Shown: positions 1-60,408 of the stretch, one piece after another
Layout: each line of letters opens with the position of its first letter
How positions within the stretch are numbered: position 1 is the first letter of the stretch
IMG/VR virus record: IMGVR_UViG_3300037245_001069
Location: 1-60,408 of that record
DNA length: 60,408 nucleotides
Reading direction: 5' to 3' (one strand)
From: a virus
Taxonomy: Duplodnaviria > Caudoviricetes
The notes under the pieces: model-generated
Databases searched by the model: none
The model's input: only the letters and a program-made list of their open reading frames with translations
What the model was told of the DNA's origin: nothing
Program-made: the position numbers and the translations under genes

Positions 1-80
1 AATGAAGGAAAATCCGATCTACTTCGGGGCTGGACTTGCTATATTCGCAGGATTGACAAAAGAAGTAATCTGGGATAAGA
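1..80. repeat. Terminal direct repeat, left copy (circular assembly overlap)
   Basis: 1-80 is identical to 60329-60408. Confidence 0.97.
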
Positions 81-187
81 AGATGGGTAAAGGCACACCG
101 AGTCAGATGGACTTTCTATTTACCGCAATTGGGGCTATTTTAGGAGGTGGATTATTCCAATTTGTTGTATATACTTTTATAATATAA
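2..187 (+). CDS. 3' part of a small membrane protein that starts at 60240 and wraps across the contig end
   Basis: In frame with MKITKDKKLHFVLGFLIA... at 60240 through the terminal repeat; hydrophobic helices, KE..WD motif. Confidence 0.8.
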   Translation: MKENPIYFGAGLAIFAGLTKEVIWDKKMGKGTPSQMDFLFTAIGAILGGGLFQFVVYTFII

Positions 188-366
188 TTTTATTACCTTT
201 AACATAATTAAAATAACATCATGACAGAAAAGAAAGAAAAGTTTAAGAAATTGAAGGACTATGAGATGCTGAAAGTGAAGTCCACCGGAAAGAAGGGCGA
301 TCCGGTTGCTTCAAGTTATTACGATGATGATGATAACCCAGGGCCAGAAGGACCGGATATCAAGTA

Positions 367-765
367 ATGAAATTAGCAAAAGCAATATCATCAATTTTAG
401 CAGTGTCAACATTTGTGTACTATCAGCATGTCTTTGTCACTACCGGAGTTAAGCCAAATGAATTATTTTTAGTTGGATCTGGCTTATCAATAGCTGCTTT
501 TGCATTTCTTTCAATAAACTGGAAAGACCATATTTCCATAATTTCGCTTCAATTATTGTGTAGTTCTTTTTTTCTTGCAGTTACATTTATCTATATCAGG
601 AGATGGATTGTAGAGGGGAATGGATCTACCAATTATTACACAGCGCTTTCCTTTTGTGTAATATTTACTTTTATTTATCTGGTATATCCATTTGTATGGA
701 AATACGTAAAACAATTATATTATTATGCTTCTAGACGCAAACAATCCCCTGATGAACGTAAGTAA
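367..765 (+). CDS. Multi-pass membrane protein in the lysis region
   Basis: About four hydrophobic segments, upstream of the endolysin. Confidence 0.65.
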   Translation: MKLAKAISSILAVSTFVYYQHVFVTTGVKPNELFLVGSGLSIAAFAFLSINWKDHISIISLQLLCSSFFLAVTFIYIRRWIVEGNGSTNYYTALSFCVIFTFIYLVYPFVWKYVKQLYYYASRRKQSPDERK

Positions 766-1063
766 TATTGACTTACTTGACTTATTACTTGCATGTGCAA
801 TGATATTTAGCAGTGTTTATTTTAGCAATAAATTGTTAAAACGAGATATAAGGAAGGAGAACAAGATGGAGCTTGATAAAAAAGCAGATAAGGAGCGTGT
901 AGAGTTCTTGCATGAGGAGCATGAGAAAGATATATCTGAAATTCGTAACAGCATCGAAAAGAACAGCAATCAGCATGGAATCCTTTTTAAAGAAATAAAT
1001 GCAGCCAATAAAGGAATTGCTAGAATCGAGGGGTATTTGAAAGCTAAAGAAGAAAGTAAATAA
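725..1063 (+). CDS. Putative holin-like protein (single TM plus coiled coil)
   Basis: N-terminal TM, C-terminal ARIEGYL; stop overlaps the endolysin ATG. Confidence 0.5.
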   Translation: MLLDANNPLMNVSNIDLLDLLLACAMIFSSVYFSNKLLKRDIRKENKMELDKKADKERVEFLHEEHEKDISEIRNSIEKNSNQHGILFKEINAANKGIARIEGYLKAKEESK

Positions 1064-1503
1064 TGGACGACTTACTTGTATTCGCGAAAACCCAACTCGG
1101 AGTTAAAGAGATTGCCGGAGAAAGCGATAATCAAACTATTCTTAATTATGCTAAAGAATCTGGTTTTAAATGGGTGAATGATGACGAAACTCCATGGTGT
1201 TCGATCTTTGTAAATTGGGCTTGCAGGAAAATGTCATACGAGCGCACTAAGAAAGCCAATGCTCGTTCGTGGATGGAAATAGGTTTACCAATACAAAAGC
1301 CTGTGTATGGCTGTATATGTGTGTTCAGAAGGGGTAATTCAGAATGGGAAGGACACGTTGGTTTGTTTGATGGTGAAGATGATACTCACATCTACCTTTT
1401 AGGAGGCAATCAGAGTAATTCAGTAAGCATAGCAAAACAATCCAAAACAAAACTACTCGGATACCGTATATTGAATAAAATTAAAACTGAAGGTCATGTA
1501 TGA
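1063..1503 (+). CDS. Endolysin, TIGR02594-like NlpC/P60-CHAP peptidoglycan peptidase
   Basis: DDETPWCSIFVNW, ARSW, GHVG and LGGNQSNSV motifs. Confidence 0.88.
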   Translation: MDDLLVFAKTQLGVKEIAGESDNQTILNYAKESGFKWVNDDETPWCSIFVNWACRKMSYERTKKANARSWMEIGLPIQKPVYGCICVFRRGNSEWEGHVGLFDGEDDTHIYLLGGNQSNSVSIAKQSKTKLLGYRILNKIKTEGHV

Positions 1504-1626
1504 TTATAATGTTACAATGGATCAAGTTGTCTGTATATCTTGCGGAGTTATTATTTTAATAGCTATCGGATTCATAGCTTGCTGGCATCTTGAAAGAAAG
1601 GATTTAAAACTTAAAAAAGAGAAATA

Positions 1627-1938
1627 ATGAGTTTATTAAGTGGTTTATTTAAAAAAGGTGGAGCAGTAGACAAGGCTATTAATATAGTGGACAAGGCTGT
1701 GCCGGACAAAGACAAAGCGAACGAGCTTAAAATGAAACTAATTGAACTAATGGCATCGCAGCAAAGCCCTATAACAAGGTATGTAAGGGCAATTATAGCT
1801 ATTATGTTTATGGTAGTTTGGTTATTCTTCCCTGACAATATGGAGGGGCGTGACGAAATGACAAAGTATATCATTTACGCAATCTTTGGTTTCTACTTCC
1901 TTGCCGATTTTACTATTGATAAATGGAAAGGTAAGTAA
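1627..1938 (+). CDS. Putative holin (3TM-holin-like)
   Basis: IVDKAVPDKDKA.EL motif, R.I plus two TM segments, next to the endolysin. Confidence 0.6.
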   Translation: MSLLSGLFKKGGAVDKAINIVDKAVPDKDKANELKMKLIELMASQQSPITRYVRAIIAIMFMVVWLFFPDNMEGRDEMTKYIIYAIFGFYFLADFTIDKWKGK

Positions 1939-1954
1939 CATCCAAAAATAAAAG

Positions 1955-1979
1955 TAAGCCGGAGCAATGTTCCGGCTTT
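1955..1979. terminator. Probable bidirectional intrinsic terminator between the convergent arms
   Basis: AAGCCGGA/TCCGGCTT hairpin between the converging stops at 1938 and 2007. Confidence 0.7.
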
Positions 1980-2006
1980 ATTCATACTAATAATAGAAAA
2001 TGCGAA

Positions 2007-2375
2007 CTAACAAGCATATTCGTGATTTACATTTCCAGAACCTTTTACACACATCCTTTTAACATGTTCTTCTTCTTTGAAATTAGTCCATAATGGATCT
2101 TGTTTCTCTCCAGTTAGTTTTTGAAGTTTTCTAATTTTCTTTCTGTTTTCAATTAACTTATAACAAGTGCTACATGTAGCCATGTTTCGAGTTCTATTGA
2201 TTTGAAAGAAGTAAAATGGTTTTCTATGCTCGTCATCCATAGCATCGCAGAACCAAAATGTATGGCCTTGGTCTATTAGAGAATCTTGATATTCACGTAA
2301 GGTTTCAATATGGTCTTTTGTAGCTTTTATAAATATTTTATCCATGATTTTAAAGGTTTCAGATGTTTTTAACAT
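2007..2375 (-). CDS. Hypothetical protein (CxxC)
   Basis: ORF directly downstream of the recombinase. Confidence 0.55.
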   Translation of the reverse strand: MLKTSETFKIMDKIFIKATKDHIETLREYQDSLIDQGHTFWFCDAMDDEHRKPFYFFQINRTRNMATCSTCYKLIENRKKIRKLQKLTGEKQDPLWTNFKEEEHVKRMCVKGSGNVNHEYAC

Positions 2376-2387
2376 GACTTATTCATT

Positions 2388-3218
2388 TTATAATCTTATC
2401 GCCTTCACAGGACTTTCAGTTTCTAATATATCGGAATCAATTATCTTTATGTAGTTGGCAGTTGTATTAATGTTCTTATGCCCTGCTATCTTCTGCACAC
2501 GCCTTAAATCAACACCATTCTTTATAAGCTGAGTCAAACATGAGTGTCTTAAACTGTGGCTTGATATACGCTTATTTATCCCTGCCTTTTTTGCACTCGA
2601 TTTTACGATATTTTGAATACTTGTTACCGAATAATGATTACCAGTCGCCCCCTCAAATAAATACGAACTAACCCTATATACTTTCCAATATTCACGGATC
2701 AAAGACAAAAGAGAATCATCCAACATAACAATCCTGTCAATCTTACCTTTCGAATTACGGATGTTTATTTTTGAATTTTTACTATCAATATCGTTAATCT
2801 TAACATTAATTGCCTCTGAAACTCTTAACGCACAAGCATACATTAACGCAATAACTGTTCGATGTTTTAGGTTTATCGTAACATCCATCATCGTTTGCAT
2901 TTCTTCAGTTGATAAAATGTCCGGCTGTTTTTGTTCTATCTTTGGCCTTGGAAGAATATCGTGATCGAACTTCCTTCCCTTAACTTCTCGGTAGTACGCC
3001 TTGAAAGAGTTGATTATTGACATTTGCGAGGAACTGCTTATGTTTCTTCTTTTACGACTGACAATATACTTTCTTAAATCTGTCTCATCAATATCATCAT
3101 AGTGCTTATTTAGTCGCAATGCAACGACCTTTATAACTCCTATGTAAGAACTGATAGTCTTATCACTTAGATTTTTAAGTAATAGTTTTTCTTCGAATAA
3201 TTCAATCTTTTCGCTCAT
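2388..3218 (-). CDS. Tyrosine recombinase, integron-integrase-like/XerC-like; likely start MSEKIE at 3218
   Basis: Full catalytic set LRVSE, SKGK, HSLRH, GH, ANY; SAM-like N-terminus; TACATTTG box 4 nt upstream of ATG. Confidence 0.93.
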   Translation of the reverse strand: MSEKIELFEEKLLLKNLSDKTISSYIGVIKVVALRLNKHYDDIDETDLRKYIVSRKRRNISSSSQMSIINSFKAYYREVKGRKFDHDILPRPKIEQKQPDILSTEEMQTMMDVTINLKHRTVIALMYACALRVSEAINVKINDIDSKNSKINIRNSKGKIDRIVMLDDSLLSLIREYWKVYRVSSYLFEGATGNHYSVTSIQNIVKSSAKKAGINKRISSHSLRHSCLTQLIKNGVDLRRVQKIAGHKNINTTANYIKIIDSDILETESPVKAIRL

Positions 3219-3254
3219 GAAACAAATGTACGAATATAAATTTATATACACAAC

Positions 3255-3280
3255 ATTGGGCTATACATTAGTTACCGTGC
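3255..3280 (+). other. Putative attI-like site, crossover G^TT at 3271/3272
   Basis: GTT core 53 bp upstream of the recombinase start, pointing away from it; GTTACCGTGC is the exact reverse complement of 3382-3391. Confidence 0.7.
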
Positions 3281-3535
3281 ATTTTGCGCCTTTAAGTATT
3301 GGCACTTTTCTGGATTCGGATTAACTGAGCAAAAACCACCTATGCAATCTTTTTCATACAAGTCGCAAAACGTACCCTTCGGCACGGTAACAAAGTGCAT
3401 AGAAAATAATTTTACTAACTCCCCTACTTTAGGTGAATCAATATCATCATAAACTTTTGTCTCATCCCAATCTTTACGTATTTGCTCAATTGTATTTTCT
3501 TTGAAATACTTTTTTAAATTATCTAATATTGTCAT
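3272..3535 (-). CDS. Cassette 1 hypothetical protein (Cys-rich C-terminus)
   Basis: Starts in the attC-like loop, reads through R'' (FVTVP), stop TAA supplied by the GTTA core. Confidence 0.75.
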   Translation of the reverse strand: MTILDNLKKYFKENTIEQIRKDWDETKVYDDIDSPKVGELVKLFSMHFVTVPKGTFCDLYEKDCIGGFCSVNPNPEKCQYLKAQNAR

Positions 3536-3589
3536 TATTTCTTAGTTTTTAATTCGTAAAATAAAATTCCATGCACAGAACGTTAGCGG

Positions 3590-3949
3590 TTATGTGCCAA
3601 AATCTTCATACCATTCTTTAAAGTCTTCAATATGCATTGTTTGGCAGTTGTCATAAACATCTTCTGCTTTTGGCAAACAACCGCTAACAACGTTTTTATG
3701 TAAGCTGTTTTCGCTCGTAGTCTCAGAACTTCCAACCGCACAAATCGGTGGTTTTACTTTCGTAATCATTATTTTTGCCATAGCACGTCCAATATCTTCA
3801 TAAGTCCATTTGTTTTTCAAATAAACTTCTCTATGTTTTTCGTACTCTTTTATACTTTCCTGTATAATTTCTTGTACGTATAATTTTTGTTTCGCTTTTT
3901 CAAGTTTATCCTTTGCAAACTTGATAATTTCTTTATTTTCTTTGTCCAT
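3590..3949 (-). CDS. Cassette 2 hypothetical protein
   Basis: Reads through R'' as NVVSGC. Confidence 0.75.
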   Translation of the reverse strand: MDKENKEIIKFAKDKLEKAKQKLYVQEIIQESIKEYEKHREVYLKNKWTYEDIGRAMAKIMITKVKPPICAVGSSETTSENSLHKNVVSGCLPKAEDVYDNCQTMHIEDFKEWYEDFGT

Positions 3950-4063
3950 CGCTAGTAAATTTAAAGTTATTATCTCGTATCTAATTTCTCGGTTACCGTA
4001 GGGCGGTCAACACATAGCAGCAACGTTGTAAACAAACTAACTCGCTAAGAAGCTCGTTTATTT

Positions 4064-4231
4064 CTACATGTTGCTATTTAAATTTTCAAGATCTTGGATA
4101 AAGCCCGAAAGAATGAACAGCTGGCCGCGTATCGCCTCTCTGTTTATTGGGTTCGATACTTGTTTCTTCAGATCCTCTAAATGGATTCTTTCTTTCTCGT
4201 ATTTTTCAATCAACTTTTCAATTTTATTCAT
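4064..4231 (-). CDS. Cassette 3 small hypothetical protein (55 aa, MNKIEKLIEKYEKE...)
   Basis: Manually translated; lies wholly in the cassette body between 13-bp inverted repeats. Confidence 0.6.
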   Translation of the reverse strand: MNKIEKLIEKYEKERIHLEDLKKQVSNPINREAIRGQLFILSGFIQDLENLNSNM

Positions 4232-4396
4232 GTTCTATGCTTTAAGTTAAAAATTTAAACAGATTCCAACATTCCCGAAATACCGTTTGTTTACAACGGC
4301 CTCGATAACCTTAACCCTACTAACTACCTGACCGCGAGTTAGTCAGTTGACAACAAACGATAAACGGAACTTGATCGGCAGTGGTTAAGTGCCGGG

Positions 4397-4570
4397 TTAA
4401 CCTTTAGAATTGTTCCCAGCCTTTTCTAAAATAGAAATAGTGTAAGTGACAGCATCGATACTCATAGCGATCGGTAGTGCTTTCATATACTCACTTTCTT
4501 TGTTTAAAGTATCCAAATCTTCTTCTAATTTAATTAACACTTTTCTTAATTCTTCAATTGCTTTTTTCAT
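4397..4570 (-). CDS. Cassette 4 small hypothetical protein (57 aa, MKKAIEELRKVLIK...)
   Basis: Manually translated; lies wholly in the attC-like loop. Confidence 0.6.
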   Translation of the reverse strand: MKKAIEELRKVLIKLEEDLDTLNKESEYMKALPIAMSIDAVTYTISILEKAGNNSKG

Positions 4571-4634
4571 ACCTATTTCTTTTTTATAAAATTCTTTCTC
4601 AATCCAGAAACTCCGTTTACACGACCATTATAGT

Positions 4635-4868
4635 TCAGTTTGCTTTTATATTCTTGCCACATATCGGACAGTAATTGTCATCATTGCATTTCACCCTTTC
4701 ATCATGTATCCAGTCATCGCAAACCGAAACAATAACACAAGGTATATTTAATGCTTTAGGCTTTAGCACTTTAATTAATTCCGTTAATTCGTCCTGCTTT
4801 CTTTTAAGAGCATCTTCATACTTTTTAATCTCTTTCCAAATATCATCAACATCTTTTTGTGTTTTCAT
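4635..4868 (-). CDS. Cassette 5 protein: coiled coil plus C-terminal zinc ribbon (YCPICG)
   Basis: Reads through R'' as NIPCVIVS. Confidence 0.75.
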   Translation of the reverse strand: MKTQKDVDDIWKEIKKYEDALKRKQDELTELIKVLKPKALNIPCVIVSVCDDWIHDERVKCNDDNYCPICGKNIKAN

Positions 4869-4906
4869 TTTGTGGTTTAATAATCGAACTAAACTTAGAC
4901 AGAACG

Positions 4907-5257
4907 TTAGCGGTCATTGCCTAAATTATGGCTATGTTCGCTGCAACTATTATACTGTCTGATAAATTCTGCAAAATCTTTTTCTTTTACCTCTATTGAT
5001 AAGTGTCCCCAATTGTGCATCCAATGTAAGAAGTTCAGTGCATTTTCGGTAGTCAACGAACCGCTAACATTTTGTAAATGCAAACCGCTTTTCTCGTGGG
5101 TAGTTTCGCCATCGCTCAATTTTGCGTATAGATAATGATAAGCCAAACTGTGTTTACCGTATGGCATATACAGTACATCTTTACCATCATCATCACATAT
5201 ACATATTTGGTTATTTTCAACCTGCCTAATTTTAATTTTTATTTCCTTTATTTCCAT
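4907..5257 (-). CDS. Cassette 6 hypothetical protein, likely start MEIKEIK
   Basis: Reads through R'' as QNVSGS; stop TAA in the GTTA core. Confidence 0.7.
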   Translation of the reverse strand: MEIKEIKIKIRQVENNQICICDDDGKDVLYMPYGKHSLAYHYLYAKLSDGETTHEKSGLHLQNVSGSLTTENALNFLHWMHNWGHLSIEVKEKDFAEFIRQYNSCSEHSHNLGNDR

Positions 5258-5332
5258 CGCGCGTAAATTTATAATTTTGTAACTCGTTTGTAGTTCGGTT
5301 ATCGCAGGGCGGTCAACACATAGCCGCAACGT

Positions 5333-5569
5333 TTAATGCAATTCGGCATCTATCTTGTGGTCACATGCAGTGCATATAATGTCAGTTATTAGGTATCCAC
5401 AAATTCCGCACTTGCAAGCCGAAACGCTAACAGAGTCTAAATTGAACTTTAAAACTTGTTCAGCTAATTCATCTACTTTCTGTTGAAGTGCATCAAAATC
5501 TTCAGAGGTACTACCAGTATCGAAATACTTGTTTCCTACTTTCCCATATAATTTTCCGTGATATTCCAT
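5333..5569 (-). CDS. Cassette 7 protein with C-terminal Cys cluster
   Basis: Reads through R'' as DSVSVS; stop adjacent to the core. Confidence 0.7.
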   Translation of the reverse strand: MEYHGKLYGKVGNKYFDTGSTSEDFDALQQKVDELAEQVLKFNLDSVSVSACKCGICGYLITDIICTACDHKIDAELH

Positions 5570-5614
5570 GTGTATATTTTTAATTACGTTTTAAAACTCA
5601 ACTTCGCCGGAACG

Positions 5615-5785
5615 TTATGGCTTACCCTCTCCGTGTCTAACTATCTGTGTTTCGTCAATTTCTATCCAGTAGCAATCATTAAGTTCGTCATCCCATTTGT
5701 TATCAAACCATTCAGCAATAGACCATGCAAAATCTTTCATTACCCAGTAATAACCATTTTCTCTTTCCTTCGCTTTTGTATCCAT
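5615..5785 (-). CDS. Cassette 8 small protein (56 aa, MDTKAKERENGYYWV...)
   Basis: Manually translated; stop TAA in the GTTA core at 5614. Confidence 0.65.
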   Translation of the reverse strand: MDTKAKERENGYYWVMKDFAWSIAEWFDNKWDDELNDCYWIEIDETQIVRHGEGKP

Positions 5786-5865
5786 AATTTATCGGTATTT
5801 AAAAGTTTCCACTAAATTTCAAGGGCGGTCAACACATAGCATGAACGTTCAGTTCAATTACCTCA

Positions 5866-6537
5866 CTACCTAAAGCTAGTTCCTTTTAATTCTATAAAGT
5901 TAAACATCTCAGCCATCCGATCTTTTATTATCGGCTCGATATTCAAATCTTCAGGAGAGAAGTTTGACGTAACGTGTGTTAATTTACCTCTCTGAAATAA
6001 TTCATACCGAATCATAAACAGGGAATGAATAATAGAATCTGCCTTGGTGCCATAAATTTTCTCATCCATTTCCTTTCCAAATTCGTCGATGCATAGTCCA
6101 TACGGATCTCCATTTATATTATATCCATACTTCATCACATTCCCATCTTGTTTGTAACTTTCAATTATTTGCTCCAGGGAAACACATAAATAGCCATTCG
6201 AATTAAACGGGAAATAAGTTACAAGGAATTTTCTTATTGAAGCCATTAGAGCCGTTTTACCGCATCCAAACGTTCCGTATAGATAAATACCCTTGTTTAA
6301 GTCCAACCCTTCATTGCCTGTAAAGTGACGTAGCATAGCAGTTAATTTAGGTGCATTCTCTTTCCTTACAATAAACTCTTTGCCGATATATTCAGAAGCA
6401 ACCTTTATAAATTGTTTTTTTATCACTACTTCATTTTCGTCAAAATCAATTAACTTACTAAATCGCGTCGAGTGTTTTAAATCTTGTGTTATCGAATCCC
6501 TCGTCTTTCCTTCTAGTATCTTGCTGATGTGATCCAT
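5866..6537 (-). CDS. DnaC/IstB-like P-loop ATPase (helicase loader)
   Basis: Walker A GTFGCGKT, Walker B LCIDEFG, THVTSN; paired with the initiator. Confidence 0.85.
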   Translation of the reverse strand: MDHISKILEGKTRDSITQDLKHSTRFSKLIDFDENEVVIKKQFIKVASEYIGKEFIVRKENAPKLTAMLRHFTGNEGLDLNKGIYLYGTFGCGKTALMASIRKFLVTYFPFNSNGYLCVSLEQIIESYKQDGNVMKYGYNINGDPYGLCIDEFGKEMDEKIYGTKADSIIHSLFMIRYELFQRGKLTHVTSNFSPEDLNIEPIIKDRMAEMFNFIELKGTSFR

Positions 6538-7210
6538 TTTCTCTTGGTTTATAAACTTTATTCATGTCAATCGCCTTTGTTAAGGTGGATTTCCAATCGA
6601 TTTCTTTTGATTTTGATTTTTTCTTATGTTTCCAGCCAGCTTCGGTTCCCCAAAAATTAGTAATTGCTTTTTCTACTGAAAGGAGTATATCGAGATTTGG
6701 GTTGAATTTTTCCTGAGTGGAGATCCATTCTTGATTTTTATTTAATTCTAAATGAACTTTAGATAATTCTTTCAAATATATTCCGAAACTACCCCTCCAT
6801 GTATTATCCTTATCTTTATCCTTATCTTTATCCTTATCTTTATAGCTAGAGCTTTGCTGTGGCATTGCTTTAGCATTGCTAGACTTTTGCTTGCCACCCT
6901 TAGAACCTGCTTTCTGTCTACGTTTGCGCTGTTCTGAAAGTACGTCAAATTGCTCATTTAGAAATTCTATTGATAAAAAGTCAGTGTTTTCATCGTGCTT
7001 AATTATTTCCAAATTAATCAGTGATTCAATCAAAGCTATGGCATCGTTAAAGCGTTTCTTTAGCAATGCTAGAGTAATGCTACAATCCTTAAACCAATAG
7101 TATGCACATATATCCGAAAATACTCCCTTTGTTTTATAGTCCTCTAAACTTATGTCTCCATTAAGCCATTCTGAGGCTGTAAATCTGAAATATGGTAATT
7201 CCTTTGCCAT
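6458..7210 (-). CDS. Phage replication initiator-like protein
   Basis: LPYFRF..SEWL N-terminus, RRQKAGSKGG and DKDKDK linker typical of phage initiators; upstream of the ATPase. Confidence 0.75.
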   Translation of the reverse strand: MAKELPYFRFTASEWLNGDISLEDYKTKGVFSDICAYYWFKDCSITLALLKKRFNDAIALIESLINLEIIKHDENTDFLSIEFLNEQFDVLSEQRKRRQKAGSKGGKQKSSNAKAMPQQSSSYKDKDKDKDKDKDNTWRGSFGIYLKELSKVHLELNKNQEWISTQEKFNPNLDILLSVEKAITNFWGTEAGWKHKKKSKSKEIDWKSTLTKAIDMNKVYKPRENGSHQQDTRRKDEGFDNTRFKTLDAI

Positions 7211-7241
7211 TGTTAAATTTTAACATTATTAATCAAAAAAA

Positions 7242-7403
7242 TTACAGATGAATTAACTCTGCACCTTTCGCTACTACTACAGCCAATTCTCCACGATTAA
7301 TCATTCGTTGGACTTGAACGGGATTAGTTGCATTATCCTTAGCATACTGGCTCTTTGAAATCAGCTTCTTTGGGTCAATATCTTTAGTTTTTATCTTCTT
7401 CAT
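7242..7403 (-). CDS. Small HTH-like DNA-binding protein (53 aa)
   Basis: Manual translation: LISKSQYAK...VQRMINRGEL. Confidence 0.55.
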   Translation of the reverse strand: MKKIKTKDIDPKKLISKSQYAKDNATNPVQVQRMINRGELAVVVAKGAELIHL

Positions 7404-7734
7404 AGTTAATATTTAACGTTTTAAAAGTAAAGAAAACCGGACTTCTCCGGTAATTCTTTTGCAATGTATTGAATTTTATTTAACCTACCAAATTAGAAAA
7501 TCCAGGATCTCTAAATTGTGACCTTTTATACTTATTATTCCAATCAATTATATTCATCTTAAAATCACAGAGACCGTGAAAGCAGATTACATCTGATTTT
7601 CCTTTGTAAATATTCTTGGAAAGGAATAAGTGCCCGTAAATTTTATCTTTACATTTTGGGCAAATCTTATTTATTTTATCGTGTAATTTTGCCATATCGT
7701 TTAATTAAAGTGTTATTTTCTAGGCTCCATAAAT

Positions 7735-8010
7735 TCAATCATAGTAAAGATCGTGATTAATACATATCAGGTGTATATCAAGTATCGCCCTGAAAGTCCA
7801 AGAATTGCCACTATCGTCGCTATTGAATTGACGAATGTATTTAGTGCCTTTAAGTATCCTATACTTTGCCTGAGTCGCTTTCACTACTGCTCTATACTCT
7901 GTAAATGTTAATCCAATTTCGAGAACGGGTGCATTGAATAAGAACTCGCAAGCATCACAGTTATAATCCTTTCGTGCTTTCGGTTTTGATTCGTGTATTA
8001 CTGATATCAT
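7735..8010 (-). CDS. Hypothetical phage protein (KARKDYNCDAC)
   Basis: ORF in the early operon. Confidence 0.65.
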   Translation of the reverse strand: MISVIHESKPKARKDYNCDACEFLFNAPVLEIGLTFTEYRAVVKATQAKYRILKGTKYIRQFNSDDSGNSWTFRAILDIHLICINHDLYYD

Positions 8011-8012
8011 AA

Positions 8013-8486
8013 TTAAAGAGTATTAATATCTACCCAACAACCTTCTGGAATGTCTATGGCGAAGTGCCATGAAATCAATTTTAATACAACTTTGTATGGG
8101 AGGTTTGAAAAATCTCCAGCCTCTAAACTGATCGTTGCATTTATCCATGCCTTTGCGCCTTCAACATTTCTAAAGCTTTCAGGTTCCTCGTCATAGAGCC
8201 ATTTGGATAGTTTATCTATCGGAATAAATTCTTTCCCATCGTTATGTCCGGGAACCTTTATTGGTTTGGTTAAGTCGGATAATGGGTGACATATAAATTT
8301 ACACTCATTACCGAGCCTCTTTCCAGCCGATCCTCCCTCGTAAGTCACATAGAGTTCACCTACGAGATAATAGAATCCATTTGATTTTGATCGCATAATG
8401 CCCACATAATCGACTTTGTGGTTCAGTATTTGAATTTCTAGACTGCCGGATAATTGGCAGATGATGTTTTGATTAATTGTTTTCAT
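8013..8486 (-). CDS. Hypothetical phage protein
   Basis: ORF in the early operon, HPLSDLTKPI motif. Confidence 0.65.
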   Translation of the reverse strand: MKTINQNIICQLSGSLEIQILNHKVDYVGIMRSKSNGFYYLVGELYVTYEGGSAGKRLGNECKFICHPLSDLTKPIKVPGHNDGKEFIPIDKLSKWLYDEEPESFRNVEGAKAWINATISLEAGDFSNLPYKVVLKLISWHFAIDIPEGCWVDINTL

Positions 8487-8489
8487 CGA

Positions 8490-8879
8490 TCAGTTTATTT
8501 TATGATTATTTCTACCATTATACTCAACCAAAATATGAGGGTAATGCTCCTTTAGAAAGTCTTTCAAACTCTGTTTCTTTACAACTTCCTTTTTATTTCC
8601 GGTAACAATAAATACAGAATTATTATTCCCCTCTTCCATTTTCTCGTTTACGATCATTATCTCACCGTATTCAAGCAATTCACTTGTCCTTTTTTGAACT
8701 TGATTATAGGTAAGCCCCGATTCAACTGAAGCCTCCCTGATCGTTTTGGCAAAGAAATAAGAGTCCTTAACTATTTCTCGGTGGGTTTTCCTTCTCTCTT
8801 TGTTTTCAGGATCTAGATAAGCCTTAGTGCTAGCTGTAGTCATAGTTTTAAAATTTGTTTGTTCAAATATAAAACACAA
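8490..8879 (-). CDS. Winged-helix-like DNA-binding protein
   Basis: TIREAS..SGLTYNQVQKRTSEL. Confidence 0.55.
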   Translation of the reverse strand: MCFIFEQTNFKTMTTASTKAYLDPENKERRKTHREIVKDSYFFAKTIREASVESGLTYNQVQKRTSELLEYGEIMIVNEKMEEGNNNSVFIVTGNKKEVVKKQSLKDFLKEHYPHILVEYNGRNNHKIN

Positions 8880-9030
8880 AGGGTTAAGAATGAATATAAA
8901 TTAAAAGAACAATTTCAACTGCCTACCATTTAATTCATTCTGAGAACGGAACTTTCCATCTCCACATTTACAACAAACCGGTTCCTGATAATTCAAGTCC
9001 CAGTTCGTCATTAGTTCTACGCTGGTTAAT

Positions 9031-9387
9031 TTACTTTTGCATTTGTGGCATTTCATATTCTTCAACATTTATAAAAACAACATCTTCATTTTTAGTTTTA
9101 CGAGATGATACTTTTATACTTTCCACTATATCCCACTTATCATCTTCAAATATAATATCCTCAATCATTTTAACCATTGCAATACAATTGGAAGCATCTA
9201 ACGGGCGTTTCTTAAAGTAAAAGGCATATTCTACTTGATATGTTTTATCCTTACTGAAAACGTGCTTAAACTTACTTTTGACGATCAACTTATAAGTGTC
9301 CTTTATTGCCTTTCTTTTAGTCCAATGTTTTCCGGCATACCATTCATTAAGACTTATTTTGGGTAAATTTTTTAATGTAATCTGCAT
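9031..9387 (-). CDS. RusA-like Holliday junction resolvase
   Basis: ISLN, RPLDASN..K...D, EDD motifs. Confidence 0.75.
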   Translation of the reverse strand: MQITLKNLPKISLNEWYAGKHWTKRKAIKDTYKLIVKSKFKHVFSKDKTYQVEYAFYFKKRPLDASNCIAMVKMIEDIIFEDDKWDIVESIKVSSRKTKNEDVVFINVEEYEMPQMQK

Positions 9388-9631
9388 GAATTTCTTTTAA
9401 ATATTCTAAGTATTTTGTTTTGTCTCCGTAAAGTTCGTGTTCTTCCCTGGTCAATGCCATTAGATTCTCAATCCTATCTGCATTTTTAGAGCCACCCATT
9501 CCGCGAGCTTCAATATGATGAATATCTACGGCTGGGTCCCCTGATATCTCACTTACGCAATCGTGCCATCCACTTTGAGGATCGTAATCAACGCCAAAGG
9601 AATCGAAATATAATTTAGTGTGTTTCTGCAC
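9347..9631 (-). CDS. Small HNH-like nuclease
   Basis: DIHHI...RGMGGS...NLMALTREEH. Confidence 0.7.
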   Translation of the reverse strand: MQKHTKLYFDSFGVDYDPQSGWHDCVSEISGDPAVDIHHIEARGMGGSKNADRIENLMALTREEHELYGDKTKYLEYLKEIHADYIKKFTQNKS

Positions 9632-9651
9632 AGGTTCTTCTTTTAGGTGGT

Positions 9652-10116
9652 TTACGTTCCATCGGTCTTGTACTTTTTGTAACTGAATACTTGTGGCTTA
9701 ATGTCGTTTCTTCTAAGTATGGATGAAATCAAATTAATCTCCCCTTGATGGTTACAGTTTTGTTTTTCAGGTTCTTTTATAACTGATATTTTGCCTTTCT
9801 CATTCACGTAAAGCAATCCCCACCTTAAAGGTAGTTCAGACTCTTTAATGATTCCTTCATTGCAAATATAGCTCCGAAAGCCACCAAGCCCATGATCTGA
9901 ATTCTTTCGCCAATACTTCTTTTTGTCGGAAAGAAAATCAGATCGCGTTGCCTTTGCTTCTATAAGCTGGGTTGATCCGCTGTTCCATCCAAAAGCATCA
10001 GGACATTCACCAACTCTTTCAAGTTCGCAAACAGCATACGTGCATTTATTGAAAGGAACAATACCATTGCTTCTTAAATACCTTGCTGCCTTTATGCATA
10101 ATTCACGATGATTCAT
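9652..10116 (-). CDS. PD-(D/E)XK nuclease-like protein (MmcB-like)
   Basis: ECPDAFG...IEAKATRSDFLSD, ELP..WGL. Confidence 0.7.
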   Translation of the reverse strand: MNHRELCIKAARYLRSNGIVPFNKCTYAVCELERVGECPDAFGWNSGSTQLIEAKATRSDFLSDKKKYWRKNSDHGLGGFRSYICNEGIIKESELPLRWGLLYVNEKGKISVIKEPEKQNCNHQGEINLISSILRRNDIKPQVFSYKKYKTDGT

Positions 10117-10503
10117 AATCTATCTGTTACTATTTTAATATCATCATAAACCGGTTCCAACTTCTCTGCTTTCGGCTTAATACAGTATCCAACCAGTAAG
10201 TTGTAACCTGCCGGAAATTTCCAGTTAAACTTGCTGTCTTTAAAAATACTGAAGCCTGATTCGTTTGGTTTACTCATGGTGTATAAGGTTTGAATTTCTC
10301 ATTAGCAGTAAAAGAACAGTTAGAATAGTGAACTGAATCCATGTAGTGAATGTGAGTGGCGATTGAATCCTGAGTCTGTTTAAGCCCTTGCATAATTTCC
10401 ACTTGCTGCTTGTGATTAAATTCATTGGATATAAAAGTAATCCCTAATCCTATGACGATAAATAAAAGTACAATCGTAATATCGTTTCTTGTAGCGTAAT
10501 CTT

Positions 10504-10977
10504 TCATGATTCGTCTTTTAATTCTGGATAAATTTTATCAGCATCTAAAATCGTAAACAATACAGGATTTATTTTATTCGCGTATCTCAAGACAGGCTCA
10601 TAAGCATTTCTGTATTCTGAGTTAAATTCATGAAGTATGTTTTTAAGCTCATTCTTGCTACTTATTACCGATGGATGCCCTTTCATAAAGAAGTGTTCCG
10701 TTTCTTCTTGTGTGTACATTAAAGCGTAGTGCATGATAACCATACACACAAACCTTGGGTACGCATATATCCTTTTCCGGCTCTTTCTGTTTGCCATAAA
10801 TTCATCATAATCAACATTTCCGCATATACATGCTTCCTTAATTATGAAGTCTCTGTTCGATCTAATAGAATTTCTTTTAAATTCCATCTTTCTGATAGTG
10901 TCCACTGTTTTTTGCCTCTCTTTCATTTCTATATATGTCTGATGTAGTAATTTGAAAAATGTTATTAGTTTTTTCAT
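10504..10977 (-). CDS. DnaA C-terminal-like HTH protein
   Basis: SRKR.YAYPRF.CM...T..E...F...HPSVI pattern. Confidence 0.5.
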   Translation of the reverse strand: MKKLITFFKLLHQTYIEMKERQKTVDTIRKMEFKRNSIRSNRDFIIKEACICGNVDYDEFMANRKSRKRIYAYPRFVCMVIMHYALMYTQEETEHFFMKGHPSVISSKNELKNILHEFNSEYRNAYEPVLRYANKINPVLFTILDADKIYPELKDES

Positions 10978-10981
10978 AGTT

Positions 10982-11422
10982 TTAATCTAAATGTTTATTA
11001 ACAGACTGAAGCCCATTTAGCTCAGCCTTTATAGCTTCAATATTCGTTAAATTTGACTTGTATAAAGCCACTGCTGCCTCCATTTCGAACATCTCCTTAT
11101 AGCAATATCCTTCTGCCATTTTCCGAGCAGCAGAAGCAACCACATTACCAACTTCAATTCCGTCAATTTTATCAATCAATCCGTTCTTTAGTTTGATTTC
11201 AGTAATAGTTACTTTTTTAGCAAATTCTGAAATTGCTGTTGCTTTCTGAAGTGCAGATTGAAAAATAACAGAACGGGCAAGTCTCAACTCCTTTATTTTG
11301 TGGAGTATTTCTTCTTTGGTGTTGCCGTAATCGAAATTATCAACGGCAGCAGGAATTACAGGACGATCTTTTTCGCCTTGTAACTCCTTTGCTCTTACTT
11401 CTGCCCAAAATTCATCAGACAT
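10982..11422 (-). CDS. Hypothetical helical protein
   Basis: ORF translationally coupled to recT. Confidence 0.65.
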   Translation of the reverse strand: MSDEFWAEVRAKELQGEKDRPVIPAAVDNFDYGNTKEEILHKIKELRLARSVIFQSALQKATAISEFAKKVTITEIKLKNGLIDKIDGIEVGNVVASAARKMAEGYCYKEMFEMEAAVALYKSNLTNIEAIKAELNGLQSVNKHLD

Positions 11423-12552
11423 TATTTAACCTCCTCCGCTTCTTGAATATGATCATCTGCGGGACCATCATCAAGTAAATCTGATTTATGTTCTTGTTTT
11501 TTGGTCCAATCTTCAAATACTTCGTTGTCGTATTTTGCCTCGATTTCTAACGCCTTGATTTGATCGTCAGATAGTCCTGTTTTTGGCATGAATTTGAACG
11601 CCCAATTATAAACTGTTTTAAGAGCCATTTCGGTATAGTCTGAATCCCAAGGACAACCCTTGCCAGCCTTTACAGCTTCGGAACGGGCTTTGATTTCTTC
11701 AATTCTTTCTTTGGTCATCGTATCAAAAGATATGGCACCGTTGGATAATTTACAAACCCAATATCCACCCATTAATTCACCCCTGTCTCCCCATGATTGA
11801 GGGATATGTTTAATGCTTGGATTTGTGCCTTTATGAACCTCGAAAACATCCTTCTCGTACACCAATGTAGCATAAGAATCTTTAACATGCCCTGTACGGT
11901 TTACGATTTCCCTCTTACCCATATAAGAAGATGTAAAATAAATCTTCCCTTTTCTTGGAACTAAATACCCAAGTTTTAATTCAGGGTTCAAGGTAAGTCC
12001 AGTCAGTGCAATATTTTTAACTGCTTCCACAAGATATTCGGGATAATTTCTAGCACAGCTAATTAAATAATCCTTAGCCATCAAGTGCTGAACAGCAAAA
12101 TTAATCTCTTTGGCGAATTGCTGCTCTGTTCCTCCTGCGGCTAAGAATGCTTTTTTTGGAGAAACTAAAACTGTTCCAAGTCCGGCATCAATAAGTTTAC
12201 GAGGCAATGCAGGTGCAGCGATGGGCACAGGAACTTGTACTTTAGGCGCGGTAGTATCTTCCTTTTTAACAACAGGCTCTTTTTTAACCTGAACCTTAGC
12301 CTTCTCTTTTGGCGGCTCATTCTTTTTGACTGCCGGAGTTTTATCTTCCGAGCCAAATTTAATGTAAGCCTTTTCGAATCCTACAGGATGTGCCTTTTCG
12401 TGCGATCTCATGGTTGCTACGAATAAAGCATCATTCATTTTGTCAAGTTCAGGCATTGTGAATTTTACCCCTTTCGGACAGCCTACGCATTCGAATCCAT
12501 CACCATTGAATTTGAATCCAAGGTCTTCTAGTAATTGTTCTTTTTTAATCAT
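11422..12552 (-). CDS. recT: RecT-family single-strand annealing protein
   Basis: GLTLNP...YLVP, SYMG, VYEKD.F, PW.SDY.EMALKT. Confidence 0.88.
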   Translation of the reverse strand: MIKKEQLLEDLGFKFNGDGFECVGCPKGVKFTMPELDKMNDALFVATMRSHEKAHPVGFEKAYIKFGSEDKTPAVKKNEPPKEKAKVQVKKEPVVKKEDTTAPKVQVPVPIAAPALPRKLIDAGLGTVLVSPKKAFLAAGGTEQQFAKEINFAVQHLMAKDYLISCARNYPEYLVEAVKNIALTGLTLNPELKLGYLVPRKGKIYFTSSYMGKREIVNRTGHVKDSYATLVYEKDVFEVHKGTNPSIKHIPQSWGDRGELMGGYWVCKLSNGAISFDTMTKERIEEIKARSEAVKAGKGCPWDSDYTEMALKTVYNWAFKFMPKTGLSDDQIKALEIEAKYDNEVFEDWTKKQEHKSDLLDDGPADDHIQEAEEVK

Positions 12553-12553
12553 T

Positions 12554-13558
12554 TTATTTATCGTTATAAAAATTCATTTCTTCATTCTTTTTCCATCCCG
12601 GAACTTCAGGGAACATAACCCTGTGCCCTTTCCAGTCAGGCTCAATAAAAACAGAAGCGCCTGGATAAGAATCATTTTCCTTACACGAAATATGTTGAGC
12701 TAAAAGTTGTTGAAACTTCAAAGCCCCATGTTTGGGAAGAATGATCTGACCTCCTTTTTCATCTGTCTCGTCAGATACTTCATAAGCCCAATTGTTGGCA
12801 GATACTAAAACTGCATCATAGGGCTTGCTCTTTTGTTGAAACACCCAATAAAAAGGCTTCCAAACTCCGGTAATTTGATGTTCGAAAAACTGATAAAAAG
12901 CTGCTGAAATATCATACTTGAATTTTACTATCAATTTAGCAATATTCGATTCATGTAATTCAGTTTCAACAGTAGTTTTCCAATCAATAATCTTCTTTTT
13001 TGTGGCTAAATCTTTCCTGTATTTGAATCGGTGTCCTTTGTATTCACAAAAACAAGATTGTTCAGCTTCGCCCCATTTCATAAATTGTCGAATAGTCTTA
13101 GAATAATGTTGATTATGGTACAAAAGCTCATTGATCATTTCCTTAGCCATTGCAATCTCATTGTGAGAAGTTGTTTCTTTACCTGGATTATTCGCCTTGG
13201 CTTCTTCGTAGGCTTCCATGTACTTATTAGAAGCAATTCCATAAGCATTGCCTGTTTTTGGGTTCAAAGGAGCATCAAAAACAAACCAATCTCTATTGAA
13301 CCCATCTAGATTTCCATTATTAACCATAGATGCCAACATATCATGGTAAACAGAACCCTCCATCGCTGCTTTTAAGCTGATTTTAGACTCACTTGGATTA
13401 TCCTGAAGGTATTTGTACCACTTAGGAGAAGTAAGGTAATATTTTAGCTTCGTAGAGCTAATGAACTCAGAATATTTCTCTCCATTATGATATTCATCGT
13501 TAGGAATTTCATCTGGTTTGGAAATATAGGGTAAGGTATGTGGATATAAATTACTCAT
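12554..13558 (-). CDS. RecE/ExoVIII-like PD-(D/E)XK exonuclease
   Basis: NDEYH, ISST.LK, GS.YH, IIDWKTT, Y..SAAFY; adjacent to recT. Confidence 0.8.
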   Translation of the reverse strand: MSNLYPHTLPYISKPDEIPNDEYHNGEKYSEFISSTKLKYYLTSPKWYKYLQDNPSESKISLKAAMEGSVYHDMLASMVNNGNLDGFNRDWFVFDAPLNPKTGNAYGIASNKYMEAYEEAKANNPGKETTSHNEIAMAKEMINELLYHNQHYSKTIRQFMKWGEAEQSCFCEYKGHRFKYRKDLATKKKIIDWKTTVETELHESNIAKLIVKFKYDISAAFYQFFEHQITGVWKPFYWVFQQKSKPYDAVLVSANNWAYEVSDETDEKGGQIILPKHGALKFQQLLAQHISCKENDSYPGASVFIEPDWKGHRVMFPEVPGWKKNEEMNFYNDK

Positions 13559-13854
13559 GATCTTATAGATTCTTCAATAATTTTAACATCTACGAATGAT
13601 ATATATTTTGGATCACCATCTTCATGCTGAATTTCAGCTTTATGTATGTCCATATTCTGAGATTCAAGATCGCGTCCAGTATCAAAGGATTTATAAACAT
13701 TTCCTTCAATATGGACAAAGCAATCTTCAAACTCAAAATCAAAACTAGAATAGCCATACCAATGAGTATCGTAGGTTGTATCAAACCCTTTCATCTCCAT
13801 TTTTTCGATGGCTGATTCTAATTCTGCTATTAAGTTATTTAGGCTGTAATTCAT
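13555..13854 (-). CDS. Hypothetical protein
   Basis: Coupled ORF in the operon. Confidence 0.6.
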   Translation of the reverse strand: MNYSLNNLIAELESAIEKMEMKGFDTTYDTHWYGYSSFDFEFEDCFVHIEGNVYKSFDTGRDLESQNMDIHKAEIQHEDGDPKYISFVDVKIIEESIRS

Positions 13855-15416
13855 TACACAGTCAGTGTTGAGACCAATTCGTTTAATTCATGAACATCTT
13901 TGTTGTTCTTTAATTTATGAATACCTGAATCAATGTACTCATTCATTTCGATCTGGGAAAGTAGTTTTTTAACCTTAGCCAATAAGCCCGGTGCCGCTGC
14001 AATTAGTCTTGCATGTTTCACATTACCTATGCTTTCACAAATTAAGTAACCGCCATAGTATTCTATTTCTTCATCCTTGCTTTCCTCGGCATTAGGTGGT
14101 GATGGGAAATTTGTGTTTTTGATTTTAGTATCAGAAACAACAGTTGATTTGTGCTTCCCTATTTTCCATTGCATTGTATTTTCTACAAATTCACCATCAA
14201 TTACCTCTTCTTTCTCAATAACTGGAATAGGCTCAACTACGGTAGGTTTAAATTCACCAATAATAGGCTCTTTTTTAGCAGCAGTAATTCCTTCGGCATA
14301 TTCAACTTTCGGAGTAGGAACAGCCGGACTCTCAACAGGAACTTCTTCGAAATCAACCGTAATTAATGTCTCTAAAATAGCAATCAAGTTATTTTTAAAT
14401 GTATCAAATTCAACATCAGTCAAATCTTCAATCATTTTTTCCGGATAGTCATTTGCTTGAATTTTAGCCGCCCATTCCAGATCATCAATACCAGCTGCCA
14501 ATAAAATATCAAGTCTTTTTGAAGCAAGCTCTTCTTTGACTTTTTTAGCTGCCTTTTCCTCTTCTCGTTTCTGCTTGGCAAAGTCGGCAAGTTCTTTTTG
14601 CTTTGCCTCAATCAATTTTTCTAACTCCTGCGCATCTGAGCCTTCCACGTAATTTCCACCAAGAAGGATGTATTTGTTTTTAAGCAAAACTAGATACTTG
14701 TCGTAGGCGATTTGCTTTGTTTCCTTCAAGATTAATTCAATATCATCTTCGCCTGTCCATTCTCTTTTTGCTTCAATAAGATATTCGTCTTTTGCATTAT
14801 TAATTACAAACCGCTTTTCAGCCTCAATAGCATCCTCAATACGAGTACGGGCAATATTAATATCAAGATGAATGCCGGAAATAGTAGTTTCACAGGCTAT
14901 TTTTAAGTCGCCAAATTCTTCTTCTGTAACTTCAAAAGCATTAAGTTTTGATTCAATCTCAGAAATTTGCTCAGGTGTAGATGCCTGAATTAAAAGAGAG
15001 CTAAATTCCCTTTGAATCTTATTGATATTCTCAGTTCTTTCAGCAAGTAATCGAGCTTTCTCAGCTTCCTTCTCAGCTTTGATACGTGCTTTTTCAGCAT
15101 TTACGCGATCAACTCCTTTTTGGATATAAGTTTCAGTATCAGAGAGTAATTCGATAAGGCTATTCCCATTAGCCTCCATTACTTTTTTACCGGCATTAAG
15201 GATTTCTTTATTCCCTTTGATAATTCTCTGGATTTCGTAACGCTTTTGCTTTACTTCAGACAGTGCCTTTTCGGACTCCTTGACTGTCTCCTTGGTGATA
15301 ACAAGATTTTTATACTTATCCACCATTTTAACTAAATCAGACTTTTTGATCTCATTGCAATTGTCTAATTCAACTACCTGCTTTTTAGGTAGATTTTTTG
15401 CAGTTTGTTTTGCCAT
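13854..15416 (-). CDS. Long coiled-coil protein with C-terminal ARLIAAAP domain
   Basis: 520-aa E/K-rich ORF upstream of the recombination genes. Confidence 0.7.
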   Translation of the reverse strand: MAKQTAKNLPKKQVVELDNCNEIKKSDLVKMVDKYKNLVITKETVKESEKALSEVKQKRYEIQRIIKGNKEILNAGKKVMEANGNSLIELLSDTETYIQKGVDRVNAEKARIKAEKEAEKARLLAERTENINKIQREFSSLLIQASTPEQISEIESKLNAFEVTEEEFGDLKIACETTISGIHLDINIARTRIEDAIEAEKRFVINNAKDEYLIEAKREWTGEDDIELILKETKQIAYDKYLVLLKNKYILLGGNYVEGSDAQELEKLIEAKQKELADFAKQKREEEKAAKKVKEELASKRLDILLAAGIDDLEWAAKIQANDYPEKMIEDLTDVEFDTFKNNLIAILETLITVDFEEVPVESPAVPTPKVEYAEGITAAKKEPIIGEFKPTVVEPIPVIEKEEVIDGEFVENTMQWKIGKHKSTVVSDTKIKNTNFPSPPNAEESKDEEIEYYGGYLICESIGNVKHARLIAAAPGLLAKVKKLLSQIEMNEYIDSGIHKLKNNKDVHELNELVSTLTV

Positions 15417-15426
15417 TGTAATTTAT

Positions 15427-15957
15427 TTATTTGGTTTTTAATCCTTTTTCAATTTCTTCGATGATGACAGTTCCGGTTATGTCTGCCCTAAATTGCAATG
15501 AGTTGTCACGGATATTAAATTTCTCCAACCATGCGGATCTTACCGCATTATTATATCTCTCTTTTATCGACAAAACTAATTTATCTTTTAGTTTAGCTAT
15601 TTCAGAATTTAATTTACCCTGCTCGTCATCAAGATCTCTCCATTCATTTCTTAATTCTTCAGGGAATTGATCGAGAGTTAATGAGCTCTCTATTCTAGAT
15701 ATTTTAACAGTGGAGAGTTTCTTTACTTCTGAAACTTTAACAACCTTAAATTCAGGCTTATTAATGTCCGTTGAGATAATAACATTCTGGACAACAGTTG
15801 CGCTTACTGCAAACCCTTTGTATTGATTCCTAAAGTAGTTTTCAACTTCGTATTGCTGGAAGATTTTATCGCACCCTATTACAAAATGATGTTGTACTTG
15901 AAGATTTCCGGCTCTAGTATGATTGCCGATTTCAATGTTGTAAAATGATTTTTCCAT
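15427..15957 (-). CDS. Hypothetical protein
   Basis: ORF with A-rich leader. Confidence 0.65.
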   Translation of the reverse strand: MEKSFYNIEIGNHTRAGNLQVQHHFVIGCDKIFQQYEVENYFRNQYKGFAVSATVVQNVIISTDINKPEFKVVKVSEVKKLSTVKISRIESSLTLDQFPEELRNEWRDLDDEQGKLNSEIAKLKDKLVLSIKERYNNAVRSAWLEKFNIRDNSLQFRADITGTVIIEEIEKGLKTK

Positions 15958-16308
15958 GATATTTATTTGGTTTAAAATGTATTCAGTTTTTAGTATATAA
16001 TTATAAGTCCGTCTATAATATCAAATCTATTGCCAAATGGTAGTTTAATAACAGTTCTGTCATTGGCTGCCAATATGTGTATTTCTGTTTTCGGTTTCGT
16101 ATTTATCAATATCTCGTTTGGCGTTTCTTCGTTTGCCAAATCTTTTAGTTGGTGTAAGTTTATTTGTCTTGCCATTTTATTTAATTTTGTGGTTTTAAAG
16201 AAGAACAGGGAGGAAAACCAAACCAATAAACACACATGAAAACAAACCCCAAAAAACCTCCCTGTTCAATATTTTATAAAGTTATCAACAATCAAATATA
16301 GTATTTAC

Positions 16309-16773
16309 CTAAGACTTTGCAAACGATTTATCATTGATTTTTTTGATACGAATTGCCTCTCTCTTAGATTTTTCCAATAACTCCTTCCGTTTTTTATTTC
16401 TGGAAACTTTTGCGTACCTGTTTTTGTAGATATTCACGTAAGCCCGCCTCAAAGCATTAAAAGCCATGTTTACCTCAACTGCGTATTTTTCAGGGATATT
16501 ATTTCTGCAAATATTACCAGGCTTCCCAGTCAGTACAGTTGACAATTCTCTAAAATTAAGCGTTGCCCATGCTTTTTTATCGAAATGATCCATCGGTTTA
16601 CCTTCGCCATTTTCGTCAATATGAATGCCTACTTTAGTAGCTTCAAGGCATACTAAAGCCAGTTGTTTTGTTGCAGCATCTATTGTAGCTTGGTGCCTTT
16701 GTCCCTCGAACATGAATTTGCGTTGGAGCATTAGCCGTTCATACGTCGTGTATCTTACTCGTTTGTCTTTCAT
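16309..16773 (-). CDS. Hypothetical basic protein
   Basis: 154-aa ORF. Confidence 0.6.
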   Translation of the reverse strand: MKDKRVRYTTYERLMLQRKFMFEGQRHQATIDAATKQLALVCLEATKVGIHIDENGEGKPMDHFDKKAWATLNFRELSTVLTGKPGNICRNNIPEKYAVEVNMAFNALRRAYVNIYKNRYAKVSRNKKRKELLEKSKREAIRIKKINDKSFAKS

Positions 16774-16939
16774 TAGTTTAATTTAAAGCCCCAAAATTCA
16801 TTCACCCAGCTATCTCGTATTTCCTGAGCGTGAGCATCACTCAAAGCGTAGGTTTCCTTCAGTATTTTATCACCTCGTTTTTTAGTAACAAGGATGCCTT
16901 TTTTATCGGTCGTTATTTCGAATAGTGTTAGCATCGTTT

Positions 16940-17134
16940 TTAAAATAAGTCGTTAATAAGTGCATCGTGTACAAAATCAGAATGATTCTCATTAATAAAA
17001 TCAATCTCATCTTCAGTTAATTCTCTGTCTCTGTAATCTCCAGAAGAAATTATAGCATCCGAAAAATCAGGCCAATCATTTCCGTTAACCTGATCAAATA
17101 CTAGGTTACTTACTTGCTTTAAATCTATTATCAT
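16940..17134 (-). CDS. Small acidic phage protein (DWPDFSDA)
   Basis: ORF with a motif common in small phage proteins. Confidence 0.65.
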   Translation of the reverse strand: MIIDLKQVSNLVFDQVNGNDWPDFSDAIISSGDYRDRELTEDEIDFINENHSDFVHDALINDLF

Positions 17135-17360
17135 TGTTTTTTATGATTTAGTTTTTTAGAATCCAAATATCAATTTACTAATCAATCCCAGAACCGGAAG
17201 CCCAACCACCAAAAACAAAATAAATACTATTGCTTTTTTACGGTCGGCATCAGTGATTTTTTTACAAGGTATCTTGGCCGTAGCTTCGTAGCGATCACGG
17301 CTGTTTAATTCTGATTTTTTACGTTTTTTCATGACTTGTTTTTATGATTAAAATTAAATA

Positions 17361-17430
17361 GTGGTAAGCTCCAGAATCGAACTGAAATTCATTGAGTTTT
17401 TTAGACTCAAATTAGCCGCCAAGCCGAACC
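17361..17430 (-). ncRNA. Degenerate tRNA-like element
   Basis: T-arm TTCAG-TTCGATT-CTGGA; anticodon-like arm TTGAGT-CTAAAAA-ACTCAA; weak acceptor and D arms. Confidence 0.45.
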
Positions 17431-18344
17431 TATTTTTTAGAGGTTAGTTTATGTTTTTTGTAGATAAAGGAATCCAAAGATTTTTATATTTAAAACATTT
17501 CCCCTTGCAATACCTATCAGCTTCGTTTTTTGTGGCAATTATTGAATCAAAATCAACATCAAATAAAACACCCCAAAGAACAGGACTAATAAACTTAGCA
17601 TTTTTTGTAGCAAGAATTGAGCAGATTAATTTATGTGCTTCGTCTTTTTGCTTTGGAGTTAATTGAGAGAAATAGCGAAGATTGCACTTTTCCATGGCAT
17701 TTTTTACTTTATTCATAATCGGTTTTTTACATCGTTTTAGCACTTTTTACAACAACTCCAATACAATTACCCCAAGAACAAAGAAAAGCCAGCACAGTCA
17801 ATTGCGTACACCACTGAGGGGGGTTTTTTAGTAAGAAGATAGCCACGCATAGGGCGGCCATTATTAAGAATGAGATTATTAGTTTTTTCATGGTAGTTTT
17901 TTAAGATCTTACTTTGTTTTTTATAGAAAATACAGCCACCTGGTAAGCCAAACTCAAAGGCAAAGGAGCCGCTTTCCTTTCCGGAGAATCAAATTCTTTA
18001 CCAAACACTTTTTTATATGTGGCTCTCATTTCGGCGCTGGTTGGTTTTTTTATGGTTATTTGCATGGCTTAAATTTTGAATTCTTTCTTCGTTGCATTCT
18101 CTGAAAATCTGATTATTTTATTAGCATTCATTTTGCGCGCGTACTCCCTTGAACCCTCAAGGTTGGTTCCATCAGCTATTTTATAGCCGTTTTTGTAGAT
18201 GTTGTAAGAATAATTCATAGCTCAATATTTAAAGTTTTTACCTACCAAACCCCGCAACTAGGAAGTTACGGGGCAAATAGAATGTAATGTTTAATAAATT
18301 AGATACGTCTCATTTTTTACCTCCTTTCTTTTGGTTAGTTTTTA

Positions 18345-18602
18345 TTATTTTAATATCTCCAAAAAGTACTCAATTGCAGAATGAACGTAAATGTAATGAG
18401 TATTTGTTTTTTGTGATTGAGATTCATAAGGGTTATTAAAATCTAATGCCAGAGCGTTGTACAAATCAGGAATTTTATTTTTTATAAGCTTCCTTATTTT
18501 TGAACCATTGGCTTTTTTAGATCCGTTCATTAACTCATCCCATTTCAGTTCTGAGATATCGCAACAAGCGCACTCCAGTTGAATATTTTCATTATAATTC
18601 AT
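18345..18602 (-). CDS. Hypothetical early protein, likely start MNYNENI
   Basis: Start follows a leader motif; HSAIEYF C-terminus. Confidence 0.6.
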   Translation of the reverse strand: MNYNENIQLECACCDISELKWDELMNGSKKANGSKIRKLIKNKIPDLYNALALDFNNPYESQSQKTNTHYIYVHSAIEYFLEILK

Positions 18603-18678
18603 ATCAATTAATTTAGTAACGTTTTGCACCCACGAAGCCGGGGCCATTGACGGCACCGGCGGAGGGCTGGAGATGTTT

Positions 18679-18975
18679 TTATTCAATATGTAAATATTTG
18701 CAATAAATAAACTTTTGGCCGTTAATTAACTTTGATATTACTGTATGGTGCCCGTCAATGAGTATGTAACGACCTAGATAAAACAAAACGTAAGGAATAG
18801 TTAACTGCTTATTTTTTAGCTTATATTCCAATACTTCAGAATCAATATATTTCTGGTTTGGGTGTAAATCGCTTATTTTTACCCGCTTATTTTCTTTGAA
18901 ATCATTTTGACCAACACCGTTTTTTATGTGGTGTTCGTTCAAATCTTTTAAATATTTTGATGTTTCGATTTGCAT
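18679..18975 (-). CDS. ParB/Srx-like domain protein
   Basis: ISDLHPNQ...YILIDGHH. Confidence 0.6.
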   Translation of the reverse strand: MQIETSKYLKDLNEHHIKNGVGQNDFKENKRVKISDLHPNQKYIDSEVLEYKLKNKQLTIPYVLFYLGRYILIDGHHTVISKLINGQKFIYCKYLHIE

Positions 18976-19147
18976 AATTTAGTTTATAAAATATTAAGCA
19001 TATTATCATTATGCACCCGGTGCGCGTCTTCCATAATTAAATGATTCAATCTGATTAATTCGCTTTTATCATTGTCTGACAAATGGTAAGCGTTTTTATA
19101 CTGGTTTAACAATATAAAATACTCTTTTCTTTCTTCTTCATTCATGG

Positions 19148-19777
19148 CTAAATTGTATTTAATTCAATAAAATATTCCTTATTCACTTGCGATAGTTTGT
19201 AATAAACTTTTTCGCCTTCAGTGGTATGTTTTACGGGCTCTGAACAATAAAAACAACCTTTCCCATAAATGGGCGGCAAGCATTCCAAAAAATGCCAGTA
19301 AATAGACTCACCTACTTTAAAGGATTCACCTAGTTTTTTATTGTTTAAATCGAGTTTTTTAAATAGTTTCCATTCAATTTCACTTTGCATATCTGCCTCA
19401 AAGTTTTCACGAATTCTAGTTTTCTGGTCGGTGCCTTCCATCGGTAGGATTAAATTTAAGCCCTCATCATAATAGTCAGCTCCTTCGCAGCATCCAGGTG
19501 AAGAGCAGCAATTGTACCCGGTTAAGTATCTATGTGGCTCATTTCTGAATTCATGGTAAAAATCAAAGCTAATACATAGGACTCGCACACCGTCAAAGGC
19601 TCGAATATTTCTATTTTCTTGAATAGGTTCAAATTTATGAAAGTCTAAATCTTTTTTATTGAATTGACTACACAAGGCCAATTGGTCATAATTAAAAACA
19701 AAATTGCAATTAAATTTTGCCTTCATTTCTTCAATTGTTTGCGCGTATTCTTTTTGATAGTCTTTTGTTGTTTTCAT
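19148..19777 (-). CDS. Hypothetical early protein with DUF1419-like C-terminus
   Basis: YWHFLECLPP...FYCSEP. Confidence 0.55.
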   Translation of the reverse strand: MKTTKDYQKEYAQTIEEMKAKFNCNFVFNYDQLALCSQFNKKDLDFHKFEPIQENRNIRAFDGVRVLCISFDFYHEFRNEPHRYLTGYNCCSSPGCCEGADYYDEGLNLILPMEGTDQKTRIRENFEADMQSEIEWKLFKKLDLNNKKLGESFKVGESIYWHFLECLPPIYGKGCFYCSEPVKHTTEGEKVYYKLSQVNKEYFIELNTI

Positions 19778-19838
19778 GTTTTTTACTTTTGTTTTTTACC
19801 ACCGAAACCGGCCCCGTTTTAATGGTGGCCGGTTAAGG

Positions 19839-20114
19839 TCAATTATCAATAAATTCTTTTGGAACGTTTGCCCCGTGGTAGGTTAAGTCGTGGATTAATC
19901 CGTATTGCTTGACCCCATCAATTAAGGGAAGAAAAGAAAAATCATTTATAAAATGATATTTTTTATCAATTCCCATAGCCGTCTGATTTGTTACGGATAC
20001 GCCCGCCGGAATAGTTACCAATGTATCGTATTTAGTTAACTTTTGGCCCGTGTAAAAATCGAATTGGCCAGTATAGGAGCGATGGATAAATTTTGTTTCT
20101 TTATTTGTTTTCAT
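19839..20114 (-). CDS. Hypothetical early protein
   Basis: ORF with A-rich leader. Confidence 0.6.
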   Translation of the reverse strand: MKTNKETKFIHRSYTGQFDFYTGQKLTKYDTLVTIPAGVSVTNQTAMGIDKKYHFINDFSFLPLIDGVKQYGLIHDLTYHGANVPKEFIDN

Positions 20115-20306
20115 AATTATTCACATTTTCGACTTTTTAAAAGCCAGCTTTCATAATTCTTTTGAGTATCACAAATATTCAATTTACTGCAAACATTACA
20201 GGAAACTAATTTTTTACTGTTCCGACACCTTTGTGCAGTTTTGGCCAGTCCGTCAAGTTTTAATTTACAGGCGGCGTAAGTTGTTTTTTTAGGCATGGTT
20301 ACGAGT

Positions 20307-20654
20307 TTAATACCTATTTACTAAGTCTTTTCTAATTTCCCTCAATTCGGCTGGATAATCCTGGCCAGCACAATAAGTAAAACACTTACGACTGAATGAA
20401 TAGAAGATCCTTTCAAGATACCACTTAGAGAAGCCGCCCCGGTTGATAACATTGAACATTCTTTCCTTTGTTTTCGCATGGCCGCCCAATAATTCACAAA
20501 CGTTATCAATTAAATCATTAGTTAACAAATCGTTTATTTTAATCCAGTCGACACCCTCTAAATAAATTGATTGACTCATTAAGTTATATAAACTTAATTG
20601 CTTAACCTTATTTTTCAGGCTGTCAATACTTTTGTAATTTCTTTTTGTATTCAT
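20307..20654 (-). CDS. Hypothetical early protein (YCAGQDYP)
   Basis: ORF preceded by a leader motif. Confidence 0.65.
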   Translation of the reverse strand: MNTKRNYKSIDSLKNKVKQLSLYNLMSQSIYLEGVDWIKINDLLTNDLIDNVCELLGGHAKTKERMFNVINRGGFSKWYLERIFYSFSRKCFTYCAGQDYPAELREIRKDLVNRY

Positions 20655-21173
20655 CTTATTAATTTTAGTTTAAATTCTATTTTTTACCTGGAAAACTCCA
20701 GCCGGGTAGACTGGAGGTAAATATTAATAAATAACTCTTTTTATTTCGCGCTCATTAATTAGCATTTTATCACTTTTTACATCCGGGTTTACGTCGTAAG
20801 TGAATTCAATTACTTTGTAACCTACTTTTTTTAACTTACTATATTTTTTACCTGCGATAATTGGAAACCTTTGTTTCTCTTTTTTTGTTATAAGTCCGTA
20901 TATTTTACTCATTTTATTAATCTTTATGGTGTAAATAATTCTTGTAATAATTTGCCAATGGAGTTATCAGACCAGTTCAAAATGTCACGTTTTTTATATG
21001 GCGTCGCGTCCGTTATTTCTTTAATTGCTTCGTCACGGGTAAAATTATCCGTGAATTTTTGCCCGAAATTGTAATAATAAACTTGAAACATAATTGATCT
21101 TTTTTATGTGAATAGTTCTATTTTTTACCACCAAGACCCCGCGACAAATTAAGGAGGCGAGGCGATGGATAAA

Positions 21174-21596
21174 CTATTTTCTTATTATTTCCGTAACATC
21201 TTTACAGCACTTTACAAAATGTTCTCTATTCCCGAACCCAGTACTTTTACAATCCGAACACTGACTAATCGCCTGGTAATATATTTCTGTTTCTTCTTTG
21301 TGCCGGGTCTCGATATAGAACCAATTTGAAGTTGTTTTATGAATGGCTAATATTTCCCAGTTGTTAAGTATCCAATAAATTAAATACTCTTTACCGTAGA
21401 TATTTGCAGCCAAATATGCAGCCCTAAACAGGGACCCGCCCAACATAGATAATTTTTCATCGATTAAGTGTAATTCTGTTTTGTAATCTTCTTTATTTAA
21501 AAGACCCAAATTAATTTCACTCCTTAACTCTCTTCGCTGGCTTGTTAGTTGGTCCATGTCAGCGGATAAAATAAAATCTCTAATTTCTGTATTCAT
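21174..21596 (-). CDS. Hypothetical early protein
   Basis: ORF preceded by a leader motif. Confidence 0.6.
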   Translation of the reverse strand: MNTEIRDFILSADMDQLTSQRRELRSEINLGLLNKEDYKTELHLIDEKLSMLGGSLFRAAYLAANIYGKEYLIYWILNNWEILAIHKTTSNWFYIETRHKEETEIYYQAISQCSDCKSTGFGNREHFVKCCKDVTEIIRK

Positions 21597-21652
21597 AACT
21601 TTTGTCTTTTACCACCAATTCCCCACACCGGGTAGATGTGAGGTAAAGGATT

Positions 21653-21979
21653 TTAAATTCCGTAAAACCAGTCATTAAAAGAAGTATAAAGATTGTGATT
21701 TTCTGAATTAGCAACCCGGTGCAAGTCCTCGACATATTGCAATTCTGTTAATTTGTCACATGCTTTAAACATTGCATCTATAGAACGAATATAGCTCTTA
21801 AATTTAACGCTTAAAACTCTTTCATCTTTGCGGCTGTAGTCCTTTTCTAGTTTATTGGCGTCCGATGTTAATTCGTTCAATAATGCACACAATACATCAA
21901 TAGTTGTGTTCAAATTTAAATTTGCTTTGATATAGTTTAATTTATTCATGATATTAAGATTTAAAAAGTTTAGAACCAA
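21653..21979 (-). CDS. Hypothetical early protein
   Basis: ORF. Confidence 0.55.
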   Translation of the reverse strand: MVLNFLNLNIMNKLNYIKANLNLNTTIDVLCALLNELTSDANKLEKDYSRKDERVLSVKFKSYIRSIDAMFKACDKLTELQYVEDLHRVANSENHNLYTSFNDWFYGI

Positions 21980-22407
21980 TCAATACAACCCCATAATAAC
22001 CAACCTTCAAGGAAGCTGCAGTTAATATACCCAAGCCAGCCAAAGAAGTTAAAGAACCATTCTCAGTTGTGGCACCAATGATTAATACTATGAAAGAGAT
22101 AAGACCAATAATAATTGCTGCGTTGTTAATTGAATTTTTCATGCTATTGTAATTTAGTTTTGTTTTATACTTGGAAAATGTTTAAAATATATTTTCAAAA
22201 TATTGTTTTCTGAATTTAATAAGTTCTTTTAAACAGTCGTCGCACATTCTTGCATACATAGAATTGCCTGAGTTTCTTATAACTCCATAAACTGGAGTAG
22301 AAATTGCAATCTTATTATCGCAAAAATTACATCCGTTGCTAAAAACATTGTCTTTTACTATTTTTATTCTCATTGTGTTGTTATTTTAGTAAGTTTTAAA
22401 TGAATTA

Positions 22408-22450
22408 GTGCCTACATTCAGAATCGAACCGAATAAAAACCATTTAGGCA
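22408..22450 (-). ncRNA. tRNA-like minihelix (acceptor-like stem plus T-arm)
   Basis: GCCTA...TTCGG-TTCGATT-CTGAA-TGTAGGC-AC. Confidence 0.4.
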
Positions 22451-22511
22451 AGAATAAAAGTGTTTCGTCGGTGCGTTTCTTTGTTCAATTGAGAACCGAT
22501 AACTTGTTTAA

Positions 22512-22567
22512 ACTCTTAACTCTGCATTTATACGGGCTTGTTACCGTCTTTGGCTGCATTAAAGAGT
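22512..22567 (-). ncRNA. Twister ribozyme, type P1
   Basis: ACUCU-UU^AA-UGCA-GC-CAAAG-ACG-GUAACAAGCC-CGU-AUAAA-UGCA-GA-GUUA-AGAGU; P1, P2, P4 and both pseudoknots (UAAC/GUUA, GC/GC) can pair. Confidence 0.85.
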
Positions 22568-22589
22568 GGGACTTGCGCCCCGATTATAA

Positions 22590-22925
22590 TTAAATTGTTT
22601 TATATAATCCTACTTCAACTGAACTTGTAATTTTGTATTTATTGCCGTTATCGAATTGCATATATTTCGAGCCTAAAGACAAAGTGCTACATTCGCTCAC
22701 TTGATGGTTATAAGCATATCCTTCATACACACCTAGCACTGAATCATTCTGAACGTGCACAAAGCAATCGTTATCTATATAAACATAAAGCTCAGGAGTA
22801 GAGCCGAACAACTCAGTGAATGCAATTACTTTTGCTTTTAATTCAGATACTGAAGATATATTAATATTAACTATCGTTCTGTTTCCGATGTAGCCTCTAT
22901 TTGTAATTAGTTGTAAGTCTTTCAT
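22590..22925 (-). CDS. First gene of the leftward early arm, hypothetical
   Basis: ORF next to the divergent intergenic region. Confidence 0.6.
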   Translation of the reverse strand: MKDLQLITNRGYIGNRTIVNINISSVSELKAKVIAFTELFGSTPELYVYIDNDCFVHVQNDSVLGVYEGYAYNHQVSECSTLSLGSKYMQFDNGNKYKITSSVEVGLYKTI

Positions 22926-23349
22926 TTTGTTTTAATTTAATACTTATTTGTCTTTTTATCGTCTTTTTTGGTATTTCTTTTTCCCAATACTTAAATATAC
23001 AACTATCGAACAAATAAATACACATATATACAGAAAAAGATTAAAATAAATCATAAAGCGTTGAATCACAGCTATATGCAATGGCATAGAGCAACACATA
23101 TTATTAAGAATCATTCTATACCAACACATAATAAAATGTAAGTAATAACAATCTGAATATCAATAGATTATCTCTATCTATGAATTAACTTATTAAGTGA
23201 TTATAAAACAAGTAGAACGGGACAAAAGAAAAAAAAGAAATAATTGTTTTAATAAATTAGTTTAATCGCTTACCTTTGCCACTATAGAGAGAGATAAGCA
23301 AAGAGAGGGCGAAGCCCCAATAGAACAGAAACAAAAAAAAGCTTTAATT
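22926..23349. promoter_or_regulatory. AT-rich divergent control region with Bacteroidota-type -7 box TACCTTTG (about 23271) before terS
   Basis: Strand switch point; TAnnTTTG consensus. Confidence 0.6.
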
Positions 23350-23847
23350 ATGGGAGCACCAAAAGGAAATAAGTTTTGGGAAAGAAGAACCAAACACGGG
23401 AGAGATAAAATTTTTGAAACTCCAGATATACTATGGGATGCAGCCGTAGAGTATTTCAATGACACGTTAAGTAATCCACTTAATGAAGTAGATTTTGTTG
23501 GAAAGGATGCAAAAGAAGTAAGTAAACCGCATACACCACCGTTAACAATTCAAGGACTTTGTATTTATCTAGGTGTTAACACTGTGTATTTCAATCACTT
23601 CGAAACTAATGTTAAGAGTAAAAAGGATTCACTTTCAAAAGATTTTACTAAAATCTGTACACATATAAGGGACGTAATTTATAAGCAAAAGTTTGACGGT
23701 GCGAGCACTGGATTCTACAACGCAAACATCATAGCGCGCGACCTGGGGCTTACTGACAAGAAGGATCTAACCACAGCAGGAGACCCAATGAGTATATCAG
23801 TAAACGTACAGGATAAGAGTTTAGCAGAGAAGCTAAAGAAAGAATAG
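23350..23847 (+). CDS. terS: Terminase small subunit (P22 gp3-like)
   Basis: MGAPKGNKFW..R.KHGR, T.QGLC.YLG, NANIIARDLGL. Confidence 0.9.
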   Translation: MGAPKGNKFWERRTKHGRDKIFETPDILWDAAVEYFNDTLSNPLNEVDFVGKDAKEVSKPHTPPLTIQGLCIYLGVNTVYFNHFETNVKSKKDSLSKDFTKICTHIRDVIYKQKFDGASTGFYNANIIARDLGLTDKKDLTTAGDPMSISVNVQDKSLAEKLKKE

Positions 23848-23868
23848 TTTTAATTTCATTCATAGTTC

Positions 23869-23901
23869 GACCGGATCCTTTATTGGGTCCGGTTTTGTTT
23901 T
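23869..23901 (+). terminator. Intrinsic terminator after terS
   Basis: ACCGGATCC/GGGTCCGGT stem plus T tract. Confidence 0.7.
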
Positions 23902-24697
23902 GTCTTAATGTGTACGTAAGTAGCTGATAACTAAGGGAGTGTTAAACTGTAAGTAAAACGAAGATCTTACATAAACACTGACACGATGGCAAAAGCCACA
24001 CAACACACAAACCAGGCGATCTAATGAAGTTTAGTAGTTTAATGAATAACGGTAGTTTAAATAGCAGCCGTTCACATGGATATGTAAGAGCGCGCACAGC
24101 AGCCATTATACCACCTAACTAACTGACTCGCAATATATTATAGTGAACATAATATAAATTATAAGACTGGCTTACAGATCGTAAGTTAACGACAAAAACC
24201 ACAGCACCAGGAGCCACAACCACCGGAACCCCTGAACAATCCTATTCAATCGATTGACAATTAAGAAAGAACCAGGGAAACAACGCCGTTTTAGTCTTGC
24301 TTCCTTCGTTAATCCACTGTTAACCACTATGAACACCGGCACCGCGTACCCCACCCACCCCAAAATGAAAACACTCTTACTCCTATTCGCTGCCTTTTTT
24401 ATTATATTACTAGCCTATTCCACCGACCCATACATTTCAACAACACTTCTTAATACAATTCTTTCACAAATACATTACATTTAAACCCATAAGTCTACTT
24501 TCTTCCGCGGTGAGATAAAAGTTCTGGTTAATATTTAATGTATTCGGGCTATTTTGGTCACATTTCGATACAATTCCACCTTCAGATTCGTTTCCAAATG
24601 AGTTTTTATCTGGTTATTCTGAAAAATTTCTTTTTACTTGATGTGAAAAATATTTCAACGCGTGGGTGTCTATATGCGATTTTACTATCTTTGTTAA

Positions 24698-25072
24698 ATG
24701 AAGAAACCAATTCACGTAAAGCCCAACTTTTATTCTTATTGTTTGGAGCCGATGAAAATCATAGCAAAAGAGTTTGGATATAATTTATTAGTACATGGCT
24801 CGCTTAATAGGGATATGGACTTAATAGCTGTTCCCTGGTCGGATACCCCGAAGAATGAATTGAACTTAATCAAGGCATTGGATATGTACCTCAGTGACTC
24901 TTATATGGAGAATAAAGAAGATTACCTACATTCTGTGTTGCCTGGAGGCAGAAATGCCTATGTTATTAACATGAACAGGACAAGTATATGGAATAACTAC
25001 AATGATGCTGAATATTATTTTGATATTTCTGTTACTCCTTTGGTTGTCCTCTCGAAAAAATCTTCTTATTAG
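24698..25072 (+). CDS. Hypothetical protein, nucleotidyltransferase-like motif
   Basis: GYNLLVHGSLNRDMDLIAVPW; TATCTTTG box 4 nt upstream. Confidence 0.6.
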   Translation: MKKPIHVKPNFYSYCLEPMKIIAKEFGYNLLVHGSLNRDMDLIAVPWSDTPKNELNLIKALDMYLSDSYMENKEDYLHSVLPGGRNAYVINMNRTSIWNNYNDAEYYFDISVTPLVVLSKKSSY

Positions 25073-25252
25073 TTCGATAAGTACCGCCCCTTTCTCAAAA
25101 AAATCTTTTCTCTCAGCAGAACAGGGATTAGTTGCGATGTTGACTTTGAAAAAAAATCGAAGTTAGATTCTCTATATGCGATTTTAAACTGTTATAGATA
25201 AAAGTGATTGGGATTATTGTTTGAATTGGGATTATGGTTGTATTTTTGTGAC

Positions 25253-27244
25253 ATGGAAGTAAATGTTGTTCACAATGAGAATTGCTTAGATACGATGCGC
25301 GGAATGCCTGACAATAGTATTGATTCGATAGTTACGGATCCACCTTACGGATTATCGTTCATGGGTAAAAAATGGGATTATGAAGTTCCGAGTGTTGAAA
25401 TCTGGAAAGAATGCTTGAGGGTATTGAAGCCCGGAGGTTACTTACTTGCTTTTGCGGGTACTCGGACTCAGCATAGGATGTGTTGCAATATTGAGGATGC
25501 AGGATTTGAGATTAGGGATATGATTGCTTGGATTTATGGACAAGGATTTCCAAAATCTCATAATATTCACAAATCAGTAGAAAAACTTGTATCGCAACCA
25601 AATACCCATTATATTTGTATTGATGAAAATAGAAATGAATGGCATATATCCAACAAACAGGAAGCCGAACACGGTATGCGACCTATGCCAACTTCCAATA
25701 TATCGCAGACCAAACCTATTGATAAAGAACAAGGGAAAGTTTTGCAGTCGGTCTTGTCGAAACAAAGTACATACAGCACAATGCAGGGGGAAGAATCCAA
25801 AGAAAGCATTAAGGATGGAGAAGAATCCATCATGGAAGGGCGGAGTAACGATGTTCAAGAAGAAGGGGAATTATGTCGGTGTGAGATATGTGAGATGTCC
25901 GAAAGAATATTTGGGGATGGCTCGGAAGGATGGGTATATAATGGAACACAGACTGTTTATGGCGCAGAAGATGGGTCGGTTATTGACAAGAACGGAAGTA
26001 GTTCATCACATAGACCACAATCCAGCAAACAACGATATATTAAATTTGATGCTATTTGCGAACAATGCAAAACACAAATCATACGAAGGTATGAAGGGTT
26101 AGGCAGTGCGATTAAACCTGCATTAGAGCCCATAACAGTAGCACGGAAACCACTTTCCGAAAAAACTATCGCCTTAAATGTTTTAAAGTGGGGTACTGGT
26201 GGGATTAATATTGATGGGTGTAGGGTGGAAATAAATCCAGACATTGATGATAAACGATTAGGAGGCAACGGAGATTGGTCGTCTAGCAAAATGGCTAAAA
26301 ATGTTTATGAAGGTGGATATGCAGGTAATCGAGTTGGTTCTTCTGAGCAGGGTCGTTTCCCTGCCAACTTAATTCACGATGGTAGCCAGATGGTTTTGGA
26401 TTTGTTTCCTGCAAAAGCTGGTGCGGCTGCTCCTGTGATGTCGGGGCAGAAAGGGAAAAGTAATGGCATTTATGGAGATTTTGAGCAGAAAGGCGATGAT
26501 GGTGCCAGTTTTAGAAATGATTCCGGTTCTGCAGCGAGGTTCTTTTATTGTGCTAAAGCGAGCAAAAAGGATAGAAATAGTGGGCTTGACGGTTATAGGT
26601 TAATTTCGTATATTTGTACATGGAAAGAAAACAATACAACAAAAGAGGAAGCCAAAGCACAGCTATTGGTGGATATGGAACAATCACACCAAAAGGGTAT
26701 AGAAGAATTTGGGACATTGCAGAAAAGAGGAACAGAATGGAGCATAGAATTGTTTGGGAAATTCATAATGGCCCAATTCCTGAAGGATTGCGAATTCACC
26801 ACAAAGACGAGGATAAGCTCAATAACAGCATCGGAAATCTTGAATTACTTACAGCATTACATCATAAACGAAAACATTCAGGGTGTGAGTTGCGAGATGG
26901 TGAATGGTTCAAGCCTTGCCCTACTTGTGGAGAAACCAAGTCAGTTGGTGAATACTATAATCGAAAGGATGGGCTTTGCTATCAATGTAAATCCTGCTTT
27001 ATTAAACGGGCAACTAGAGATAAGCGTAAACGTAGAGCTAGGACGGTCTAATCATCCAACCGTGAAGCCTACCAAACTAATGCGATACTTAGTCAGACTA
27101 GTCACTCCCGTAGGCGGAACAGTCTATGACCCATTCGCAGGATCAGGAAGTACAGGGAAAGGCTGCAAGCCGGAGGGATTTAATTTTATTGGGTCAGAAT
27201 TAGATGAGGGTTATTGTGAAATTTCAAATGCTAGGATTAAATAA
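25253..27244 (+). CDS. N6A/N4C DNA methyltransferase (beta class) with two large insertions
   Basis: TDPPY, GFPKS, KPALEPI, GRFPAN, ARFFYCAK, HPTVKP and DPFAGSGST in one open frame. Confidence 0.92.
   Translation: MEVNVVHNENCLDTMRGMPDNSIDSIVTDPPYGLSFMGKKWDYEVPSVEIWKECLRVLKPGGYLLAFAGTRTQHRMCCNIEDAGFEIRDMIAWIYGQGFPKSHNIHKSVEKLVSQPNTHYICIDENRNEWHISNKQEAEHGMRPMPTSNISQTKPIDKEQGKVLQSVLSKQSTYSTMQGEESKESIKDGEESIMEGRSNDVQEEGELCRCEICEMSERIFGDGSEGWVYNGTQTVYGAEDGSVIDKNGSSSSHRPQSSKQRYIKFDAICEQCKTQIIRRYEGLGSAIKPALEPITVARKPLSEKTIALNVLKWGTGGINIDGCRVEINPDIDDKRLGGNGDWSSSKMAKNVYEGGYAGNRVGSSEQGRFPANLIHDGSQMVLDLFPAKAGAAAPVMSGQKGKSNGIYGDFEQKGDDGASFRNDSGSAARFFYCAKASKKDRNSGLDGYRLISYICTWKENNTTKEEAKAQLLVDMEQSHQKGIEEFGTLQKRGTEWSIELFGKFIMAQFLKDCEFTTKTRISSITASEILNYLQHYIINENIQGVSCEMVNGSSLALLVEKPSQLVNTIIERMGFAINVNPALLNGQLEISVNVELGRSNHPTVKPTKLMRYLVRLVTPVGGTVYDPFAGSGSTGKGCKPEGFNFIGSELDEGYCEISNARIK
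25623..26102 (+). CDS. HNH endonuclease nested in the +1 frame of the MTase
   Basis: CxxC, FCSRSC, NPSWKGG, EHRL...VHHIDHNPANN..NL; TATATTTG at 25610-25617. Confidence 0.85.
   Translation: MKIEMNGIYPTNRKPNTVCDLCQLPIYRRPNLLIKNKGKFCSRSCRNKVHTAQCRGKNPKKALRMEKNPSWKGGVTMFKKKGNYVGVRYVRCPKEYLGMARKDGYIMEHRLFMAQKMGRLLTRTEVVHHIDHNPANNDILNLMLFANNAKHKSYEGMKG
26620..27051 (+). CDS. HNH endonuclease nested in the +2 frame of the MTase
   Basis: EHRIVW..HNGPIP.G..IHHKD.DKLNN...NL plus C-terminal CxxC..CxxC; TATATTTG at 26609-26616. Confidence 0.87.
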   Translation: MERKQYNKRGSQSTAIGGYGTITPKGYRRIWDIAEKRNRMEHRIVWEIHNGPIPEGLRIHHKDEDKLNNSIGNLELLTALHHKRKHSGCELRDGEWFKPCPTCGETKSVGEYYNRKDGLCYQCKSCFIKRATRDKRKRRARTV

Positions 27245-27354
27245 AAAATCGAAGTTAGAATTCGCCTTATAGGTTTTCTCTATTGCGCGGGGGTTATTGA
27301 TATTGATTATTTATAATTGTTGTAGGGGATGTGAGTTGTTGTTATATTGCGGTC

Positions 27355-27780
27355 ATGAAAAATAGAAACTTAGATCACAAAGACGACTGGGCTACTCCGA
27401 AGTATTTTTATGACAGATTAAATGATGAGTTCAATTTTGACTTTGATCCATGTCCATTTATGCATGATATCCATGAATGGGATGGTCTTAATTCTAAGTG
27501 GGGTAAAAGAAACTATATAAACCCTCCGTACAGCAGAAAGCTAAAGGATTCATTTGTTATCAAGGCGATAGAGGAAAGTAAAAAAGGAAATCTTTGTGTT
27601 ATGCTTTTACCCGTCAGTACGAGTACCCAATTATTTCATAGGCATATTTTACCGAATAAAACTGAGATAAGATTCGTGGAAAGGCGCATTAAATTTTCTG
27701 GGTACAATTCCAGCGGCGAGTTTGTTGACAATAAGTGTGGGATGCATGATAGTATGGTTGTAATATTCGATGGGAGATGA
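27355..27780 (+). CDS. Phage Dam-like N6-adenine methyltransferase
   Basis: DDWATP, FDFDPC, NPPYS, VMLLPV, EIRF...RIKF. Confidence 0.88.
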   Translation: MKNRNLDHKDDWATPKYFYDRLNDEFNFDFDPCPFMHDIHEWDGLNSKWGKRNYINPPYSRKLKDSFVIKAIEESKKGNLCVMLLPVSTSTQLFHRHILPNKTEIRFVERRIKFSGYNSSGEFVDNKCGMHDSMVVIFDGR

Positions 27781-28085
27781 AGCTAACAATACTAGAAAGC
27801 CCATACGCCGGATTTATCCAAAGGAATGTAGATTATGCAAGGAAATGCGTGAAAGATTGTCTGAATAAGGGAGAGTCACCTATTGCGAGTCATTTATTGC
27901 TTACTCAGGATGGTATCTTAGATGATAATATTCCGAAAGAAAGGCAATTGGGTATCGATGCAGGGTTGGCATGGAAGAAAGTTGCTGATAAACAAGTGTT
28001 TTATATTGATTTCGGGATGAGTTCAGGGATGAAATATGCTGAATCGATTTCTGATCTACCGAAAGAGTATCGTAAAATACTATGA
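27777..28085 (+). CDS. Conserved phage protein (ILESPYAG / PIASHLL family)
   Basis: Recognisable motifs; D.GMSSGM. Confidence 0.7.
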   Translation: MKLTILESPYAGFIQRNVDYARKCVKDCLNKGESPIASHLLLTQDGILDDNIPKERQLGIDAGLAWKKVADKQVFYIDFGMSSGMKYAESISDLPKEYRKIL

Positions 28086-28162
28086 TAGAAAGATTTTCCA
28101 TAGAAATTATCTATTTGATTCCTACTTTGTTAATGGTTATTTTTGTGGAAAGAAATTAGACT

Positions 28163-28441
28163 ATGAAAACTTTATTATTAATTGTATTTAAGATTGTTGA
28201 AATTGCACTTGCTGTTTTTGTCTATGGCGCGATATGCAAGTTGGGTTATTTAATTTACCCACTACTCGATGCTTCATTGGGAGGAGTAAGAAGCGTTGAT
28301 TATCATTGGCTTAATCCATATTGGACTTTGCCTGCTATACTCGTCGTGCTGTGCATTGGGGTGTCATATTTGTTTGTAACGGAACTATTGCCTTTCTGGA
28401 TAAGAAAAAACAAGGAGTGGGTTAATCGAATAATAAAATAA
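28163..28441 (+). CDS. Membrane protein
   Basis: Two TM segments. Confidence 0.55.
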   Translation: MKTLLLIVFKIVEIALAVFVYGAICKLGYLIYPLLDASLGGVRSVDYHWLNPYWTLPAILVVLCIGVSYLFVTELLPFWIRKNKEWVNRIIK

Positions 28442-28767
28442 TGAACGAAACCTTAATTAACTGCGATCTTGACGTGCAAAATGCCATCAAAACTATTCCG
28501 AAACATAAAACTTTATGTGCCTTTTATGTTCGTGGGGAAGTTGAATTTGACAAAGAAGGTGATGGGTATGATTGTAAGAACCACGTAATATTAAGTGGTG
28601 GCAGCGAGACTTTAACGGCGTCTATTTTGAATCAGATTACTACTGATGAACTATTCAGGGATTTAGTTTTAGATGCTGTTTTAAATTACCTCTCCAACGA
28701 TGAGGATGCTCTTGATAAGTTTAATGATTACCTGGATGATATAACTGAAATTGACGATAGAACATGA
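28441..28767 (+). CDS. Hypothetical acidic protein
   Basis: Coupled ORF. Confidence 0.6.
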   Translation: MNETLINCDLDVQNAIKTIPKHKTLCAFYVRGEVEFDKEGDGYDCKNHVILSGGSETLTASILNQITTDELFRDLVLDAVLNYLSNDEDALDKFNDYLDDITEIDDRT

Positions 28768-28929
28768 TTAAACGAATAATCGAAGAGATCAAAAAGATAG
28801 ACGGAATTGAATCAGTATTCCATGTTGAAGGCTGTGTATTGGCCGTGTATTTAAAGGATGATGAAGTTAACGATCAGGGATTATCTTCTCATGAAACGAA
28901 TGAGAATTTAGAACAGTAAAATAAATATT

Positions 28930-29226
28930 ATGAGTTGTAATTCAATTACAGTTAGCACAAGTGAATGTTCAGAGAACAGCATTCCTAAGATTGCCGGAGT
29001 GTACATCACGAAAGATGGAACTCGGATTTACAAGAAATCAAATGGTGAGTTATTTACCTATCAGAATGATGAAGCTGGATTAAAGGCATTAGTATTGGTC
29101 CAGGAGTACGAATTGTGGAAAGTCTTATTCAAGCCCCAATCACAAAGAATAATAAACATCGTACTTATAACAGGATTAGTTTTAGCTTTGGCTGAGATTA
29201 TTTGGTTTGTGGTTACTAAATATTAA
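28930..29226 (+). CDS. Hypothetical protein with C-terminal TM
   Basis: ORF. Confidence 0.5.
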   Translation: MSCNSITVSTSECSENSIPKIAGVYITKDGTRIYKKSNGELFTYQNDEAGLKALVLVQEYELWKVLFKPQSQRIINIVLITGLVLALAEIIWFVVTKY

Positions 29227-29309
29227 AATTTGCCAATTCAGATTTTATCCTTACATTGCATTTGAATTTTTCATAGTTTAGGTTTATTTGGTTTAGTTGA
29301 ATTAGTTGA

Positions 29310-29340
29310 AAACCGGTTTCAGAGGGAGCCGGTTTTTTTA
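29310..29340 (+). terminator. Intrinsic terminator
   Basis: AACCGGTTTC/GGAGCCGGTT stem plus T7. Confidence 0.7.
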
Positions 29341-29415
29341 TTAAATAATATCTATCGTTTCTGAGATTTCATAGATATTATTAATTTTAATCTTCACTTT
29401 AATTTCTTATCTTTG

Positions 29416-29543
29416 TTTCAGAATAACGGTCGTTGTATGTATTTTTGAACAACAGATAGGTTTAATTATTAACCCATCGTTCCGATAACAGACTATATTC
29501 TAAGTAACTAAGGTTCAATTATATATACAACTTGTTAGCGGTT
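29416..29543 (-). repeat. attC-like site, minus orientation
   Basis: Arms GTTGTATGTATTTTTGAAC / GTTCAATTATATATACAAC between AAC and GTT cores. Confidence 0.75.
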
Positions 29544-29625
29544 CGGTTTATTTCAGCGTAATGGTTTCTTTTTCATTGTGTTGGAATGAATAATTATCTA
29601 ATGTCACCAAGAGAGACTTCCTTTA

Positions 29626-30063
29626 TTAAAAATGGTAGCCTGAAAATACAGCGAATACTATCAGAGAAAGAATTGATAAAGCTAGAAGAACAAAAAAAGC
29701 GTTTAATAGCTTGCCGTAAATCGGTTTTCGGGCGGTTTTTCTTAAAGTGGTGCCGGTGGAATTATCCTTATTCTGTATATATCTTTCATAATCACACCAC
29801 TGATGATACAGAGTGTCTGTTTCGCTATATAAGAAGGCTAACCCACAAAGGATACAAGATCCGCAGAATAATACAGACGATATGAAAGCGATGTACTCAC
29901 ATATATCATTAGCACTGTCAGACTTTAGGCTGATTATCAATCCTAAGATTATTGCGATAACTGATACGCAATTCTTGACCCATCGCAATTCTGCTTCTGT
30001 GCTTTTATCTATTGCATCTGCTAATCTCATTAAGTCAGCGTTGCTTGGTTTATTTTCTTCCAT
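29626..30063 (-). CDS. Cassette-borne membrane protein (3 TM)
   Basis: Antisense to the surrounding phage genes; TM segments. Confidence 0.7.
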   Translation of the reverse strand: MEENKPSNADLMRLADAIDKSTEAELRWVKNCVSVIAIILGLIISLKSDSANDICEYIAFISSVLFCGSCILCGLAFLYSETDTLYHQWCDYERYIQNKDNSTGTTLRKTARKPIYGKLLNAFFVLLALSILSLIVFAVFSGYHF

Positions 30064-30137
30064 AATTTAAAATATTAGTATGAAACGGTTTTGGCTATAC
30101 TTAAAAACAGATTTCCTGCTCGATGCAAGAGCATTTA

Positions 30138-30587
30138 TTATTGGAATGATGACTTATCTACTACTTGAAGCATTATTAAAATATCTTTCCAGTTAGCAAG
30201 GATGAATCCTACTAAAATCCCTAAAATCCCAACTATAAAATCCCTCTTTAGTTTTCTATTTTGAAGATTTAAATTCACCCTTGTTAATTTCGCGTTTTCA
30301 ACATTTAATTCGTCAAATTTCTTCTTTAGATCATCTTGTTCTGATAGATATTCCTGATGCTTTGAATAAGAGCCATGTTTGGACAAAGTAGACAATACAC
30401 TACTACTTAATTTCCACCATAACCCGTCAGGTTCAATCCATCCTTCATCTTCCAAAATAGCCAACAACTTCTCCCATCCAACAACTTCTTTCTTATCTAA
30501 CCATCCTTTTAATGTATTAGACTTTGGATATGATTCATGTAATCTCTTGATGCAGTAATCTGCATATTTTAATTCGTATTCATTCAT
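30138..30587 (-). CDS. Cassette-borne protein: wHTH-like, coiled coil, C-terminal TM
   Basis: Antisense to the surrounding phage genes. Confidence 0.7.
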   Translation of the reverse strand: MNEYELKYADYCIKRLHESYPKSNTLKGWLDKKEVVGWEKLLAILEDEGWIEPDGLWWKLSSSVLSTLSKHGSYSKHQEYLSEQDDLKKKFDELNVENAKLTRVNLNLQNRKLKRDFIVGILGILVGFILANWKDILIMLQVVDKSSFQ

Positions 30588-30624
30588 AATATCTAATTAC
30601 TCTCATTCCCTCCCTCTTAAACTG

Positions 30625-30689
30625 ACCGCTAACGAGTGATATGGTTAGTGATTTCTTGTCATTAACTATTATCACTTATTATTCTGAAA
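30625..30689 (-). repeat. Short attC-like site (probable recipient site)
   Basis: Arms AGTGATATGGTTAGTGA / TCATTAACTATTATCACT with one extra base. Confidence 0.72.
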
Positions 30690-30772
30690 TCTTTTCTTGG
30701 GTGTCGATGAGGCGCAGAAAGATTTGAGATTGTCATTTATAAGCAATATATTTGTGGATAAGATATAAGTAG

Positions 30773-31255
30773 ATGATAGATTTTAATAACACATTTAGCA
30801 GTACTGGGACGATGAATACTGAGGATGTGTTGAAAATAGAAAGATATTCAAAAACGCAAATATGTGGTGTTTACTTTCTCGTAAAAAACGAAGAAGTGAT
30901 ATACGTTGGCAAATCTATTGATTTGCTTACAAGAGTTGTGTCGCACGTAAAAACTAAAGATTTTGACTCCTTCGCGTTAATCCAATGTGATGAGCACATG
31001 CTTGACTTTGAGGAAACGAAATACATATTACATTACAGACCGATCCAAAACAAAAGCGTTGGAGACTATGAGTACATTGGGTTATTTGGGTGGTATTCAA
31101 GATGCAAGCTGATATACGAATTGAAGTTGAATGATAATCAAATACCAGAATTGGATAGGCACTTACGAATAATCAGTGAAACTATTAATTGTTTCCGATA
31201 TAAACTATACAAAGTAGATGATGTTCAAGCATTAAAGATGAAATTATTTAAATAA
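30773..31255 (+). CDS. GIY-YIG nuclease-domain protein
   Basis: GVYFL...IYVGKS..L..R...H, E...I....P..N. Confidence 0.8.
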   Translation: MIDFNNTFSSTGTMNTEDVLKIERYSKTQICGVYFLVKNEEVIYVGKSIDLLTRVVSHVKTKDFDSFALIQCDEHMLDFEETKYILHYRPIQNKSVGDYEYIGLFGWYSRCKLIYELKLNDNQIPELDRHLRIISETINCFRYKLYKVDDVQALKMKLFK

Positions 31256-31616
31256 TGTCAAAAGCATTCAAAAATATCACTTTCGATCAAATCAAAGTCA
31301 CTGGCAAAGTGGCTGAAAGGCTATTCTTTTACCCAAGATCGAACGTTGTTTTTGATGAAAAAGGCAATGATATTGGCAGATATACCGTTAAAATGGGTGA
31401 ATTGGAAGCAATTATTGATTATGATTAAGTCCAAAAAAGCAAATATTAATTGGAGAAGGTATTTTAGGAGCCTAGAAGTTACTGTTTTGAGCAAAAGAGC
31501 AGGAATGATTGAATCAAATACTAAAACTATAGGTTATTGCATGGGGAATGTAATTGCTGTCCAGAAAGCTGCTGATTATATTGATGTTTATTCGAATTAA
31601 ATAATAATTTAAAACT

Positions 31617-31913
31617 ATGAAAGCTAAAGAGATTTATTACAAGAAATTATTCAGTCTTGGAAATTTCCAGAACGAAGAAATTGGAATTAAAATTGAAATA
31701 GAAGAAGGCGAAAAGGCATCTGACGTTTTAATTAAGGCAAAAGAGTTCGTGAATGGGCTAAATCCTATCGCTAAAAGAAAAGCAGAATATCAGGACGCTC
31801 TTGGTATTCTAGAAGATAAAAATGGCTACAATTACGAGAGAGTCATGTGTGCTGAAAAAATTGTAAAGGATTACGAAGCAGACAAAGGCGGTCCTGAAGA
31901 TTTACCATTCTAA
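31617..31913 (+). CDS. Hypothetical protein with DLPF tail
   Basis: SLGNFQNEEIG motif. Confidence 0.6.
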   Translation: MKAKEIYYKKLFSLGNFQNEEIGIKIEIEEGEKASDVLIKAKEFVNGLNPIAKRKAEYQDALGILEDKNGYNYERVMCAEKIVKDYEADKGGPEDLPF

Positions 31914-32799
31914 ACTAAAATAAAACTATGCTATTCAAAAAACTCAGAGGGTATAACTACCTCCTCGACAAAAGCAAAAACTTAGTTCACGACTTATTAG
32001 CAATAGATTCAGACAATGCCTTTAAAACGAAGGTGGTTCCTGAATGTGATGCTTTAATTCCGAAAATAAAGCGGAGGCACAAGAAGTATTTGACTTTTAA
32101 TCAGTTCATGATTCTATACTCAAATGGAAAAGTAAATGGGTGTCCTGACTGCTTGGTTGGGTTTAATAAGGAACTAAAAACTAAATAAATATGTCGCCAG
32201 AATACATAGAATTATGGAAAGAAAAAGCTGATCTACAGGCCGAGAATATAGCTCTTAGATTTAAGTTGGCAATGCCAAAGGTTAAAAAAATGAATGATTT
32301 GTTAAAGGAGGTGTGCGATGCTGTTCAGGAATTAAAGATTAATAAGGAACGTAAAACTAAATAAACATGGAGCAGAGCACTGAAACAAGAAGAATTACAA
32401 AGGTGAGGTTGGTTAATGATGAATTTCAAGAAGCCATAAAAAACTACCTAAAAAGCAAAGGTGTTATTGACACAGAGCATCATGTTGTTATTGATATTGT
32501 AGAGACTAGGGACGAAAGAGGTGTTGAGTTAGATGTGGCGTTACACAACTATAATAAAGACAACAATATCTATAAAACTAAATAAAATTGCCGAAAAATA
32601 ATCCATGTGCTACAAATGACTGTGGCAAGCTAACATTCTTCTCAAATACCGCCTTGCTTGCGGATTATCTCAAAGTCGATGCAGAAACAACTAGGAGGTG
32701 GAGAATTAGCTTGGTCAAGAGTGGAAAGCCTTTAATTTGGAGCTACGAGGGCGTGTTAATAGATTTTAAACCGGAAGTTATTACTAATAAAAATAAATT

Positions 32800-33096
32800 A
32801 TGAAACCAGTAAAATTCAAACATCAAAATGTTGTATTCGCAGAAGATCAACCCGAATACGGATCGTTGCCTTCATTAAAACTAGATACTCCACAAGGAGA
32901 AGTTATAAGCTGCTGGAAACTGAGCTTTAAGGAACGAATTAAAGTATTGTTTCTTGGAAGGGTTTGGATGTCCTTGATGAGCTTTAATAAGCCGCTTACT
33001 CCAAGCTATTTGGCTATTAATAGGAAAGAAGTTTATAGTCATTCTGATGATAGTATTGTGTGGTATAAAAAAGCGATTAATCTATTTAAGAAATGA
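32800..33096 (+). CDS. Conserved phage protein (AEDQPEY..LP)
   Basis: Motif SCWKLSFKER. Confidence 0.65.
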   Translation: MKPVKFKHQNVVFAEDQPEYGSLPSLKLDTPQGEVISCWKLSFKERIKVLFLGRVWMSLMSFNKPLTPSYLAINRKEVYSHSDDSIVWYKKAINLFKK

Positions 33097-33656
33097 AAAA
33101 AATACTCGTCTTAGACATTGAAACATCAGGCTTTAAAAATCAAGGAGGCTCAATAGTAGAAATCGGAATCGTAGAACTAAATCTCGAAACAGGAGAAGTA
33201 AAAGAATTGTACGATTCGCTTTGTAAAGAAGATCGATTCGACGAAACTCATACTGAAGGTAAATTCGGTTGGATATTCGAACACTCAGATTTAACTTTCG
33301 AGGAAGTAATGAAAGCTCCGGAATTTGGAGTTGTGAAAAATCAAGTCCAATCAATTCTTGATAAATATCCTTTAGGGTGTACCGCTTTTAATAATTCATT
33401 TGATTTCGGGTTCCTGAGAGATAGAGGCATCAAAATTAAAGGGTTGCCTTGTCCGATGATACTTTCTACTTCAATCTGTAAATTACCGAACAGAAACGGA
33501 TATGGTGGCTATAAGTGGCCTAAAGTAGAAGAGGCTTACGATCATTTCTTTCCGGATAATGACTATACAGAGAAGCACCGCGGAATGGACGATGCAAAAC
33601 ATGAAGCAAAGATTGTATTTGAACTTTGGGAGATGGGAATATTTAAAATTGACTAG
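33093..33656 (+). CDS. DEDDh 3'-5' exonuclease (DnaQ-like)
   Basis: LDIETSG, AFN.SFD, HRGMDDA. Confidence 0.88.
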   Translation: MKKILVLDIETSGFKNQGGSIVEIGIVELNLETGEVKELYDSLCKEDRFDETHTEGKFGWIFEHSDLTFEEVMKAPEFGVVKNQVQSILDKYPLGCTAFNNSFDFGFLRDRGIKIKGLPCPMILSTSICKLPNRNGYGGYKWPKVEEAYDHFFPDNDYTEKHRGMDDAKHEAKIVFELWEMGIFKID

Positions 33657-33658
33657 GC

Positions 33659-34069
33659 ATGGAAGCATCTGAATTGAGAATCGGTAATTTTATTTATATT
33701 GACATTCATAACGATCCGATGACAGTTTCTGTAACTGCCATAATGCAAGATAAATTATATTATTCTAGGCATCTCGACAGTATAGAGTACGTTTCATTTT
33801 TCTGTGCATTAAAATATTACTGGAAATCTATTCCATTAACAGAATATTGGCTAGTTCGTCTTGGACTAAAAAAAGACAACAATGGCGATTATGCTATAAC
33901 CAACGGCAGAAAATCAATAAGAGTAGATGTGGTTCAGGATGACGATTTATTATTACTTTACCAAGAAGATATTGGAATGAACTGGGTATCAATTAAGTTT
34001 GCTGATGAAGTCCATGCTTTCCAAAATATCTGCTTTTACTTAATAGATTTAGAACTTGAAACAAAATAG
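33659..34069 (+). CDS. Hypothetical phage protein (ELRIGN / IPLTE family)
   Basis: Motifs common in Bacteroidota phages. Confidence 0.65.
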   Translation: MEASELRIGNFIYIDIHNDPMTVSVTAIMQDKLYYSRHLDSIEYVSFFCALKYYWKSIPLTEYWLVRLGLKKDNNGDYAITNGRKSIRVDVVQDDDLLLLYQEDIGMNWVSIKFADEVHAFQNICFYLIDLELETK

Positions 34070-34579
34070 AATGGAAAGACAAGCAAGATGGAGAAGAAAC
34101 ATAGATTATACTGAAAAAGACGAATACGGACTCTTTGTTAATGCTGAAAATTACATAGAGATGAGGACGAACGCTCAAGTGAATAAACTTCAGCAAGCAT
34201 ATTTGGATCGCAATCGGAATATAAAATTGACTAGCTATGGAATTTAAAAAACTAAAATGTATTCTCAGGCTAAAACATAAGCCCTCTCCGATTGGTGATT
34301 TTGTAGATAAAGAAGGGGATTATGCTTATAAATGGAAATGTGAAAGATGTGGAGCATTTCTGGGATTGCCGACAATGACGGACAAGTTTATAAAAGATAA
34401 TTTCCCAATTCCATCAAGACCTAAAATAAAATAAAAATGGCAAAAATAAAAATAACAATAGAAGAATCAGGAGAGCCCGTAACCGGATTAACAGCAGAGG
34501 ACTTTGAAAGTTTACCTTTTGACTGGACGGATATTGTGGAAGTTGAGCCTGGAGTTTATGCATCTTTAGAGGAAGGATA

Positions 34580-36376
34580 ATGGGAGAAGTTAATTTCACA
34601 AATAACAGGAGACAGGAGTTAGCATTGCATTCAATGTTTGATTATAAATATTCATTAATGTACGGAGGTGGAAGGTCTGGGAAAACTTTCGTTATTCTGT
34701 ACATGATAGTACATAGGGCAATTGAAGAAAAATCAAGACATGCTGCATTAAGATTTCATTTCTCAGATATTAAAAAGTCTGTAATAATGGAAACATGGGT
34801 CGAGTTGGCGGCTATACTAGAATTAGTGGAGGGCAGAGACTTTATATTAAACAAGCAAGATTGGTTCATACGATTCACTAATGGCAGTGAAATATGGTTT
34901 GGTGGGCTAGATGAAGGTAGGGGATTAGACCGAATACTAGGAAAGGAATATTCAACTATATGGCTGAATGAAGCAAGTCAGATCAGTTATAAAGCATTCT
35001 CCATTATTAAATCTAGGCTCGCTCAGAAGACAGGGTTAAAAACCAAAATGTTTATTGACCTAAATCCGACAAGCAAGGCGCACTGGACATATACTGTATT
35101 CTTTTTAAAAATGCAGCCTGATGGTAATGAATTATTGAACCACCCAGAACAATACGGTAATGTGCAGATGAACCCTGCCGATAATCTATCGAATATTGCG
35201 GATGATTATCTGGAAACAATGGAGGGTTCCACTAAGGCTGACAGAGAAAGATTTTTGCATGGAAATTATGCGGATATAATCAAGGGGTCTTTGTTTACTC
35301 AGAAGATGTTCAATCAACATCGTGTTATATCGCATCCTGAGCTAAAAGAGGTCGTTATTGTTATTGATCCGGCAATATCTACTGGCGAAGGGGCTGATGA
35401 AACAGGATTGGGTGCAACCGGCAAAGGAAGGGATGACAGAGGTTATTTATTAGAGGATGCTACAGATGTGTACACCCCAAAAGAATGGGCTAAAAAAGCA
35501 ATTGATCTTTATCATAAATGGGATGCATCTTGGATTATATATGAAGAAAATCAAGGTGGGGACATGATCAAGGCCACCATTCAATTCATTGATGAAAACA
35601 TACCCACTAAAAGCGTAAGGGCTACTAAAGGTAAGCTACTTCGCGCAGAGCCTGTCTCTGCATTATATGATGATGGCAGAATAAGTCATGTTGGAAGTTT
35701 TGTAGATGCGGAAACTGAAATGGTTTTATATACAGGGAAGCCCGGTCAGAAATCACCAAACAGGCTCGATTTTATTGTTTATGGATTTTTACACTTATTC
35801 CCAATCGGAGTATTTTCAGACTCCGAACTTTTCAACAGAGATGCACTCAAGTACTGGAAAGATTACGACTTCGAAAACTCCACCAACCTATTATACATTA
35901 AAATATCAAGCAGTACCGGCAGAACACCTCACTATAATTTCACCGCTTTATTCGTCAAGATAAAAGATCAGAAGTTATTTATCACTGATTGTATTTTCAA
36001 TGAAATGTTACCTTCAGATAATTTAGAACAGCTTAAAAATAAATTAACCGGATTTGATGCCAAGAGAATATTTTTAGAATGCAACCCTTCATTCGGGGCT
36101 TTCTTCCAAGAGTTAAAACAGACTAAAATGGATGTCCGTGGAATTAAAGAGTTTAATCAGGAGGATAACCGGATTATGAGTGAGTCTGCTTTTATAAAGG
36201 AGTCGTTTGTGTTTGAGAAGAATTCAGAATCTACTTATTATAAGAGCTATCTCATCCAACTCCAATCTTATACCGTGTCGGCTGAAATAACGGAATCATT
36301 CGCAGCTAATATTTTGCCCAGCGTAGCATACGTTACTAAAAAATTATATAAATCACTACTAACAAAAAAAGCATGA
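34580..36376 (+). CDS. terL: Terminase large subunit with extra C-terminal domain
   Basis: GGGRSGKT, WLNEAS, DLNP, VIDPA, DETG, GK..RAEP, SPNRLD. Confidence 0.92.
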   Translation: MGEVNFTNNRRQELALHSMFDYKYSLMYGGGRSGKTFVILYMIVHRAIEEKSRHAALRFHFSDIKKSVIMETWVELAAILELVEGRDFILNKQDWFIRFTNGSEIWFGGLDEGRGLDRILGKEYSTIWLNEASQISYKAFSIIKSRLAQKTGLKTKMFIDLNPTSKAHWTYTVFFLKMQPDGNELLNHPEQYGNVQMNPADNLSNIADDYLETMEGSTKADRERFLHGNYADIIKGSLFTQKMFNQHRVISHPELKEVVIVIDPAISTGEGADETGLGATGKGRDDRGYLLEDATDVYTPKEWAKKAIDLYHKWDASWIIYEENQGGDMIKATIQFIDENIPTKSVRATKGKLLRAEPVSALYDDGRISHVGSFVDAETEMVLYTGKPGQKSPNRLDFIVYGFLHLFPIGVFSDSELFNRDALKYWKDYDFENSTNLLYIKISSSTGRTPHYNFTALFVKIKDQKLFITDCIFNEMLPSDNLEQLKNKLTGFDAKRIFLECNPSFGAFFQELKQTKMDVRGIKEFNQEDNRIMSESAFIKESFVFEKNSESTYYKSYLIQLQSYTVSAEITESFAANILPSVAYVTKKLYKSLLTKKA

Positions 36377-36576
36377 AAAAACCATTTACAAAAGAAGAAC
36401 AAGAAGTCATGGATTTAATTGTTGAGGCTCATAAAAAGTTTTCAGCACTCAAGCAAAGCCATCCTGACGAGGGAAACGAATGGAGATTTCACTTACACGG
36501 ATTACAGCACGCATTAGTTCATAGGGTTGTTTCGCGTGATTATCCAAAAGATTTTTATTCACTTTTAAATAAATAA
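36373..36576 (+). CDS. Small hypothetical protein
   Basis: Coupled to terL. Confidence 0.6.
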   Translation: MKKPFTKEEQEVMDLIVEAHKKFSALKQSHPDEGNEWRFHLHGLQHALVHRVVSRDYPKDFYSLLNK

Positions 36577-36579
36577 ATT

Positions 36580-36882
36580 ATGGGATCAAACTATGTAAAA
36601 ATCAGTACAGAAGAGTATAACCGACTTCGTGATTTTAAAATTGCAATTGATAATGGATTAACTGTCGAGGTTGACCGTTATGATGATCTTGGGAGTGGAT
36701 ATGTGTATTCAAAGGATGAATTCTCCAAGTCCATGCTAAAAGATTTAGATTTGTGCAAAAAAGAATTGGCTAAAGCTCGGCTAGAATTAAACCTTGCCTT
36801 CAATCCTCCAGCAAAAGGAATCACAATTAAAGATATTCAAAAAATGTCTTTGTGGGGATTCTGGAAGTGGAAATGGTTGTAA
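36580..36882 (+). CDS. Hypothetical protein
   Basis: ORF. Confidence 0.55.
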   Translation: MGSNYVKISTEEYNRLRDFKIAIDNGLTVEVDRYDDLGSGYVYSKDEFSKSMLKDLDLCKKELAKARLELNLAFNPPAKGITIKDIQKMSLWGFWKWKWL

Positions 36883-36906
36883 TAAAACACATTAAAAAGT
36901 AGAACG

Positions 36907-36942
36907 AAAAGAGGTAGTCATAAAGATTATCTCTTTTTTTTT
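36907..36942 (+). terminator. Intrinsic terminator, followed by -7 box TAACTTTG (about 36965)
   Basis: AAAAGAGGTAGTC/GATTATCTCTTTT plus T tract. Confidence 0.65.
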
Positions 36943-36996
36943 TGCTTTTAATAGTTTTAGACTATAACTTTGTAACTTATTATAAAATAAATAGTT

Positions 36997-37368
36997 ATGA
37001 AATATGTAAGCGATCTTATCCTTGATAATGGGATAGCCTACTTAAAGGCTAATGGCACAGAAGAGTATTTATGTACATCACAGCCGGCAGACAGAGCAGC
37101 AGCAATAGCGGCATCGGTAGCGAGTAAGACAGGGCTGACTTCTGGTGACTATACTGGCCCGTCAGATGGCGCAGTGAGCGGTAGAAAAATGACCGTAAAT
37201 GCTCAGGCTGGGATAGTAGCAAGTGCAGACGGAACGGCAACTCATATTGCGATATGCTCAGGCACGACATTGTTATTAGTAACTACCGTTACTTCACAAG
37301 TTGTGACAAATGGCAATACGGTAAATCTTCCTGCATTCAGTGACGAAATGCGAGACGTAACGCCTTAA
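36997..37368 (+). CDS. Putative virion structural protein
   Basis: Ala/Thr/Gly-rich beta protein, GTATHIA motif. Confidence 0.6.
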   Translation: MKYVSDLILDNGIAYLKANGTEEYLCTSQPADRAAAIAASVASKTGLTSGDYTGPSDGAVSGRKMTVNAQAGIVASADGTATHIAICSGTTLLLVTTVTSQVVTNGNTVNLPAFSDEMRDVTP

Positions 37369-37372
37369 TCAT

Positions 37373-39031
37373 GTGGCGACTTTATTAAAGACATATAATT
37401 TTGATTCTGCACAGGGATGGGGCTATATTATCAATGGAGACGGCTCAGGCACTTGGCAATCTTCAGGTGGGAATACCGGAGGCTGCTGGGCTGTTAATTG
37501 CTATGGACGAACTAATTTAGAACAAGGCTATTTAGAACTTTCTACAACATGGGAGGCGTTAGGTGTTCCGTCAAATTCCACAATAAACGAAATAGATTCA
37601 AGTTCCCTAAATTGGCTTTGTGATGTTTTTAATGTTTCAGATGGTTATACAATAGGAGCTTTAGAAATCAGAGATTCAGGAGGATCTTTACAAGCAACAT
37701 TAAAGACTAGTCAAGCAGGAAGTGGAACAACAAGTTATGCAAGTTATTCAAATACATCTCCCGTATCTATTCCGGCATCAATTCAATCAAGCGATTCAAG
37801 TATAAGAATAAGGATTAATTTTGTCCTCAATACTGCTAAGAATAATAGCGCGGAGGTCAATTTACTGATTGACAATATTTCATTATCTATTGATTATTCG
37901 GCAGGGTCGATAGATATTTTGGCGAACGATTTATCTCACGACAATATACTTTCTATTGGGGAAATATCTCAAACTCATTTAATTCAATCTATTGATTTAT
38001 CTCATGATAATGAATTGAGCACCGGAAATATAACGCAGATTCATTCAGTAGAGGCAGATAGCTTATCCCATGACAATGATCTGGATGCAGGTGAAATTTC
38101 AGTAACAATAGATATTGTAGCAGAAAATACATACCACTCAGGCATTCTTGAATCTTCTGTCATATCTCAAACTCATGAATTAAACGTAAATAATTTATCC
38201 ATTAATAATGAGTTAGACGAGGCTATTATCTCTCAGGCACATGCAATTATTGCAAATAATCTGTTTCATTCAAATGAATTAGAATCTGGAATTATTACTT
38301 CTGAAATTTATATTACAGCAGACGATATTTATCACAATAATACACTTCTAGAGACTTTTATTTCTCAGGTGCATGATATCGAAGCAGATGATTTATTTAA
38401 TGAAAACTATGCTGAATCTGGACTTATTTCTCAGTCCCACTTATTTGAGGCAGAAGATTTATCCCATTCAAGTGAATTAGATAATCCTATTATTTCACAA
38501 TCCCACAATATAAATTCGAGCGATAATTATCATTTGAATTATTTATATGATTCAGGAATATCTCAGTCGCATAACATATTGATAGATGACTGCTACCATT
38601 CGAATGAATTAGATCATGCTTCAATAAGTAGCGATATCGACATAGTGGCAAATAACTTATATCAAGGCAATGTATTGGATGCAGGGGAAATTACGCAGTA
38701 TCATTTAATTCAGGCAACCGATAATTATCATGAAAATATCCTTAGCGATTCAGTCATTACTCAAATACATGAAATAAATGTAGATGGATTATCTCACAAT
38801 AATTACGTTGAGAATGTAACTATATCGCAAGAATCTACCATATTTGTGGATGATTCATACAGTATAAGCGTATTGGATTCTGCGGTCATGCAAGCGACCA
38901 TAAATGTCAACTCTAAATCGCAGTACAGAAAATGTAAAGCATATTCAACAACAGGAACGAGAAGAAATGTAGCTTCAGTAACAGGAAGAAGAATTAATGT
39001 AAACTCAACATATAAAAACCCATTAAATTAG
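37373..39031 (+). CDS. Repeat-containing fibre-like protein (about 15 repeats of about 21-22 aa, ISQ.H.I...L.H.N.L)
   Basis: N-terminal globular domain plus tandem His/Asp/Asn repeats; GTG start. Confidence 0.7.
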   Translation: MATLLKTYNFDSAQGWGYIINGDGSGTWQSSGGNTGGCWAVNCYGRTNLEQGYLELSTTWEALGVPSNSTINEIDSSSLNWLCDVFNVSDGYTIGALEIRDSGGSLQATLKTSQAGSGTTSYASYSNTSPVSIPASIQSSDSSIRIRINFVLNTAKNNSAEVNLLIDNISLSIDYSAGSIDILANDLSHDNILSIGEISQTHLIQSIDLSHDNELSTGNITQIHSVEADSLSHDNDLDAGEISVTIDIVAENTYHSGILESSVISQTHELNVNNLSINNELDEAIISQAHAIIANNLFHSNELESGIITSEIYITADDIYHNNTLLETFISQVHDIEADDLFNENYAESGLISQSHLFEAEDLSHSSELDNPIISQSHNINSSDNYHLNYLYDSGISQSHNILIDDCYHSNELDHASISSDIDIVANNLYQGNVLDAGEITQYHLIQATDNYHENILSDSVITQIHEINVDGLSHNNYVENVTISQESTIFVDDSYSISVLDSAVMQATINVNSKSQYRKCKAYSTTGTRRNVASVTGRRINVNSTYKNPLN

Positions 39032-39035
39032 AATC

Positions 39036-39329
39036 ATGGCAAATATAAATCCAGTGGCAGGACAAGATTACGATGTTGTATTAGTAGAAGAAGGCTCTTT
39101 GGTTGATGCCACTGTCACTATTGAATATAAAGACCCAAGCGGAAAAAAAACAAGAGATGTCACACCTACTAATGTAGATACTGATACCGGAGAAATAACA
39201 TACTCAATTCCAAATACTGACTCAACTTATGGCATGTGGTTATTTGTTGCAAAAATAGTAGCCTCAGATGCTAAAATAAGATACACGAATCCGGCAGAAC
39301 AGGTATTCTTCGATAATAAGAAAACCTAA
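39036..39329 (+). CDS. Small Ig-like (BppU-N-like) structural protein
   Basis: I.YKDPSG...G.I.Y......G.W pattern. Confidence 0.55.
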   Translation: MANINPVAGQDYDVVLVEEGSLVDATVTIEYKDPSGKKTRDVTPTNVDTDTGEITYSIPNTDSTYGMWLFVAKIVASDAKIRYTNPAEQVFFDNKKT

Positions 39330-39670
39330 TTCATAGATAAAATTTATAACTAATTTGGTTGATATAAATTTTATTGATAGCTTTGTGCAAACAATACATA
39401 CTGCAATATTGGCATGATATACGAAAAAGTCACTATAAGCCTACAGAGATATAATGAGTTGATGCTTAAATCAGATTTCTTTGATAGTAATTACGTAGCC
39501 GCTAATTTTGATTTTATAAATGATACTAAAACACAATTGTGGATTAAGGATGATATTATCAAGGAAGTAGAAGATTATCATCGTAGCGCAGTAGTGAGTT
39601 ATAAAAACAAGATAAGATCAAGATGCACGTTGAGATTTTGGAGGTGGAAATTATCCTTAAAAATAAATAA

Positions 39671-41077
39671 ATGATTACAAAGGATAAGAAAAGCTACAGA
39701 GAGATTATGTCCGCATTGGATATCGTTAAATCAGTTCCGAATATAACAGTGCCTCAACATATCAATTCATTAATAACAGGTGATCCGTTTTATACTTCAT
39801 TGGATAATCAGTCACAATTAGAAAAAGAGTACGAGGTAAATCCTGTGCTTTCATCAGTTATTAATTTAAAAGCTGACTATATATCGAATGCCGCTGTTAG
39901 TGTCAGGAATGTTAAAAATGGCGAAATAATAACCGACAAGCAGTTCAAGCAAAGCAAAACATTAGACCCTATTATCAAGTCAATGTTCCGGTTAAAGAAC
40001 AACCCAAACCCACTCCAATCCACAAAGGAATTTTTCGGATTAACTTCTATTTTCAAGGATGTATTCGGGAATAGTTTTATTTATGGCAATAGTGTTTCTG
40101 GCAGCGTAAACATTAAAGACGTAGCGTTTTTATGGGCTGTTTGGCCTCAGTATATGAAACCAGAATTAAACGGTAATATATTTGATGCGGCAAGTCTTAG
40201 TGGAATTATAAAGGGATGGGATTGGAAGAAAGACACTTATAGTAAAAGGTTTTCTATCGAAGAAATATTACATAGGAAAGACCCTAATATAGGATTTAAT
40301 AATGTCAATGATTTAGTACTCGGAACTTCCAGGCAAAAATCTTTGTCGTGGCCTTTGTCAAATATCCGTATTGCTTACGAAAGTCGCAATGTTATAGCTA
40401 GAGAACGAGGAATGAGAGCTATTATATCTAGTTCTGATTCTGACGGGAATATGGGTTCTATCCCAATGGGTGATACTGAAAAGCAAGAAGTCCAAAGAGA
40501 TTTAAGAAACTATGGGTTCCGTAATGGGCAAGATCAATTTATGGTCACGCGGCATAATATTGCCGTCCACCATGTAGACCAAGACGTAAGAAAGCTTGGC
40601 CTTTTGAATGAAATAGCGTCCGATGCCATGGCTGTTTCGGAAAGATACGGAGTGCCGGAAATCCTTGTTAAATTGTACATAAAAGGTGCGACATTTGAGA
40701 ATCAGGAAAGTTCAGAAAGACGAATGTATCAGAATACAACGATCCCTGAGATGAATGATTTTATTGAGGATTTAAACGTTTGGCTAAAGACAAGGGATTT
40801 CGGATATGAATACATTGTCGATTTTAATCACATCCCTGTATTGCAGAAAAATGAAAAAGATCGTTCAGAGATAAATAAGAATATAAACACCATCAACAAG
40901 GAATTATTTTTCTCTGGAGCTATAATTTATAATCAATGGCTGCAAGCTATTGGGTACGCTTCCGTAGATCAGTCATGGGCTAAAAAACGGATTACTGAAA
41001 TGACAGATGAGGAAATTTTCAGGATTAAAGGAAATTATACGTTGAATTCTACAATTGAAGAAGATGGAAACCAATGA
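39671..41077 (+). CDS. Portal protein
   Basis: Size and position; FGNSFIY, YGVPE.L, ATFENQ motifs. Confidence 0.85.
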   Translation: MITKDKKSYREIMSALDIVKSVPNITVPQHINSLITGDPFYTSLDNQSQLEKEYEVNPVLSSVINLKADYISNAAVSVRNVKNGEIITDKQFKQSKTLDPIIKSMFRLKNNPNPLQSTKEFFGLTSIFKDVFGNSFIYGNSVSGSVNIKDVAFLWAVWPQYMKPELNGNIFDAASLSGIIKGWDWKKDTYSKRFSIEEILHRKDPNIGFNNVNDLVLGTSRQKSLSWPLSNIRIAYESRNVIARERGMRAIISSSDSDGNMGSIPMGDTEKQEVQRDLRNYGFRNGQDQFMVTRHNIAVHHVDQDVRKLGLLNEIASDAMAVSERYGVPEILVKLYIKGATFENQESSERRMYQNTTIPEMNDFIEDLNVWLKTRDFGYEYIVDFNHIPVLQKNEKDRSEINKNINTINKELFFSGAIIYNQWLQAIGYASVDQSWAKKRITEMTDEEIFRIKGNYTLNSTIEEDGNQ

Positions 41078-41293
41078 GAATAAAAAGGGGAAGATCGACA
41101 AGAAAAAGTTAATCAAGGATAAGAAGAAATTTATCAAGGAGAATCGAAACGTAATTTTGAAGTGAGATTAAAATTTAAAATATTATTTATCATGGCAATC
41201 GTAGGCTTAGCGGCTTACGGTAATGGAGGTTTACTGACCGTTCCTCCTGCCATGACTGTATTTAATTCGGTCGCTAATTTAAAAATGGTCAAG

Positions 41294-41866
41294 ATGGAAA
41301 ATGAAATTTGGAAAGGTGTATTCGGATTTGAGGGGTTTTATCAAGTCAGTGATATGGGTAGGGTTAAAAGATTGAAAAGAAATCATTCTAATAATCAGTA
41401 CAAAACAGACAGAATAATGTCTCCAAGAACATCCAATAATGGATATAAAAATATAAGTTTTACTATTAATCGCCATGTCAAGTCATTTTCCGTACATAGG
41501 TTGGTGGCATTGCATTTTATTTCCAACCCAGACAATAAACCACAAATCAACCACAAAAATGCAATTAAAACGGATAATAGAGTTGGTAATTTAGAGTGGT
41601 GTACCGCGAAAGAGAATATGACTCACGCTCATGCCAATGGATTAGTGAAACCAAATAAGTCTGGGGCTAGCGACTATCGGAGTCACCAAGTAATAATGAT
41701 AGACCTAGGTGGCAATGAAATTAATGAGTTCGGGAGTCTCATGGAGGCACAAAGAAAAACAGGAATAAGGAATGGCAATATATCTAAAGTGCTAACTGGA
41801 CGAACAAATACAGCAGGAGGATATAAGTGGAAAATAAAAAATAAAGAGCATGAGCATACATTGTAG
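41294..41866 (+). CDS. NUMOD4-HNH-NUMOD1 homing endonuclease
   Basis: EIWK...FEG.YQVSDMGRV, VHRLVA..F, INHKN..KTDN...NLEW, TAGGYKW. Confidence 0.92.
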   Translation: MENEIWKGVFGFEGFYQVSDMGRVKRLKRNHSNNQYKTDRIMSPRTSNNGYKNISFTINRHVKSFSVHRLVALHFISNPDNKPQINHKNAIKTDNRVGNLEWCTAKENMTHAHANGLVKPNKSGASDYRSHQVIMIDLGGNEINEFGSLMEAQRKTGIRNGNISKVLTGRTNTAGGYKWKIKNKEHEHTL

Positions 41867-42725
41867 TGAACTGAATAAAAGTTTTGACTCGAAGGAAGAA
41901 TTATTTGTAGAATTAAAGGCGAATAAGTCCGAAATAGTAGCAATTAAAAAGGCTCAAATATTGAAGTCGCACGAAAAAGGAACAGGCATAAAGGCTCGCC
42001 CACTTGATTATTCCAAATTAAGTACTGAGACAAAAGGTATCAAATTCGATGAGGACTACTACTATATAGCCGTTAGCACAAGTAAGGTGTTGGATTCTCA
42101 CGATGATCTTCACTTAGATGGGATGTGGAACAGAACAGTAACGGCAAGGCAAGGTAAAAATTATCTTGTTGCAGATCACGAGCTGAAGATTGATAATACA
42201 ATAGCAAGAAAAGAATATGTTGAAATGCTCACCGCTATCATACCATTTTCCGCATTAGGGAAAGACTACGAAGGTGATACCGAAGCATTGATATACAAAG
42301 TAAGGAAAGATAAAGTTATCCATGCTAAAGCAAAGGAATGGCTAGATAGTGGCGATGACATAGAAGCTAGTGTTAGGATGCAATATGTTGATATTGTCCT
42401 AGCCATGAAAAGTGATGATAAGGATGATATTAAAGAGCGTAAAAACTTTGACGAGTTATACGACTCAATAGCAAATAAAGCTGACTTCGAGGAAGAAATA
42501 ATGTATTTCTGGGGAATAAAAGAAGCAAAAAACGTGCTAGAAAGCAGTTTGGTATTGTTTGGAAGCAATAGCACTACTGGACAAATATCACACGCAAGCA
42601 ACGATAAAAAACAGAAACCGTTAATAAAAGACACTTCTGTAAAAAATAGTCAGCCGCCTGTAAGCACTGATGTAGATTACGAATTTTTAACAAAAAACAT
42701 TTTTAAAAACAAAGAAAATGACTGA
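41850..42725 (+). CDS. Putative prohead protease
   Basis: Between portal and MCP; LDSHDD, DH, SV.M.Y, ESSLV.FGSN..T. Confidence 0.7.
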   Translation: MSIHCSELNKSFDSKEELFVELKANKSEIVAIKKAQILKSHEKGTGIKARPLDYSKLSTETKGIKFDEDYYYIAVSTSKVLDSHDDLHLDGMWNRTVTARQGKNYLVADHELKIDNTIARKEYVEMLTAIIPFSALGKDYEGDTEALIYKVRKDKVIHAKAKEWLDSGDDIEASVRMQYVDIVLAMKSDDKDDIKERKNFDELYDSIANKADFEEEIMYFWGIKEAKNVLESSLVLFGSNSTTGQISHASNDKKQKPLIKDTSVKNSQPPVSTDVDYEFLTKNIFKNKEND

Positions 42726-44055
42726 AGAAGAAAAAAAAGCAGCCTTACTTTTAGAAATTGAAGCAAAGGTTAAAGGGCTTATCGTTGATTCTCAAAAGGA
42801 GTCAGTGACAAAAGCAGAGCTTGATACAAAGGTCAATGAAATAAATGATGCAATTGCCGCATCTCTGGATAATGACCAGATTTCTGCCTTGAAAGCAAGT
42901 GTTGATGGCCTTATTGAGGCTACAGGGAAAAATACCTTGGAGTTAAAAGAATTCAAAGAAGGCAAAGTGACCAACGATTCCACCCCGAAAACTTTCAGGG
43001 GAGCGATAAAAGAGGCCATCATGAGTAAGAAAGACATCTGTCTTACTAAAAAGGATGACGATAACGGCGAGCGATATTCATTGCTTGACTATTTCCAAGA
43101 AAAAGGCAGAAGCGAATCTCCTGTATTTACAATGAAGGCTGCTGTTGATATGCTTCAATCAAATATCGCCCAGAGCGAAATAAATCTGGTAAGATTGACT
43201 GAGCTTGATCCTAATCGAGTTGGTATTCCTTTAACTATTTATCCACACGTTTTCAATTGGATGCCAACGAAGCCAATGAAAAAAGCTTACATGTCTGTTT
43301 TGGTGGTTTATACTTACGTTGATGGATCGGGAACTAAAACCGAAGGGTCTGCTTCAAGTAAATCAAGCTTCTTACTGAAAACTGTTCAGTTTAAAGCATT
43401 TTACAATGCAACTTATTTCACTATTTCTGATGAGACACTTGATGATTTAGATGAAGTAATGGACGAAATTGCAATGGTAGCACCTGATAAAATCTTGGAT
43501 AGCATCGATGGCAAAATTCTTGGAACTACCGGTGATGGATCGACTGACATTAAAGGATTATTCGCAACTGGGAATCATACTGATTTTGCAACAGCAACTT
43601 ATACTGACACAGTAGAGGGTGCGAATATTATTGACCTGATTTCAAAATCAAAATTACAATGTGAAGGCAATAAATATCGCCCAAATGTTGTATTAATGAG
43701 TCCAACAGATATTGAGGCAATGGGTGCATTGAAAGACCTTGATGAAAATTCCGTATCTGATCGTAGGGTTAGATGGGATAGTACCGGACTTCCAGCATTC
43801 GTAATGGGACTAAGAATAATTGCTTCTACTGCTATAACAGCAGATACTTTAGCTGTTATCGATCAAAAGCAATTGATAATCGGACTCCGTAAGGATATGA
43901 GTTTGCAAATTGGTTTGAATGGAACCGATTTAACCGAAGGACAAAGAACAGTTGTTATTAAAGTTCGTAATGCTTTTGGTATTAGGGATATTGCAGGTAT
44001 CATTTATTCTGATGGTATTGCTGCTGATGTTGCCGCAATTGATTCTGGAGTATAA
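42718..44055 (+). CDS. Major capsid protein (HK97 fold with N-terminal delta domain)
   Basis: Coiled-coil N-terminus, EG..S, ISDE.LDD, IL...GDG...IKG, MSP.D. Confidence 0.88.
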   Translation: MTEEEKKAALLLEIEAKVKGLIVDSQKESVTKAELDTKVNEINDAIAASLDNDQISALKASVDGLIEATGKNTLELKEFKEGKVTNDSTPKTFRGAIKEAIMSKKDICLTKKDDDNGERYSLLDYFQEKGRSESPVFTMKAAVDMLQSNIAQSEINLVRLTELDPNRVGIPLTIYPHVFNWMPTKPMKKAYMSVLVVYTYVDGSGTKTEGSASSKSSFLLKTVQFKAFYNATYFTISDETLDDLDEVMDEIAMVAPDKILDSIDGKILGTTGDGSTDIKGLFATGNHTDFATATYTDTVEGANIIDLISKSKLQCEGNKYRPNVVLMSPTDIEAMGALKDLDENSVSDRRVRWDSTGLPAFVMGLRIIASTAITADTLAVIDQKQLIIGLRKDMSLQIGLNGTDLTEGQRTVVIKVRNAFGIRDIAGIIYSDGIAADVAAIDSGV

Positions 44056-44073
44056 ATCTTAAAATTAAGTATA

Positions 44074-44526
44074 ATGAAAAAGTTATTATTTATTTTGGCA
44101 TTGATAGTTAGTGTGTTTGTAGCAAATGCACAGACTTTGACAACTCCTACTGCAGGCGATTTTGACTCATATATCAGTCAGGCATCTTATTATTATGTGA
44201 CAGACAGCCTTAATGATACAGACACTACTCTGTACACGTTTCGAGTAAAAGGACCTACAGTGCAGAATTTTACTGTTAAATTATATCTTGATTGGGTTTC
44301 AGGGACAGCAGGAGGTGTTCTTACTGTATTAAGATCAATTGATGGTGTCAATTATCAGGCATATTCGGATACTACAATAACAGCAAGTGCAGTAACGGCA
44401 GATATAATGGATACAGAAACTATAGACTTAGACGATTATGGATATCCATATCTAAGGCTACAGTATATTCAGTCTGGAACTGCTATTACGAGACCCAATA
44501 TTTACATTTACAATAAAGGCAATTAA
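44074..44526 (+). CDS. Jelly-roll-like protein with SPI signal peptide, possibly capsid-associated
   Basis: MKKLLFILALIVSVFVANA-Q; SIDGVNY, YLRL.Y. Confidence 0.6.
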   Translation: MKKLLFILALIVSVFVANAQTLTTPTAGDFDSYISQASYYYVTDSLNDTDTTLYTFRVKGPTVQNFTVKLYLDWVSGTAGGVLTVLRSIDGVNYQAYSDTTITASAVTADIMDTETIDLDDYGYPYLRLQYIQSGTAITRPNIYIYNKGN

Positions 44527-44669
44527 TCATGGTAAACGTAAAAGGAACGCGTAAAATTAGAGCTGTAGTTTCATTGATTTGCGCCAAATTGCAGATCGAT
44601 GACAAAGAGCTTGATGCCTTTATTGGAAAAGGTACTGTAAAGCCTATTAAGGCAGGTAAAAAATAAGAA

Positions 44670-45290
44670 ATGGCAAACCTGATTGATGATACATATTTCG
44701 TTCGTGACATTAATGTGCCAGTAGGCTCTACTGAAGAGTTGAAAGCACCGTTAAATGCCGCAATAGTAAGGTATGAACCTGAATATCTTAAAAAACTACT
44801 TGGATACACTTTATGGAAAGGTGTTCAAGTAGAAATAGATGCAGCAGAGTACACGCTTTATAGTGATTTAGTAAACGGTGCAGAATTCTCATTCGATTTT
44901 TATGGTAAGACCATAACTACTAAATGGGAAGGATTAGTGAACGCTGAAAAGATTTCACCGATAGCACATTATACTTACTATAAGAACAGAGAAAATGTTG
45001 AGAGTTTCAATACAGGTTTAGGACAAAGAAGAGGAAAGGGTGAAAATTCAGTTGCGGCTTCGGCAATAGTTCCGATGGTTAAAGTATGGAGTGATTTGGT
45101 AAGAGAAATGCACGGAGAACAGGATAGGTGTTTTAAGCCTAAGGAGTATCGTGATTTCTTTCTGAACAATACTAATTATTATCATTTTGACGCCGAGCCA
45201 AGTGTATTTAATTTTCTATTGGCGAACTTGACTGAATATCCGGATTGGGTTTTCACCCCTTTATGGTTTAATAACGCATTTGGAATATGA
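44670..45290 (+). CDS. Putative head-tail adaptor
   Basis: Position after MCP; YEPEYL..LLG. Confidence 0.6.
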   Translation: MANLIDDTYFVRDINVPVGSTEELKAPLNAAIVRYEPEYLKKLLGYTLWKGVQVEIDAAEYTLYSDLVNGAEFSFDFYGKTITTKWEGLVNAEKISPIAHYTYYKNRENVESFNTGLGQRRGKGENSVAASAIVPMVKVWSDLVREMHGEQDRCFKPKEYRDFFLNNTNYYHFDAEPSVFNFLLANLTEYPDWVFTPLWFNNAFGI

Positions 45291-45832
45291 CAATTGATAG
45301 CAGATATTTCGTAGATGTTTTTGGGAGCGTTGTAGATGACGTTCAGGCTCTTTATGATCCTACTAATGAGGAAAAGCCTTATTATATGTATGGTCATATT
45401 CTGGACGTTCTAAAACGACTTACAATTAAAGATACTGATGATACTGAAAAGTTGAAAAAATATCCTTTGATTGTTTTAATCCAGGACTTCGAGGAAGTTA
45501 AATCTGAGTGGGGAAAATACGAGTATATTCTCCCCGAAATTAAAGTTGTTATTGTTACTGATACTTCACAGAATTATACAAGTGATAAGCGTTACACAAA
45601 ATCATTCAAGCCTATTCTTTATCCGATATGGAATAATTTGCTGACGAGCATGGCAAAAAGTAATTACATAGATGTTGTTTCTCCTGACCATATAGAATAC
45701 TCTAAATTTGACAGAGTATTTTGGGGAAAGGAAGCAGTATTTGGAGTAGATGGTTCGCCGTTTAACGATTACTTAGATGCCATAGAAATACGATTTAAGA
45801 ATTTACAAATTATAAAACACAAAAATTGTTAA
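45287..45832 (+). CDS. Putative tail completion/terminator protein
   Basis: Position before the major tail protein; KYPLI, FKPILYP. Confidence 0.55.
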   Translation: MTIDSRYFVDVFGSVVDDVQALYDPTNEEKPYYMYGHILDVLKRLTIKDTDDTEKLKKYPLIVLIQDFEEVKSEWGKYEYILPEIKVVIVTDTSQNYTSDKRYTKSFKPILYPIWNNLLTSMAKSNYIDVVSPDHIEYSKFDRVFWGKEAVFGVDGSPFNDYLDAIEIRFKNLQIIKHKNC

Positions 45833-45835
45833 GAG

Positions 45836-46699
45836 ATGACATGTGTAAATAATACAGGAAACGTAGGAAGTTTGTATTGCGCCAATGGGTCAATTTTCGG
45901 TAAACCATCCGGAATAATTTTAGCCCAAAGTTCGTTCTCACAAGTTGCTGCTAATTTCCTTTTGCAAGAACAATGGGTTGATGCGGTTCAGGCTGAAAAT
46001 GTTTTCCCAATTATCGAAATGAAGAATTTCGAAGAGGACAGTACTGACGTAACATACCATGAGTATGCCAATGAGGACAGAAAGTTGACCTCGCAAGGCA
46101 AATACCGCGTAACAGCGTGGTTCGACCTGACAGAGTGCCAAAAGAAGCAACTGAATCAATTTAGAGGGTTCTCAGGATTGATTTACTTCATTTACGGCAA
46201 TGTGGTACGTGGGCGTTCTATTGATGCAGGGGTTACTATCGTAGGAATGCGAGTGAATGACCTCAATGTAAGAAAGTCAACTTTCCCATTAATGGACGGA
46301 ACACCTGAAATGGTTGCAGTTGATATTTCGTTGAAAGATGAAGCTGATGCAAACATTTATGACTATTCAAGGCTACTGGATTGGGATGTTGGATCATTAG
46401 ATTCGCTTACTGACGTTAATTTAGCACAAGTAGGTGCTGCATCTGCTACTGAGGTAGTAGTTAGCGTTACAGGAGACTGTTACGGTGCTACTTATCCAAT
46501 ATCGGGATTAGTTATTGCTGACTTTGCGATTACAGGAACAGGAACATTAAGTTCACTTACTGAGGTAACTCCAGGTAATTATACAATAGTTACATCTGGA
46601 TTGATTACTTCGGACTCAATTGACCTCGTTGCGCCAAGTGCGTTAGACGGTGACTTATTGATTAAGTCTGCGGGACCGGTCATAGTTACGGTGACATAA
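45836..46699 (+). CDS. Putative major tail protein
   Basis: Position, size, C-terminal Ig-like segment; followed by a terminator. Confidence 0.65.
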   Translation: MTCVNNTGNVGSLYCANGSIFGKPSGIILAQSSFSQVAANFLLQEQWVDAVQAENVFPIIEMKNFEEDSTDVTYHEYANEDRKLTSQGKYRVTAWFDLTECQKKQLNQFRGFSGLIYFIYGNVVRGRSIDAGVTIVGMRVNDLNVRKSTFPLMDGTPEMVAVDISLKDEADANIYDYSRLLDWDVGSLDSLTDVNLAQVGAASATEVVVSVTGDCYGATYPISGLVIADFAITGTGTLSSLTEVTPGNYTIVTSGLITSDSIDLVAPSALDGDLLIKSAGPVIVTVT

Positions 46700-46714
46700 A
46701 CCTTAAAAATTAAC

Positions 46715-46740
46715 GAGGGTGCTAGGCACCCTCTTTTTTT
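46715..46740 (+). terminator. Intrinsic terminator
   Basis: GAGGGTGC-TAG-GCACCCTC plus T7. Confidence 0.8.
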
Positions 46741-46748
46741 AAACTATC

Positions 46749-47204
46749 ATGGCGACACTTGTTGAAGTTCAAAATAATTTACTCACTGTAGATATCTGGG
46801 GAATAATCAAAGGTATCCTTATTGAATTGTCGGGTAATATTATTGAGATGAACAAGCGTCAATTAATAGAAGGTAAAATGGCTGATGGCAGTGGAACACC
46901 TCAGCATACTGGTAGTCCACGCTCAGAGGCTTATGTACTTGGGAAGATTGCAGATGGAATATATGATTCATCAATTTTCCCACACTATAATTATTTTAAC
47001 GAAGGTGATTTCTTCTTAGGTTTTGTTGCTAAGATGCAAACTGACTTCATGGAGATAACATCTACTGACGACAAAGGGGGCGAACTTGTTACTGAATTTG
47101 GTGGAGCAAGTGTTTTTGGGCTTACCGATGAAAATTTAGATTTCCTGATAAAAATGATAATACCAACATTGAATCAGAGAATAAGAGAGAAACTAAAAAT
47201 TTAA
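46749..47204 (+). CDS. Putative neck/tail morphogenesis protein
   Basis: N..QL..G...DG, GDF, FGLT.EN; position. Confidence 0.55.
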   Translation: MATLVEVQNNLLTVDIWGIIKGILIELSGNIIEMNKRQLIEGKMADGSGTPQHTGSPRSEAYVLGKIADGIYDSSIFPHYNYFNEGDFFLGFVAKMQTDFMEITSTDDKGGELVTEFGGASVFGLTDENLDFLIKMIIPTLNQRIREKLKI

Positions 47205-47207
47205 GTT

Positions 47208-47522
47208 ATGGCTTGTAATTGTAATGCCGCACAGAAAAAAGACCTGAATTACATTAGAATTATGGCAGGTCATTTCTCAAAAATAGTAGAAAAGAATGTT
47301 CAAATTTATCACTACACACTTCGAGGTATTGGAAAAGTTTACGACTTTGAGGAAGAACAGGAAGGACGACCTCAGATTGTCGAAATTATTAAGTTTCGAG
47401 CAAATAAAAGCAAAAACGTTCTACGAAATACTAGGGTCGGGGAATCTGGTGCCACTTCAAAAGAAGTTGTCAAAACTGAGCCTGTTGTTAAAAAGAAACG
47501 CAGGAGAAAGTCTACTGAATAA
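47208..47522 (+). CDS. Small basic protein (MACNC...)
   Basis: ORF overlapping the next gene. Confidence 0.55.
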   Translation: MACNCNAAQKKDLNYIRIMAGHFSKIVEKNVQIYHYTLRGIGKVYDFEEEQEGRPQIVEIIKFRANKSKNVLRNTRVGESGATSKEVVKTEPVVKKKRRRKSTE

Positions 47523-47949
47523 AAGGTGGTACGACATTCTTGAAATGTATTATCAAAAGACAGATCCATCGAGGTTACCTATTATAATACAAGACATGGT
47601 TCGCTCTGCTGAAATGCAGAATGAGATGACAGGGATTGAAGCTGCCGAGACTATGGTTGATTATTTAGGGATGAAGAAGGAGGGATTGGAGACATTAAAG
47701 GTGTTTGGCATAACCGGAAATATCAAGCAGAGAATAAGTCAGCGAAGAACAAAGTTTATGATGTACGCAGCAAAGCAAGCTGCAAAGGCTCAGAAAACAA
47801 CTAATTCAGACTATTACGATTTACTAGGAGAAGCATCAAGTCAAACTGGAAGAAACTTAAACGATGAAATGTTATTGGTTGAATGGATTGGAATACTCAA
47901 TCAGCTAAAAAGGAAGAACGCAGCTCAACAGAAAATAAATAAAAAGTAA
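47296..47949 (+). CDS. Putative tail assembly chaperone; true start uncertain
   Basis: Directly upstream of and coupled to the tape measure gene. Confidence 0.5.
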   Translation: MFKFITTHFEVLEKFTTLRKNRKDDLRLSKLLSFEQIKAKTFYEILGSGNLVPLQKKLSKLSLLLKRNAGESLLNKRWYDILEMYYQKTDPSRLPIIIQDMVRSAEMQNEMTGIEAAETMVDYLGMKKEGLETLKVFGITGNIKQRISQRRTKFMMYAAKQAAKAQKTTNSDYYDLLGEASSQTGRNLNDEMLLVEWIGILNQLKRKNAAQQKINKK

Positions 47950-50900
47950 TGGCATCAGGAAGAATAGAAAAGAATGATATTATCACCCAAGCGGCAATAA
48001 ATACTGTTGCTGAATTGGCGGCTGAAATTGCTAAAGTTGCCAAAGAGACTGAGGAATTAAAAACTATTCTAAAGGATGCTAAATCATTAGGTGCGGTTGC
48101 CGATGCTACTAAGAAAACTACTAAGAACACAGAAAAACTAACTACTGCTACTAAGGAATTCCAATCAATAATAGGATTAGGCAAGCAAAAACTAAAGGCA
48201 GAAACAGACCAAAGAGTGACGGCGGCAAAAAAAGTTGCTGATGCCGACAAAAAGGCTACTGATGCTAAAAAGAAAAATACAAAAGAATGGATTGCCGCCG
48301 CGAAACGTGTATCAGTATTTGAAAAGAAAGCAGCAAGAGAAAAATTAGCATCAGACAAAAAGATAGCAACAGGCATTAAACTTAAAATAGCAATACAAAA
48401 AATAGACAAGGGATCGATAGATAGGCTAAGGGCAGCTAATAAAATATTAGCAAACAGGATGAAGGAGTTAAATGTATTGATTCCTATACAAAGGAAGCAA
48501 TATGACCGTCTTGCTGATTCGATGCAAAGAAACAGCAACAAGATAAGGGAGATGAATATTGCCACCAAAAAGCAATCATCTAGGTTTGGTGCAATGATGA
48601 AATCAGTGGCTAGGGCTGCGTTAATGTATATCGGGATAACTAAGGTTATAAGTTTTTTCACAACAACACTTTTTAACTTAACAAAGAAATTAAGTGCATT
48701 GGAGTTTGCGATGAAAACAGTGATAAGGGATTCCAATGAATTATTAGTTACTCAGCGTTTTCTATCACAAACAGCAGCAAACTATGGGCAAGACATTGTT
48801 GCTCTTACTGAAAGATATATAAAGTTTCGAGCAGCAGCACAGCAATCTAATCTTACATCAGTAGAGACAATGGATATTTTTGATTCAATGGCTAAAGCTG
48901 CGGGTGTATTAGGATTAAAAACAGACGAGGTAAATGGTGTTTTCCTTGCGCTTGAACAAATGATCTCAAAGGGAAAAGTCACAACTGAAGAATTACGTAG
49001 ACAATTAGGTGAAAGACTTCCAGGAGCAATGGGTATTATGGCCGACTCGATTGGTGTCACTATATCTGAATTAGACAAGATGCTAAAGGCAGGAACGGTA
49101 TTGTCAGCAGAAGTATTACCAAACTTTGCAAAAGCAGTTGAAATAGCCTATGGAATTGAGACGATAACAAAAATAGAAAATCTTATTGCCGTGCAGGGTA
49201 GATTAACTACATCATGGAAAGAGTTTGTTGACGAATTAAGTGCTGACAGTACGTATATATCAGCAATAAAAAATTGGTCAAATATGTTTAACCGATTTAG
49301 AATTGTATGGGACGATAATTCAAGGTTGCTTGAAAAATATCAACTAATGACAACAAAGACAGGGAAGGCGGTTAATTCTTTTGTTGAAGAGGCTGATAAA
49401 ATGAAATTTTCTCAGTTGGATAATGCCGATACCGCCGATGCGTTTATAAAAAAATTAGATGAAGAGGGGTTAACATTAGAACACGCAACAAAGGTATGGA
49501 ATGAATACTTTGAAGTAAGGGAGGCTACGTCAAAATTAGACATAAATAAATTTGAGCTTCCAAAGGCTTTTGATTTTGGAGATGCAAAGTCAGTCTTAGA
49601 TACAGCAGAAGAGGATCTTGATTCTTTTGGCAAATTAGCGAAGGGTTCATTACGAGATGCTTTTGTTTTAGACTCAAATGTTCTTACAATGGGGTTTGAG
49701 TCCTATAAAAAATATCTACAAAGTCTAGTAGGTGCGGCAAGGGATGAAACGTCAAAAGCAAAAGAATCACTTGATTTATTTGGTGCGGCAAAAATGACAT
49801 TATCGGAGCTAGATGATAAACTTGCTAATACAACGGACGAGAATGAAAAAAAGAGATTAAGGGATTTATTTAAAAACGAAAACAATAAAAATAGAATATT
49901 ATTCCAAAATGCAGAAAATAGGTTGGCGTTTGAAATTGAAATAAACAATAGGCTTGCAGACTTAAATAAAGGTAAAAAATCAAAAGGTGGCAAAGATGAA
50001 ACGCTTACCTTATTGAAGTCAAGGCAAGCTCTCGAATTAGAACAGCTTAAATTATTTCTAAAAGAAAAGCTACTTGCATTTGAAGGCTCGGATGATGAAT
50101 TAAAGCAACAGCAGTTTGATGCAGGAAGGGAAATTATCGTTCAAAGATTAGAAGATTTAGAAGAGCAGAGAACCGCTGTCGGGGCAATGACTAAAAAAGA
50201 ATTAGCCGATGCATCACTTTCTGACGTAGAAAGAGCTAATATTAAAACAAAAACGAGCAATACCCTATTGGATATTGAAAAGGAATATACTATACTAGAA
50301 AGGGAAATAATCGAAAATGCTATTGCATGGAAAAAGAATGCGTGGAAGGATGAGAGTAAGGATGCCGAAGCTATTCGGAATGAAAGATTAGACGCAATAT
50401 TCACCAATGCAAATAAACTAAAGGCGAAGGCAGCAGAGGATGCTAATAACGATTTCTTAGACACTAAGAGGAGAGGAAAGGATAAGATTAGGACTATGTG
50501 GGGATTAGCTGTCGCTCAGTTATCAATAGAGCATGCAACTGCTATTGAAATACAAAAATTATACGAGGAGAATACTGCGGCTTGGCTAGAGCAGGAAGAT
50601 ATAAAAGATAATTTAAGGAGGGTATTAGCAGAAAAAGCAATTTCATTCGAGAAGAAATTAAGTGATGAAAAAATAAATGAACTTAAAAGGGTTCTTGATT
50701 TTGCAAATGAATCAGTAAATGCCGCATTTAATATCCAGCAGCAATTCTCAGACAACCAATTAGAACGTGCCAGAAACAGATTCGAAAGAGAAACACAATT
50801 AGCCGGAGATTCAGAAGCAGCTAAATTGGTAGCCAAACGTAAATTTGAAAAAGAAGAAAGAGTAATTGCAAAACGTCAAGCCAAAGCAGCAAAAGCACAG

Positions 50901-51419
50901 GCAGCTTTCAATATTGGATTAAGTACAGCACAGGCGATAATAGGTATTTGGGCTCAGGTGCCTAAATTTGACTTTGGTATTTCAGCAGGAATATTAACCG
51001 GAGTAGTTGGGGCTATTGGAGCAGCACAATTAGCAGCAGTATTAGCGAAGCCACTTCCATTCTTCGCTGAAGGTGTTAAGAACTTTGAGGGTGGCCCTGC
51101 AATAGTAGGAGATAAAAAAGGAAACCCAACAAAAGCAGGTGGTTCAGAATTAGGAATATTACCAGGAGGTCAAATGTTTATGACTCCAAGTACTCCTACT
51201 GTAATGAATTTACCTGCCAGAACAGATATTATTCCGAATGACATGGTTGCAAGTACATTGGCAAATGAAGCCATGACAAGCACTTACAACATGATTGATA
51301 TGTCATCTACGAACAGCCATTTAAAGAGGATAGACAAGAATACGAGCGAATCAACAACATACGAAGGAAATTATAAAATAGTGCGGAGAAAAGGCTTCGT
51401 TGGACGTTACAGGATATGA
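47949..51419 (+). CDS. Tail tape measure protein
   Basis: 1156 aa, helical; ALEQMISKGKV..EELRRQLGERLPGA tape-measure motif. Confidence 0.92.
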   Translation: MASGRIEKNDIITQAAINTVAELAAEIAKVAKETEELKTILKDAKSLGAVADATKKTTKNTEKLTTATKEFQSIIGLGKQKLKAETDQRVTAAKKVADADKKATDAKKKNTKEWIAAAKRVSVFEKKAAREKLASDKKIATGIKLKIAIQKIDKGSIDRLRAANKILANRMKELNVLIPIQRKQYDRLADSMQRNSNKIREMNIATKKQSSRFGAMMKSVARAALMYIGITKVISFFTTTLFNLTKKLSALEFAMKTVIRDSNELLVTQRFLSQTAANYGQDIVALTERYIKFRAAAQQSNLTSVETMDIFDSMAKAAGVLGLKTDEVNGVFLALEQMISKGKVTTEELRRQLGERLPGAMGIMADSIGVTISELDKMLKAGTVLSAEVLPNFAKAVEIAYGIETITKIENLIAVQGRLTTSWKEFVDELSADSTYISAIKNWSNMFNRFRIVWDDNSRLLEKYQLMTTKTGKAVNSFVEEADKMKFSQLDNADTADAFIKKLDEEGLTLEHATKVWNEYFEVREATSKLDINKFELPKAFDFGDAKSVLDTAEEDLDSFGKLAKGSLRDAFVLDSNVLTMGFESYKKYLQSLVGAARDETSKAKESLDLFGAAKMTLSELDDKLANTTDENEKKRLRDLFKNENNKNRILFQNAENRLAFEIEINNRLADLNKGKKSKGGKDETLTLLKSRQALELEQLKLFLKEKLLAFEGSDDELKQQQFDAGREIIVQRLEDLEEQRTAVGAMTKKELADASLSDVERANIKTKTSNTLLDIEKEYTILEREIIENAIAWKKNAWKDESKDAEAIRNERLDAIFTNANKLKAKAAEDANNDFLDTKRRGKDKIRTMWGLAVAQLSIEHATAIEIQKLYEENTAAWLEQEDIKDNLRRVLAEKAISFEKKLSDEKINELKRVLDFANESVNAAFNIQQQFSDNQLERARNRFERETQLAGDSEAAKLVAKRKFEKEERVIAKRQAKAAKAQAAFNIGLSTAQAIIGIWAQVPKFDFGISAGILTGVVGAIGAAQLAAVLAKPLPFFAEGVKNFEGGPAIVGDKKGNPTKAGGSELGILPGGQMFMTPSTPTVMNLPARTDIIPNDMVASTLANEAMTSTYNMIDMSSTNSHLKRIDKNTSESTTYEGNYKIVRRKGFVGRYRI

Positions 51420-52933
51420 TATATAGCTATAACACATTAGGATTTTACGAAACTAAAGGAAATCGTCAATATGACAATACCGGAAATATTCGAGTATTGC
51501 ATCATTTTGAAACGAATAAGATTCCGGCATTTCAAGTAATTGTATTGGGAACTATCATTTCTGCCAGTTATAAGTTATTTGATATTGATGACGTACAAAT
51601 AGCAACCGGTTCCGTGGCTGTTGAGAATGCAGTCAGAGAAGATTCAACTGTTTATAGCAGATTGATATTTCTTGGCACCACTTTAGCGAGTAAGGATGAT
51701 GGTTTCTATTATATGGAGATTACCTATACTAATAGTGGTTCTTATTCTGGATATTCAGCTTTAGGTCAAACTTCAAGAGATTGGATAGGCATGACTTCTG
51801 CTCCAAATGGAAATGTATATGCTACTGTAGATGGTGGCGACATTTACATGCAGACTGGCGGTACAGGTAATTTTATAGCATTATCCCAGACTTCAAGAGA
51901 TTGGAGGCAAATAGCAGCAGCCCCGAATGGTAATATTTATGCCGTTGTGTCGAGTGGAGATATTTACATGCAGACCGGAGGTACTGGAAACTTCATAGCA
52001 CTATCTCAGTCTACAAGAAACTGGTACGGAATAACCGTAGCCGCCAATGGGAATGCTTATGCTAGTGTCAATACCGGAGATATTTATATGCAAACTGGCG
52101 GTACAGGGGCTTTCGTTGCACTATCTCAAACTACAAGGTTATGGAGAGGGATGACAGTCGCTAATGGTAATGTATATGCGTGTACGACTCTTGGTGATAT
52201 TTATATGCAGACTGGTGGTGCCGATGATTTTGAGGCACTACTTCAAACTACAAGATTGTGGCATGGCATGGCAGCAGCGTCAAACGGAGATGTTTATGCT
52301 ATTGTTCTTGGCGGTGAAACATACGTTCAGAGGAATGGTACAGGGCAATTTGTTTCAATCGATGATCAAACAGAATTATGGAGAGATATAACTGTAGATG
52401 CAGATGATAGTATTTATTCATGTGTTTATGGAGAAGATATTTACGAACAAACATTATCCGCAGGAGGTGATAATTTAGCATACACCGATGTATTTTGTTG
52501 GCAAACTGATGTTTCAGAATACCTTAAAATTGAAGCCACCACTTCAAATATGGTTATCGGTGGATTCGAGATGAACATGACAGGCTTCACTTATTTGGTT
52601 TATTTGGAGGTTAAGGAAAATGGGTTTACTGAGGAATATCCCATAGAAGAAGAAGGCAAGTCTAAAACTTTCGGTGATGTAGGTTATTTCACTTCACGAA
52701 ATCATGAGCAACAGTTTGAAATTACCGGATATCGGAAAACGTTAGGATTCTTAGCTGGACTCAGAACAGTACACACAAACGGTACAGTGACCTTAACTTA
52801 CAAGAATGATATCAGCGAAATATACGACATTGAATCGCCGGATGCGGCACAGAGTTACACTTATAGCGACATCCTTATTATAAATTGGAAGTTTAAATTG
52901 GTTGATTATTTACAAACTACCAATAAAGTATAG
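51416..52933 (+). CDS. Distal-tail-position protein with inserted beta-propeller repeats
   Basis: About six 41-aa repeats ALSQT.R.W......NGN.YA....GDIYMQTGGTG.F. Confidence 0.7.
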   Translation: MIYSYNTLGFYETKGNRQYDNTGNIRVLHHFETNKIPAFQVIVLGTIISASYKLFDIDDVQIATGSVAVENAVREDSTVYSRLIFLGTTLASKDDGFYYMEITYTNSGSYSGYSALGQTSRDWIGMTSAPNGNVYATVDGGDIYMQTGGTGNFIALSQTSRDWRQIAAAPNGNIYAVVSSGDIYMQTGGTGNFIALSQSTRNWYGITVAANGNAYASVNTGDIYMQTGGTGAFVALSQTTRLWRGMTVANGNVYACTTLGDIYMQTGGADDFEALLQTTRLWHGMAAASNGDVYAIVLGGETYVQRNGTGQFVSIDDQTELWRDITVDADDSIYSCVYGEDIYEQTLSAGGDNLAYTDVFCWQTDVSEYLKIEATTSNMVIGGFEMNMTGFTYLVYLEVKENGFTEEYPIEEEGKSKTFGDVGYFTSRNHEQQFEITGYRKTLGFLAGLRTVHTNGTVTLTYKNDISEIYDIESPDAAQSYTYSDILIINWKFKLVDYLQTTNKV

Positions 52934-52964
52934 ATTTTATCTATAACTTTGTGAAAATTGATAA

Positions 52965-55601
52965 ATGAGGTTTAATACCAGATATAAAGTTTTCTTAGAT
53001 TGGTCTATTCCGAAAGATACGGCATGGAATGATGATACTAATGCCAATTGGGTAGAAGTGTTTCCTGATATTGAACCATTTAAAAAAGCTCCATTTAATA
53101 AAGAGATGTTTTCTCGATATAAGTGGGGCCAAGTTACTTTTAAAAACAATCCAAATCTTTATGGGTATGCAGCCGAAACTTACAATATTATTGCAAATGC
53201 CGCTATCGACCAAGAAATAAGAATCAAAGTTACACTTCCAGAAAGTCTTGTTGATCCTGATTCCTCAAATGTAATCAGAGGTTATTTCGGAACAAATGAT
53301 TGTGAATTTGATGAGGACAAAGGAATAATTGTAGCTACCCCGACCATATTAGACCAATATACTGACCTTGTTGAGAATTGGGAGACTGAAGTGGTAATAT
53401 TTGGGGAAACAAATACAACTAAATCATCATGGGTACTAAACAATGATTTTCCTACAGAAGATATAGGCTATCCTCACAGTTGGCCTTTGATGTTGACACA
53501 ATCAACTATTCCAGAGGCAATGTCTGTATTCAATATGATTGCATTAAACGTGGATGGAGCGATACTGAGATATGCAATAAAAAAGTATAGTATATCTATG
53601 AATCTATTTATAGATGCAGATATTGGAGGCGATGGATTGTTGCCAAATATAGTTGATTTAAGGGTAGATATTTATGATGAATACGACCAATTATATCAGT
53701 CAGTACCCATAGAAAATTTAGTAGTGTCACCGGAAGGAGGCACTGTATCCAAGTCTTACGATATAGATTTTGATGTATTACAAGGGCATTATGTTAGAGT
53801 AATTGCAGCCCCTATATCTATATCGAACATAACGTATAATGACATAAAAGTAAACGCTATCGTTGTAACGTTTGTGCAAGAAACCACTGATGTAACCGTA
53901 GATATTCAAGAATCAAGCCTAAAGACATATAAAATATGGACAGAGATTGCGATGGGAGGAACAGATCGTATTGACAGAGATGATTACGACTCTACGATAC
54001 CTACATTAGCGGCTTATTTTAATGCAAACGGATCACCAAAAGATACATTGCTGAACGCAAATTTATTTGCCCCATCAAGTACGCTTGCCAATATCGATTC
54101 AAGCATAGTAGTAGAACTTGGGATAGAAGTACTTCCGATAAGCGGGCTTTACATGGGGGAAGAAAACGACATAGGTAAGGTTTTGGAGCCTTATGGCTTT
54201 GAGCTTTCATCAGTCGAAGTATATTCTCATTTTTATACTTCAGGATGGTTTAATACATTGGAGAGAGCGAGAACTTACGCCCTTTGTAGTTATTCCAGAT
54301 TCGAACAATATCTACCACAAGGAGATATACCGTCAGGGTGGACAGACACAGGTTATGATAATGATAATGGCGAAAGGCTTTGGATTAAAAAACCTTTTGA
54401 TGGAACGATAGATGAGTGGAGTCTTGGCGATATAGATAACGAAGGCGGTACGAACGCGAGCATAGAGTGGAATTCAAGATTAAGGTCAACAAAGACATAC
54501 CCATCTTCAGGAGATTCGGTAATATTAAGAACAAGGGATTTTAAAGAAATAGCGAAAACGGTATTTAACGGTACATTTTTATCATTGGTAAACGATGAAA
54601 TAAATTCAGTATTCTTTTGGAATGATGATGATTCTGCCATTCCTCCGGTTGCATCAAATGTAAATTACGCATATCCTGAAGGAACAGAAAATTGGTTAAA
54701 TAAAATTGCAGTCGCTCATACTTATCAATTGATGGATATAAATCCTGAGTCTGAAGATTCAATTCTAAAAATTAGCTTCAAGGATTTCATGGCTGATTTA
54801 AAAGCCTTATTTAACGATCAGATATTTTGGTGGATAAGCACGGATGGAGTTTTACATATTGAGCACTTGAAATACATCGATGCAGCGAAATTGATTTTAG
54901 ATTTAACGAAAGAAGCAATCCCGAATACCATATACCTAAATAATAAAGAATTACTAAGCGAGAGTTCGGCATGGAAGTATGACAAGTCAGAAATGTTCTC
55001 CCTAGTTAATTTCCAGATAGCTAATTCAGGCAATAAAGATTTTAACGACAATAATATCACTTACGACAAGATAGTATCTAATAAACGAAATGAGGATATC
55101 AGAGACACATTGGCAACCAAGAAAATAACAACGGATGTAAGATACTGCATTGAAAACCCTTCTGATTTAGAAAATGGAATGATTCTTTTAAATCACGATT
55201 CAAATTTCAATACAGTAGTTGCGAATGTGCCTATTTCAAATACCGCATTTGAGAATGGAAATATCGCTTTAAGTAATATTTTAAACAGGTATAAATACGA
55301 AGGAATTTTTCTTAACGGTAAGATAAATGATATCCCGGTTGCGTTTGATGTAACCACAAGAACAAGAGTTGGCAAAGAAATTACCATAAAAGGAATTTAC
55401 GATTACGAATATTTTAAAAGCAAACTAGGAGTTGGCAGAATTGAATCACTAACACACGACTTGGACAAGGAAGAAACATCCATGCCTTTGCGTTATAGAT
55501 TTGGTTCAGGCACAGTATCAGACACATTTACCTTAATGGTAAGCGAGGTTGGAGATTTTGTTGGAGCAGAAGATGTAGAATTTGATTTCGGAACAATATG
55601 A
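52965..55601 (+). CDS. Tail tip/hub protein
   Basis: 878 aa; second gene after the TMP. Confidence 0.6.
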   Translation: MRFNTRYKVFLDWSIPKDTAWNDDTNANWVEVFPDIEPFKKAPFNKEMFSRYKWGQVTFKNNPNLYGYAAETYNIIANAAIDQEIRIKVTLPESLVDPDSSNVIRGYFGTNDCEFDEDKGIIVATPTILDQYTDLVENWETEVVIFGETNTTKSSWVLNNDFPTEDIGYPHSWPLMLTQSTIPEAMSVFNMIALNVDGAILRYAIKKYSISMNLFIDADIGGDGLLPNIVDLRVDIYDEYDQLYQSVPIENLVVSPEGGTVSKSYDIDFDVLQGHYVRVIAAPISISNITYNDIKVNAIVVTFVQETTDVTVDIQESSLKTYKIWTEIAMGGTDRIDRDDYDSTIPTLAAYFNANGSPKDTLLNANLFAPSSTLANIDSSIVVELGIEVLPISGLYMGEENDIGKVLEPYGFELSSVEVYSHFYTSGWFNTLERARTYALCSYSRFEQYLPQGDIPSGWTDTGYDNDNGERLWIKKPFDGTIDEWSLGDIDNEGGTNASIEWNSRLRSTKTYPSSGDSVILRTRDFKEIAKTVFNGTFLSLVNDEINSVFFWNDDDSAIPPVASNVNYAYPEGTENWLNKIAVAHTYQLMDINPESEDSILKISFKDFMADLKALFNDQIFWWISTDGVLHIEHLKYIDAAKLILDLTKEAIPNTIYLNNKELLSESSAWKYDKSEMFSLVNFQIANSGNKDFNDNNITYDKIVSNKRNEDIRDTLATKKITTDVRYCIENPSDLENGMILLNHDSNFNTVVANVPISNTAFENGNIALSNILNRYKYEGIFLNGKINDIPVAFDVTTRTRVGKEITIKGIYDYEYFKSKLGVGRIESLTHDLDKEETSMPLRYRFGSGTVSDTFTLMVSEVGDFVGAEDVEFDFGTI

Positions 55602-55611
55602 CACTAATAAT

Positions 55612-56010
55612 ATGGCACAGAAAAGAATAAGAGCATTAACCACTTACGTATCGGGAGCAGTAGCACTTAGTTCGCTGTATATTCCGGTAGATAGTGTTAA
55701 TTTCGGTAGTGAGCCGTTTAAGGTTGCTCTAGAAGATTTGATCGAAGATGATCATCCCGAAAAAGGAAGGCTATCAGGACTAGGTTCACGTAGTGTTTCC
55801 GTTACATTTGACGCTGCATACGCATCTGTACCGATAGGACAAGAACCTCAAGTATACAGGGTGGCTCAAATGCCAAGCGGAACATGGAGAAGAGAAGAAG
55901 TATCGTGGGGGTTTGACGATGCAAGTCAGCCTACGATAAGTGGATTCGCCTTGACCATAAATGCGAGCGAGTCATTAACAGGAGTTATTGTTGAATGGGA
56001 CTATAAATAA
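55612..56010 (+). CDS. Tail-associated protein
   Basis: ATG at 55612; position. Confidence 0.55.
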   Translation: MAQKRIRALTTYVSGAVALSSLYIPVDSVNFGSEPFKVALEDLIEDDHPEKGRLSGLGSRSVSVTFDAAYASVPIGQEPQVYRVAQMPSGTWRREEVSWGFDDASQPTISGFALTINASESLTGVIVEWDYK

Positions 56011-56018
56011 TTAAAGAT

Positions 56019-56720
56019 ATGAAAAAGATATTATTGATATTTGGATTAGTGATTATTTCCTTAATTGGAAATTCTCAGTTAGTAAAAGAAACAGTAAAAG
56101 TTACAGAATATATAATCATACAAGGAGATACTATTCGACTTGATTCTCCTATTGACGGAGAAGTACTGAAAAGGATTGGTGGTGTTTGGACAAATGGAAC
56201 AGGTGGTGCCGGATCAGCAGCAGTAGATTCTTTATTATGGAATTCTACAACCGGAGATTTAGGATGGTACATTAGTGGGAGTATAGCAGGAACGGAATCT
56301 TTAGACGGTAGATATATTGAAATTGTAGGCGGTGATTATTATACACAATCAGAGGTGGATGATATAGTTGCTAACGCAGAGAAAAATGTTTACCATATTA
56401 CCCTCCCTGTTGCTCCAGGGCTTTCTCAAAGTGTATCAGCAGCAGTTGAAAGCTCAGAAGGTACAGATGATGGTAATTATCCGTTTGGATGGACACTGAA
56501 TGCATCTGGAAATGATCTTCAGATATTTCATGGATTGGGCAGATATAGCTATACTGTAAATGTTTTTAGTGACGAATCAGCAGGAATGTGGAGGCAGTAC
56601 AGAAACTTTCAGGAGGGGTATAGCGGAATTCTTCTTGTAGATGAGGACAATATGAACGTTGAGCAGGTGATTACGGATTATCATGACGTTGAAATAAAAA
56701 TAGTAATAGCATTCGAATGA
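56019..56720 (+). CDS. Tail-fibre-like protein with SPI signal peptide
   Basis: MKKILLIFGLVIISLIGNS-Q; DGEVLK....WTN, LDGRY, YYTQSEVD, IFHGLG fibre-type motifs. Confidence 0.6.
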   Translation: MKKILLIFGLVIISLIGNSQLVKETVKVTEYIIIQGDTIRLDSPIDGEVLKRIGGVWTNGTGGAGSAAVDSLLWNSTTGDLGWYISGSIAGTESLDGRYIEIVGGDYYTQSEVDDIVANAEKNVYHITLPVAPGLSQSVSAAVESSEGTDDGNYPFGWTLNASGNDLQIFHGLGRYSYTVNVFSDESAGMWRQYRNFQEGYSGILLVDEDNMNVEQVITDYHDVEIKIVIAFE

Positions 56721-59700
56721 AAAAGTTAATAGTAATATTATTCTTATTGCCTTTGTTTTGTTCTTCTCAGGATGTTGATTATAGTCAATACCTAACTGAT
56801 ATTGCGTGGAGTTCAGAACTTAAAAATGTTATATTAGTAGGCACAGACACATTCTCCGTAGAAGTAAAACCATTGGATACCAGAGAGCCGGGGGCAAGAC
56901 CTTTACTCTATGGTAATTACCTAATGGACAACAGAGGTTTCCGGTATGAAATAATCGATACAACAAGCGAACCTACATTAATTGTGATTGATATTTTACC
57001 AGAAATACAAGGATACGCACCAGCGAATAATAAAATAGGATTTGTTTACCAATCAGCAGGACATGGAGAGAGTAATTCTATTGCCACTCTTGCATATAAA
57101 AAGTTACAAGAATCAGCTTTTGAGTATGGGTATTCTTTGGATATGAATATTATTCATGCTCATGGTATAGAATATGATTCACCATTTAAACGACTCGTAT
57201 TAGGTACAACTTACATTCCTGATGGGTCAGAAGTAAAAGGTACTGTTTATTGGGATGAGGCAAATAGGACATACTCTATCGACTTAGGCAACGGCGTAGC
57301 CTTACAAGTCGGTCAAGAAACCCAAATTCCAGTACATAACAACACAGGATCAGATATAATAAACGGTCGTGTATTGTTCGGTCAAGCTGTTTTTAATGAT
57401 AGGATTACTGTAGGATTAGCTACCAATACAGAAAGATACACAGCTTTATTAATAGCAACTGAGGATATTTTAAACGACACAGACGGTTTAGCGGTCGAGT
57501 TAATCGGTAGGGTGAATGATGTGAATACAGGGAGTTTATCACTCGGTCCTATTTACGTAGATACGTTGGGATTAATAACCAACACACAGCCAGTATTCCC
57601 AGCCTACACTTATTCAATAGGTGCGGTTGTTAAAGTGGGTGTAACTGATGGGATTATCCAATTCAGATCAGACGGAGTTAATTTTTTCAATTCTATTCGA
57701 GATTCGTATGACGGTTCAATTCGCGAGACATTTGACTTTAGAACATTTGTTGAAAATGATACTATCAGGGGAGTTATATCCAATTCAAGAGGTGATTCAA
57801 CAGTAACTCTTGTTTTTTCGTCTGGTTGGTATGATTTTGCAGTACCAGACACAATTAATTTAGTAGCTGGAACTGCTGGACTAACTGGGGTATTACAGGA
57901 TAATTTCGTTTATATTGATGAAGATACAAGAACTTTAATAAACAGCACAAGCGCATTTCCTGAAAATGAATTTGCAAGAGTAGCTGAAATTAATTTATCT
58001 GATACAACGAATACTCGCATAGTAGGGGCTTATGGGAATCAAAATATTAATAATCATTTCAAAACAGATGATGATAACGGTCATTTGATTCATGCTTTTG
58101 ATTGGATAAGGGCGCAAAATGCTGGATGGGCTAGAACAGGATTAGCAGCAACATTGACTGTTGGGGCATCATCATTGCAATGGGCTACCACAGGAGGTAA
58201 AATGAGGCAATTCCATAAGCAAACGATTCCAGCACTTGATATGTCGCTTGGTGATTATATGCTTGTTAAAAACGATCCAGACTATCCATTTATACCTGTT
58301 CTAGATGTAGGTTATTTAACCAAATATTCAGACGGCTCTACATGGAATAATCAATGGGCTCCTTTTGTACTTTGGTTAATTGGGAATAAAACAGGTGAAA
58401 CTTCATTCTTAGTGTTAAATATACCAAGAGATGGGTATCAGACAGAGCAGGGAGCGATAGACGATGACAATGGATATGCTGATTTTAGTATCCCCGACAA
58501 TTTCACGAGTAAAGGAATACTATTAGGAATTTTCAGAATAAGACGTAGTGGTACAAATTACACATTTAATCTAAGTACAGGATATCAAGATTTAAGGGGA
58601 ACAGTACCTAATAATGTAGCTGGCATAGGTGGTGGTTCAAGTGGATTTACCGACTACACTCAATTGAATCAAACACCAGCGGCATTAGAAGCATTAGCAT
58701 TTCAGAGAGTAGACGCAACAGGCGTAACTTTGGAAAATGTATTAGCTGAAAATATTTTATTAACTGAATTCGATTCAACGAACTTCACTTTAAAGATACC
58801 CCAAGTAGTAGGGCTTGTAGATAGCCTAAATATAATAAGAGACACTACGGACGCTTTAAGAGTTGACATAGATCAGAATGCAAGTGATATATCATCTCAG
58901 ACTTGGCAAGATGTAATTGATAATGGAACAGCAACGGTAGATAGTTCTATTACAGTAGAGAATGCATTCCCGTCTTTAAAATTTAAAACAACCAGTCTAT
59001 CTAATTCAGGAGAATTATCATTCGTTAATCCATCGGGTACAACGAGGGCATTTATTAAGTATGATTTTGCAACTGATTTATTAAGTATGCGAGTTGGTGG
59101 ATTAAATGATGCAATGATATTAAATTCGTCAGGAGATATCACTGCATTAGGAGCAGCTACAACAGGAGATGATATCACTATTCAATCAAGTGGCACAGGT
59201 AAGTTATTAAGATTTACAGGGTTTGGATCAGGGCAAAAGATAGGGGTGGAGTTTGGGGCTGTAGGCACTGGCGTATTCTCAGCTTTTGGTTCACCGATGG
59301 AGTTTAACGCTTTTCACGGACATGAATTATACAACAATGCAGGATTAATAGCTAGGATTGGCGATGCCTTTAATAGTTTAAATTCTACATTTGGAGGTGC
59401 AGTTACCGCAGCAAGTCTAAACGCCACCAACGGCGCAACAGTTGGAGATGCACCAGTGCTAGATGATGATGTTGTAAGGCTAATTGAGCTAACTGGAGCA
59501 ACTGAAGATGTTGATTTTAATTCTATTTCAGTAGGCGGAGTTGATATTTCAGACAATAATATCAAAAACGCAAGGGTAACCAACTCAAGCCCAACATTAT
59601 CAGCAACGGACTACACAGTTATTTTAAGCACGACAGGGCCGACAAAGATATTATTCCCAGCAAGTTTTGTTCAGGGTTCTATTTACGTATTCTCGAACAG

Positions 59701-59848
59701 GACAGGGTCTGCGGTTACATTTAGAAATAATGCTGATTCAGCTAATATATCAATAAATACAGCTTCGGCAGCAACCACTTCAATCGCAGCAGGAACTTAC
59801 ATGATGATTCAGTATATAAATGGACTTTGGTATCAAATAGGATCTTAA
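56717..59848 (+). CDS. Large tail-fibre/adhesin-like protein with SPI signal peptide
   Basis: MKKLIVILFLLPLFCSS-Q; 1043 aa, G/T/S-rich; fibre-like C-terminus. Confidence 0.65.
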   Translation: MKKLIVILFLLPLFCSSQDVDYSQYLTDIAWSSELKNVILVGTDTFSVEVKPLDTREPGARPLLYGNYLMDNRGFRYEIIDTTSEPTLIVIDILPEIQGYAPANNKIGFVYQSAGHGESNSIATLAYKKLQESAFEYGYSLDMNIIHAHGIEYDSPFKRLVLGTTYIPDGSEVKGTVYWDEANRTYSIDLGNGVALQVGQETQIPVHNNTGSDIINGRVLFGQAVFNDRITVGLATNTERYTALLIATEDILNDTDGLAVELIGRVNDVNTGSLSLGPIYVDTLGLITNTQPVFPAYTYSIGAVVKVGVTDGIIQFRSDGVNFFNSIRDSYDGSIRETFDFRTFVENDTIRGVISNSRGDSTVTLVFSSGWYDFAVPDTINLVAGTAGLTGVLQDNFVYIDEDTRTLINSTSAFPENEFARVAEINLSDTTNTRIVGAYGNQNINNHFKTDDDNGHLIHAFDWIRAQNAGWARTGLAATLTVGASSLQWATTGGKMRQFHKQTIPALDMSLGDYMLVKNDPDYPFIPVLDVGYLTKYSDGSTWNNQWAPFVLWLIGNKTGETSFLVLNIPRDGYQTEQGAIDDDNGYADFSIPDNFTSKGILLGIFRIRRSGTNYTFNLSTGYQDLRGTVPNNVAGIGGGSSGFTDYTQLNQTPAALEALAFQRVDATGVTLENVLAENILLTEFDSTNFTLKIPQVVGLVDSLNIIRDTTDALRVDIDQNASDISSQTWQDVIDNGTATVDSSITVENAFPSLKFKTTSLSNSGELSFVNPSGTTRAFIKYDFATDLLSMRVGGLNDAMILNSSGDITALGAATTGDDITIQSSGTGKLLRFTGFGSGQKIGVEFGAVGTGVFSAFGSPMEFNAFHGHELYNNAGLIARIGDAFNSLNSTFGGAVTAASLNATNGATVGDAPVLDDDVVRLIELTGATEDVDFNSISVGGVDISDNNIKNARVTNSSPTLSATDYTVILSTTGPTKILFPASFVQGSIYVFSNRTGSAVTFRNNADSANISINTASAATTSIAAGTYMMIQYINGLWYQIGS

Positions 59849-59859
59849 ATTAATTAAAT

Positions 59860-60213
59860 ATGAAAGCAATATTAACAAGTTTATTAGTGATTATTTCACT
59901 AGCAAGTTTCGGACAAATCGAAACAAAGTATAGATTAGATATAAGCGATGGAGATTCAACCCTTCAAAAATACACGTATGAAAACCATGTTAAAAGAACT
60001 GGGGATGTAGTTGTATTTTACCAAAAAGAGGTATTCGACTTAGATACTGTACTTCTAAAAAGTAAGAAAATTAGAGTAGGATTATCACTGAATGATTCAA
60101 TTCAAAGTCAACCTATTGAAGACATTCTAAATTTACTCTATAATGTGCAGGATTCTGCTAGGCTCAAAAGAATAATGATTCAAGCGATCAGAAAAGAAAG
60201 AAGAGGAAAATAA
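59860..60213 (+). CDS. Signal-peptide protein
   Basis: MKAILTSLLVIISLASFG-Q. Confidence 0.6.
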   Translation: MKAILTSLLVIISLASFGQIETKYRLDISDGDSTLQKYTYENHVKRTGDVVVFYQKEVFDLDTVLLKSKKIRVGLSLNDSIQSQPIEDILNLLYNVQDSARLKRIMIQAIRKERRGK

Positions 60214-60239
60214 TATAAATAATATTAAATTACAAAATC

Positions 60240-60408
60240 ATGAAAATTACAAAAGACAAAAAATTACATTTCGTATTAGGTTTTTTAATCGCATTAGTTG
60301 GCTGTTTTATAGCTTACTTTTTATTGGGAATGAAGGAAAATCCGATCTACTTCGGGGCTGGACTTGCTATATTCGCAGGATTGACAAAAGAAGTAATCTG
60401 GGATAAGA
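60240..60408 (+). CDS. 5' part of the membrane protein that continues at 2..187
   Basis: ATG at 60240, open through the terminal repeat. Confidence 0.75.
   Translation, partial: MKITKDKKLHFVLGFLIALVGCFIAYFLLGMKENPIYFGAGLAIFAGLTKEVIWDK
60329..60408. repeat. Terminal direct repeat, right copy
   Basis: Identical to 1-80. Confidence 0.97.

What the first reader, a model, noticed from the sequence alone, without database searches (positions are those of the whole stretch)
2388..5850. Phage-encoded integron-like cassette system: tyrosine recombinase, attI-like site and eight cassettes
Seen: a GTT core lies 53 bp upstream of the recombinase start and points away from it, then recurs at 3582, 4025, 4338, 4627 (ATT), 4906, 5331, 5614 and 5847. 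In the best-preserved units the bases after the GTT reappear as the exact reverse complement inside the same unit: GTTACCGTGC 3271/3382, GTTAGCGGTT 3582/3679, GTTGTAAACAAAC 4025/4285, GTTAGCGGT 4906/5060. The sequence after the AAC pairs with the sequence before the next GTT (unit 1: GTGCATAGAAAATAATTTTAC vs GTAAAATAAAATTCCATGCAC). Each unit holds exactly one ORF. Established: this R''/L''...L'/R' layout, with R'' matching the unit's own start, is the mark of integron cassettes integrated as circles. Inference: the phage uses this recombinase to acquire and shuffle accessory early genes rather than to lysogenise. By eye the enzyme lacks the IntI-specific insertion between patches II and III, so standard integron detectors may miss it. 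I cannot confirm novelty without a literature search.
Basis: partly seen in the sequence, partly recalled or inferred. Interest (0 to 1): 0.93.

Follow-up and report, generated by a model that had tools for sequence, protein, structure and literature searches.

The report
Phage integron-like gene cassette platform
This phage carries a Xer-type recombinase next to a conserved docking site and a row of small gene units whose ends match as integron cassettes do, and related phages use the same set-up to hold interchangeable anti-defence genes.

Summary
Only 1.04% of random positions show this. AACGTT is clustered at the gene junctions (7 of 18 genome copies in 2.3 kb, p=2e-6).

The recombinase (2388-3218, minus) is Xer/XerA-like and lacks the roughly 43-residue IntI insertion. 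In 10 non-redundant related loci it sits downstream of arrays of 85-125-nt hairpins of the form TAAC-spacer-stem-loop-stem-GTTA. A covariance model finds these hairpins only on the recombinase strand and only upstream of it. In 29 of 43 consecutive pairs, the GTTA box of one hairpin is the exact complement of the next TAAC box. Two close relatives share their flanks but have unrelated arrays, bounded by the first hairpin and a conserved attI-like site. The cargo includes DNA methylases, a Tad6 Thoeris inhibitor and NAMPT.

In the window itself the hairpins are stretched or decayed, and the model gives no significant hit in 3200-5900. Recombination is inferred, not shown. I found no published description of this Xer-type system.

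The parts
2388..3218 (-). Xer/XerA-like tyrosine recombinase, 276 aa, catalytic residues intact
   Evidence: Pfam Phage_integrase 1.4e-39. NCBIfam best hit is XerA_Arch at 194 bits, below its cut-off of 220; integron integrase TIGR02249 scores 152 bits in two stretches, below its cut-off of 265. IntI4 (2a3v) aligns in two pieces, leaving about 43 chain residues unmatched. R132, H221, R224, H247 and Y256 are invariant in A1.
3219..3270 (-). attI-like conserved site plus the recombinase's own promoter
   Evidence: Conserved in all relatives with upstream sequence. Homology between relatives starts at the AAC. The match to the TTG...TAnnTTTG promoter form is judged against a recalled Bacteroidota consensus.
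3271..3581 (-). Cassette 1. ORF g1 3272-3535; end box 3271-3280; inner box 3382-3391; arms 3395-3415 and 3556-3576; 5-nt spacer 3577-3581
   Evidence: Boxes complementary 10 of 10. Arms 17 of 21, matched by 2 of 300 shuffles. Fold z=+0.71.
3582..4024 (-). Cassette 2. ORF g2 3590-3949; end box 3582-3591; inner box 3679-3688; strong hairpin 3582-3688; left-half motif 4001-4024
   Evidence: Boxes 10 of 10, then the family's G/A mismatch at position 11. Fold z=-3.5, 0 of 200 shuffles. The right-half profile's top genome-wide hit is 3705-3677, E 0.007.
4025..4345 (-). Cassette 3. ORF g3 4064-4231; end box 4025-4037; start box 4285-4297; compact hairpin 4284-4359
   Evidence: Boxes 13 of 13, whereas the hairpin partner at 4346-4358 matches only 11 of 13. 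Fold z=-3.4 and -2.9 on the two strands.
4346..4632 (-). Cassette 4, right boundary uncertain. ORF g4 4397-4570; arms 4422-4440 and 4573-4591
   Evidence: Arms found. Fold z=-1.33, not significant. No end complementarity.
4633..4905 (-). Cassette 5, left boundary uncertain. ORF g5 4635-4868
   Evidence: GTT at 4633 overlaps the stop codon. Weak right-half hit at 4753-4732, E 9. No end complementarity.
4906..5330 (-). Cassette 6. ORF g6 4907-5257; end box 4906-4914; inner box 5060-5068; left-half motif 5307-5330
   Evidence: Boxes 9 of 9. It shares its 5' region with cassette 2 (D1 92%, D3 73%), but the proteins are barely alike (E 0.021).
5331..5613 (-). Cassette 7. ORF g7 5333-5569; inner GTTA box 5423-5431
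   Evidence: The first 39 residues of g7 are 49% identical to the ORF of the recombinase-proximal cassette of L020. The arm pairing is marginal, matched by 9 of 300 shuffles. The fold is not supported.
5614..5846 (-). Cassette 8. ORF g8 5615-5785; left-half motif 5823-5846; distal AACGTT core 5844-5849 just after the DnaC-like ATPase gene
   Evidence: The 18-nt motif occurs exactly three times and only here. AACGTT lies at the junction.
29418..30680 (+). Second, isolated cassette in the late region. Family-type hairpin 29418-29543; body 29534-30633 with two minus-strand ORFs; hairpin 30634-30680
   Evidence: Covariance-model hit of 18.2 bits, E 0.03-0.14. End boxes are an exact 9-nt inverted repeat of the same word used by cassettes 2 and 6. 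Fold of 30600-30745 gives z=-2.67.

Best explanation
The region is an integron-like platform. It consists of a phage-encoded Xer-type tyrosine recombinase, a conserved attI-like site just upstream of it, and an array of about eight small gene cassettes transcribed towards the recombinase.

Family grammar, read on the recombinase strand: each cassette starts with a 4-6-nt spacer and an imperfect hairpin, whose loop often holds the ribosome site and start codon. A GTTA box follows, then the ORF body. The cassette ends in a TAAC box whose TAA is often the stop codon. The GTTA box and the following TAAC box of the same cassette pair over about 12 nt, with a fixed G.T mismatch.

Inferred mechanism: the recombinase cuts at AA|C of a folded single strand, or at the attI-like site, and exchanges one strand, as IntI does at attC and attI. 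Cassettes would therefore leave as circles and enter next to the recombinase.

In this window the hairpin loops have grown to 100-330 nt and swallowed the 5' halves of the ORFs. Most arm pairings have decayed. The array may therefore be old or only partly mobile.
For: Recombinase and docking site
- The recombinase is Xer/XerA-like and has no IntI insertion.
- The attI-like site is conserved in relatives at 57-77% identity.

Family hairpin
- 20 examples share one form.
- 22 consensus pairs, 16 of them with compensatory changes.
- Model R1 gave 31 hits at E<=0.0013. All lie on the recombinase strand and upstream of the gene. They include loci whose recombinase is only 31% identical.
- It gave 10 more such plus-strand hits, plus one minus-strand echo of the best L048 hit, in L048-L050 at 35-38% identity.
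- It gave 2 in the cultured Polaribacter phage Leef_1.
- It gave none in 17 bacterial loci.

Cassette signature
- 29 of 43 consecutive pairs have an exact complement of 8 nt or more; 23 of 43 match at 12 or more of 14 positions.
- Against a hairpin's own TAAC box the figure is 1 of 43.
- Random pairings give 124 of 4868.
- 8 of 10 last cassettes match the box at the attI-like junction.
- All 19 pairs with an exact 10-nt match have G against A at position 11.

Variable arrays between fixed flanks
- L005 and L020 (recombinase 88% identical in DNA) lose homology at the first hairpin and regain it about 10 nt before the attI-like junction.
- L014 against L003, L011 and L012: homology starts at the AAC.

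Window
- 4 of 9 cores show the signature.
- The top five genome-wide hits of a left-half profile are all array junctions on the minus strand.
- The top hit of the right-half profile is the inner box of g2.
- g7 has a relative inside a canonical cassette of L020.
- The attI-like junction box pairs 10 of 10 with the inner box of cassette 1.
- In run X1 a contig has a different left flank up to 4024, and another diverges after 5616. The window's own contigs break at 3389-3418 and 4332-4361.
Against: - No recombination event was observed.
- Model R1 finds nothing significant in 3200-5900. The best hit is 10.5 bits, E 1.6-7.
- Only two window hairpins fold better than shuffles. Units 1, 4 and 7 do not.
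- Five of the nine cores lack the signature.
- The left-half profile hits are individually weak (E 0.6-5) and overlap the AACGTT clustering already counted.
- Run X1 is probably the source sample. It holds contigs only, and most of its joints have short sides.
- A recombinase without the I2 helix is not known to act on folded single strands.
- The recombinase could also, or instead, integrate the phage.
Confidence: 0.72

Rival explanations
1. The recombinase is an ordinary phage integrase or dimer resolvase acting on one attP- or dif-like site. The junction repeats would then be regulatory elements (promoters, terminators, translation-control hairpins) plus a local duplication of units 2 and 6.
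For: - The 18-nt motif lies upstream of three genes.
- Units 2 and 6 share their 5' regions.
- The conserved site next to the gene could be an attP.
- The family hairpin model fails in the main array.
- Hairpin loops in relatives hold ribosome sites and start codons, so a role in expression is likely in any case.
Against: - Regulation does not explain why each unit's two ends are complementary with unit-specific sequence.
- It does not explain why close relatives differ by whole arrays between fixed boundaries.
- No relative above 29% identity was found in one genome each of 185,579 species, so no prophage copies are seen.
Confidence: 0.12
2. Cassettes are shuffled by homologous recombination between the conserved hairpins, which would act as portable homology patches, as proposed for promoter-stem-loop modules of T4-type phages (recalled). 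The recombinase would be a bystander.
For: Hairpin arms and even loop positions are conserved between unrelated phages. This gives 20-40 nt of shared sequence.
Against: - Homologous exchange inside hairpins predicts no complementarity between a cassette's own two ends and no fixed G.T mismatch.
- It does not explain the exclusive placement upstream of, and on the strand of, this recombinase across 31-88% identity.
- Junctions share only four bases with the attI-like site.
Confidence: 0.12
3. The window's pattern is due to chance in AT-rich DNA.
For: Inverted-repeat density in the region equals the genome background.
Against: 4 of 9 cores show the signature against a 1.04% background, and AACGTT clustering has p=2.3e-6. 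The word GTTAGCGGT occurs exactly six times, as three inverted pairs.
Confidence: 0.02

Closest known systems
Integrons (IntI, attI, attC cassettes)
   Same: - Recombinase, then docking site, then array, in the same geometry when read on the recombinase strand.
- Imperfect hairpins with AAC and GTT cores.
- The crossover inferred at AA|C.
- A cassette's inner box complementary to its own start.
- Variable arrays beside a fixed platform.
   Different: - The recombinase lacks the IntI insertion and scores below the integron-integrase cut-offs.
- ORFs point towards the recombinase and often start inside the hairpin loop.
- The R stem is about 12 bp with a fixed G.T mismatch.
- The platform is carried by phages.
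attC clusters without integrase (CALINs) in phages, e.g. Polaribacter phage P12002L (PMC9892861; abstract, section 3.4 and passages read)
   Same: - Flavobacterial phage host.
- Methylase cargo.
- Hairpins with TAACG...TGTTA ends.
- Model R1 gives weak hits between the P12002L methylase genes (E 0.08-0.15).
- The paper reports that one P12002L site was recombined by IntI1.
   Different: - That paper reports no cognate recombinase, and P12002L has none annotated.
- Here a Xer-type recombinase and an attI-like site accompany the arrays.
- I could not check whether its two sites coincide with my hits, because the coordinates are in supplements that are closed.
Xer recombination on folded single strands (CTX phage and other IMEX elements; search listing only, the rest recalled)
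   Same: A Xer-type enzyme, a hairpin that rebuilds a duplex site, and exchange of a single strand.
   Different: There the host XerCD integrates a whole phage at dif. Here the enzyme is phage-encoded and the units are gene cassettes in an array.
pdif modules of Acinetobacter plasmids (abstract in the listing only)
   Same: Gene modules bounded by Xer-type sites in inverted orientation.
   Different: They use host XerC/XerD and 28-bp duplex sites. They have no hairpins, no array next to a dedicated recombinase and no attI-like site.
Archaeal XerA (PDB 5hxy, 4a8e)
   Same: Best sequence match, aligning end to end.
   Different: XerA resolves chromosome dimers at dif (recalled).

Membership tests
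Integron (IntI type) | Integrase carries the IntI-specific insertion (I2 helix region) | tested here: not met
   IntI4 residues 181-240 have no counterpart; the query has only 17 residues there. TIGR02249 scores 152 bits against a cut-off of 265, and PRK15417 scores 88 against 435.
Integron (IntI type) | attI site next to the integrase gene, joined to the first cassette at the core | tested here: met
   A conserved site follows the AAC in all relatives. Homology starts at the AAC. 8 of 10 last cassettes pair with the junction box. In the window the pairing is 10 of 10.
Integron (IntI type) | attC: imperfect hairpin with an AAC box at the 5' end and a GTT box at the 3' end | tested here: inconclusive
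   Met in relatives. In the window only 4284-4359 is compact. Units 1, 4, 6 and 7 have distant, weak arms. The standard attC model was not available.
Integron (IntI type) | A cassette's inner box matches its own start (circular origin) | tested here: met
   Window: 4 of 9 cores. Relatives: 29 of 43 pairs, against 1 of 43 for a hairpin's own box.
Integron (IntI type) | Cassette ORFs read away from the integrase, driven by a promoter at the platform | tested here: not met
   All ORFs are on the recombinase strand and read towards it.
Hairpin family of model R1 (defined here) | Significant match to the covariance model on the recombinase strand | tested here: not met
   In the main array the best hit is 10.5 bits, E 1.6-7. 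The second locus, 29418-29543, scores 18.2 bits, E 0.03-0.14.
Temperate-phage integrase with attP/attB | Integrated copies in bacterial genomes | tested here: not met
   No relative above 29% identity over most of its length was found among one genome each of 185,579 species. The host may be unsampled.
Xer/dif dimer resolution | A single duplex site with two inverted arms and a 6-8-bp centre, and no array | not tested
   No dif-type site was searched for. The presence of arrays argues against this as the sole role.

The most novel reading that the evidence does not exclude
Flavobacterial phages carry their own analogue of the integron, built on a Xer-type recombinase that never acquired the IntI insertion. 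It captures hairpin-bounded cassettes whose translation starts lie inside the recombination site. It would serve as an exchangeable store of counter-defence genes: DNA methylases, the Thoeris inhibitor Tad6 and NAD salvage. That would mirror the bacterial integrons that store defence systems. On this reading, the window's eight unannotated small ORFs and its isolated 1.1-kb cassette are untested anti-defence candidates.
Probability: 0.55. Interest if true: 0.92.

Novelty: new variant of a known kind. Interest (0 to 1): 0.86.

Why it matters
- **A second origin of cassette capture.** Integron-style capture is thought to depend on the IntI insertion. A Xer-type enzyme doing the same job would show that the mechanism arose more than once, or before that insertion. 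It would also escape every integron detector that keys on IntI.
- **A direct route to new anti-defence genes.** Cargo in relatives includes Tad6 (4.6e-41), five confident DNA methylases plus one weak match, and a NAMPT with a PRPP-synthase-like gene. The arrays would then mark where phages keep swappable counter-defence genes.
- **A widespread family.** More than 115 recombinase clusters at 53% identity or more occur in metagenomes, on contigs up to 85 kb, and are labelled only as XerD.
- **A bench model exists.** The cultured, harmless marine phage Polaribacter phage Leef_1 has the same system.

Tried and rejected
**Searches that found nothing**
- blastn of 2300-8300 against GenBank phages: no match.
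- The DnaC-like ATPase as a probe in viral contigs: none.
- The 18-nt junction motif in viral contigs: none.
- Rfam on the window and six loci: no family.
- Pfam and PHROGs on the window's cassette ORFs: nothing, except one stray hit at E 0.006.

**Folds**
- 29412-29550: z about -0.5. 20435-20517: z=+0.2. 58063-58175: z=-1.35.
- The g4 region: z=-1.33. The g7 region: z=+1.12.
- The expanded-loop hairpins are therefore not supported by energy.

**Ideas considered and dropped**
- I first read 3582-3688 and the unit 1 and unit 6 pairs as tiny ORF-less cassettes, or as invertible C-terminal segments. I dropped both readings once relatives showed ORFs that start in the hairpin loop and run through the GTTA box.
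- I looked for a partner arm for the 18-nt motif of units 2, 6 and 8. None exists on either strand.
- Units 2 and 6 are weak as protein paralogues (E 0.021).

**Run X1**
- It holds contigs only and is probably the source sample.
- The joints 3422>4030, 4646>5414, 4752>5588 and 5458>5573 have sides under 30, and 5608>3974 lies in a repeat. I set these aside.
- The depth spikes (131x at 4310-4443 against about 13x) may come from other organisms.

- I did not use the look-up of encoding contigs, because it is stated to be closed. The 33-kb contig of the closest recombinase (P0002, 77% identity) could therefore not be read.
- Supplements of PMC9892861 were not requested, because they are closed.

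**Literature**
- Six full-text searches found canonical integrons and CALINs in phages, but no Xer-type cassette platform.

Full report
**What the window is.** The window is a complete 60,408-bp viral record with direct terminal repeats. Genes from about 2000 to 22000 lie on the minus strand. The finding covers the downstream end of that module. In transcription order it runs from a DnaC-like ATPase gene (5866-6537) through eight small ORFs (g8 to g1, 55-119 aa) to a 276-aa tyrosine recombinase (2388-3218).

**Observation.** Four cores are followed by a word whose exact reverse complement lies inside the same unit: 10, 10, 13 and 9 nt. A match of 9 nt or more within 450 nt occurs at 1.04% of random positions and at 11 of 1042 GTT positions. 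AACGTT is not over-represented in the genome, with 18 copies against 16 expected by chance. However, 7 of the 18 lie in 2271 nt (p=2.3e-6), and six of those are at stop codons. The word GTTAGCGGT occurs exactly six times, as three inverted pairs: 3582/3680, 4906/5060 and 29534/30625. Inverted repeats as such are no denser here than elsewhere. Two boundaries need moving: 4338 to 4346, and 4627 probably to 4633.

**The recombinase.**
- Pfam Phage_integrase 1.4e-39, with an N-terminal SAM-like domain.
- The best NCBIfam model is archaeal XerA. The integron-integrase models score well below their cut-offs and match in two pieces.
- Against solved structures, XerA aligns end to end. IntI4 aligns as residues 9-180 and 241-317, so about 43 IntI residues have no counterpart.
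- The catalytic Arg, His, Arg, His and Tyr are invariant in four relatives.

**Relatives.**
- Protein-guided scans gave loci with recombinases 57-73% identical and 31-38% identical.
- Apart from the recombinase, no ORF of the first 14 kb of the window is shared with L002-L005.
- What is shared is about 50 nt upstream of the gene. This stretch has an AAC, a conserved TA-rich block, and a promoter of the Bacteroidota type (consensus recalled).
- The family is large: 2394 proteins at E<=1e-40 and more than 115 clusters at 53% identity or more. All are 273-277 aa, labelled XerD at most, on contigs up to 85 kb.
- None closer than 29% was found in one genome each of 185,579 prokaryote species.

**The hairpins.**
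- Upstream of the recombinase in L005, L014 (which contains L002), L016, L020 and L021, 20 elements share one form. The form is a TAAC box, a 4-6-nt spacer starting with G, an imperfect stem, a loop, the returning stem, 1-4 nt (usually 1-3), and a GTT (mostly GTTA) box. Lengths cluster near 86 and 124 nt.
- Ten long examples give a consensus of 22 pairs, 16 of them with compensatory changes.
- A covariance model built on them (R1) found 31 hits at E<=0.0013 in 25 sources. All lie on the recombinase strand and upstream of the gene. Three each lie in L006 and L008, which were not used to build the model.
- It found 10 more plus-strand hits, plus one minus-strand echo of the best L048 hit, in L048-L050 and two in Polaribacter phage Leef_1.
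- It found none in 17 bacterial loci with distant recombinases.

**Cassette signature.**
- I took consecutive model hits in 10 non-redundant loci. The 14 nt from the GTT of one hairpin equal the reverse complement of the 14 nt ending at the AAC of the next. The exact run is 8 nt or more in 29 of 43 pairs, and identity is 12 or more of 14 in 23 of 43.
- Against the hairpin's own AAC box the figure is 1 of 43. For random pairings it is 124 of 4868.
- The last hairpin pairs with the box at the attI-like junction in 8 of 10 loci. Both misses have further, undetected units in between.
- All 19 pairs with an exact 10-nt run have G against A at position 11. This is a fixed G.T mismatch in the folded stem.
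- L018 holds one 2.9-kb cassette whose ends match at 15 of 16 positions.
- Because the junction at the conserved site keeps the AAC side, the crossover is at AA|C on the recombinase strand. Read on that strand, the order of array, docking site and recombinase, and the position of the cut, match an integron read on its bottom strand. The ORFs, however, run the other way.
- In L006, L008 and L020 the ORFs start inside the hairpin loop and end at the TAA of the next TAAC box.

**Turnover.**
- L005 and L020 have 88% identical recombinase DNA and share upstream genes. Homology stops at 3753 in L005 and 4658 in L020, which is the first hairpin. It resumes at 7935 in both, about 10 nt before the attI-like junction.
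- The 4.2-kb and 3.3-kb arrays between those points share only a 40-nt hairpin piece.
- L014 aligns with L003, L011 and L012 only from the AAC of the junction onward.

**Cargo in relatives.**
- A C5 cytosine methylase in L005.
- A Dam-type methylase in L014.
- N6/N4 methylases in L006 and L050.
- MT-A70 and Tad6 (4.6e-41) in L049.
- A PRPP-synthase-like gene with NAMPT in L018.

**The window against this grammar.**
- The junctions carry the left half of the site. A profile of 31 left halves puts its top five genome-wide hits at 4916, 5333, 5621, 4027 and 3591, all on the minus strand. The 18-nt motif found three times is the left arm.
- The right halves lie inside the ORFs. The top hit of the right-half profile is 3705-3677 (E 0.007). 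Weaker hits lie at 5092, 5443 and 4753.
- The loops therefore appear stretched to 100-330 nt and now contain the 5' parts of the genes.
- Arm pairing survives in unit 1 (17 of 21; 2 of 300 shuffles). It is marginal in units 6 and 7 (7 and 9 of 300).
- By folding energy, only 3572-3698 and 4275-4365 beat shuffles.
- Model R1 has no significant hit in the array.
- Its best window hit is a separate hairpin at 29418-29543. The GTTA box of that hairpin pairs with 30625-30633, which is followed by another hairpin. Together they bound a 1.1-kb unit with two reversed ORFs in the late region.
- The first 39 residues of g7 match the ORF of the recombinase-proximal cassette of L020.

**Reads.** One DNA run (X1, a marine sediment metagenome and probably the source) holds the stretch as contigs.
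- The window's own contigs break at 3389-3418 and 4332-4361.
- One contig has a different left flank up to 4024, and another diverges after 5616. Both places are predicted cores.
- These are hints only.

**Literature.**
- PMC9892861 (abstract, section 3.4 and passages read) reports canonical integrons and integrase-less attC clusters in phages. These include Polaribacter phage P12002L with methylase cargo, and one of its sites was recombined by IntI1.
- P12002L has no annotated integrase and gives weak R1 hits between its methylase genes.
- PMC8138268 (two passages read) notes that the IntI insertion is essential for integron function.
- Six searches found no description of a Xer-type platform.

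**Verdict.** The pattern is real. It is best explained as an integron-like cassette platform of a previously undescribed, phage-borne, Xer-type family. The window is a member of that family with decayed hairpins. Recombination itself remains to be shown.

Noticed in passing
window 29418-30680: An isolated 1.1-kb unit in the late plus-strand region. It is bounded by a family-type hairpin and an exact 9-nt inverted repeat of the same word used by cassettes 2 and 6. It holds two minus-strand ORFs of 145 and 149 aa that match no known family.
   Followed up: partly
window 6804-6847: Three tandem 12-nt repeats inside ORF 6458-7210. They encode a Lys-Asp repeat run.
   Followed up: no
window 20441-20511 (minus) and 58069-58169 (plus): Weak hits of the hairpin model (about 10 bits, E about 2) with TAACG...TGTTA ends. 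The first has 8-nt complementary outer boxes. Neither folds better than shuffles.
   Followed up: partly
window 27331-27780: A plus-strand ORF with an NPPY-type motif, suggesting an N6-adenine DNA methylase outside the array. I did not scan it against any library.
   Followed up: no
L006 7359-7745 and L008 811-1232: Cassette ORFs begin in the hairpin loop and share a short N-terminal peptide encoded by the returning stem and the GTTA box. The recombination site therefore also encodes a constant leader.
   Followed up: partly
L018 167-2821: A single 2.9-kb cassette carries a PRPP-synthase-like gene, an unknown 132-aa ORF and a NAMPT. This is an NAD-salvage set of the kind phages use against NAD-depleting defences (function recalled).
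   Followed up: partly
L057 (Polaribacter phage Leef_1) 6597-8700: This cultured flavobacterial phage has the same layout: replication genes, small ORFs with TAAC/GTT-boxed hairpins, then an annotated integrase. By eye, two further units (7577-7695 and 8146-8355) also fit.
   Followed up: partly
window 4440-4567: In run X1, contigs at about 190-240x depth (the window's own contigs are at about 13x) match both flanks of g4, the hairpin arms, but not its interior. This may be a far more abundant relative that shares only the arms.
   Followed up: no

What the first reader, a model, noticed from the sequence alone, without database searches (positions are those of the whole stretch)
3272..5785. 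Inside-out cassettes: genes run antisense, start inside the attC loop, translate through the site and stop on the GTTA core
Seen: all eight ORFs are on the minus strand, opposite to att polarity and co-directional with the early operon and the recombinase. In units 1, 2, 5, 6, 7 and probably 8 the ATG lies in a loop of about 130-300 bp between the attC-like arms. The left arm is translated as a recurring peptide: LFSMHFVTVP, LHKNVVSGC, LNIPCVIVS, LHLQNVSGS, FNLDSVSVS. In units 1, 6 and 8 the TAA is the complement of the TTA of G^TTA (3272, 4907, 5615), and in units 2, 5 and 7 the stop lies within 10 bp of the core. Established: classical attC sites are about 57-141 bp, non-coding and downstream of a sense gene driven by Pc. 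Inference: the recombination site and coding sequence have merged, giving compact units expressed by read-through from phage early promoters. Crossover at R'' instead of R' would swap N- and C-terminal halves between proteins; several C-terminal halves are small Cys/zinc modules.
Basis: partly seen in the sequence, partly recalled or inferred. Interest (0 to 1): 0.88.

Follow-up and report, generated by a model that had tools for sequence, protein, structure and literature searches.

The report
Phage cassette array swapping protein halves
Beside a recombinase gene, this phage carries a row of small genes bounded by integron-like recombination sites that lie inside the coding sequence, and database relatives show that the front and back halves of these proteins were exchanged exactly at those sites.

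Summary
The sequence facts are real. Eight minus-strand ORFs sit next to a tyrosine recombinase. Unit borders carry AAC|GTT, and unit-specific inverted GTTA…TAAC boxes enclose the ORF 3' parts. Three stops lie in the TAAC core, and five ORFs start upstream of an internal GTTA read as Val.

Phage contigs with related recombinases (31-70% identity) have the same layout directly upstream of the recombinase, on the gene-sense strand. Their bodies, bounded by GTTA…TAAC, are separated by 65-125-nt hairpins with strong covariation: 92.5% of cells paired against 71% in shuffles, and 11 of 16 pairs with compensatory changes. A model built on them gave 45 of 46 non-window hits co-oriented with the recombinase. 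So "antisense, inside-out" comes from reading a near-palindrome on the wrong strand.

Homologues of units 1, 2 and 6 keep the N-half (75-94% identity) and switch to unrelated C-halves at the junction Val. Two proteins carry unit 2's C-half on other N-halves.

The recombinase is XerA/IntI-like but lacks the IntI insertion. The window's main array has no canonical hairpin. Cargo in relatives includes orphan methylases and the Thoeris inhibitor Tad6.

Best reading: an integron-like phage platform, a new variant, that shuffles protein modules in frame. No recombination was observed directly.

The parts
2388..3218 (-). Tyrosine recombinase, 276 aa, XerA/IntI-like, without the IntI-specific insertion
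   Evidence: Pfam PF00589 1.4e-39 and PF13495 2.3e-12. NCBIfam NF040815 scores 194 bits (cut-off 220) and TIGR02249 152 bits (cut-off 265), the latter in two stretches. In the PDB, XerA 4a8e matches at 4.8e-32. IntI4 2a3v aligns query 194-270 to chain 240-316. R132, H221, R224, H247 and Y256 are invariant in 4 relatives.
3219..3270 (-). Conserved region between the last TAAC core and the recombinase ATG. It is promoter-like and a candidate primary attachment site.
   Evidence: It aligns across 10 loci with 61% mean column identity (A4). blastn from the window hits L029, L030, L033 and L034 at 76-83%. Function was not tested.
3271..3581 (-). Unit 1. The body 3271-3391 is bounded by GTTACCGTGC / GCACGGTAAC and holds the C-half. 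The N-half and leader lie at 3392-3581. ORF 3272-3535.
   Evidence: Arm pairing has P=0.001. P0015 keeps 46 of the first 49 residues and then diverges.
3582..4024 (-). Unit 2. The body 3582-3688 has 21-nt arms, 90% complementary, 65 nt apart. The N-half and 39-nt conserved block lie at 3689-4024. ORF 3590-3949, junction Val at residue 88.
   Evidence: I4. The N-half and C-half are found separately in 6 database proteins.
4025..4297 (-). Unit 3. A whole small gene (ORF 4064-4231) enclosed by a perfect 13-14-nt inverted pair.
   Evidence: (I23).
4298..4631 (-). Short hairpin spacer (4298-4348) and unit 4 (ORF 4397-4570) with degenerate end boxes
   Evidence: (I7, I10) and my reading. This is the weakest part of the parse.
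4632..4905 (-). Unit 5. ORF 4635-4868, with the internal GTTATT at 4736 read in frame as Val. Cys-rich C-half.
   Evidence: Arm pairing is not above background (P=0.78). No homologue except itself.
4906..5330 (-). Unit 6. Body 4906-5068 (GTTAGCGGT / ACCGCTAAC). N-half and conserved block at 5069-5330. ORF 4907-5259, junction Val at residue 64.
   Evidence: I21. P0002 is 75% identical up to the junction and then unrelated.
5331..5613 (-). Unit 7. ORF 5333-5569, internal GTTAGCG at 5431. Arms 5439-5455 and 5588-5604 flank the ATG.
   Evidence: I24; P=0.04. Residues 1-39 match an ORF in the last cassette of L038 at 49% identity, E 2e-12, and the C-parts differ.
5614..5846 (-). Unit 8. ORF 5615-5785, stop in the TAAC core, conserved block 5823-5840 upstream.
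   Evidence: No internal junction was found.
29420..30633 (+). Outlying unit. It holds the only canonical site hairpin of the window (29420-29541) followed by a body 29534-30633 bounded by GTTAGCGGT / ACCGCTAAC. The body holds two minus-strand ORFs.
   Evidence: Covariance model hit of 21.5 bits, E 8e-4..

Best explanation
The region is the variable cassette array of a phage-borne, integron-like recombination platform.

The platform has four parts. (a) A XerA/IntI-related tyrosine recombinase. (b) A conserved about 50-nt region just upstream of its start codon. (c) A row of 'bodies', each bounded by its own inverted boxes GTTAnnnn…nnnnTAAC. (d) Between the bodies, imperfect hairpin 'sites' on the gene-sense strand, of the form TAAC|G - 5' arm - A/T-rich loop - 3' arm - GTTA.

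Many sites carry a start codon in the loop. Translation then runs through the 3' arm, which is the source of the recurring L-H-x-x-x peptide. It reads the GTT of the core as Val and continues into the body, which supplies only the C-terminal module. It often stops on the TAA of the closing TAAC.

Exchange of bodies at the GTTA core therefore fuses any N-module to any C-module in frame. In the window the N-modules have grown to 48-87 residues and the hairpin arms have largely decayed, but the boxes and junctions remain.

Shown: the anatomy, the covariation of the hairpin in relatives, its adjacency to and co-orientation with the recombinase, the complete turnover of array content between close relatives, and homology breakpoints at the junction Val.

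Inferred: that the neighbouring recombinase catalyses the exchange, that the crossover is at G|TTA, whether the substrate is folded single-stranded or duplex DNA, and that the small proteins act in host takeover or anti-defence.
For: Architecture in relatives. Unit-specific GTTA…TAAC pairs and intervening hairpins lie directly upstream of the recombinase in L007/L032, L010, L011, L020, L034 and L038.

Hairpin. In 27 sites TAAC-G and GTT are invariant. There are 16 consensus pairs, 11 with compensatory changes. 92.5% of cells pair against 71.1% in shuffles (0 of 500). The covariation score is 0.541 against 0.164 (0 of 500). Slid controls give 33-48% paired.

Model R1. It gave 47 hits at E<=0.01 in 33 sources: 27 training sequences and 20 new. 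Of the 19 new non-window hits, 18 are on the recombinase strand and upstream of the recombinase gene. It gave 0 hits in 149 kb around distant bacterial recombinases.

Turnover. L010 and L038 have collinear flanks and recombinase genes 88% identical. Their 4.2-kb and 3.3-kb arrays share only one 40-nt arm. Homology stops at the first site and resumes about 10 nt before the last TAAC.

Module exchange. For unit 2, P0004, P0005 and P0007 match residues 1-89, 4-90 and 4-91 only, while P0010 and P0011 match 86-118 and 88-117 only; the junction Val is residue 88. For unit 6, P0002 is 75% identical through the junction and then unrelated. For unit 1, P0015 matches 46 of 49 residues and then diverges. 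C-modules that begin VSNNEV[AT]VC and then differ follow three different N-modules.

Reading frame. In 16 of 36 bodies the ORF enters from the site. GTT is in frame 0 in 13, frame 2 in 3 and frame 1 in 0. The stop lies within 13 nt of TAAC in 27 of 36 bodies (two rows corrected by eye).

Cargo in relatives. Dam, C5, MT-A70 and Eco57I-like (the last weak: E 5.5e-4, 20.5 bits, below the 25.3 cut-off) methylases, and Tad6 at 4.6e-41.

Precedent. Phage-borne attC sites, some flanking methylase genes, are recombined by IntI1 (Qi et al. 2023, PMC9892861, section 3.4 read).
Against: No recombination event was observed directly.

The window's main array has no canonical hairpin. In 4 of the 6 sites tested the arms pair no better than background.

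The recombinase fails both curated cut-offs and lacks the IntI insertion. It lies downstream of the array and co-oriented with it, unlike intI.

In helix 2 of the hairpin alignment, G-U pairs (21 cells) outnumber A-C pairs (5 cells) by my count. This favours folding of the sense strand and would fit an RNA structure as well.

L036 (64% recombinase identity) and L022 have no array.

Frame 0 is preferred but not universal, and frame 1 is excluded anyway by TAG or TAA in most cores.

Exchange at a conserved 25-40-nt junction could also come from homologous recombination.
Confidence: 0.6

Rival explanations
1. The hairpins are regulatory RNA or promoter-terminator modules. They would combine a promoter, a translation start presented in a loop and a processing or terminator stem, like the PeSL elements of T4-type phages. 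Gene shuffling would then be a by-product of homologous or illegitimate recombination between these repeats, not of the tyrosine recombinase.
For: G-U pairs outnumber A-C pairs 21 to 5 in the covarying helix, which favours the transcribed strand (my count). Loops are A/T-rich, with a conserved TTTAAATTTA-like motif just before the ATG in relatives and upstream of window ORFs 2, 3 and 6. PeSLs are a published precedent for mobile regulatory cassettes around small early ORFs (PMC2839356 and PMC4122927; search listing and abstract starts only). The window's own arms are mostly decayed, yet the module swaps involve its N-modules.
Against: It does not explain why each body is bounded by its own 10-21-nt inverted boxes. 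It does not explain why TAAC-G and GTT are invariant in 27 of 27 sites, or why arrays abut and co-orient with one recombinase clade. It does not explain why homology between close relatives ends exactly at the first and last core. The cores match the integron core G|TTRRRY quoted in PMC9892861.
Confidence: 0.22
2. This is a shufflon-like or inverton system. The inverted GTTA…TAAC boxes would be inversion sites, and the recombinase would flip each body to give alternative C-termini.
For: The boxes are inverted repeats that enclose ORF 3' parts at distances of 65-145 nt. The recombinase has weak similarity to tyrosine-type DNA invertases (NF007371 1.7e-16, far below the cut-off). The Rci shufflon swaps C-terminal segments of PilV (recalled, not from a call).
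Against: Inverting bodies 2 and 6 in silico gives stops after about 24 and 18 codons. Only body 1 stays open. In relatives most bodies hold whole genes with their own start (20 of 36). The swapped homologues carry unrelated C-modules, not reverse complements. No inverted variant was seen among relatives.
Confidence: 0.07
3. This is ordinary small early genes with repeated promoters or operators. The recombinase would be only the lysogeny integrase, and the resemblance to att sites would be coincidence.
For: AACGTT and the conserved blocks lie 30-80 nt upstream of six start codons. The 8 ORFs match no family.
Against: Against it stand the repeat statistics, the covariation, the junction-exact module swaps and the array turnover. 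No close relative of the recombinase was found in one genome each of 185,579 species (best 29% identity), which is unexpected for a lysogeny integrase, though not conclusive.
Confidence: 0.05

Closest known systems
Integrons (IntI, attI, attC gene-cassette arrays), including sedentary chromosomal integrons
   Same: A variable array of units sits beside a tyrosine recombinase. The sites are imperfect hairpins closed by …TAAC / GTTA… boxes, which match RYYYAAC / G|TTRRRY. The start of each unit is complementary to the inverse core at its own end, as expected for circular cassettes. Stop codons fall in or next to the inverse core. Array content is completely different between close relatives. Unrelated cargo carries the same site type.
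   Different: The recombinase lacks the IntI insertion and fails the curated cut-offs. It lies downstream of the array and co-oriented with it. Box complementarity extends to 10-21 nt. Many sites contain a start codon and leader, so the site is translated and cassettes can be mere C-terminal modules. Wobble-pair asymmetry points to the sense strand rather than the bottom strand. The host is a virus.
Phage-borne attC clusters (CALINs) of Qi et al. 2023 (PMC9892861), e.g. Polaribacter phage P12002L
   Same: attC-like sites lie in phage genomes and often flank orphan DNA methyltransferase genes. Five of six such sites tested were recombined by IntI1 (section 3.4 read).
   Different: Those clusters were described as lacking an integrase, and the word Xer does not occur in the text. 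Model R1 finds no hit in P12002L. Only one GTTAGGCAC…GTGCCTAAC pair, around gp35, was seen there. No in-frame sites or module swapping were reported in the parts I read. The supplementary tables could not be seen.
PeSL mobile regulatory cassettes of T4-type phages (PMC2839356, PMC4122927)
   Same: Repeated intergenic stem-loop elements flank small orphan early ORFs in hypervariable regions and are associated with modular shuffling.
   Different: PeSLs are promoter-terminator motifs thought to act by homologous recombination, with no dedicated recombinase, no TAAC/GTTA cores and no in-frame junctions. Only the listing and abstract starts were seen; the rest is recalled.
R64-type shufflon (Rci tyrosine recombinase)
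   Same: A tyrosine recombinase acts at short repeats inside coding sequence, so that one N-terminal part receives alternative C-terminal segments (recalled).
   Different: The shufflon works by inversion among segments of one gene. Here the evidence is for replacement of bodies among many genes, and inverted bodies are mostly not open.

Membership tests
Integron (sensu IntI + attI + attC) | Integron integrase with the IntI-specific additional domain | tested here: not met
   TIGR02249 scores 152.3 bits against a cut-off of 265 and matches in two stretches (best stretch: residues 6-180 to profile positions 3-179 of 315). NF011946 scores 88 against 435. In PDB 2a3v, query 194-270 aligns to chain 240-316, so about 45 residues of IntI have no counterpart. 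That this segment is the IntI-specific domain is recalled.
Integron (sensu IntI + attI + attC) | attC sites: imperfect hairpins with an inverse core …AAC and a core GTT…, plus paired L boxes | tested here: inconclusive
   In relatives the form is met: 27 sites of 65-125 nt, invariant TAAC-G and GTT, and 16 covarying pairs. In the window only 29420-29541 fits. The main array has the boxes but no canonical hairpin. The published attC model (IntegronFinder / HattCI) was not available, so formal attC membership is untested.
Integron (sensu IntI + attI + attC) | intI divergent from the array, with attI and the Pc promoter at the array head; cassettes promoterless | tested here: not met
   The recombinase is co-oriented with the array and downstream of it in the window and in 9 relatives. 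A conserved region follows the last unit, but its function is unknown. Site loops carry their own start codons.
Integron (sensu IntI + attI + attC) | Cassettes excise as circles and insert by site-specific recombination of the folded bottom strand | not testable with these tools
   Only Logan contigs of one run were available. Comparative breakpoints fit exchange at the cores but do not show the mechanism.
CALIN (cluster of attC sites lacking an integron integrase) | Two or more attC sites close together without IntI | tested here: inconclusive
   Relatives have 3-9 site hairpins within a few kb and no IntI. The sites were not scored with the attC model that defines CALINs.
Xer recombinases acting at dif-like duplex sites (pdif modules, IMEX) | XerC/D/A-type recombinase and 28-bp sites with two inverted arms around a 6-8-bp centre | tested here: inconclusive
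   The best family is XerA-type NF040815, at 194 bits against a cut-off of 220; the best structure is XerA 4a8e. The junctions …TAAC|GTT… are locally palindromic, but no 11-6-11 site was defined or tested.
PeSL regulatory cassettes | Early promoter consensus plus terminator stem-loop flanking small ORFs | not tested
   No promoter or terminator scan was run on the sites. The hosts are probably not sigma-70-consensus organisms (a TAnnTTTG-like motif lies before the recombinase ATG; that consensus is recalled).
Shufflon / inverton | Both orientations of a segment occur and both give open reading frames | tested here: not met
   In-silico inversion leaves 1 of 3 bodies open. No inverted variants were seen among relatives or homologues.

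The most novel reading that the evidence does not exclude
A clade of phages of (probably) Bacteroidota owns an IntI-independent analogue of the integron. Its recombination sites are built into reading frames. The site supplies the promoter-proximal leader or N-module, the cassette supplies the C-module, and the core GTT is a Val codon. A Xer-like recombinase can then generate combinatorial fusions of small early or anti-defence proteins. The same platform also stockpiles whole anti-defence genes such as methylases and Tad6. That would be programmed protein-domain shuffling by site-specific recombination in a virus.
Probability: 0.4. Interest if true: 0.92.

Novelty: new variant of a known kind. 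Interest (0 to 1): 0.82.

Why it matters
Integrons are the textbook bacterial device for stockpiling and reshuffling genes, and recent work casts them as banks of anti-phage defence. This looks like the mirror image in phages: arrays beside a simpler Xer-like recombinase, with cargo in relatives that includes orphan methylases and a Thoeris inhibitor.

It also adds something integrons are not known to do systematically. The recombination core is placed in frame, so that N- and C-terminal protein modules are exchanged. The database already holds the same N-half on three or four different C-halves, and the reverse.

If the recombinase is shown to act on these sites, three things follow. It would give a tractable system for how attC-type recombination works without the IntI insertion. 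It would explain part of the ORFan turnover in phage early regions. It would also offer a natural in-frame domain-swapping tool.

Tried and rejected
Inversion model. Reverse-complementing bodies 1, 2 and 6 gave no convincing alternative C-termini.

Known RNA families. There was no match in window 2000-7000. Two hits far below their gathering scores (25.9 of 95; 18.6 of 50 bits) turned up in L020 3900-8100, and I set them aside.

Protein families. Pfam and PHROGs gave nothing for the 8 ORFs apart from one PHROG of unknown function at E 0.006 for unit 8. The ESM Atlas gave no usable lead for unit 2 (best feature score 0.76).

Close relatives of the window. blastn against 50,697 phage records found no match. 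The 18-mer is not in IMG/VR. The DnaC-like neighbour has no relative in IMG/VR.

DNA context of the swapped homologues. P0002, P0004 and P0005 were not found in IMG/VR.

Spurious hits. P0008 and P0009 are Thr/Ser-rich repeat proteins whose score is a sum of weak stretches, so I dropped them. P0012 (39% identity over 3-66) and P0013 were not used.

Model R1 on the main array. With default filters there was no hit. With filters off the best E was 0.22, so nothing there is counted as a site.

P12002L. There was no R1 hit. Most GTTA…TAAC pairs with one mismatch there are A/T-rich chance matches, and I used them only as a background rate.

Reads. One run (X1, Logan contigs, possibly the source sample) was laid at 85% likeness. 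Depth rises from about 12 to 49-109 over 3970-4136, 4304-4804 and 5306-5639. Single contigs break at 4024 and 5616, which are the AAC|GTT borders. The listed joints have sides under 35 nt at low likeness and may come from other phages or repeats, so I do not count them as recombination events.

Literature. Four searches found Qi et al. 2023 and the PeSL papers. They found no description of Xer-like recombinase-linked arrays or in-frame sites in phages. The library lacks most subscription journals, and the supplementary tables of PMC9892861 were closed and may list related phages.

Rows left out of counts. L009/L017 was left out because its recombinase is truncated and sits next to a portal gene. 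L012, L029, L030, L035 and L037 have less than 300 nt upstream. In one search I corrected unit 5 (GTT at 4736, frame 0) and removed L038 5649 from the 'enters from site' class, because the real ORF there is 5690-5932.

Full report
WHAT THE WINDOW IS. The 60,408-nt window is a complete virus record with an 80-nt direct terminal repeat. GC content is about 35%. It encodes a terminase, portal, HK97-type capsid, RecT and a DNA methylase. It has no close relative among 50,697 deposited phages.

Genes from about 2000 to 22000 lie on the minus strand. The finding lies between a DnaC-like loader (5866-6537) and a tyrosine recombinase (2388-3218), both on the minus strand.

CHECK OF THE OBSERVATION. 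The eight minus-strand ORFs are there. None matches a Pfam family, and only unit 8 matches a PHROG, weakly.

The repeats are real and far beyond chance:
- An 18-mer occurs three times exactly, at 4001, 5307 and 5823, against 0.01 expected.
- GTTAGCGGT occurs six times exactly against 0.23 expected.
- AACGTT occurs 7 times in 3579-5849 out of 18 in the whole window, Poisson P 7e-6.
- The array holds 4 perfect 10-nt GTT..AAC inverted pairs against 0 in the other 53.8 kb. None of 300 shuffles reaches 4.

The strongest pairs enclose the 3' parts of ORFs:
- 3582-3602 with 3668-3688: 21 nt, 90% complementary, 65 nt apart.
- 4899-4914 with 5060-5075.
- 3271-3280 with 3382-3391, which has a core of its own.
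- 4024-4037 with 4285-4298: a perfect pair that encloses the whole of ORF 3.

The stops of units 1, 6 and 8 are the TAA of the TAAC core on the coding strand. Those of units 2, 5 and 7 lie within 10 nt of it. In units 1, 2, 5, 6 and 7 the ATG lies 127-261 nt upstream of an internal GTTA. The GTT of that core is read as Val, and the peptide just before it recurs.

The weak point is the pairing of the arms that should close the 'loop' around the ATG. Against 1,500 background windows, only S1 (P=0.001) and S7 (P=0.04) stand out. S6, S3, S2 and S5 do not.

RELATIVES SHOW WHAT THE STRUCTURE IS. Searching with the recombinase and then with an alignment of four recombinases brought in phage and metagenome contigs at 31-73% identity.

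With genes and recombinase read left to right, L007/L032, L010, L011, L020, L034 and L038 all show the same thing directly upstream of the recombinase. There is a row of 'bodies', each bounded by its own inverted boxes GTTAnnnn…nnnnTAAC. The bodies are separated by intergenic hairpins of 65-125 nt, which cluster near 80 and 118 nt. These begin right after TAAC and end right before GTTA.

An alignment of 27 such sites has TAAC-G and GTT invariant. It has a consensus of 16 pairs, 11 of which show compensatory double changes. 92.5% of cells are paired against 71.1% in shuffles (0 of 500). The covariation score is 0.541 against 0.164 (0 of 500). Sliding the partner by 1-3 columns drops pairing to 33-48%.

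A covariance model built on these sites (R1) found 47 hits at E<=0.01 in 33 sources. Of these, 27 are the training sequences and 20 are new. Of the 46 non-window hits, 45 are on the strand of the recombinase. All 45 lie upstream of the recombinase gene.

I then counted the loci with at least 1 kb upstream and a recombinase match of at least 31% over at least 160 residues. Nine of these eleven have sites: L010, L011, L013, L019, L020, L021, L032, L034 and L038. L036 and L022 have none. L036 carries NAMPT-like genes there instead. The model found nothing in 149 kb around distant bacterial recombinases.

After the last TAAC, a stretch of about 50 nt is conserved across ten loci up to the recombinase ATG. 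It contains a TTG…TAnnTTTG-like motif. I recall that motif as the Bacteroidota promoter consensus. Whether the stretch also serves as an attachment site is unknown.

POLARITY. The sites are near-palindromes, so either strand shows '…AAC … GTT…'. The model is asymmetric enough to choose a strand, and in relatives that strand is the gene-sense strand.

The window's conserved blocks, read on the minus strand, resemble the 5' arm of sites in L010 and L007. It simply reads in the direction of the genes. 'Antisense, inside-out' is not supported.

SITES ARE TRANSLATED: A FAMILY TRAIT. I curated 36 bodies from 7 arrays. In 16 of them the ORF starts in the site loop and runs through the 3' arm and the core. 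GTT is in frame 0 in 13, in frame 2 in 3, and never in frame 1. Frame 1 is closed by TAG or TAA in most cores.

The leader is 14-31 residues in relatives and 48-87 in the window. The stop is the TAA of TAAC in 9 of 36 bodies and lies within 13 nt of it in 27 of 36 (two rows corrected by eye, as stated under Tried and rejected).

The recurring L-H/N-x-x-x-V-S peptide is simply the translation of the conserved 3' arm plus the core.

THE DECISIVE TEST: DOES HOMOLOGY SWITCH AT THE JUNCTION? It does.

Unit 2 has its junction Val at residue 88. A search of all 1.84 billion representatives gave three groups of hits:
- P0004 (85% identity), P0005 and P0007 match residues 1-89, 4-90 and 4-91 and then carry three unrelated C-parts.
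- P0006 matches the N-part only.
- P0010 and P0011 match residues 86-118 and 88-117 behind two unrelated N-parts.

Unit 6 has its junction Val at residue 64. P0002 is 75% identical through the junction and unrelated afterwards.

Unit 1 has its junction Val at residue 49. P0015 matches 46 of the first 49 residues and then diverges.

For unit 7, residues 1-39 match the N-part of an ORF in the last cassette of L038 at 49% identity, E 2e-12, with different C-parts. Unit 5 has no homologue.

The C-parts of P0002, P0005 and P0015 all begin VSNNEV[AT]VC and then differ. They follow three different N-modules.

Units 1, 5 and 7, and also P0002, P0005 and P0015, have C-parts with four or more Cys. They look like small zinc modules, judged by sequence pattern only.

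ARRAY TURNOVER AT THE DNA LEVEL. L010 and L038 have recombinase genes 88% identical and collinear flanks at 70-88% identity. Between the first site and the last TAAC, however, the 4.2-kb and 3.3-kb arrays share only one 40-nt site arm.

The body of window unit 6 and a body in L034 share 16 nt at the GTTA end. At the TAAC end they share 19 nt, and weaker similarity continues into the next site. Their interiors are unrelated, at 163 and 477 nt. This is the same site type carrying different cargo.

CARGO. Bodies in relatives encode Dam, C5, MT-A70 and Eco57I-like (the last a weak, below-cut-off match) methylases, DUF7715 and Tad6, a Thoeris inhibitor (4.6e-41). The window's units remain of unknown function.

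THE RECOMBINASE. It has the Phage_integrase and SAM_4 domains. R, H-x-x-R, H and Y are invariant. Its best family is XerA-type, at 194 bits against a cut-off of 220. The integron-integrase model scores 152 bits against 265 and matches in two stretches.

In the structure of IntI4 (2a3v), query 194-270 aligns to chain 240-316, so about 45 IntI residues are missing. I recall that segment as the IntI-specific domain. The protein is therefore not an integron integrase.

No relative closer than 29% identity exists in one genome each of 185,579 species. That is unexpected if its only role were lysogeny.

THE WINDOW IS A DERIVED MEMBER. Model R1 finds one canonical site in the window, at 29420-29541 on the plus strand (E 8e-4). 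It lies directly before a 1.1-kb body bounded by GTTAGCGGT / ACCGCTAAC, 26 kb from the recombinase.

In the main array the model finds nothing. The boxes, borders, 5' blocks and junction motif persist there. The loops have grown into N-modules of 48-87 residues, and most arms no longer pair.

READS. One run, a marine sediment metagenome that may be the source sample, holds the region as Logan contigs. Baseline depth is about 12. Depth rises to 49-109 over 3970-4136, 4304-4804 and 5306-5639, so other genomes in the sample share those modules. Single contigs break at 4024 and 5616, which are the AAC|GTT borders. I treat this as a weak hint only.

HOW IT MOST LIKELY WORKS. Bodies are exchanged by site-specific recombination at the GTTA core, and perhaps also at TAAC|G. 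The neighbouring recombinase most likely does this. The complementarity between the two ends of each body is what a circular, folded intermediate would need.

Because the core is in frame, exchange fuses N-modules encoded in the sites to C-modules encoded in the bodies. Whole-gene bodies use the same platform.

The recombinase's role, the crossover point and the nature of the substrate are all inferred, not shown. G-U pairs outnumber A-C pairs 21 to 5 in the covarying helix (my count). The folding strand is therefore the sense strand, as DNA or as RNA. That keeps an RNA-level role (the PeSL-like rival) alive, possibly in addition to recombination.

WHAT IS KNOWN. Qi et al. 2023 (PMC9892861; abstract, section 3.4 and found passages read) reported attC sites and clusters in 21 phages, often with methylase cargo, and showed that IntI1 recombines five of six tested.

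They describe the clusters in virulent phages as lacking an integrase. In the parts I read they do not mention Xer-type recombinases or translated sites. Their supplementary tables were closed.

PeSL elements (PMC2839356, PMC4122927; listing only) and the Rci shufflon (recalled) are functional analogies. Searches found no description of this architecture.

VERDICT. The 'antisense' reading is wrong. The module-swap inference is right. I file it as a new variant of the integron kind, not as a member, because the IntI and intI/attI/Pc features are not met.

Noticed in passing
window 29420-30633: This is a solitary canonical site hairpin on the plus strand, followed by a 1.1-kb body bounded by GTTAGCGGT / ACCGCTAAC. 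The body holds two minus-strand ORFs (30138-30587 and 29626-30063) in a plus-strand gene neighbourhood, 26 kb from the recombinase and opposite to it in orientation. It is the one place where cargo really runs antisense to the site.
   Followed up: partly
window 3989-4027, 5295-5333, 5811-5849: A block of up to 39 nt, repeated three times, includes the exact 18-mer. It is bounded on one side by AAC|GTT. In the first two copies it is bounded on the other side by a GGTAAC/GATAAC-like core. It might be a remnant mini-unit or half-site. It has no complementary partner in the window.
   Followed up: partly
L034 148-624 compared with window 4906-5068: The two share the same end boxes: 16 nt at the GTTA end and 19 nt at the TAAC end, with weaker similarity continuing into the next site. 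Their interiors are unrelated, at 477 and 163 nt. One is a whole gene and the other a C-terminal module.
   Followed up: yes
L020 6229-6864: A cassette in a related array encodes a Tad6-family Thoeris inhibitor (Pfam PF25188, 4.6e-41). Neighbouring cassettes encode MT-A70 and Eco57I-like methylases.
   Followed up: partly
L036 131-2821: This contig has a 64%-identical recombinase and the conserved pre-recombinase region but no cassette array. Instead it has three upstream ORFs (289, 132 and 479 aa) that I took by eye for NAD-salvage genes (PRPP-synthetase-like and NAMPT-like). No family search was run on them.
   Followed up: no
window 51757-52392: Four to five tandem copies of a 117-120-nt unit (61-71% identical) lie inside the 505-aa ORF 51416-52933, in the tail-gene region.
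   Followed up: no
window 6804-6847: A 12-nt unit repeated in tandem gives a (KD)n run in the 250-aa ORF 6458-7210, just upstream of the DnaC-like loader.
   Followed up: no
window 34580-36376: The large terminase is 598 aa, but phage relatives align only to residues about 3-407. The C-terminal third has a weak T7-type RNaseH-like match below its cut-off.
   Followed up: no
window 4304-4804 and 5306-5639 (run X1): In the one run that holds the window, summed contig depth over these modules is 5-9 times the phage's baseline of about 12. Other genomes in that sample therefore share these units or sites.
   Followed up: partly
window 1-80 and 60329-60408: There is an identical 80-nt direct terminal repeat, so the record is a complete, circularly closed or terminally redundant genome.
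   Followed up: yes

What the first reader, a model, noticed from the sequence alone, without database searches (positions are those of the whole stretch)
25253..27244. Two HNH endonuclease genes overprinted inside one uninterrupted DNA methyltransferase frame
Seen: the MTase has inserts of about 170 and 150 codons, one between GFPKS and KPALEPI and one between ARFFYCAK and HPTVKP. In the MTase frame they read as motif-free sequence. In the +1 frame (25623-26102) and +2 frame (26620-27051) each is a complete HNH nuclease with Cys-pair zinc motifs. Each has a TATATTTG box 5 or 3 nt before its ATG, read as YIC in the MTase frame both times. Each HNH stop falls where conserved MTase sequence resumes. 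About 320 extra codons without a stop in an AT-rich genome implies selection to keep the MTase frame open. No intein termini or group I intron core are evident. Inference: splicing-independent homing elements that stay harmless by dual coding in tolerant loops, or a coupled nuclease/methylase module.
Basis: partly seen in the sequence, partly recalled or inferred. Interest (0 to 1): 0.87.

Follow-up and report, generated by a model that had tools for sequence, protein, structure and literature searches.

The report
Two read-through HNH genes inside methylase
A phage DNA methyltransferase gene carries two selfish HNH nuclease genes written in other reading frames while its own frame stays open, a splicing-free way of living inside a gene that was first described in 2023-2025 and is shown here to be widespread.

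Summary
The window is a complete 60.4-kb phage genome. Its 663-aa beta-class N6/N4 DNA methyltransferase (25253-27244) has two inserts of about 169 and 150 codons. Each insert is filled by an intact HNH_3 endonuclease gene, one in frame +1 and one in frame +2.

The open methyltransferase frame is not chance: 0 of 20,000 synonymous shuffles of HNH1 keep it open. The HNH frame is the conserved one. There is no intron or intein signature and no room for one. AlphaFold2 models the core confidently and the inserts mostly as low-confidence loops.

The same layout recurs in 22 other methyltransferases of the 83 examined. It involves several HNH lineages, at least four insertion regions and one antisense case. 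I found one counter-example in which the gene is split.

New here:
- an AT-rich, non-actinophage case, where the open frame can be tested statistically;
- two elements in one gene;
- a promoter box placed so that transcription should start at about each HNH ATG. The same box precedes the methyltransferase's own ATG. This suggests leaderless HNH mRNAs, but it is inferred, not shown.

The parts
25253..27244 (+). Host gene: beta-class N6/N4 DNA methyltransferase, 663 aa, with an uninterrupted frame through both inserts. Motif IV (DPPY) and motif I (FAGSGST) are intact.
   Evidence: PF01555, E 2.8e-31; window shares all 52 invariant columns of the 80-sequence alignment; relatives of DpnA, CcrM, M.RsrI, MboIIA.
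25241..25248 (+). TAnnTTTG box (TATTTTTG) ending 4 nt before the methyltransferase ATG. It has the same start architecture as the two HNH genes.
   Evidence: Box position relative to the transcription start is taken from PMC9723704.
25589..26095 (+). Insert 1 (about 169 codons, methyltransferase aa ~113-281). It replaces the variable linker between GFPKS..DKL and GWGTALKPALEPI. The boundaries are approximate.
   Evidence: alignment with insert-free L059, L061, L062, L065, L070, L072; aa 129-265 have pLDDT <50 and no secondary structure.
25587..25617 (+). Promoter-like site for HNH1: TTGTAT (25587-25592), a 17-nt spacer, then TATATT(TG) (25610-25617), then 5-7 nt to the ATG.
   Evidence: (8 of 12 match, gap 7).
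25623..26102 (+). HNH1: 159-aa HNH_3 endonuclease with an N-terminal CxxC...CxxxC zinc ribbon, in frame +1 relative to the methyltransferase. Its TAG stop overlaps the conserved G-L-G codons.
   Evidence: E 2.4e-7; 50-68% identical to nested ORFs in L004, L006, L007, L008, L009, L011, L012, L020, L023.
26597..27046 (+). Insert 2 (about 150 codons, methyltransferase aa ~449-598), in the variable linker between ...DRNxGL(D/E)G and NHPTVKP. The boundaries are approximate.
   Evidence: aa 479-501 and 512-579 have pLDDT <50, and a moderate-confidence beta-hairpin lies at 448-474.
26586..26616 (+). Promoter-like site for HNH2: TTGACG, a 17-nt spacer, then TATATT(TG), then 3-5 nt to the ATG. The -35 hexamer lies in the conserved G-L-D codons of the methyltransferase.
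   Evidence: 10 of 12 match; gap 5.
26620..27051 (+). HNH2: 143-aa HNH_3 endonuclease with a C-terminal CxxC...CxxCxxC zinc ribbon, in frame +2. Its TAA stop overlaps the S-N codons just before HPTVKP.
   Evidence: E 1.3e-17; 57-61% identical to the nested ORFs in L087 and L089.

Best explanation
The gene is an orphan phage DNA methyltransferase invaded twice by minimal homing-endonuclease cassettes of the 'out-of-frame HNH' (ShiLan-like) kind. Each cassette is little more than a promoter box plus an HNH_3 gene. Each sits in a naturally variable surface linker of the enzyme.

The cassettes are neither spliced out of the RNA nor out of the protein. The ribosome reads straight through them in the methyltransferase frame. 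This adds about 169 and 150 residues, most of them predicted with low confidence, which the enzyme tolerates. Selection keeps that frame free of stops and the insert length a multiple of three, because a cassette that destroys its host gene is lost.

Each HNH protein is made separately, most likely from its own internal promoter. The -10/-7 box lies 3-5 nt before the ATG, so the mRNA would start at or next to the start codon (leaderless). The HNH proteins presumably cut insert-free alleles in co-infecting relatives, and repair then copies the cassette in (homing).

What is shown: the architecture, selection for the open frame, conservation of the HNH frame only, the patchy distribution, and the absence of intron and intein features. 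What is inferred: no splicing, a tolerated read-through protein, leaderless expression, and homing activity.
For: 1. Architecture.

2. The open frame is selected.
- Window: 0 of 20,000 shuffles for HNH1; 4.8% and 0.005% for HNH2.
- Relatives: across 27 nested HNH elements in 23 of 83 methyltransferases, all 27 have 0 stops in the host frame against 1.0-11.9 expected. Fourteen elements have P<=0.0008 and 13 have P 0.011-0.20.

3. GFPKS and HxTxKP lie in one uninterrupted ORF in 81 of 83 usable methyltransferases, the window among them. In L017 the GFPKS pattern was not found, but HxTxKP lies in a single ORF. L068 is cut by its contig end.

4. Only the HNH frame is conserved.
- HNH1 family: mean identity 0.52 in the HNH frame against 0.285 in the methyltransferase frame, higher in 66 of 66 pairs.
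- HNH2 family: 0.54 against 0.33, higher in 20 of 21 pairs; the other pair is identical.
- Nucleotide differences peak at HNH codon position 3.
- Near-identical contigs from other studies show 18 substitutions in HNH1: 10 synonymous and 8 not in the HNH frame, 5 and 13 in the methyltransferase frame, with no new stop.

5. Mobility.
- On the methyltransferase tree the HNH1 family needs at least 4 gains or losses and the HNH2 family at least 6.
- The occupied alleles L005 and L019 have empty-site relatives L014, L027 and L029 at 85-86% nucleotide identity.

6. No intron or intein. The HNH ORFs fill the inserts except for 34 nt (HNH1) and 23 nt (HNH2) upstream of the ATG.

7. Fold. The core has pLDDT of about 90 or more. 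Insert 1 (aa 129-265) is below 50 with no secondary structure. Insert 2 is mostly below 50.

8. Expression.
- A sigma-70-like promoter ends 4-9 nt before the HNH start in 16 of 27 elements, against 274 of 6,503 ATG triplets (4.2%) in the same loci.
- In the window, TAnnTTTG precedes the ATG by 3-5 nt at 24698, 25253 (the methyltransferase itself), 25623, 26620 and 3218(-).
- In flavobacteria this box occupies -12 to -5 relative to the transcription start (PMC9723704, passages read).
- Only 3 of 75 predicted genes have a Shine-Dalgarno-like 4-mer.

9. Precedent: PMC11855218 (introduction, results, discussion, legends and tables read).
Against: There is no RNA or protein evidence. No RNA run holds the locus, so neither the absence of splicing nor any transcription start is shown.

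The 80 methyltransferase loci are the best 80 of 595 ranked by tblastn with the full-length query. That ranking favours alleles with an open frame.

In the HNH-led searches, which do not share that bias, 6 of 7 methyltransferase-embedded elements are read-through. One, L110, instead splits the methyltransferase into two ORFs around a conventional HNH gene.

The permutation test is weak for single frame-+2 elements (P 0.01-0.2 each).

The promoter count treats related elements as independent. 11 of 27 elements have no such site, and promoter-like hexamers are not enriched in the region as a whole (12 found, 11.2 expected).

Whether the 663-aa enzyme is active is unknown.

Two of the 27 elements (L071 and the second one in L006) rest on phmmer links only and have no Pfam HNH hit of their own.
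Confidence: 0.78

Rival explanations
1. The inserts are unrecognised self-splicing or otherwise removed RNA elements (a degenerate group I intron, or ribosomal bypassing), and the open frame is incidental.
For: Group I introns carrying HNH genes are common in phage genes (recalled; also discussed in PMC11855218). No RNA data exist for this locus. The authors of PMC11855218 also could not exclude splicing.
Against: No Rfam intron family matched at E<=10. The HNH ORFs fill the inserts, leaving 34 nt or less of non-coding sequence. That is far short of a ribozyme core, whose size I give from recall. A spliced or bypassed insert needs neither an open host frame nor a length divisible by three, yet 27 of 27 elements have both against 1-12 expected stops.
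Confidence: 0.07
2. The HNH genes are domesticated partners of the methyltransferase, a nuclease/methylase module in which the methyltransferase protects phage DNA from its own nucleases. They would then not be selfish homing elements.
For: There is a tight physical association of HNH with a methyltransferase, in this gene family in particular. A second methyltransferase (Dam family) lies next door at 27355-27780.
Against: 60 of 83 methyltransferases of the family carry no nested HNH. Presence is patchy on the tree. Several unrelated HNH lineages and at least four insertion regions are used. Close relatives of HNH2 sit out of frame inside inteins of terminase genes. That is the behaviour of a homing endonuclease, not of a methyltransferase partner.
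Confidence: 0.08
3. The structural reading is the same, but the HNH proteins are made by internal initiation on the long methyltransferase mRNA, not from their own promoters. The upstream boxes would then be fortuitous or inherited sequence.
For: The host apparently does not use Shine-Dalgarno sequences (3 of 75 genes), so AT-rich internal starts could be used. 11 of 27 elements lack a positioned promoter-like site. One element (the second in L006) has a classical AGGAGG upstream instead.
Against: A promoter-like site with its -10 box 4-9 nt before the start is found in 16 of 27 elements, against 4.2% of ATG triplets. It occurs in several HNH lineages and in two promoter styles: TTGAnn-N17-TGnTAATAT-N8-ATG, and TAnnTTTG-N3-5-ATG. 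In the window the same box-to-ATG spacing marks three ordinary gene starts.
Confidence: 0.3
4. It is chance, or a decaying pseudogene: the methyltransferase is dead and the frame merely has not yet acquired stops.
For: None beyond the lack of functional data.
Against: (shuffle tests). All 52 invariant columns of the 80-sequence family alignment are kept in the window protein, including DPPY and FxGSG. The layout recurs at 40-68% HNH identity, which is far too old for an undecayed pseudogene.
Confidence: 0.01

Closest known systems
ShiLan domain: the out-of-frame 'hidden' HNH insertion in actinobacteriophage DNA methylases (Gosselin et al. 2023, PMC9957025, abstract seen in the search listing only; Arsenault, Gosselin & Gogarten 2025, PMC11855218, main text read). 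Includes the Pacc40 gp60 insertion.
   Same: The host is a PF01555-type phage methylase. The insert has no stops in the host frame, and an HNH gene in another frame fills it. The HNH stop lies at the 3' edge of the insert, overlapping host codons. There are no intron or intein features. The insert is modelled as a low-confidence loop. The distribution is disjunct. Mycobacterium phage SG4 gp70, a cluster F1-type methylase, appeared among my hits with exactly this layout.
   Different: - The window's HNHs are HNH_3 family. The nested ORF of SG4, which I take to be of the ShiLan type, falls in a separate phmmer cluster, apart from both window HNHs.
- Two HNH cassettes occupy two sites in two frames of one gene.
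- The genome is AT-rich (35% GC) and from marine sediment, so the open frame can be tested statistically.
- The published cases are all GC-rich actinophages, and the word 'promoter' does not occur in that paper.
- Here a positioned promoter box suggests how the HNH is expressed.
Free-standing homing endonuclease genes that split a phage gene into two ORFs (recalled: mobE in Aeromonas phage Aeh1 nrdA, and split gp43 DNA polymerase genes in T4-like phages).
   Same: The same kind of nuclease inserts into a conserved gene without an intron or an intein. Locus L110 shows this outcome for an HNH1 relative (65% identical) at the same methyltransferase site.
   Different: In the window the host gene is not split. 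One polypeptide is read through both inserts.
Inteins and group I introns carrying homing endonucleases, including inteins with out-of-frame or antisense endonucleases (bioRxiv 10.1101/2025.01.02.630785, passages read; bioRxiv 10.64898/2026.09.14.751524, listing only).
   Same: A homing endonuclease rides inside a host gene without destroying it. Out-of-frame nucleases inside an open host frame are also seen in inteins, and HNH2 relatives sit that way in terminase inteins.
   Different: There is no Hint or intein splicing domain and no ribozyme here. Nothing removes the insert.
I-HmuI-type HNH_3 homing endonucleases of phage introns (PF13392 with NUMOD domains).
   Same: The same catalytic family, HNH_3. 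The genome's third HNH (41192-41866) has the I-HmuI domain set NUMOD4 + HNH_3 + I-HmuI NUMOD-like.
   Different: HNH1 and HNH2 lack NUMOD domains and use zinc ribbons instead. They are not intron-encoded.

Membership tests
Out-of-frame HNH insertion element in a phage DNA methylase (ShiLan-like kind, PMC11855218) | An insertion relative to insert-free homologues of a phage DNA methylase | tested here: met
   two inserts of about 169 and 150 codons that are absent from L059, L061, L062, L065, L070 and L072.
Out-of-frame HNH insertion element in a phage DNA methylase (ShiLan-like kind, PMC11855218) | No stop codon in the host frame across the insert, and the frame restored after it | tested here: met
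Out-of-frame HNH insertion element in a phage DNA methylase (ShiLan-like kind, PMC11855218) | A complete HNH endonuclease ORF in another frame that fills the insert, with its stop at the 3' edge | tested here: met
Out-of-frame HNH insertion element in a phage DNA methylase (ShiLan-like kind, PMC11855218) | No detectable intron or intein features | tested here: met
   Rfam, E<=10; no Hint or intein family at E<=0.01. Sequence-based only.
Out-of-frame HNH insertion element in a phage DNA methylase (ShiLan-like kind, PMC11855218) | Disjunct distribution among related methylases | tested here: met
   at least 4 and at least 6 changes on the tree; occupied and empty alleles at 85-86% nucleotide identity.
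Out-of-frame HNH insertion element in a phage DNA methylase (ShiLan-like kind, PMC11855218) | Sequence homology of the HNH to the ShiLan HNH itself | tested here: not met
   the nested ORF of SG4 clusters only with the second element of L006, not with HNH1 or HNH2. The window therefore matches the architecture, not the same element lineage. ShiLan's own sequence was not in hand.
Out-of-frame HNH insertion element in a phage DNA methylase (ShiLan-like kind, PMC11855218) | The insert is not removed from RNA or protein, and the HNH is an active homing enzyme | not testable with these tools
   No RNA run holds the locus. This is also untested in the published cases.
Group I intron with a homing endonuclease ORF | A conserved ribozyme core (P3-P9) flanking or overlapping the ORF | tested here: not met
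   no Intron_gpI hit at E<=10. At most 34 nt of each insert lies outside the HNH ORF.
Intein | Hint-fold splicing blocks at both ends in the host frame, and a C/S/T residue at +1 | tested here: not met
   no intein or Hint family. The +1 residues are G282 and N600/H601. Host-frame identity among relatives is only 0.29-0.33.
HNH_3 endonucleases (PF13392) | A profile match above the curated cut-off, with the His...Asn...His motif present | tested here: met
   30.7 and 63.6 bits against a cut-off of 24.8. The motifs VHHIDHNPANND..N..H and IHHKDEDKLNN..N..H are visible.
Beta-class N6-adenine/N4-cytosine DNA methyltransferase (PF01555) | An N-terminal motif IV (DPPY), a C-terminal motif I (FxGxG), and a profile match | tested here: met
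   Base specificity and enzyme activity were not testable.

The most novel reading that the evidence does not exclude
Read-through HNH cassettes are a general, splicing-free third lifestyle of homing endonuclease genes, beside introns and inteins, and are not an actinophage curiosity.

They are minimal units, a promoter box plus an HNH ORF. Their sequence is shaped to be stop-free in the host frame, in either orientation. They occupy several linkers of phage DNA methyltransferases across hosts from 27% to 65% GC. The same HNH lineage also fills the endonuclease slot of terminase inteins out of frame.

Their expression problem is solved by an internal promoter whose -10/-7 box sits 3-9 nt before the ATG, which gives leaderless mRNAs tuned to the host's promoter type.
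Probability: 0.45. Interest if true: 0.7.

Novelty: new member of a known kind. Interest (0 to 1): 0.52.

Why it matters
Homing endonuclease genes are thought to survive inside essential or useful genes by hiding in a self-splicing intron or an intein. A cassette that is simply translated through, and kept harmless only by stop-codon avoidance in a tolerant loop, is a third solution. It has so far been documented only by sequence analysis in GC-rich mycobacteriophages, where open alternative frames are unremarkable.

This AT-rich phage and its metagenomic relatives give the first statistically compelling evidence I know of that the host frame is actively kept open. They show that the phenomenon is common in one methyltransferase family: 23 of 83 examined, a sample that is biased towards such cases. 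They also offer a concrete, testable answer to the question the 2025 paper left open, namely how the hidden nuclease is expressed.

It matters for annotation as well. Gene callers report one long 'methylase' and miss the nested nucleases, as in the GenBank records of BUCT618, Cr-LKS3 and SG4.

Tried and rejected
- **Near-identical phages:** megablast of 24000-29000 against GenBank phages found no match.
- **RNA evidence:** no listed holder of the locus is an RNA run, so nothing can be said about expression or splicing.
- **Insert 2 in other runs:** contigs of X2-X4 do not cover the insert 2 region, apart from one 68-nt piece of the HNH core in X3. This is a blank, not evidence.
- **Joints in X2 and X3:** they skip 609-664 nt around insert 1. 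Their sides are only 21-26 nt long at 88% or more likeness, and they probably come from other methyltransferase homologues. I did not use them as evidence of empty alleles.
- **Solved relatives of HNH2:** none found by sequence at E<=0.01.
- **Promoter scan of the region:** not enriched overall (12 sites against 11.2 expected). The promoter argument rests on position relative to the ATG and on recurrence, not on this scan.
- **Other same-strand nested ORFs:** clusters of alt-frame ORFs in mostly GC-rich loci, and the L015/L049/L066 group, gave no Pfam hit where checked (L066 and L015). I treated them as alt-frame readings of conserved methyltransferase sequence.
- **Antisense ORFs:** the 170 ORFs of 100 aa or more mostly cluster as antisense readings of the conserved core. 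Only the L020 one is an HNH.
- **Rows dropped:** L030:3090-3389 and L050:1493-1807 fell in the phmmer HNH cluster, but I left them out of the element count without an individual Pfam check. They are short ORFs that lie early in the methyltransferase ORF.
- **L106:** this locus (65% GC) has an epimerase ORF spanning a weak HNH2 match. I regard it as a chance open frame.
- **Supplements:** supplementary files and the GitHub repository of PMC11855218 were not seen. Their survey lists could already include relatives of the loci described here.
Full report
**What is there**

The window is a complete virus record of 60,408 bp with direct terminal repeats and 35.5% GC. One open frame runs from 25208 (TTG), or 25253 (ATG), to 27244. 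From the ATG it encodes 663 aa that match PF01555 N6_N4_Mtase (E 2.8e-31).

By sequence the protein is related to the solved beta-class enzymes DpnA, CcrM, M.RsrI and MboIIA. It keeps DPPY near the N-terminus and FAGSGST near the C-terminus. It shares all 52 invariant columns of an 80-sequence family alignment.

Two ORFs are nested on the same strand. One is 25623-26102 (159 aa, frame +1) and the other is 26620-27051 (143 aa, frame +2). Both match HNH_3 above the curated cut-off and carry Cys-pair zinc ribbons.

Alignment with insert-free homologues puts insert 1 at about aa 113-281 and insert 2 at about aa 449-598. Both lie in linkers whose length varies in insert-free homologues. The HNH stops overlap the first conserved methyltransferase codons after each insert.

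**Is the open frame chance?** No.
- Permuting synonymous codons within HNH1 leaves the methyltransferase frame open in 0 of 20,000 trials (mean 8.8 stops).
- For HNH2 the fraction is 4.8% with its own codons and 0.005% with genome codon usage.
- None of 5,475-5,826 windows of 144 or 160 codons in the +1 or +2 frames of 24 other genes is stop-free (all).

**Relatives**

A tblastn search of GenBank phages found 1,075 records with the methyltransferase, none covering 80% or more of the query in one place. Three with unusually long matches are annotated as single methylase genes of 592-620 aa. They are Escherichia phage BUCT618, Cylindrospermopsis phage Cr-LKS3 and Mycobacterium phage SG4 gp70. 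Each hides an HNH-like ORF of 201-208 aa in another frame.

A scan of IMG/VR returned 595 relatives, of which the best 80 loci were kept. In 81 of the 83 usable methyltransferases (79 IMG/VR loci, the 3 GenBank phages and the window) the GFPKS and HxTxKP motifs lie in one uninterrupted ORF. In L017 the GFPKS pattern was not found. L068 is cut by its contig end and was left out.

Of 54 same-strand nested ORFs of 100 aa or more, the window's two among them, Pfam matched 21 to HNH_3. Smaller numbers matched HNH, HNH_2 and HNH_5. phmmer clustering and individual checks give 27 nested HNH elements in 23 of 83 methyltransferases. Two rows of that cluster were dropped, and two elements were kept on phmmer links alone; both points are set out under Tried and rejected and the Against line.

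The elements use at least four regions of the gene:
- between DPPY and GFPKS (L057);
- just after GFPKS, used by the HNH1 family 11 times, a second family in L001 and L081, and the SG4-type element;
- inside the variable target-recognition region (L002, L050, L071, and an antisense HNH_3 in L020, E 3.3e-11);
- just before HPTVKP, used by the HNH2 family 7 times and another family in L006.

Double occupancy like the window's recurs in L004, L006, L020 and L089, and in L111-L113.

All 27 elements have zero stops in the host frame, against 1.0-11.9 expected. Fourteen have P<=0.0008 and thirteen have P 0.011-0.20. They include contigs with 27-33% GC.

**Which frame is under selection?**
- In codon alignments of the HNH1 family (12 members), mean amino-acid identity is 0.52 in the HNH frame and 0.285 in the methyltransferase frame over the same nucleotides. 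It is higher in 66 of 66 pairs.
- For the HNH2 family (7 members) the figures are 0.54 and 0.33, higher in 20 of 21 pairs. The remaining pair is identical.
- Nucleotide differences are greatest at HNH third positions.
- Contigs of three other sequencing runs hold the methyltransferase-HNH1 region at 94-98% identity. The 18 listed substitutions inside HNH1 are 10 synonymous and 8 non-synonymous in the HNH frame, but 5 and 13 in the methyltransferase frame. None creates a stop.

The host-frame reading of the insert thus looks unconstrained except for stop avoidance.

**Mobility**

On a maximum-likelihood tree of the methyltransferases, built on columns filled in at least 60% of rows, HNH1-family presence needs at least 4 changes and HNH2-family presence at least 6. 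The window's core is most identical to insert-free L079 (63%).

L005 and L019 (occupied) differ from L014, L027 and L029 (empty) by only 14-15% at the nucleotide level. The occupied alleles read HSTVKP instead of HPTVKP, because the HNH stop TAG overlaps those codons.

**Not an intron, not an intein**

Rfam finds no intron family at E<=10. At most 34 nt of either insert lies outside the HNH ORF. Pfam finds no Hint or intein domain in the host frame. The residues at the downstream junctions are G and N/H, not C/S/T.

AlphaFold2, run with the 80-sequence alignment, gives a confident core: 145 residues at pLDDT 90 or more. It gives pLDDT below 50 with no secondary structure for aa 129-265, and below 50 for most of insert 2, apart from a hairpin at 448-474. 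This matches what was reported for the ShiLan domain.

**Expression (inferred)**

Upstream of 16 of 27 nested HNH starts there is a sigma-70-like promoter whose -10 hexamer ends 4-9 nt before the start codon. The background is 274 of 6,503 ATG triplets (4.2%) in the same loci. The elements are related, so this is not 16 independent events. The pattern does occur in several lineages and in two styles, TTGAnn-N17-TGnTAATAT-N8-ATG and TTGACn-N16/17-TATATT-N5/6-ATG.

In the window the box fits TAnnTTTG. That is the sigma-A -7 box of flavobacteria, which occupies -12 to -5 (PMC9723704, passages read). The same box ends 4 nt before the ATG of the methyltransferase itself (25253), of the upstream gene (24698) and of the gene at 3218(-). 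It ends 5 and 3 nt before the ATGs of HNH1 and HNH2. The predicted transcription starts therefore fall on or next to the A of each ATG.

Only 3 of 75 predicted genes have a Shine-Dalgarno-like 4-mer. From this I infer a Bacteroidota-type host and leaderless or near-leaderless HNH mRNAs. No transcription start is shown. Internal initiation on the methyltransferase mRNA is a live alternative.

**A counter-example and a link to inteins**

Searches led by the HNH proteins are not biased by the state of the methyltransferase frame (28 loci in all).
- They found read-through nesting in methyltransferases in L087 (the same contig as L052), L088, L089 and L111-L113.
- In L110 the HNH1 relative (65% identical) is a conventional gene. 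It separates an N-terminal 133-aa fragment of the methyltransferase from a C-terminal 213-aa fragment in a different frame.
- So 6 of 7 methyltransferase-embedded elements in this unbiased set are read-through.
- HNH2 relatives also lie out of frame inside ORFs of 751-864 aa. The four ORFs checked (L092, L093, L098, L100) carry an intein splicing domain. L092 and L093 also match terminase large-subunit domains. L094 and L097 were not checked. One of the checked contigs has 29% GC.

**Comparison with what is known**

The kind is published. The 'ShiLan domain' of mycobacteriophage methylases was described in 2023 (PMC9957025; abstract seen in the search listing only). It was recognised in 2025 as an out-of-frame HNH with no stops in the methylase frame, no intron or intein features, a looping predicted structure and a disjunct distribution. 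A second case is Pacc40 gp60 (PMC11855218; introduction, results, discussion, legends and tables read). A genome announcement mentions another (PMC12613952, listing only).

That work is confined to GC-rich actinophages. It gives no statistical test of the open frame and does not mention promoters (0 occurrences). It proposes leaderless initiation only as speculation. I did not see the paper's repository or supplements, which may list further cases.

The window's elements fit the architecture on every tested point. They are not homologous to the SG4-type HNH. I therefore file them as new members of a known kind.

**Verdict**

It is not categorically new. Its value lies in three things: strong statistics from AT-rich genomes, the breadth of the phenomenon, and a testable expression mechanism.

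Noticed in passing
L110:2093-3602: A methyltransferase of the same superfamily is split into two ORFs, 133 aa and 213 aa in different frames. A conventional, non-nested HNH_3 gene 65% identical to HNH1 separates them at the same post-GFPK site. This is the alternative outcome of the same invasion.
   Followed up: partly
L092, L093, L094, L097, L098, L100 (about 2350-3070 in each locus): HNH_3 genes related to HNH2 (core 38-62% identical) lie out of frame inside ORFs of 751-864 aa whose frame stays open. Pfam on four of them (L092, L093, L098, L100) finds an intein splicing domain. Terminase large-subunit domains matched in L092 and L093. L100 has 29% GC. [quoted passage not shown]
   Followed up: partly
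L020:2276-2794 (minus strand): An HNH_3 gene (E 3.3e-11) lies antisense inside a 697-aa methyltransferase ORF that stays open (33% GC; 5.3 stops expected, P 0.0002). The same ORF holds a sense-strand HNH1-family element.
   Followed up: partly
window 41192-41866: A third HNH gene, free-standing. It has the I-HmuI-like domain set NUMOD4 + HNH_3 + I-HmuI NUMOD-like and lies between the portal gene (39671-41077) and the next structural gene. I did not check whether it interrupts anything.
   Followed up: partly
window 27355-27780: A second DNA methyltransferase (phage Dam family, PF05869, E 5.9e-19) lies directly downstream of the invaded one.
   Followed up: no
window 24686-24700, 25241-25255 and 3218-3230 (minus strand): TAnnTTTG boxes end exactly 4 nt before the ATG of three ordinary genes, and only 3 of 75 genes have a Shine-Dalgarno-like motif. 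This suggests a Bacteroidota-type host and several leaderless phage mRNAs.
   Followed up: partly
L001:1783-2540 and L081:3265-4020: In the second HNH family at site 1, the motif SKA(L/V)D(K/N) occurs on both sides of the insert. The upstream copy supplies the TTGAT -35-like hexamer. This recalls the repeat of flanking residues noted for the ShiLan domain.
   Followed up: no
L111:1693-4608 (also L112, L113): A 972-aa methyltransferase ORF carries two nested ORFs. One is an HNH1-family gene between DPPY and GFPK, as in L057. The other, before HPTVKP, is a zinc-ribbon/HNH-like gene; its first residues (printed) resemble those of the second L006 element, which clustered with SG4's nested ORF, but the two were not compared.
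   Followed up: partly
GenBank records OM735461.1, OM373202.1 and NC_023699.1 (L001-L003): Each is annotated as one long methylase CDS, with the nested HNH ORF unannotated.
   Followed up: yes

What the first reader, a model, noticed from the sequence alone, without database searches (positions are those of the whole stretch)
29416..30689. Second, remote attC-bounded insertion with conventional, host-like cassette genes
Seen: two well-paired hairpin sites (29416-29543 and 30625-30689) bracket two minus-strand membrane-protein ORFs within a plus-strand region. Inner ends match each other (GTTAGCGGT/ACCGCTAAC) and outer ends match each other (TTTCAGAATAA/TTATTCTGAAA), as expected if a circle inserted into a pre-existing solo site. 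The minus-strand right end ACGACC-GTT equals ACGACC-ATT at 4621 in the main array. A possible eroded right arm (ATAGCCAAAACC-GTT, minus strand, about 30084-30098) lies between the two genes. Here the genes are sense to the att polarity. Inference: the same recombinase captured host-type cassettes, possibly for superinfection exclusion or defence, linking phage and host cassette pools.
Basis: partly seen in the sequence, partly recalled or inferred. Interest (0 to 1): 0.75.

Follow-up and report, generated by a model that had tools for sequence, protein, structure and literature searches.

The report
Integron-type gene cassette inside a phage
A marine phage carries a 1.2-kb two-gene insert that has the boundaries and folded recombination site of the mobile gene cassettes found in arrays in Bacteroidota bacteria, so phages and their hosts appear to share one pool of such cassettes.

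Summary
Nested inverted repeats alone mean little: the genome holds 19 such pairs and shuffles average 26. Independent evidence supports the core reading. ORF1 (29626-30063, minus) has homologues in 5 of 5 bacterial loci, each inside a cassette whose first 9 bases are the reverse complement of the core of the folded site after the gene. Covariance models built only from sites outside this window rank the left site (29419-29542, minus strand) first in the phage (23.4 bits, then 28.5 bits, E about 3e-4). A model-type hit combined with both matching repeat pairs occurred in 0 of 1000 shuffled genomes. A metagenome cassette with an ORF1 homologue shares both cassette ends (14 of 15 bases each). 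The phage recombinase (2388-3251) is 42% identical to one beside a bacterial array but lacks the integron-integrase extra domain. Not supported: the right site as a family member, the "eroded arm", the ACGACC link, and any function. No empty site or circle was seen.

The parts
29416..29542 (-). Site B: the cassette's own attC-type site, read on the minus strand. It consists of the core ACCGCTAAC (29542->29534), an imperfect stem (29531-29513 with 29450-29432), the spacer GACC, then GTTATTCTGAAA (29427->29416).
   Evidence: Top hit of models R1 (23.4 bits, E 0.018) and R2 (28.5 bits, E 3e-4) in the whole window on both strands. Top two-arm matrix score at 22.5 bits. Stem reported (I3).
29427..30632 (-). 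Inferred cassette of 1206 bp under the integron convention (cut between G and TT at both ends); GC 0.337 against 0.355 for the genome.
   Evidence: Both junctions read C|GTTA on the minus strand. The first 15 bases and the last 15 bases before and including the core each match the L108 cassette at 14 of 15 positions.
30138..30587 (-). ORF2, 149 aa: a small helical N-terminal domain, a coiled coil and a C-terminal membrane anchor. It belongs to a family of about 44 cluster representatives; function unknown.
   Evidence: No family hit in Pfam or PADLOC; PHROGs and NCBIfam gave only weak sub-threshold hits (PHROGs E >= 0.024; TIGR04211 at 22.4 bits against a cut-off of 65).
29626..30063 (-). ORF1, 145 aa: a small protein with three predicted membrane helices. 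It belongs to a family that is cassette-borne in Bacteroidota.
30625..30689 (-). Site A: the hairpin at the cassette's 5' end. On the minus strand it reads TTTCAGAATAA-T, then a stem-loop (30676-30635), then C-GTTAGCGGT. It is inferred to be the recipient site.
   Evidence: Fold z -3.5 and -2.2. Its outer arm pairs with the end of site B. It is NOT recognised by R1, R2 or the matrices.
30064..30137 (-).
   Evidence: The arm scores 5.7 bits, which is not significant.
2388..3251 (-). Tyrosine recombinase, 287 aa, XerA-like. It lacks the integron-integrase extra domain and is the candidate enzyme.
   Evidence: Relatives lie next to attC-type hits.

Best explanation
Positions 29427-30632 are an integron-type gene cassette of 1206 bp, read on the minus strand. 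It carries ORF2 and then ORF1, and it ends in its own folded recombination site, site B. That site belongs to a family found between genes in cassette arrays of Flavobacteriia and Prolixibacteraceae.

The cassette most likely entered the phage as a circle. Recombination would have taken place at the G|TT of its site and the G|TT of a pre-existing intergenic hairpin, site A. This left each site with the other's 3' core, so the cassette's first 9 bases pair with the core of site B, and the 11 bases after site B pair with the 5' arm of site A.

The likely enzyme is the phage's own XerA-like tyrosine recombinase (2388-3251) or a host homologue.

Shown: the sequence geometry, the family membership of site B, the cassette-borne nature of ORF1's family, and the kinship of the recombinase to array-adjacent recombinases. 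Inferred: the circle intermediate, site A as a former solo site, which enzyme acted, and the direction of transfer. The cargo is two small membrane proteins of unknown function. A role in exclusion or abortive infection is only a guess.
For: (1) Model R1 was built from 21 bacterial sites. With filters off it ranks 29542->29419 (minus) first in 60,408 bases x 2 strands, at 23.4 bits and E 0.018. The iterated model R2 (32 sites, none from this window) gives 28.5 bits and E 3e-4.

(2) In L006, 12 successive cassettes each start with a 9-mer that is the reverse complement of the core of their own site. The same holds around the ORF1 homologue in L002, L003, L004 and L005 (5 of 5 bacterial loci). 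With 8-mers it holds in 3 of 5 metagenome loci; the other two contigs end inside the gene.

(3) The phage shows the same hallmark. In 1000 shuffled genomes, a matrix hit of 20 bits or more together with its own 9-mer complement occurred in 35. Adding the outer 11-mer brought this to 0.

(4) The L108 cassette (ORF1 homologue, 35% identity over 94 aligned residues, E 6e-19) begins GTTAGCGGTAAGTTT and has ...AAACCGTACCGCTAAC before its site. Each end matches the phage at 14 of 15 bases.

(5) GTTAGCGG occurs 6 times in the phage against 0.54 expected (0 of 100 shuffles reach 6). Four of these copies lie within about 1.8 kb upstream of the recombinase gene, at 3582-5068.

(6) The recombinase is 42% identical (2e-64) to the 373-aa recombinase directly upstream of the MAG array. 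Recombinases of this type lie next to R2 hits of 53-90 bits in 3 of 3 further bacterial genomes. Phage contigs with 57-70% identical recombinases carry 3 R1 hits each just upstream.

(7) The computed empty site and circle junction fold far better than the present sites (z about -7 and -4, against -1 to -2.5). This follows from the repeats and is not independent evidence.
Against: Site A is not recognised by either model at E <= 10. It scores 3.7 bits on the two-arm matrices and -2.8 bits on the 3' arm, and its 5' core ends in AAT rather than the invariant AAC.

The matrix score of site B alone (22.5 bits) is reached by 249 of 1000 shuffled genomes. Nested repeats alone are common.

The second-best model hit (20442-20510) lies inside an ORF. 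If it is false, the model E-values are optimistic.

No empty allele, circle or close relative was found. The one run that holds the DNA is probably the source, it is kept only as contigs, and it shows only the filled form.

Model hits in the recombinase-proximal region of this phage are weak, at 9-12 bits. R1 does not detect the L108 site at E <= 1.

No TAnnTTTG motif lies on the minus strand between ORF2 and 30772.

The ORF2 family was found in 1 of 401 sampled Bacteroidota genomes, and there it had no significant site hits.
Confidence: 0.7

Rival explanations
1. Block capture. The phage picked up a ready-made piece of a bacterial array (site, cassette, site) by illegitimate or homologous recombination. 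No site-specific insertion ever happened in the phage.
For: Qi et al. 2023 (PMC9892861, section 3.4 read) propose such routes for attC clusters in phages. Site A is not a family-typical site. No empty site is known.
Against: The outer 11-base arms are the outermost matching bases, and they pair with each other. That is what insertion into a self-paired solo hairpin gives, and it is not expected for an arbitrary slice of an array. The phage has its own recombinase of the array-associated type, and the same 8-mer core is enriched next to it.
Confidence: 0.15
2. An ordinary moron. This would be a two-gene opposite-strand insert with its own terminators, where the inverted repeats and the model hit are chance.
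For: Nested repeats of this size are common by chance. The matrix score of site B is matched in 249 of 1000 shuffles. Terminator-like hairpins lie after both genes.
Against: The joint event occurred in 0 of 1000 shuffles. ORF1 homologues are cassette-borne in 5 of 5 bacterial loci. L108 shares both cassette ends at 14 of 15 bases each.
Confidence: 0.07
3. A non-autonomous transposon bounded by 11-bp terminal inverted repeats and moved by a transposase encoded elsewhere.
For: Perfect 11-bp terminal inverted repeats lie at 29416-29426 and 30679-30689.
Against: The five bases on either side differ (CTTTG against TCTTT), so there is no target-site duplication. No transposase was seen in the insert. 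No other copy lies in the phage. The inner repeat and the attC-type architecture go unexplained.
Confidence: 0.03

Closest known systems
Integron gene cassettes and attC sites (class 1 and sedentary chromosomal integrons)
   Same: The site is a folded imperfect palindrome with an outer core pair (...AAC / GTT...) and an inner stem. Exchange occurs at G|TT. The first bases of a cassette are complementary to the core of its own site. Genes lie in sense to the site. These are tandem arrays of short ORFs, and a group II intron is inserted at a site in L002.
   Different: The associated recombinases lack the IntI-specific domain. The 3' cores GTTAGCG and GTTATTC do not fit GTTRRRY. This cassette sits alone, 26 kb from the recombinase, in a phage. 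The attC features of canonical integrons are recalled from general knowledge plus the passages read.
attC clusters (CALINs) in phage genomes, Qi et al. 2023, PMC9892861
   Same: attC sites and cassettes occur in temperate and virulent phages, including a Polaribacter phage (section 3.4 read).
   Different: Those sites were found with IntegronFinder and tested with IntI1. That section does not report a phage-encoded recombinase of the array-associated XerA-like type, a swapped-core footprint of insertion into a solo hairpin, or a cassette lineage shared with bacterial arrays. Its supplements could not be seen.
Phage morons
   Same: This is a small opposite-strand insert between a terminator and a promoter of the flanking phage genes.
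   Different: It is bounded by recombination-site hairpins with matched cores, and the cargo family is cassette-borne in bacteria.
XerA / Xer recombinases and the elements that use them
   Same: The best solved relatives of the phage recombinase are archaeal XerA-type proteins (4a8e at 5e-32 and 5hxy at 8e-30).
   Different: Xer sites are double-stranded dif-like cores. Here the associated sites are long hairpins with cassette-specific cores, which is the integron logic.

Membership tests
Integron-type gene cassette with attC | Outer inverted cores ending ...AAC and starting GTT... | tested here: met
   Site B has ACCGCTAAC ... GTT. AAC/GTT is invariant in 21 of 21 training sites. Site A has AAT ... 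GTT, so only site B meets the feature fully.
Integron-type gene cassette with attC | Inner imperfect stem with unequal spacers to the cores | tested here: met
   Site B has a 19-nt, 84% complementary stem. The model aligns it to helix 2, which shows compensatory changes in 4 of 6 pairs across the 21 sites.
Integron-type gene cassette with attC | First bases of the cassette are complementary to the core of its own site | tested here: met
   A perfect 9-base match between 30633->30625 and 29542->29534. The same holds in 12 successive cassettes of L006. Joint chance: 35 of 1000 shuffles, and 0 of 1000 with the outer pair added.
Integron-type gene cassette with attC | Canonical 3' core GTTRRRY | tested here: not met
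   GTTAGCG and GTTATTC do not fit. Many of the bacterial sites do not fit either. The consensus itself is recalled and quoted.
Integron-type gene cassette with attC | Excision as a circle and re-insertion by the recombinase | not testable with these tools
   Only contigs of one run were available, and they showed no joint.
Integron-type gene cassette with attC | Detection by IntegronFinder or HattCI attC models | not tested
   These programs were not on hand. Rfam was not searched.
Bacteroidota-type array site (models R1 and R2 built here) | Significant match to the covariance model | tested here: met
   Site B scores 23.4 bits (E 0.018) and 28.5 bits (E 3e-4), rank 1 both times. Site A has no hit at E <= 10, so it is not a member by this test.
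Integron integrase (IntI) | Tyrosine recombinase catalytic domain | tested here: met
   PF00589 at 1.5e-39 and PF13495 at 2.5e-12.
Integron integrase (IntI) | IntI-specific additional domain around patch III | tested here: not met
   Against IntI4 (2a3v), residues 188-204 of the phage protein (17 aa) stand where the chain has residues 180-239 (60 aa). TIGR02249 matches the phage protein in two stretches, the best being residues 17-191 on model positions 3-179, with 152 bits against a cut-off of 265. Its bacterial relatives match only model positions about 2-180 and 240-315.
Integron integrase (IntI) | Gene adjacent to the cassette array | tested here: inconclusive
   In this phage only weak hits of 9-12 bits and repeat families lie next to it. 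The feature is clear in relatives.
Transposon with terminal inverted repeats | Target-site duplication and a transposase or further copies | tested here: not met
   The flanks differ, there is no transposase domain, and there is a single copy in the genome.

The most novel reading that the evidence does not exclude
Bacteroidota and their phages run an integron-like cassette system whose recombinase is XerA-like and lacks the IntI extra domain (the I2 helix region). Current accounts treat that domain as the innovation that made hairpin recombination possible. This system would therefore be an independent or ancestral route to cassette capture. Phages would be active members of the cassette pool, able to take cassettes into solo hairpins anywhere in their genome, not only next to the recombinase gene.
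Probability: 0.35. Interest if true: 0.85.

Novelty: new variant of a known kind. Interest (0 to 1): 0.66.

Why it matters
Integron cassettes are a main route by which bacteria trade small adaptive genes. Phages have only recently been shown to carry attC sites (PMC9892861).

This locus gives a concrete footprint of one cassette insertion in a phage. It comes with a cassette lineage that is also found in bacterial arrays, and with a phage-encoded recombinase of the type that sits beside those arrays.

Two things would follow if the recombinase is the active enzyme. First, a phage could shuttle and re-insert host cassettes by itself. Second, hairpin-site cassette recombination would not need the IntI-specific domain, which bears on how integrons arose (abstract of PMC7790495 seen in the listing). 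Arrays of this kind would also be filed as integrase-less clusters by tools that require that domain, so their extent in Bacteroidota may be underestimated.

Tried and rejected
Searches for an empty site or close relatives led nowhere.
- IMG/VR scans with ORF2, ORF1 and two flank proteins found no relative.
- The methylase upstream gave only relatives of modest overall identity (35-51% in the 50 or so best-ranked loci; higher figures lower in the list are for single best segments).
- The terminase gave two relatives. One is a complete 57.5-kb phage that has no homologue of the flank genes and no match to the recombinase.
- The GenBank phage collection matched only a 250-base stretch of the DUF7768 gene.

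Reads gave no test. One run holds the DNA. It is probably the source and is kept as contigs. Only the filled form was seen, with no joint, and two short unrelated contigs touch the region. This is no evidence for or against excision.

Structure gave nothing usable. The single-sequence AlphaFold2 model of ORF2 had mean pLDDT 60 and was not used for a fold search.

Function searches gave only weak leads.
- PADLOC had no hit for either ORF.
- Pfam gave only weak scattered hits: Saf_2TM at 0.077 and DUF4231 at 0.12, each in 1 of 5 ORF1-family members, and HEPN-like_int at 0.0019 in 1 of 10 ORF2-family members.
- Atlas neighbours are unnamed clusters, or a cluster auto-named DUF4231 at a score of 0.94.
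- All of these are leads only.

Other dead ends.
- RNAalifold found no consensus structure on A2, so the structure was given by hand and checked by pair counts.
- The ORF2-family locus in G149 shows no significant site hit.
- The idea that ORF2 and ORF1 are two cassettes with an eroded site between them was rejected. The internal arm is not significant. The core after ORF1 pairs with the bases before ORF2, and L108 shows that this core pair belongs to the ORF1 lineage.
- Plus-strand polarity for the sites was rejected. Site B scores -5.4 bits on the plus strand against 22.5 on the minus.
- Literature searches turned up no paper on arrays with XerA-like recombinases in Bacteroidota. This covers only the held library, and the supplements of PMC9892861 and others were closed and may list such cases.

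Full report
WHAT THE WINDOW IS. The window is a complete 60,408-base virus record with 80-base direct terminal repeats. It carries a small terminase-like gene, a large terminase and structural genes on the plus strand from about 23 kb. A block of small minus-strand genes runs from 2 to 23 kb, and it includes RecT, a nuclease and a 287-aa tyrosine recombinase at 2388-3251. A Bacteroidota host is likely but was not tested directly. The grounds are homologues of the cargo and of the recombinase in Bacteroidota, a weak DNA match to Cellulophaga phages, and TAnnTTTG motifs before plus-strand genes (the motif itself is recalled).

THE OBSERVATION. Two minus-strand ORFs interrupt the plus-strand block: ORF2 at 30138-30587 and ORF1 at 29626-30063.
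- The right site is a good hairpin (z -3.5 and -2.2).
- The left site as delimited folds no better than shuffles (z about -1), though it contains a 19-nt, 84% stem.
- A genome-wide count shows that nested 11+9 repeats within these distances are ordinary: 19 in the real sequence and a mean of 26 in 200 dinucleotide shuffles. The pattern by itself proves nothing.
- The ACGACC match is an 11-copy hexamer.
- The 'eroded arm' scores at a level reached by 0.28% of all positions.

WHERE THE CARGO OCCURS ELSEWHERE. ORF1 has four homologues in the 5.8-billion-protein set (46-53% identity). It has five loci in species-representative genomes: two on one contig of a Prolixibacteraceae MAG, plus Polaribacter, Aestuariibaculum and Mariniflexile.
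- L006 is a textbook array. Twelve successive short cassettes are separated by sites of about 137 nt.
- In every one of those twelve, the first 9 bases (GTT plus six) are the reverse complement of the 9 bases (six plus AAC) that open the site after the gene.
- The same holds around the ORF1 homologue in all five bacterial loci.
- The MAG array carries 7 copies of its site and a repeated element ending exactly at a site in L002. I read that element as a group II intron. This is unverified: the reading comes from the repeat pattern and a 417-aa ORF that I did not scan.
- Metagenome contigs add three more cases with 8-mers (L106, L107, L108). Two further contigs end inside the gene and cannot be judged.

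IS THE LEFT SITE ONE OF THESE? I aligned 21 bacterial sites (A2). RNAalifold gave no structure. I therefore wrote in the two helices that can be read off the alignment and checked them.
- 89% of cells are paired, against 80% in shuffles (0 of 500 shuffles as high).
- 4 of 6 inner pairs show changes on both sides.
- Sliding the partner drops pairing to 20-41%.

The resulting model R1 was run without filters on both strands of the phage. It puts 29542->29419, on the minus strand, first at 23.4 bits and E 0.018. A second model, R2, was built from 32 hits in bacterial, metagenome and other phage loci, none of them from this window. R2 raises this to 28.5 bits and E 3e-4, again rank 1. The calibrations are short, so the E-values are rough.

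An independent two-arm matrix score also ranks the site first at 22.5 bits, with the next best at 18.0. However, 249 of 1000 shuffled genomes reach 22.5 somewhere. The decisive figure is therefore the joint one. A hit of 20 bits or more whose own 9-base core has its complement 150-4000 bases upstream occurs in 35 of 1000 shuffles. With the outer 11-base match added it occurs in 0 of 1000. The real genome has exactly one such hit, and it is this one.

THE BOUNDARIES ARE CORROBORATED. L108 is a 1208-base metagenome contig holding an ORF1 homologue (35% identity over 94 aligned residues, E 6e-19). Its cassette starts with the same 9-mer, and 14 of the first 15 bases agree with the phage. The 15 bases ending in the core before its site also agree at 14 of 15. 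R1 does not detect the L108 site at E <= 1, so the inner parts have diverged.

This shows that the core pair belongs to the ORF1 cassette lineage, and that ORF2 lies inside that cassette in the phage. ORF2 is not an orphan. A full HMMER scan finds 44 cluster representatives at E <= 0.001, 10 of them at <= 1e-10. Only 1 of 401 sampled Bacteroidota genomes has a match, and there it is without a significant site nearby.

THE RIGHT SITE. Read on the minus strand, the right site is an 11-base arm, a hairpin, then C and the cassette's first bases. The left site ends with GACC, then G, then 11 bases that pair with that arm. Both junctions read C|GTTA. This is what exchange at G|TT between a circle and a self-paired hairpin would leave. 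The computed reunited sites fold at z about -7 and -4, which follows from the repeats.

The right site is not a recognisable member of the family, however. There is no model hit at E <= 10. It scores 3.7 bits on the matrices and -2.8 on the 3' arm. It has AAT where all 21 training sites have AAC, and only one base between the stem and GTT. Its status as a former solo site rests on geometry alone.

THE ENZYME. The recombinase matches archaeal XerA-type structures best. Against the solved integron integrase IntI4 it has 17 residues where the chain has 60, so the IntI-specific domain is absent. It scores 152 bits against the 265-bit cut-off of TIGR02249.
- It is 42% identical to a 373-aa recombinase that ends 90 bases before the first cassette of the MAG array.
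- None of the four bacterial genomes with arrays has a match above the IntI cut-off (0 of 1 and 0 of 3).
- Their best matches all skip model positions 180-239.
- In 3 of 3 of the further genomes, such a gene lies beside R2 hits of 53-90 bits.
- Two IMG/VR contigs whose recombinases are 70% and 57% identical to the phage's carry three R1 hits each. The hits lie just upstream, on the opposite strand.

In this phage the region next to the recombinase has repeat families and a 13-base inverted repeat around a small ORF at 4025/4288. It also holds four of the six copies of GTTAGCGG (0.54 expected). Model hits there are weak, at 9-12 bits. The link between this enzyme and the remote cassette is therefore an inference.

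WHAT IS KNOWN. Qi et al. 2023 reported integrons and 17 integrase-less attC clusters in phages, including a Polaribacter phage. They showed that five of six phage sites recombine with IntI1 (abstract and section 3.4 read). The IntegronFinder 2.0 paper reports only In0 elements and one complete integron (Salinibacter) in Bacteroidetes (passages read). The archaeal integron paper restates that the additional domain defines IntI (passages read).

An attC-type cassette in a phage is thus a known kind of thing. Three things look new here: the footprint of insertion into a solo hairpin far from the recombinase, the shared lineage with bacterial cassettes, and the association of such arrays with recombinases that lack the IntI domain. 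Five literature searches found no description of the last point.

VERDICT. The finding is real and its core interpretation holds. It is a single integron-type cassette of a Bacteroidota lineage sitting alone in a phage genome. The mechanism of entry, the enzyme and the function of the two membrane proteins are inferred or unknown.

Noticed in passing
window 20442-20510 (+): This is the second-best hit of both site models (22.2 and 23.9 bits, E 0.03 and 0.003). It is a 69-nt element whose own cores GTTGATAAC / GTTATCAA pair with each other. It lies inside the minus-strand ORF 20307-20654. It is either a solo site within a gene or a false positive that warns about the E-values.
   Followed up: partly
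window 3550-5870: The region upstream of the recombinase gene holds several repeats. There are three copies of a 39-nt repeat ending ...AAC|GTT (3989, 5295, 5811). There are two copies of ACAGAACGTTAGCGGT (3574, 4899), with inverted partners at 3681 and 5061 inside ORF ends. A 13-base inverted repeat (4025/4288) flanks a small ORF. Polarity is on the plus strand, opposite to the genes.
   Followed up: partly
L003 4672-5793; L112-L114; L097, L100: Array-adjacent recombinases in four Bacteroidota genomes and two phage contigs all lack the IntI extra domain. None of the four genomes has a match above the integron-integrase cut-off.
   Followed up: partly
L002 3900-5880 and 9100-11040; L003 8629-10702: In the Prolixibacteraceae MAG, a repeated element of about 2 kb ends exactly at an array site; I guess it is a group II intron. 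An IS91-family transposase gene overlaps a 305-aa tyrosine recombinase gene, and this pair recurs on several contigs.
   Followed up: no
window 30773-31255 (+): The gene right of the insert has a weak GIY-YIG nuclease N-terminus (Pfam 0.0024) and matches PADLOC candidate family PDC-S14 (2.7e-9). It may be a free-standing homing-type nuclease beside the insertion.
   Followed up: no
window 51757-52392: Four to five tandem copies of a unit of about 120 nt (61-71% alike) lie inside the 505-aa ORF 51416-52933, giving a repetitive 40-residue module in a probable tail or fibre protein.
   Followed up: no
window 29307-29338 and 29344-29382: Just left of the insert there is a plus-strand terminator-like hairpin with a T run after gene 28930-29226, followed by a perfect 12-base inverted repeat (29344-29355 / 29371-29382).
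   Followed up: no
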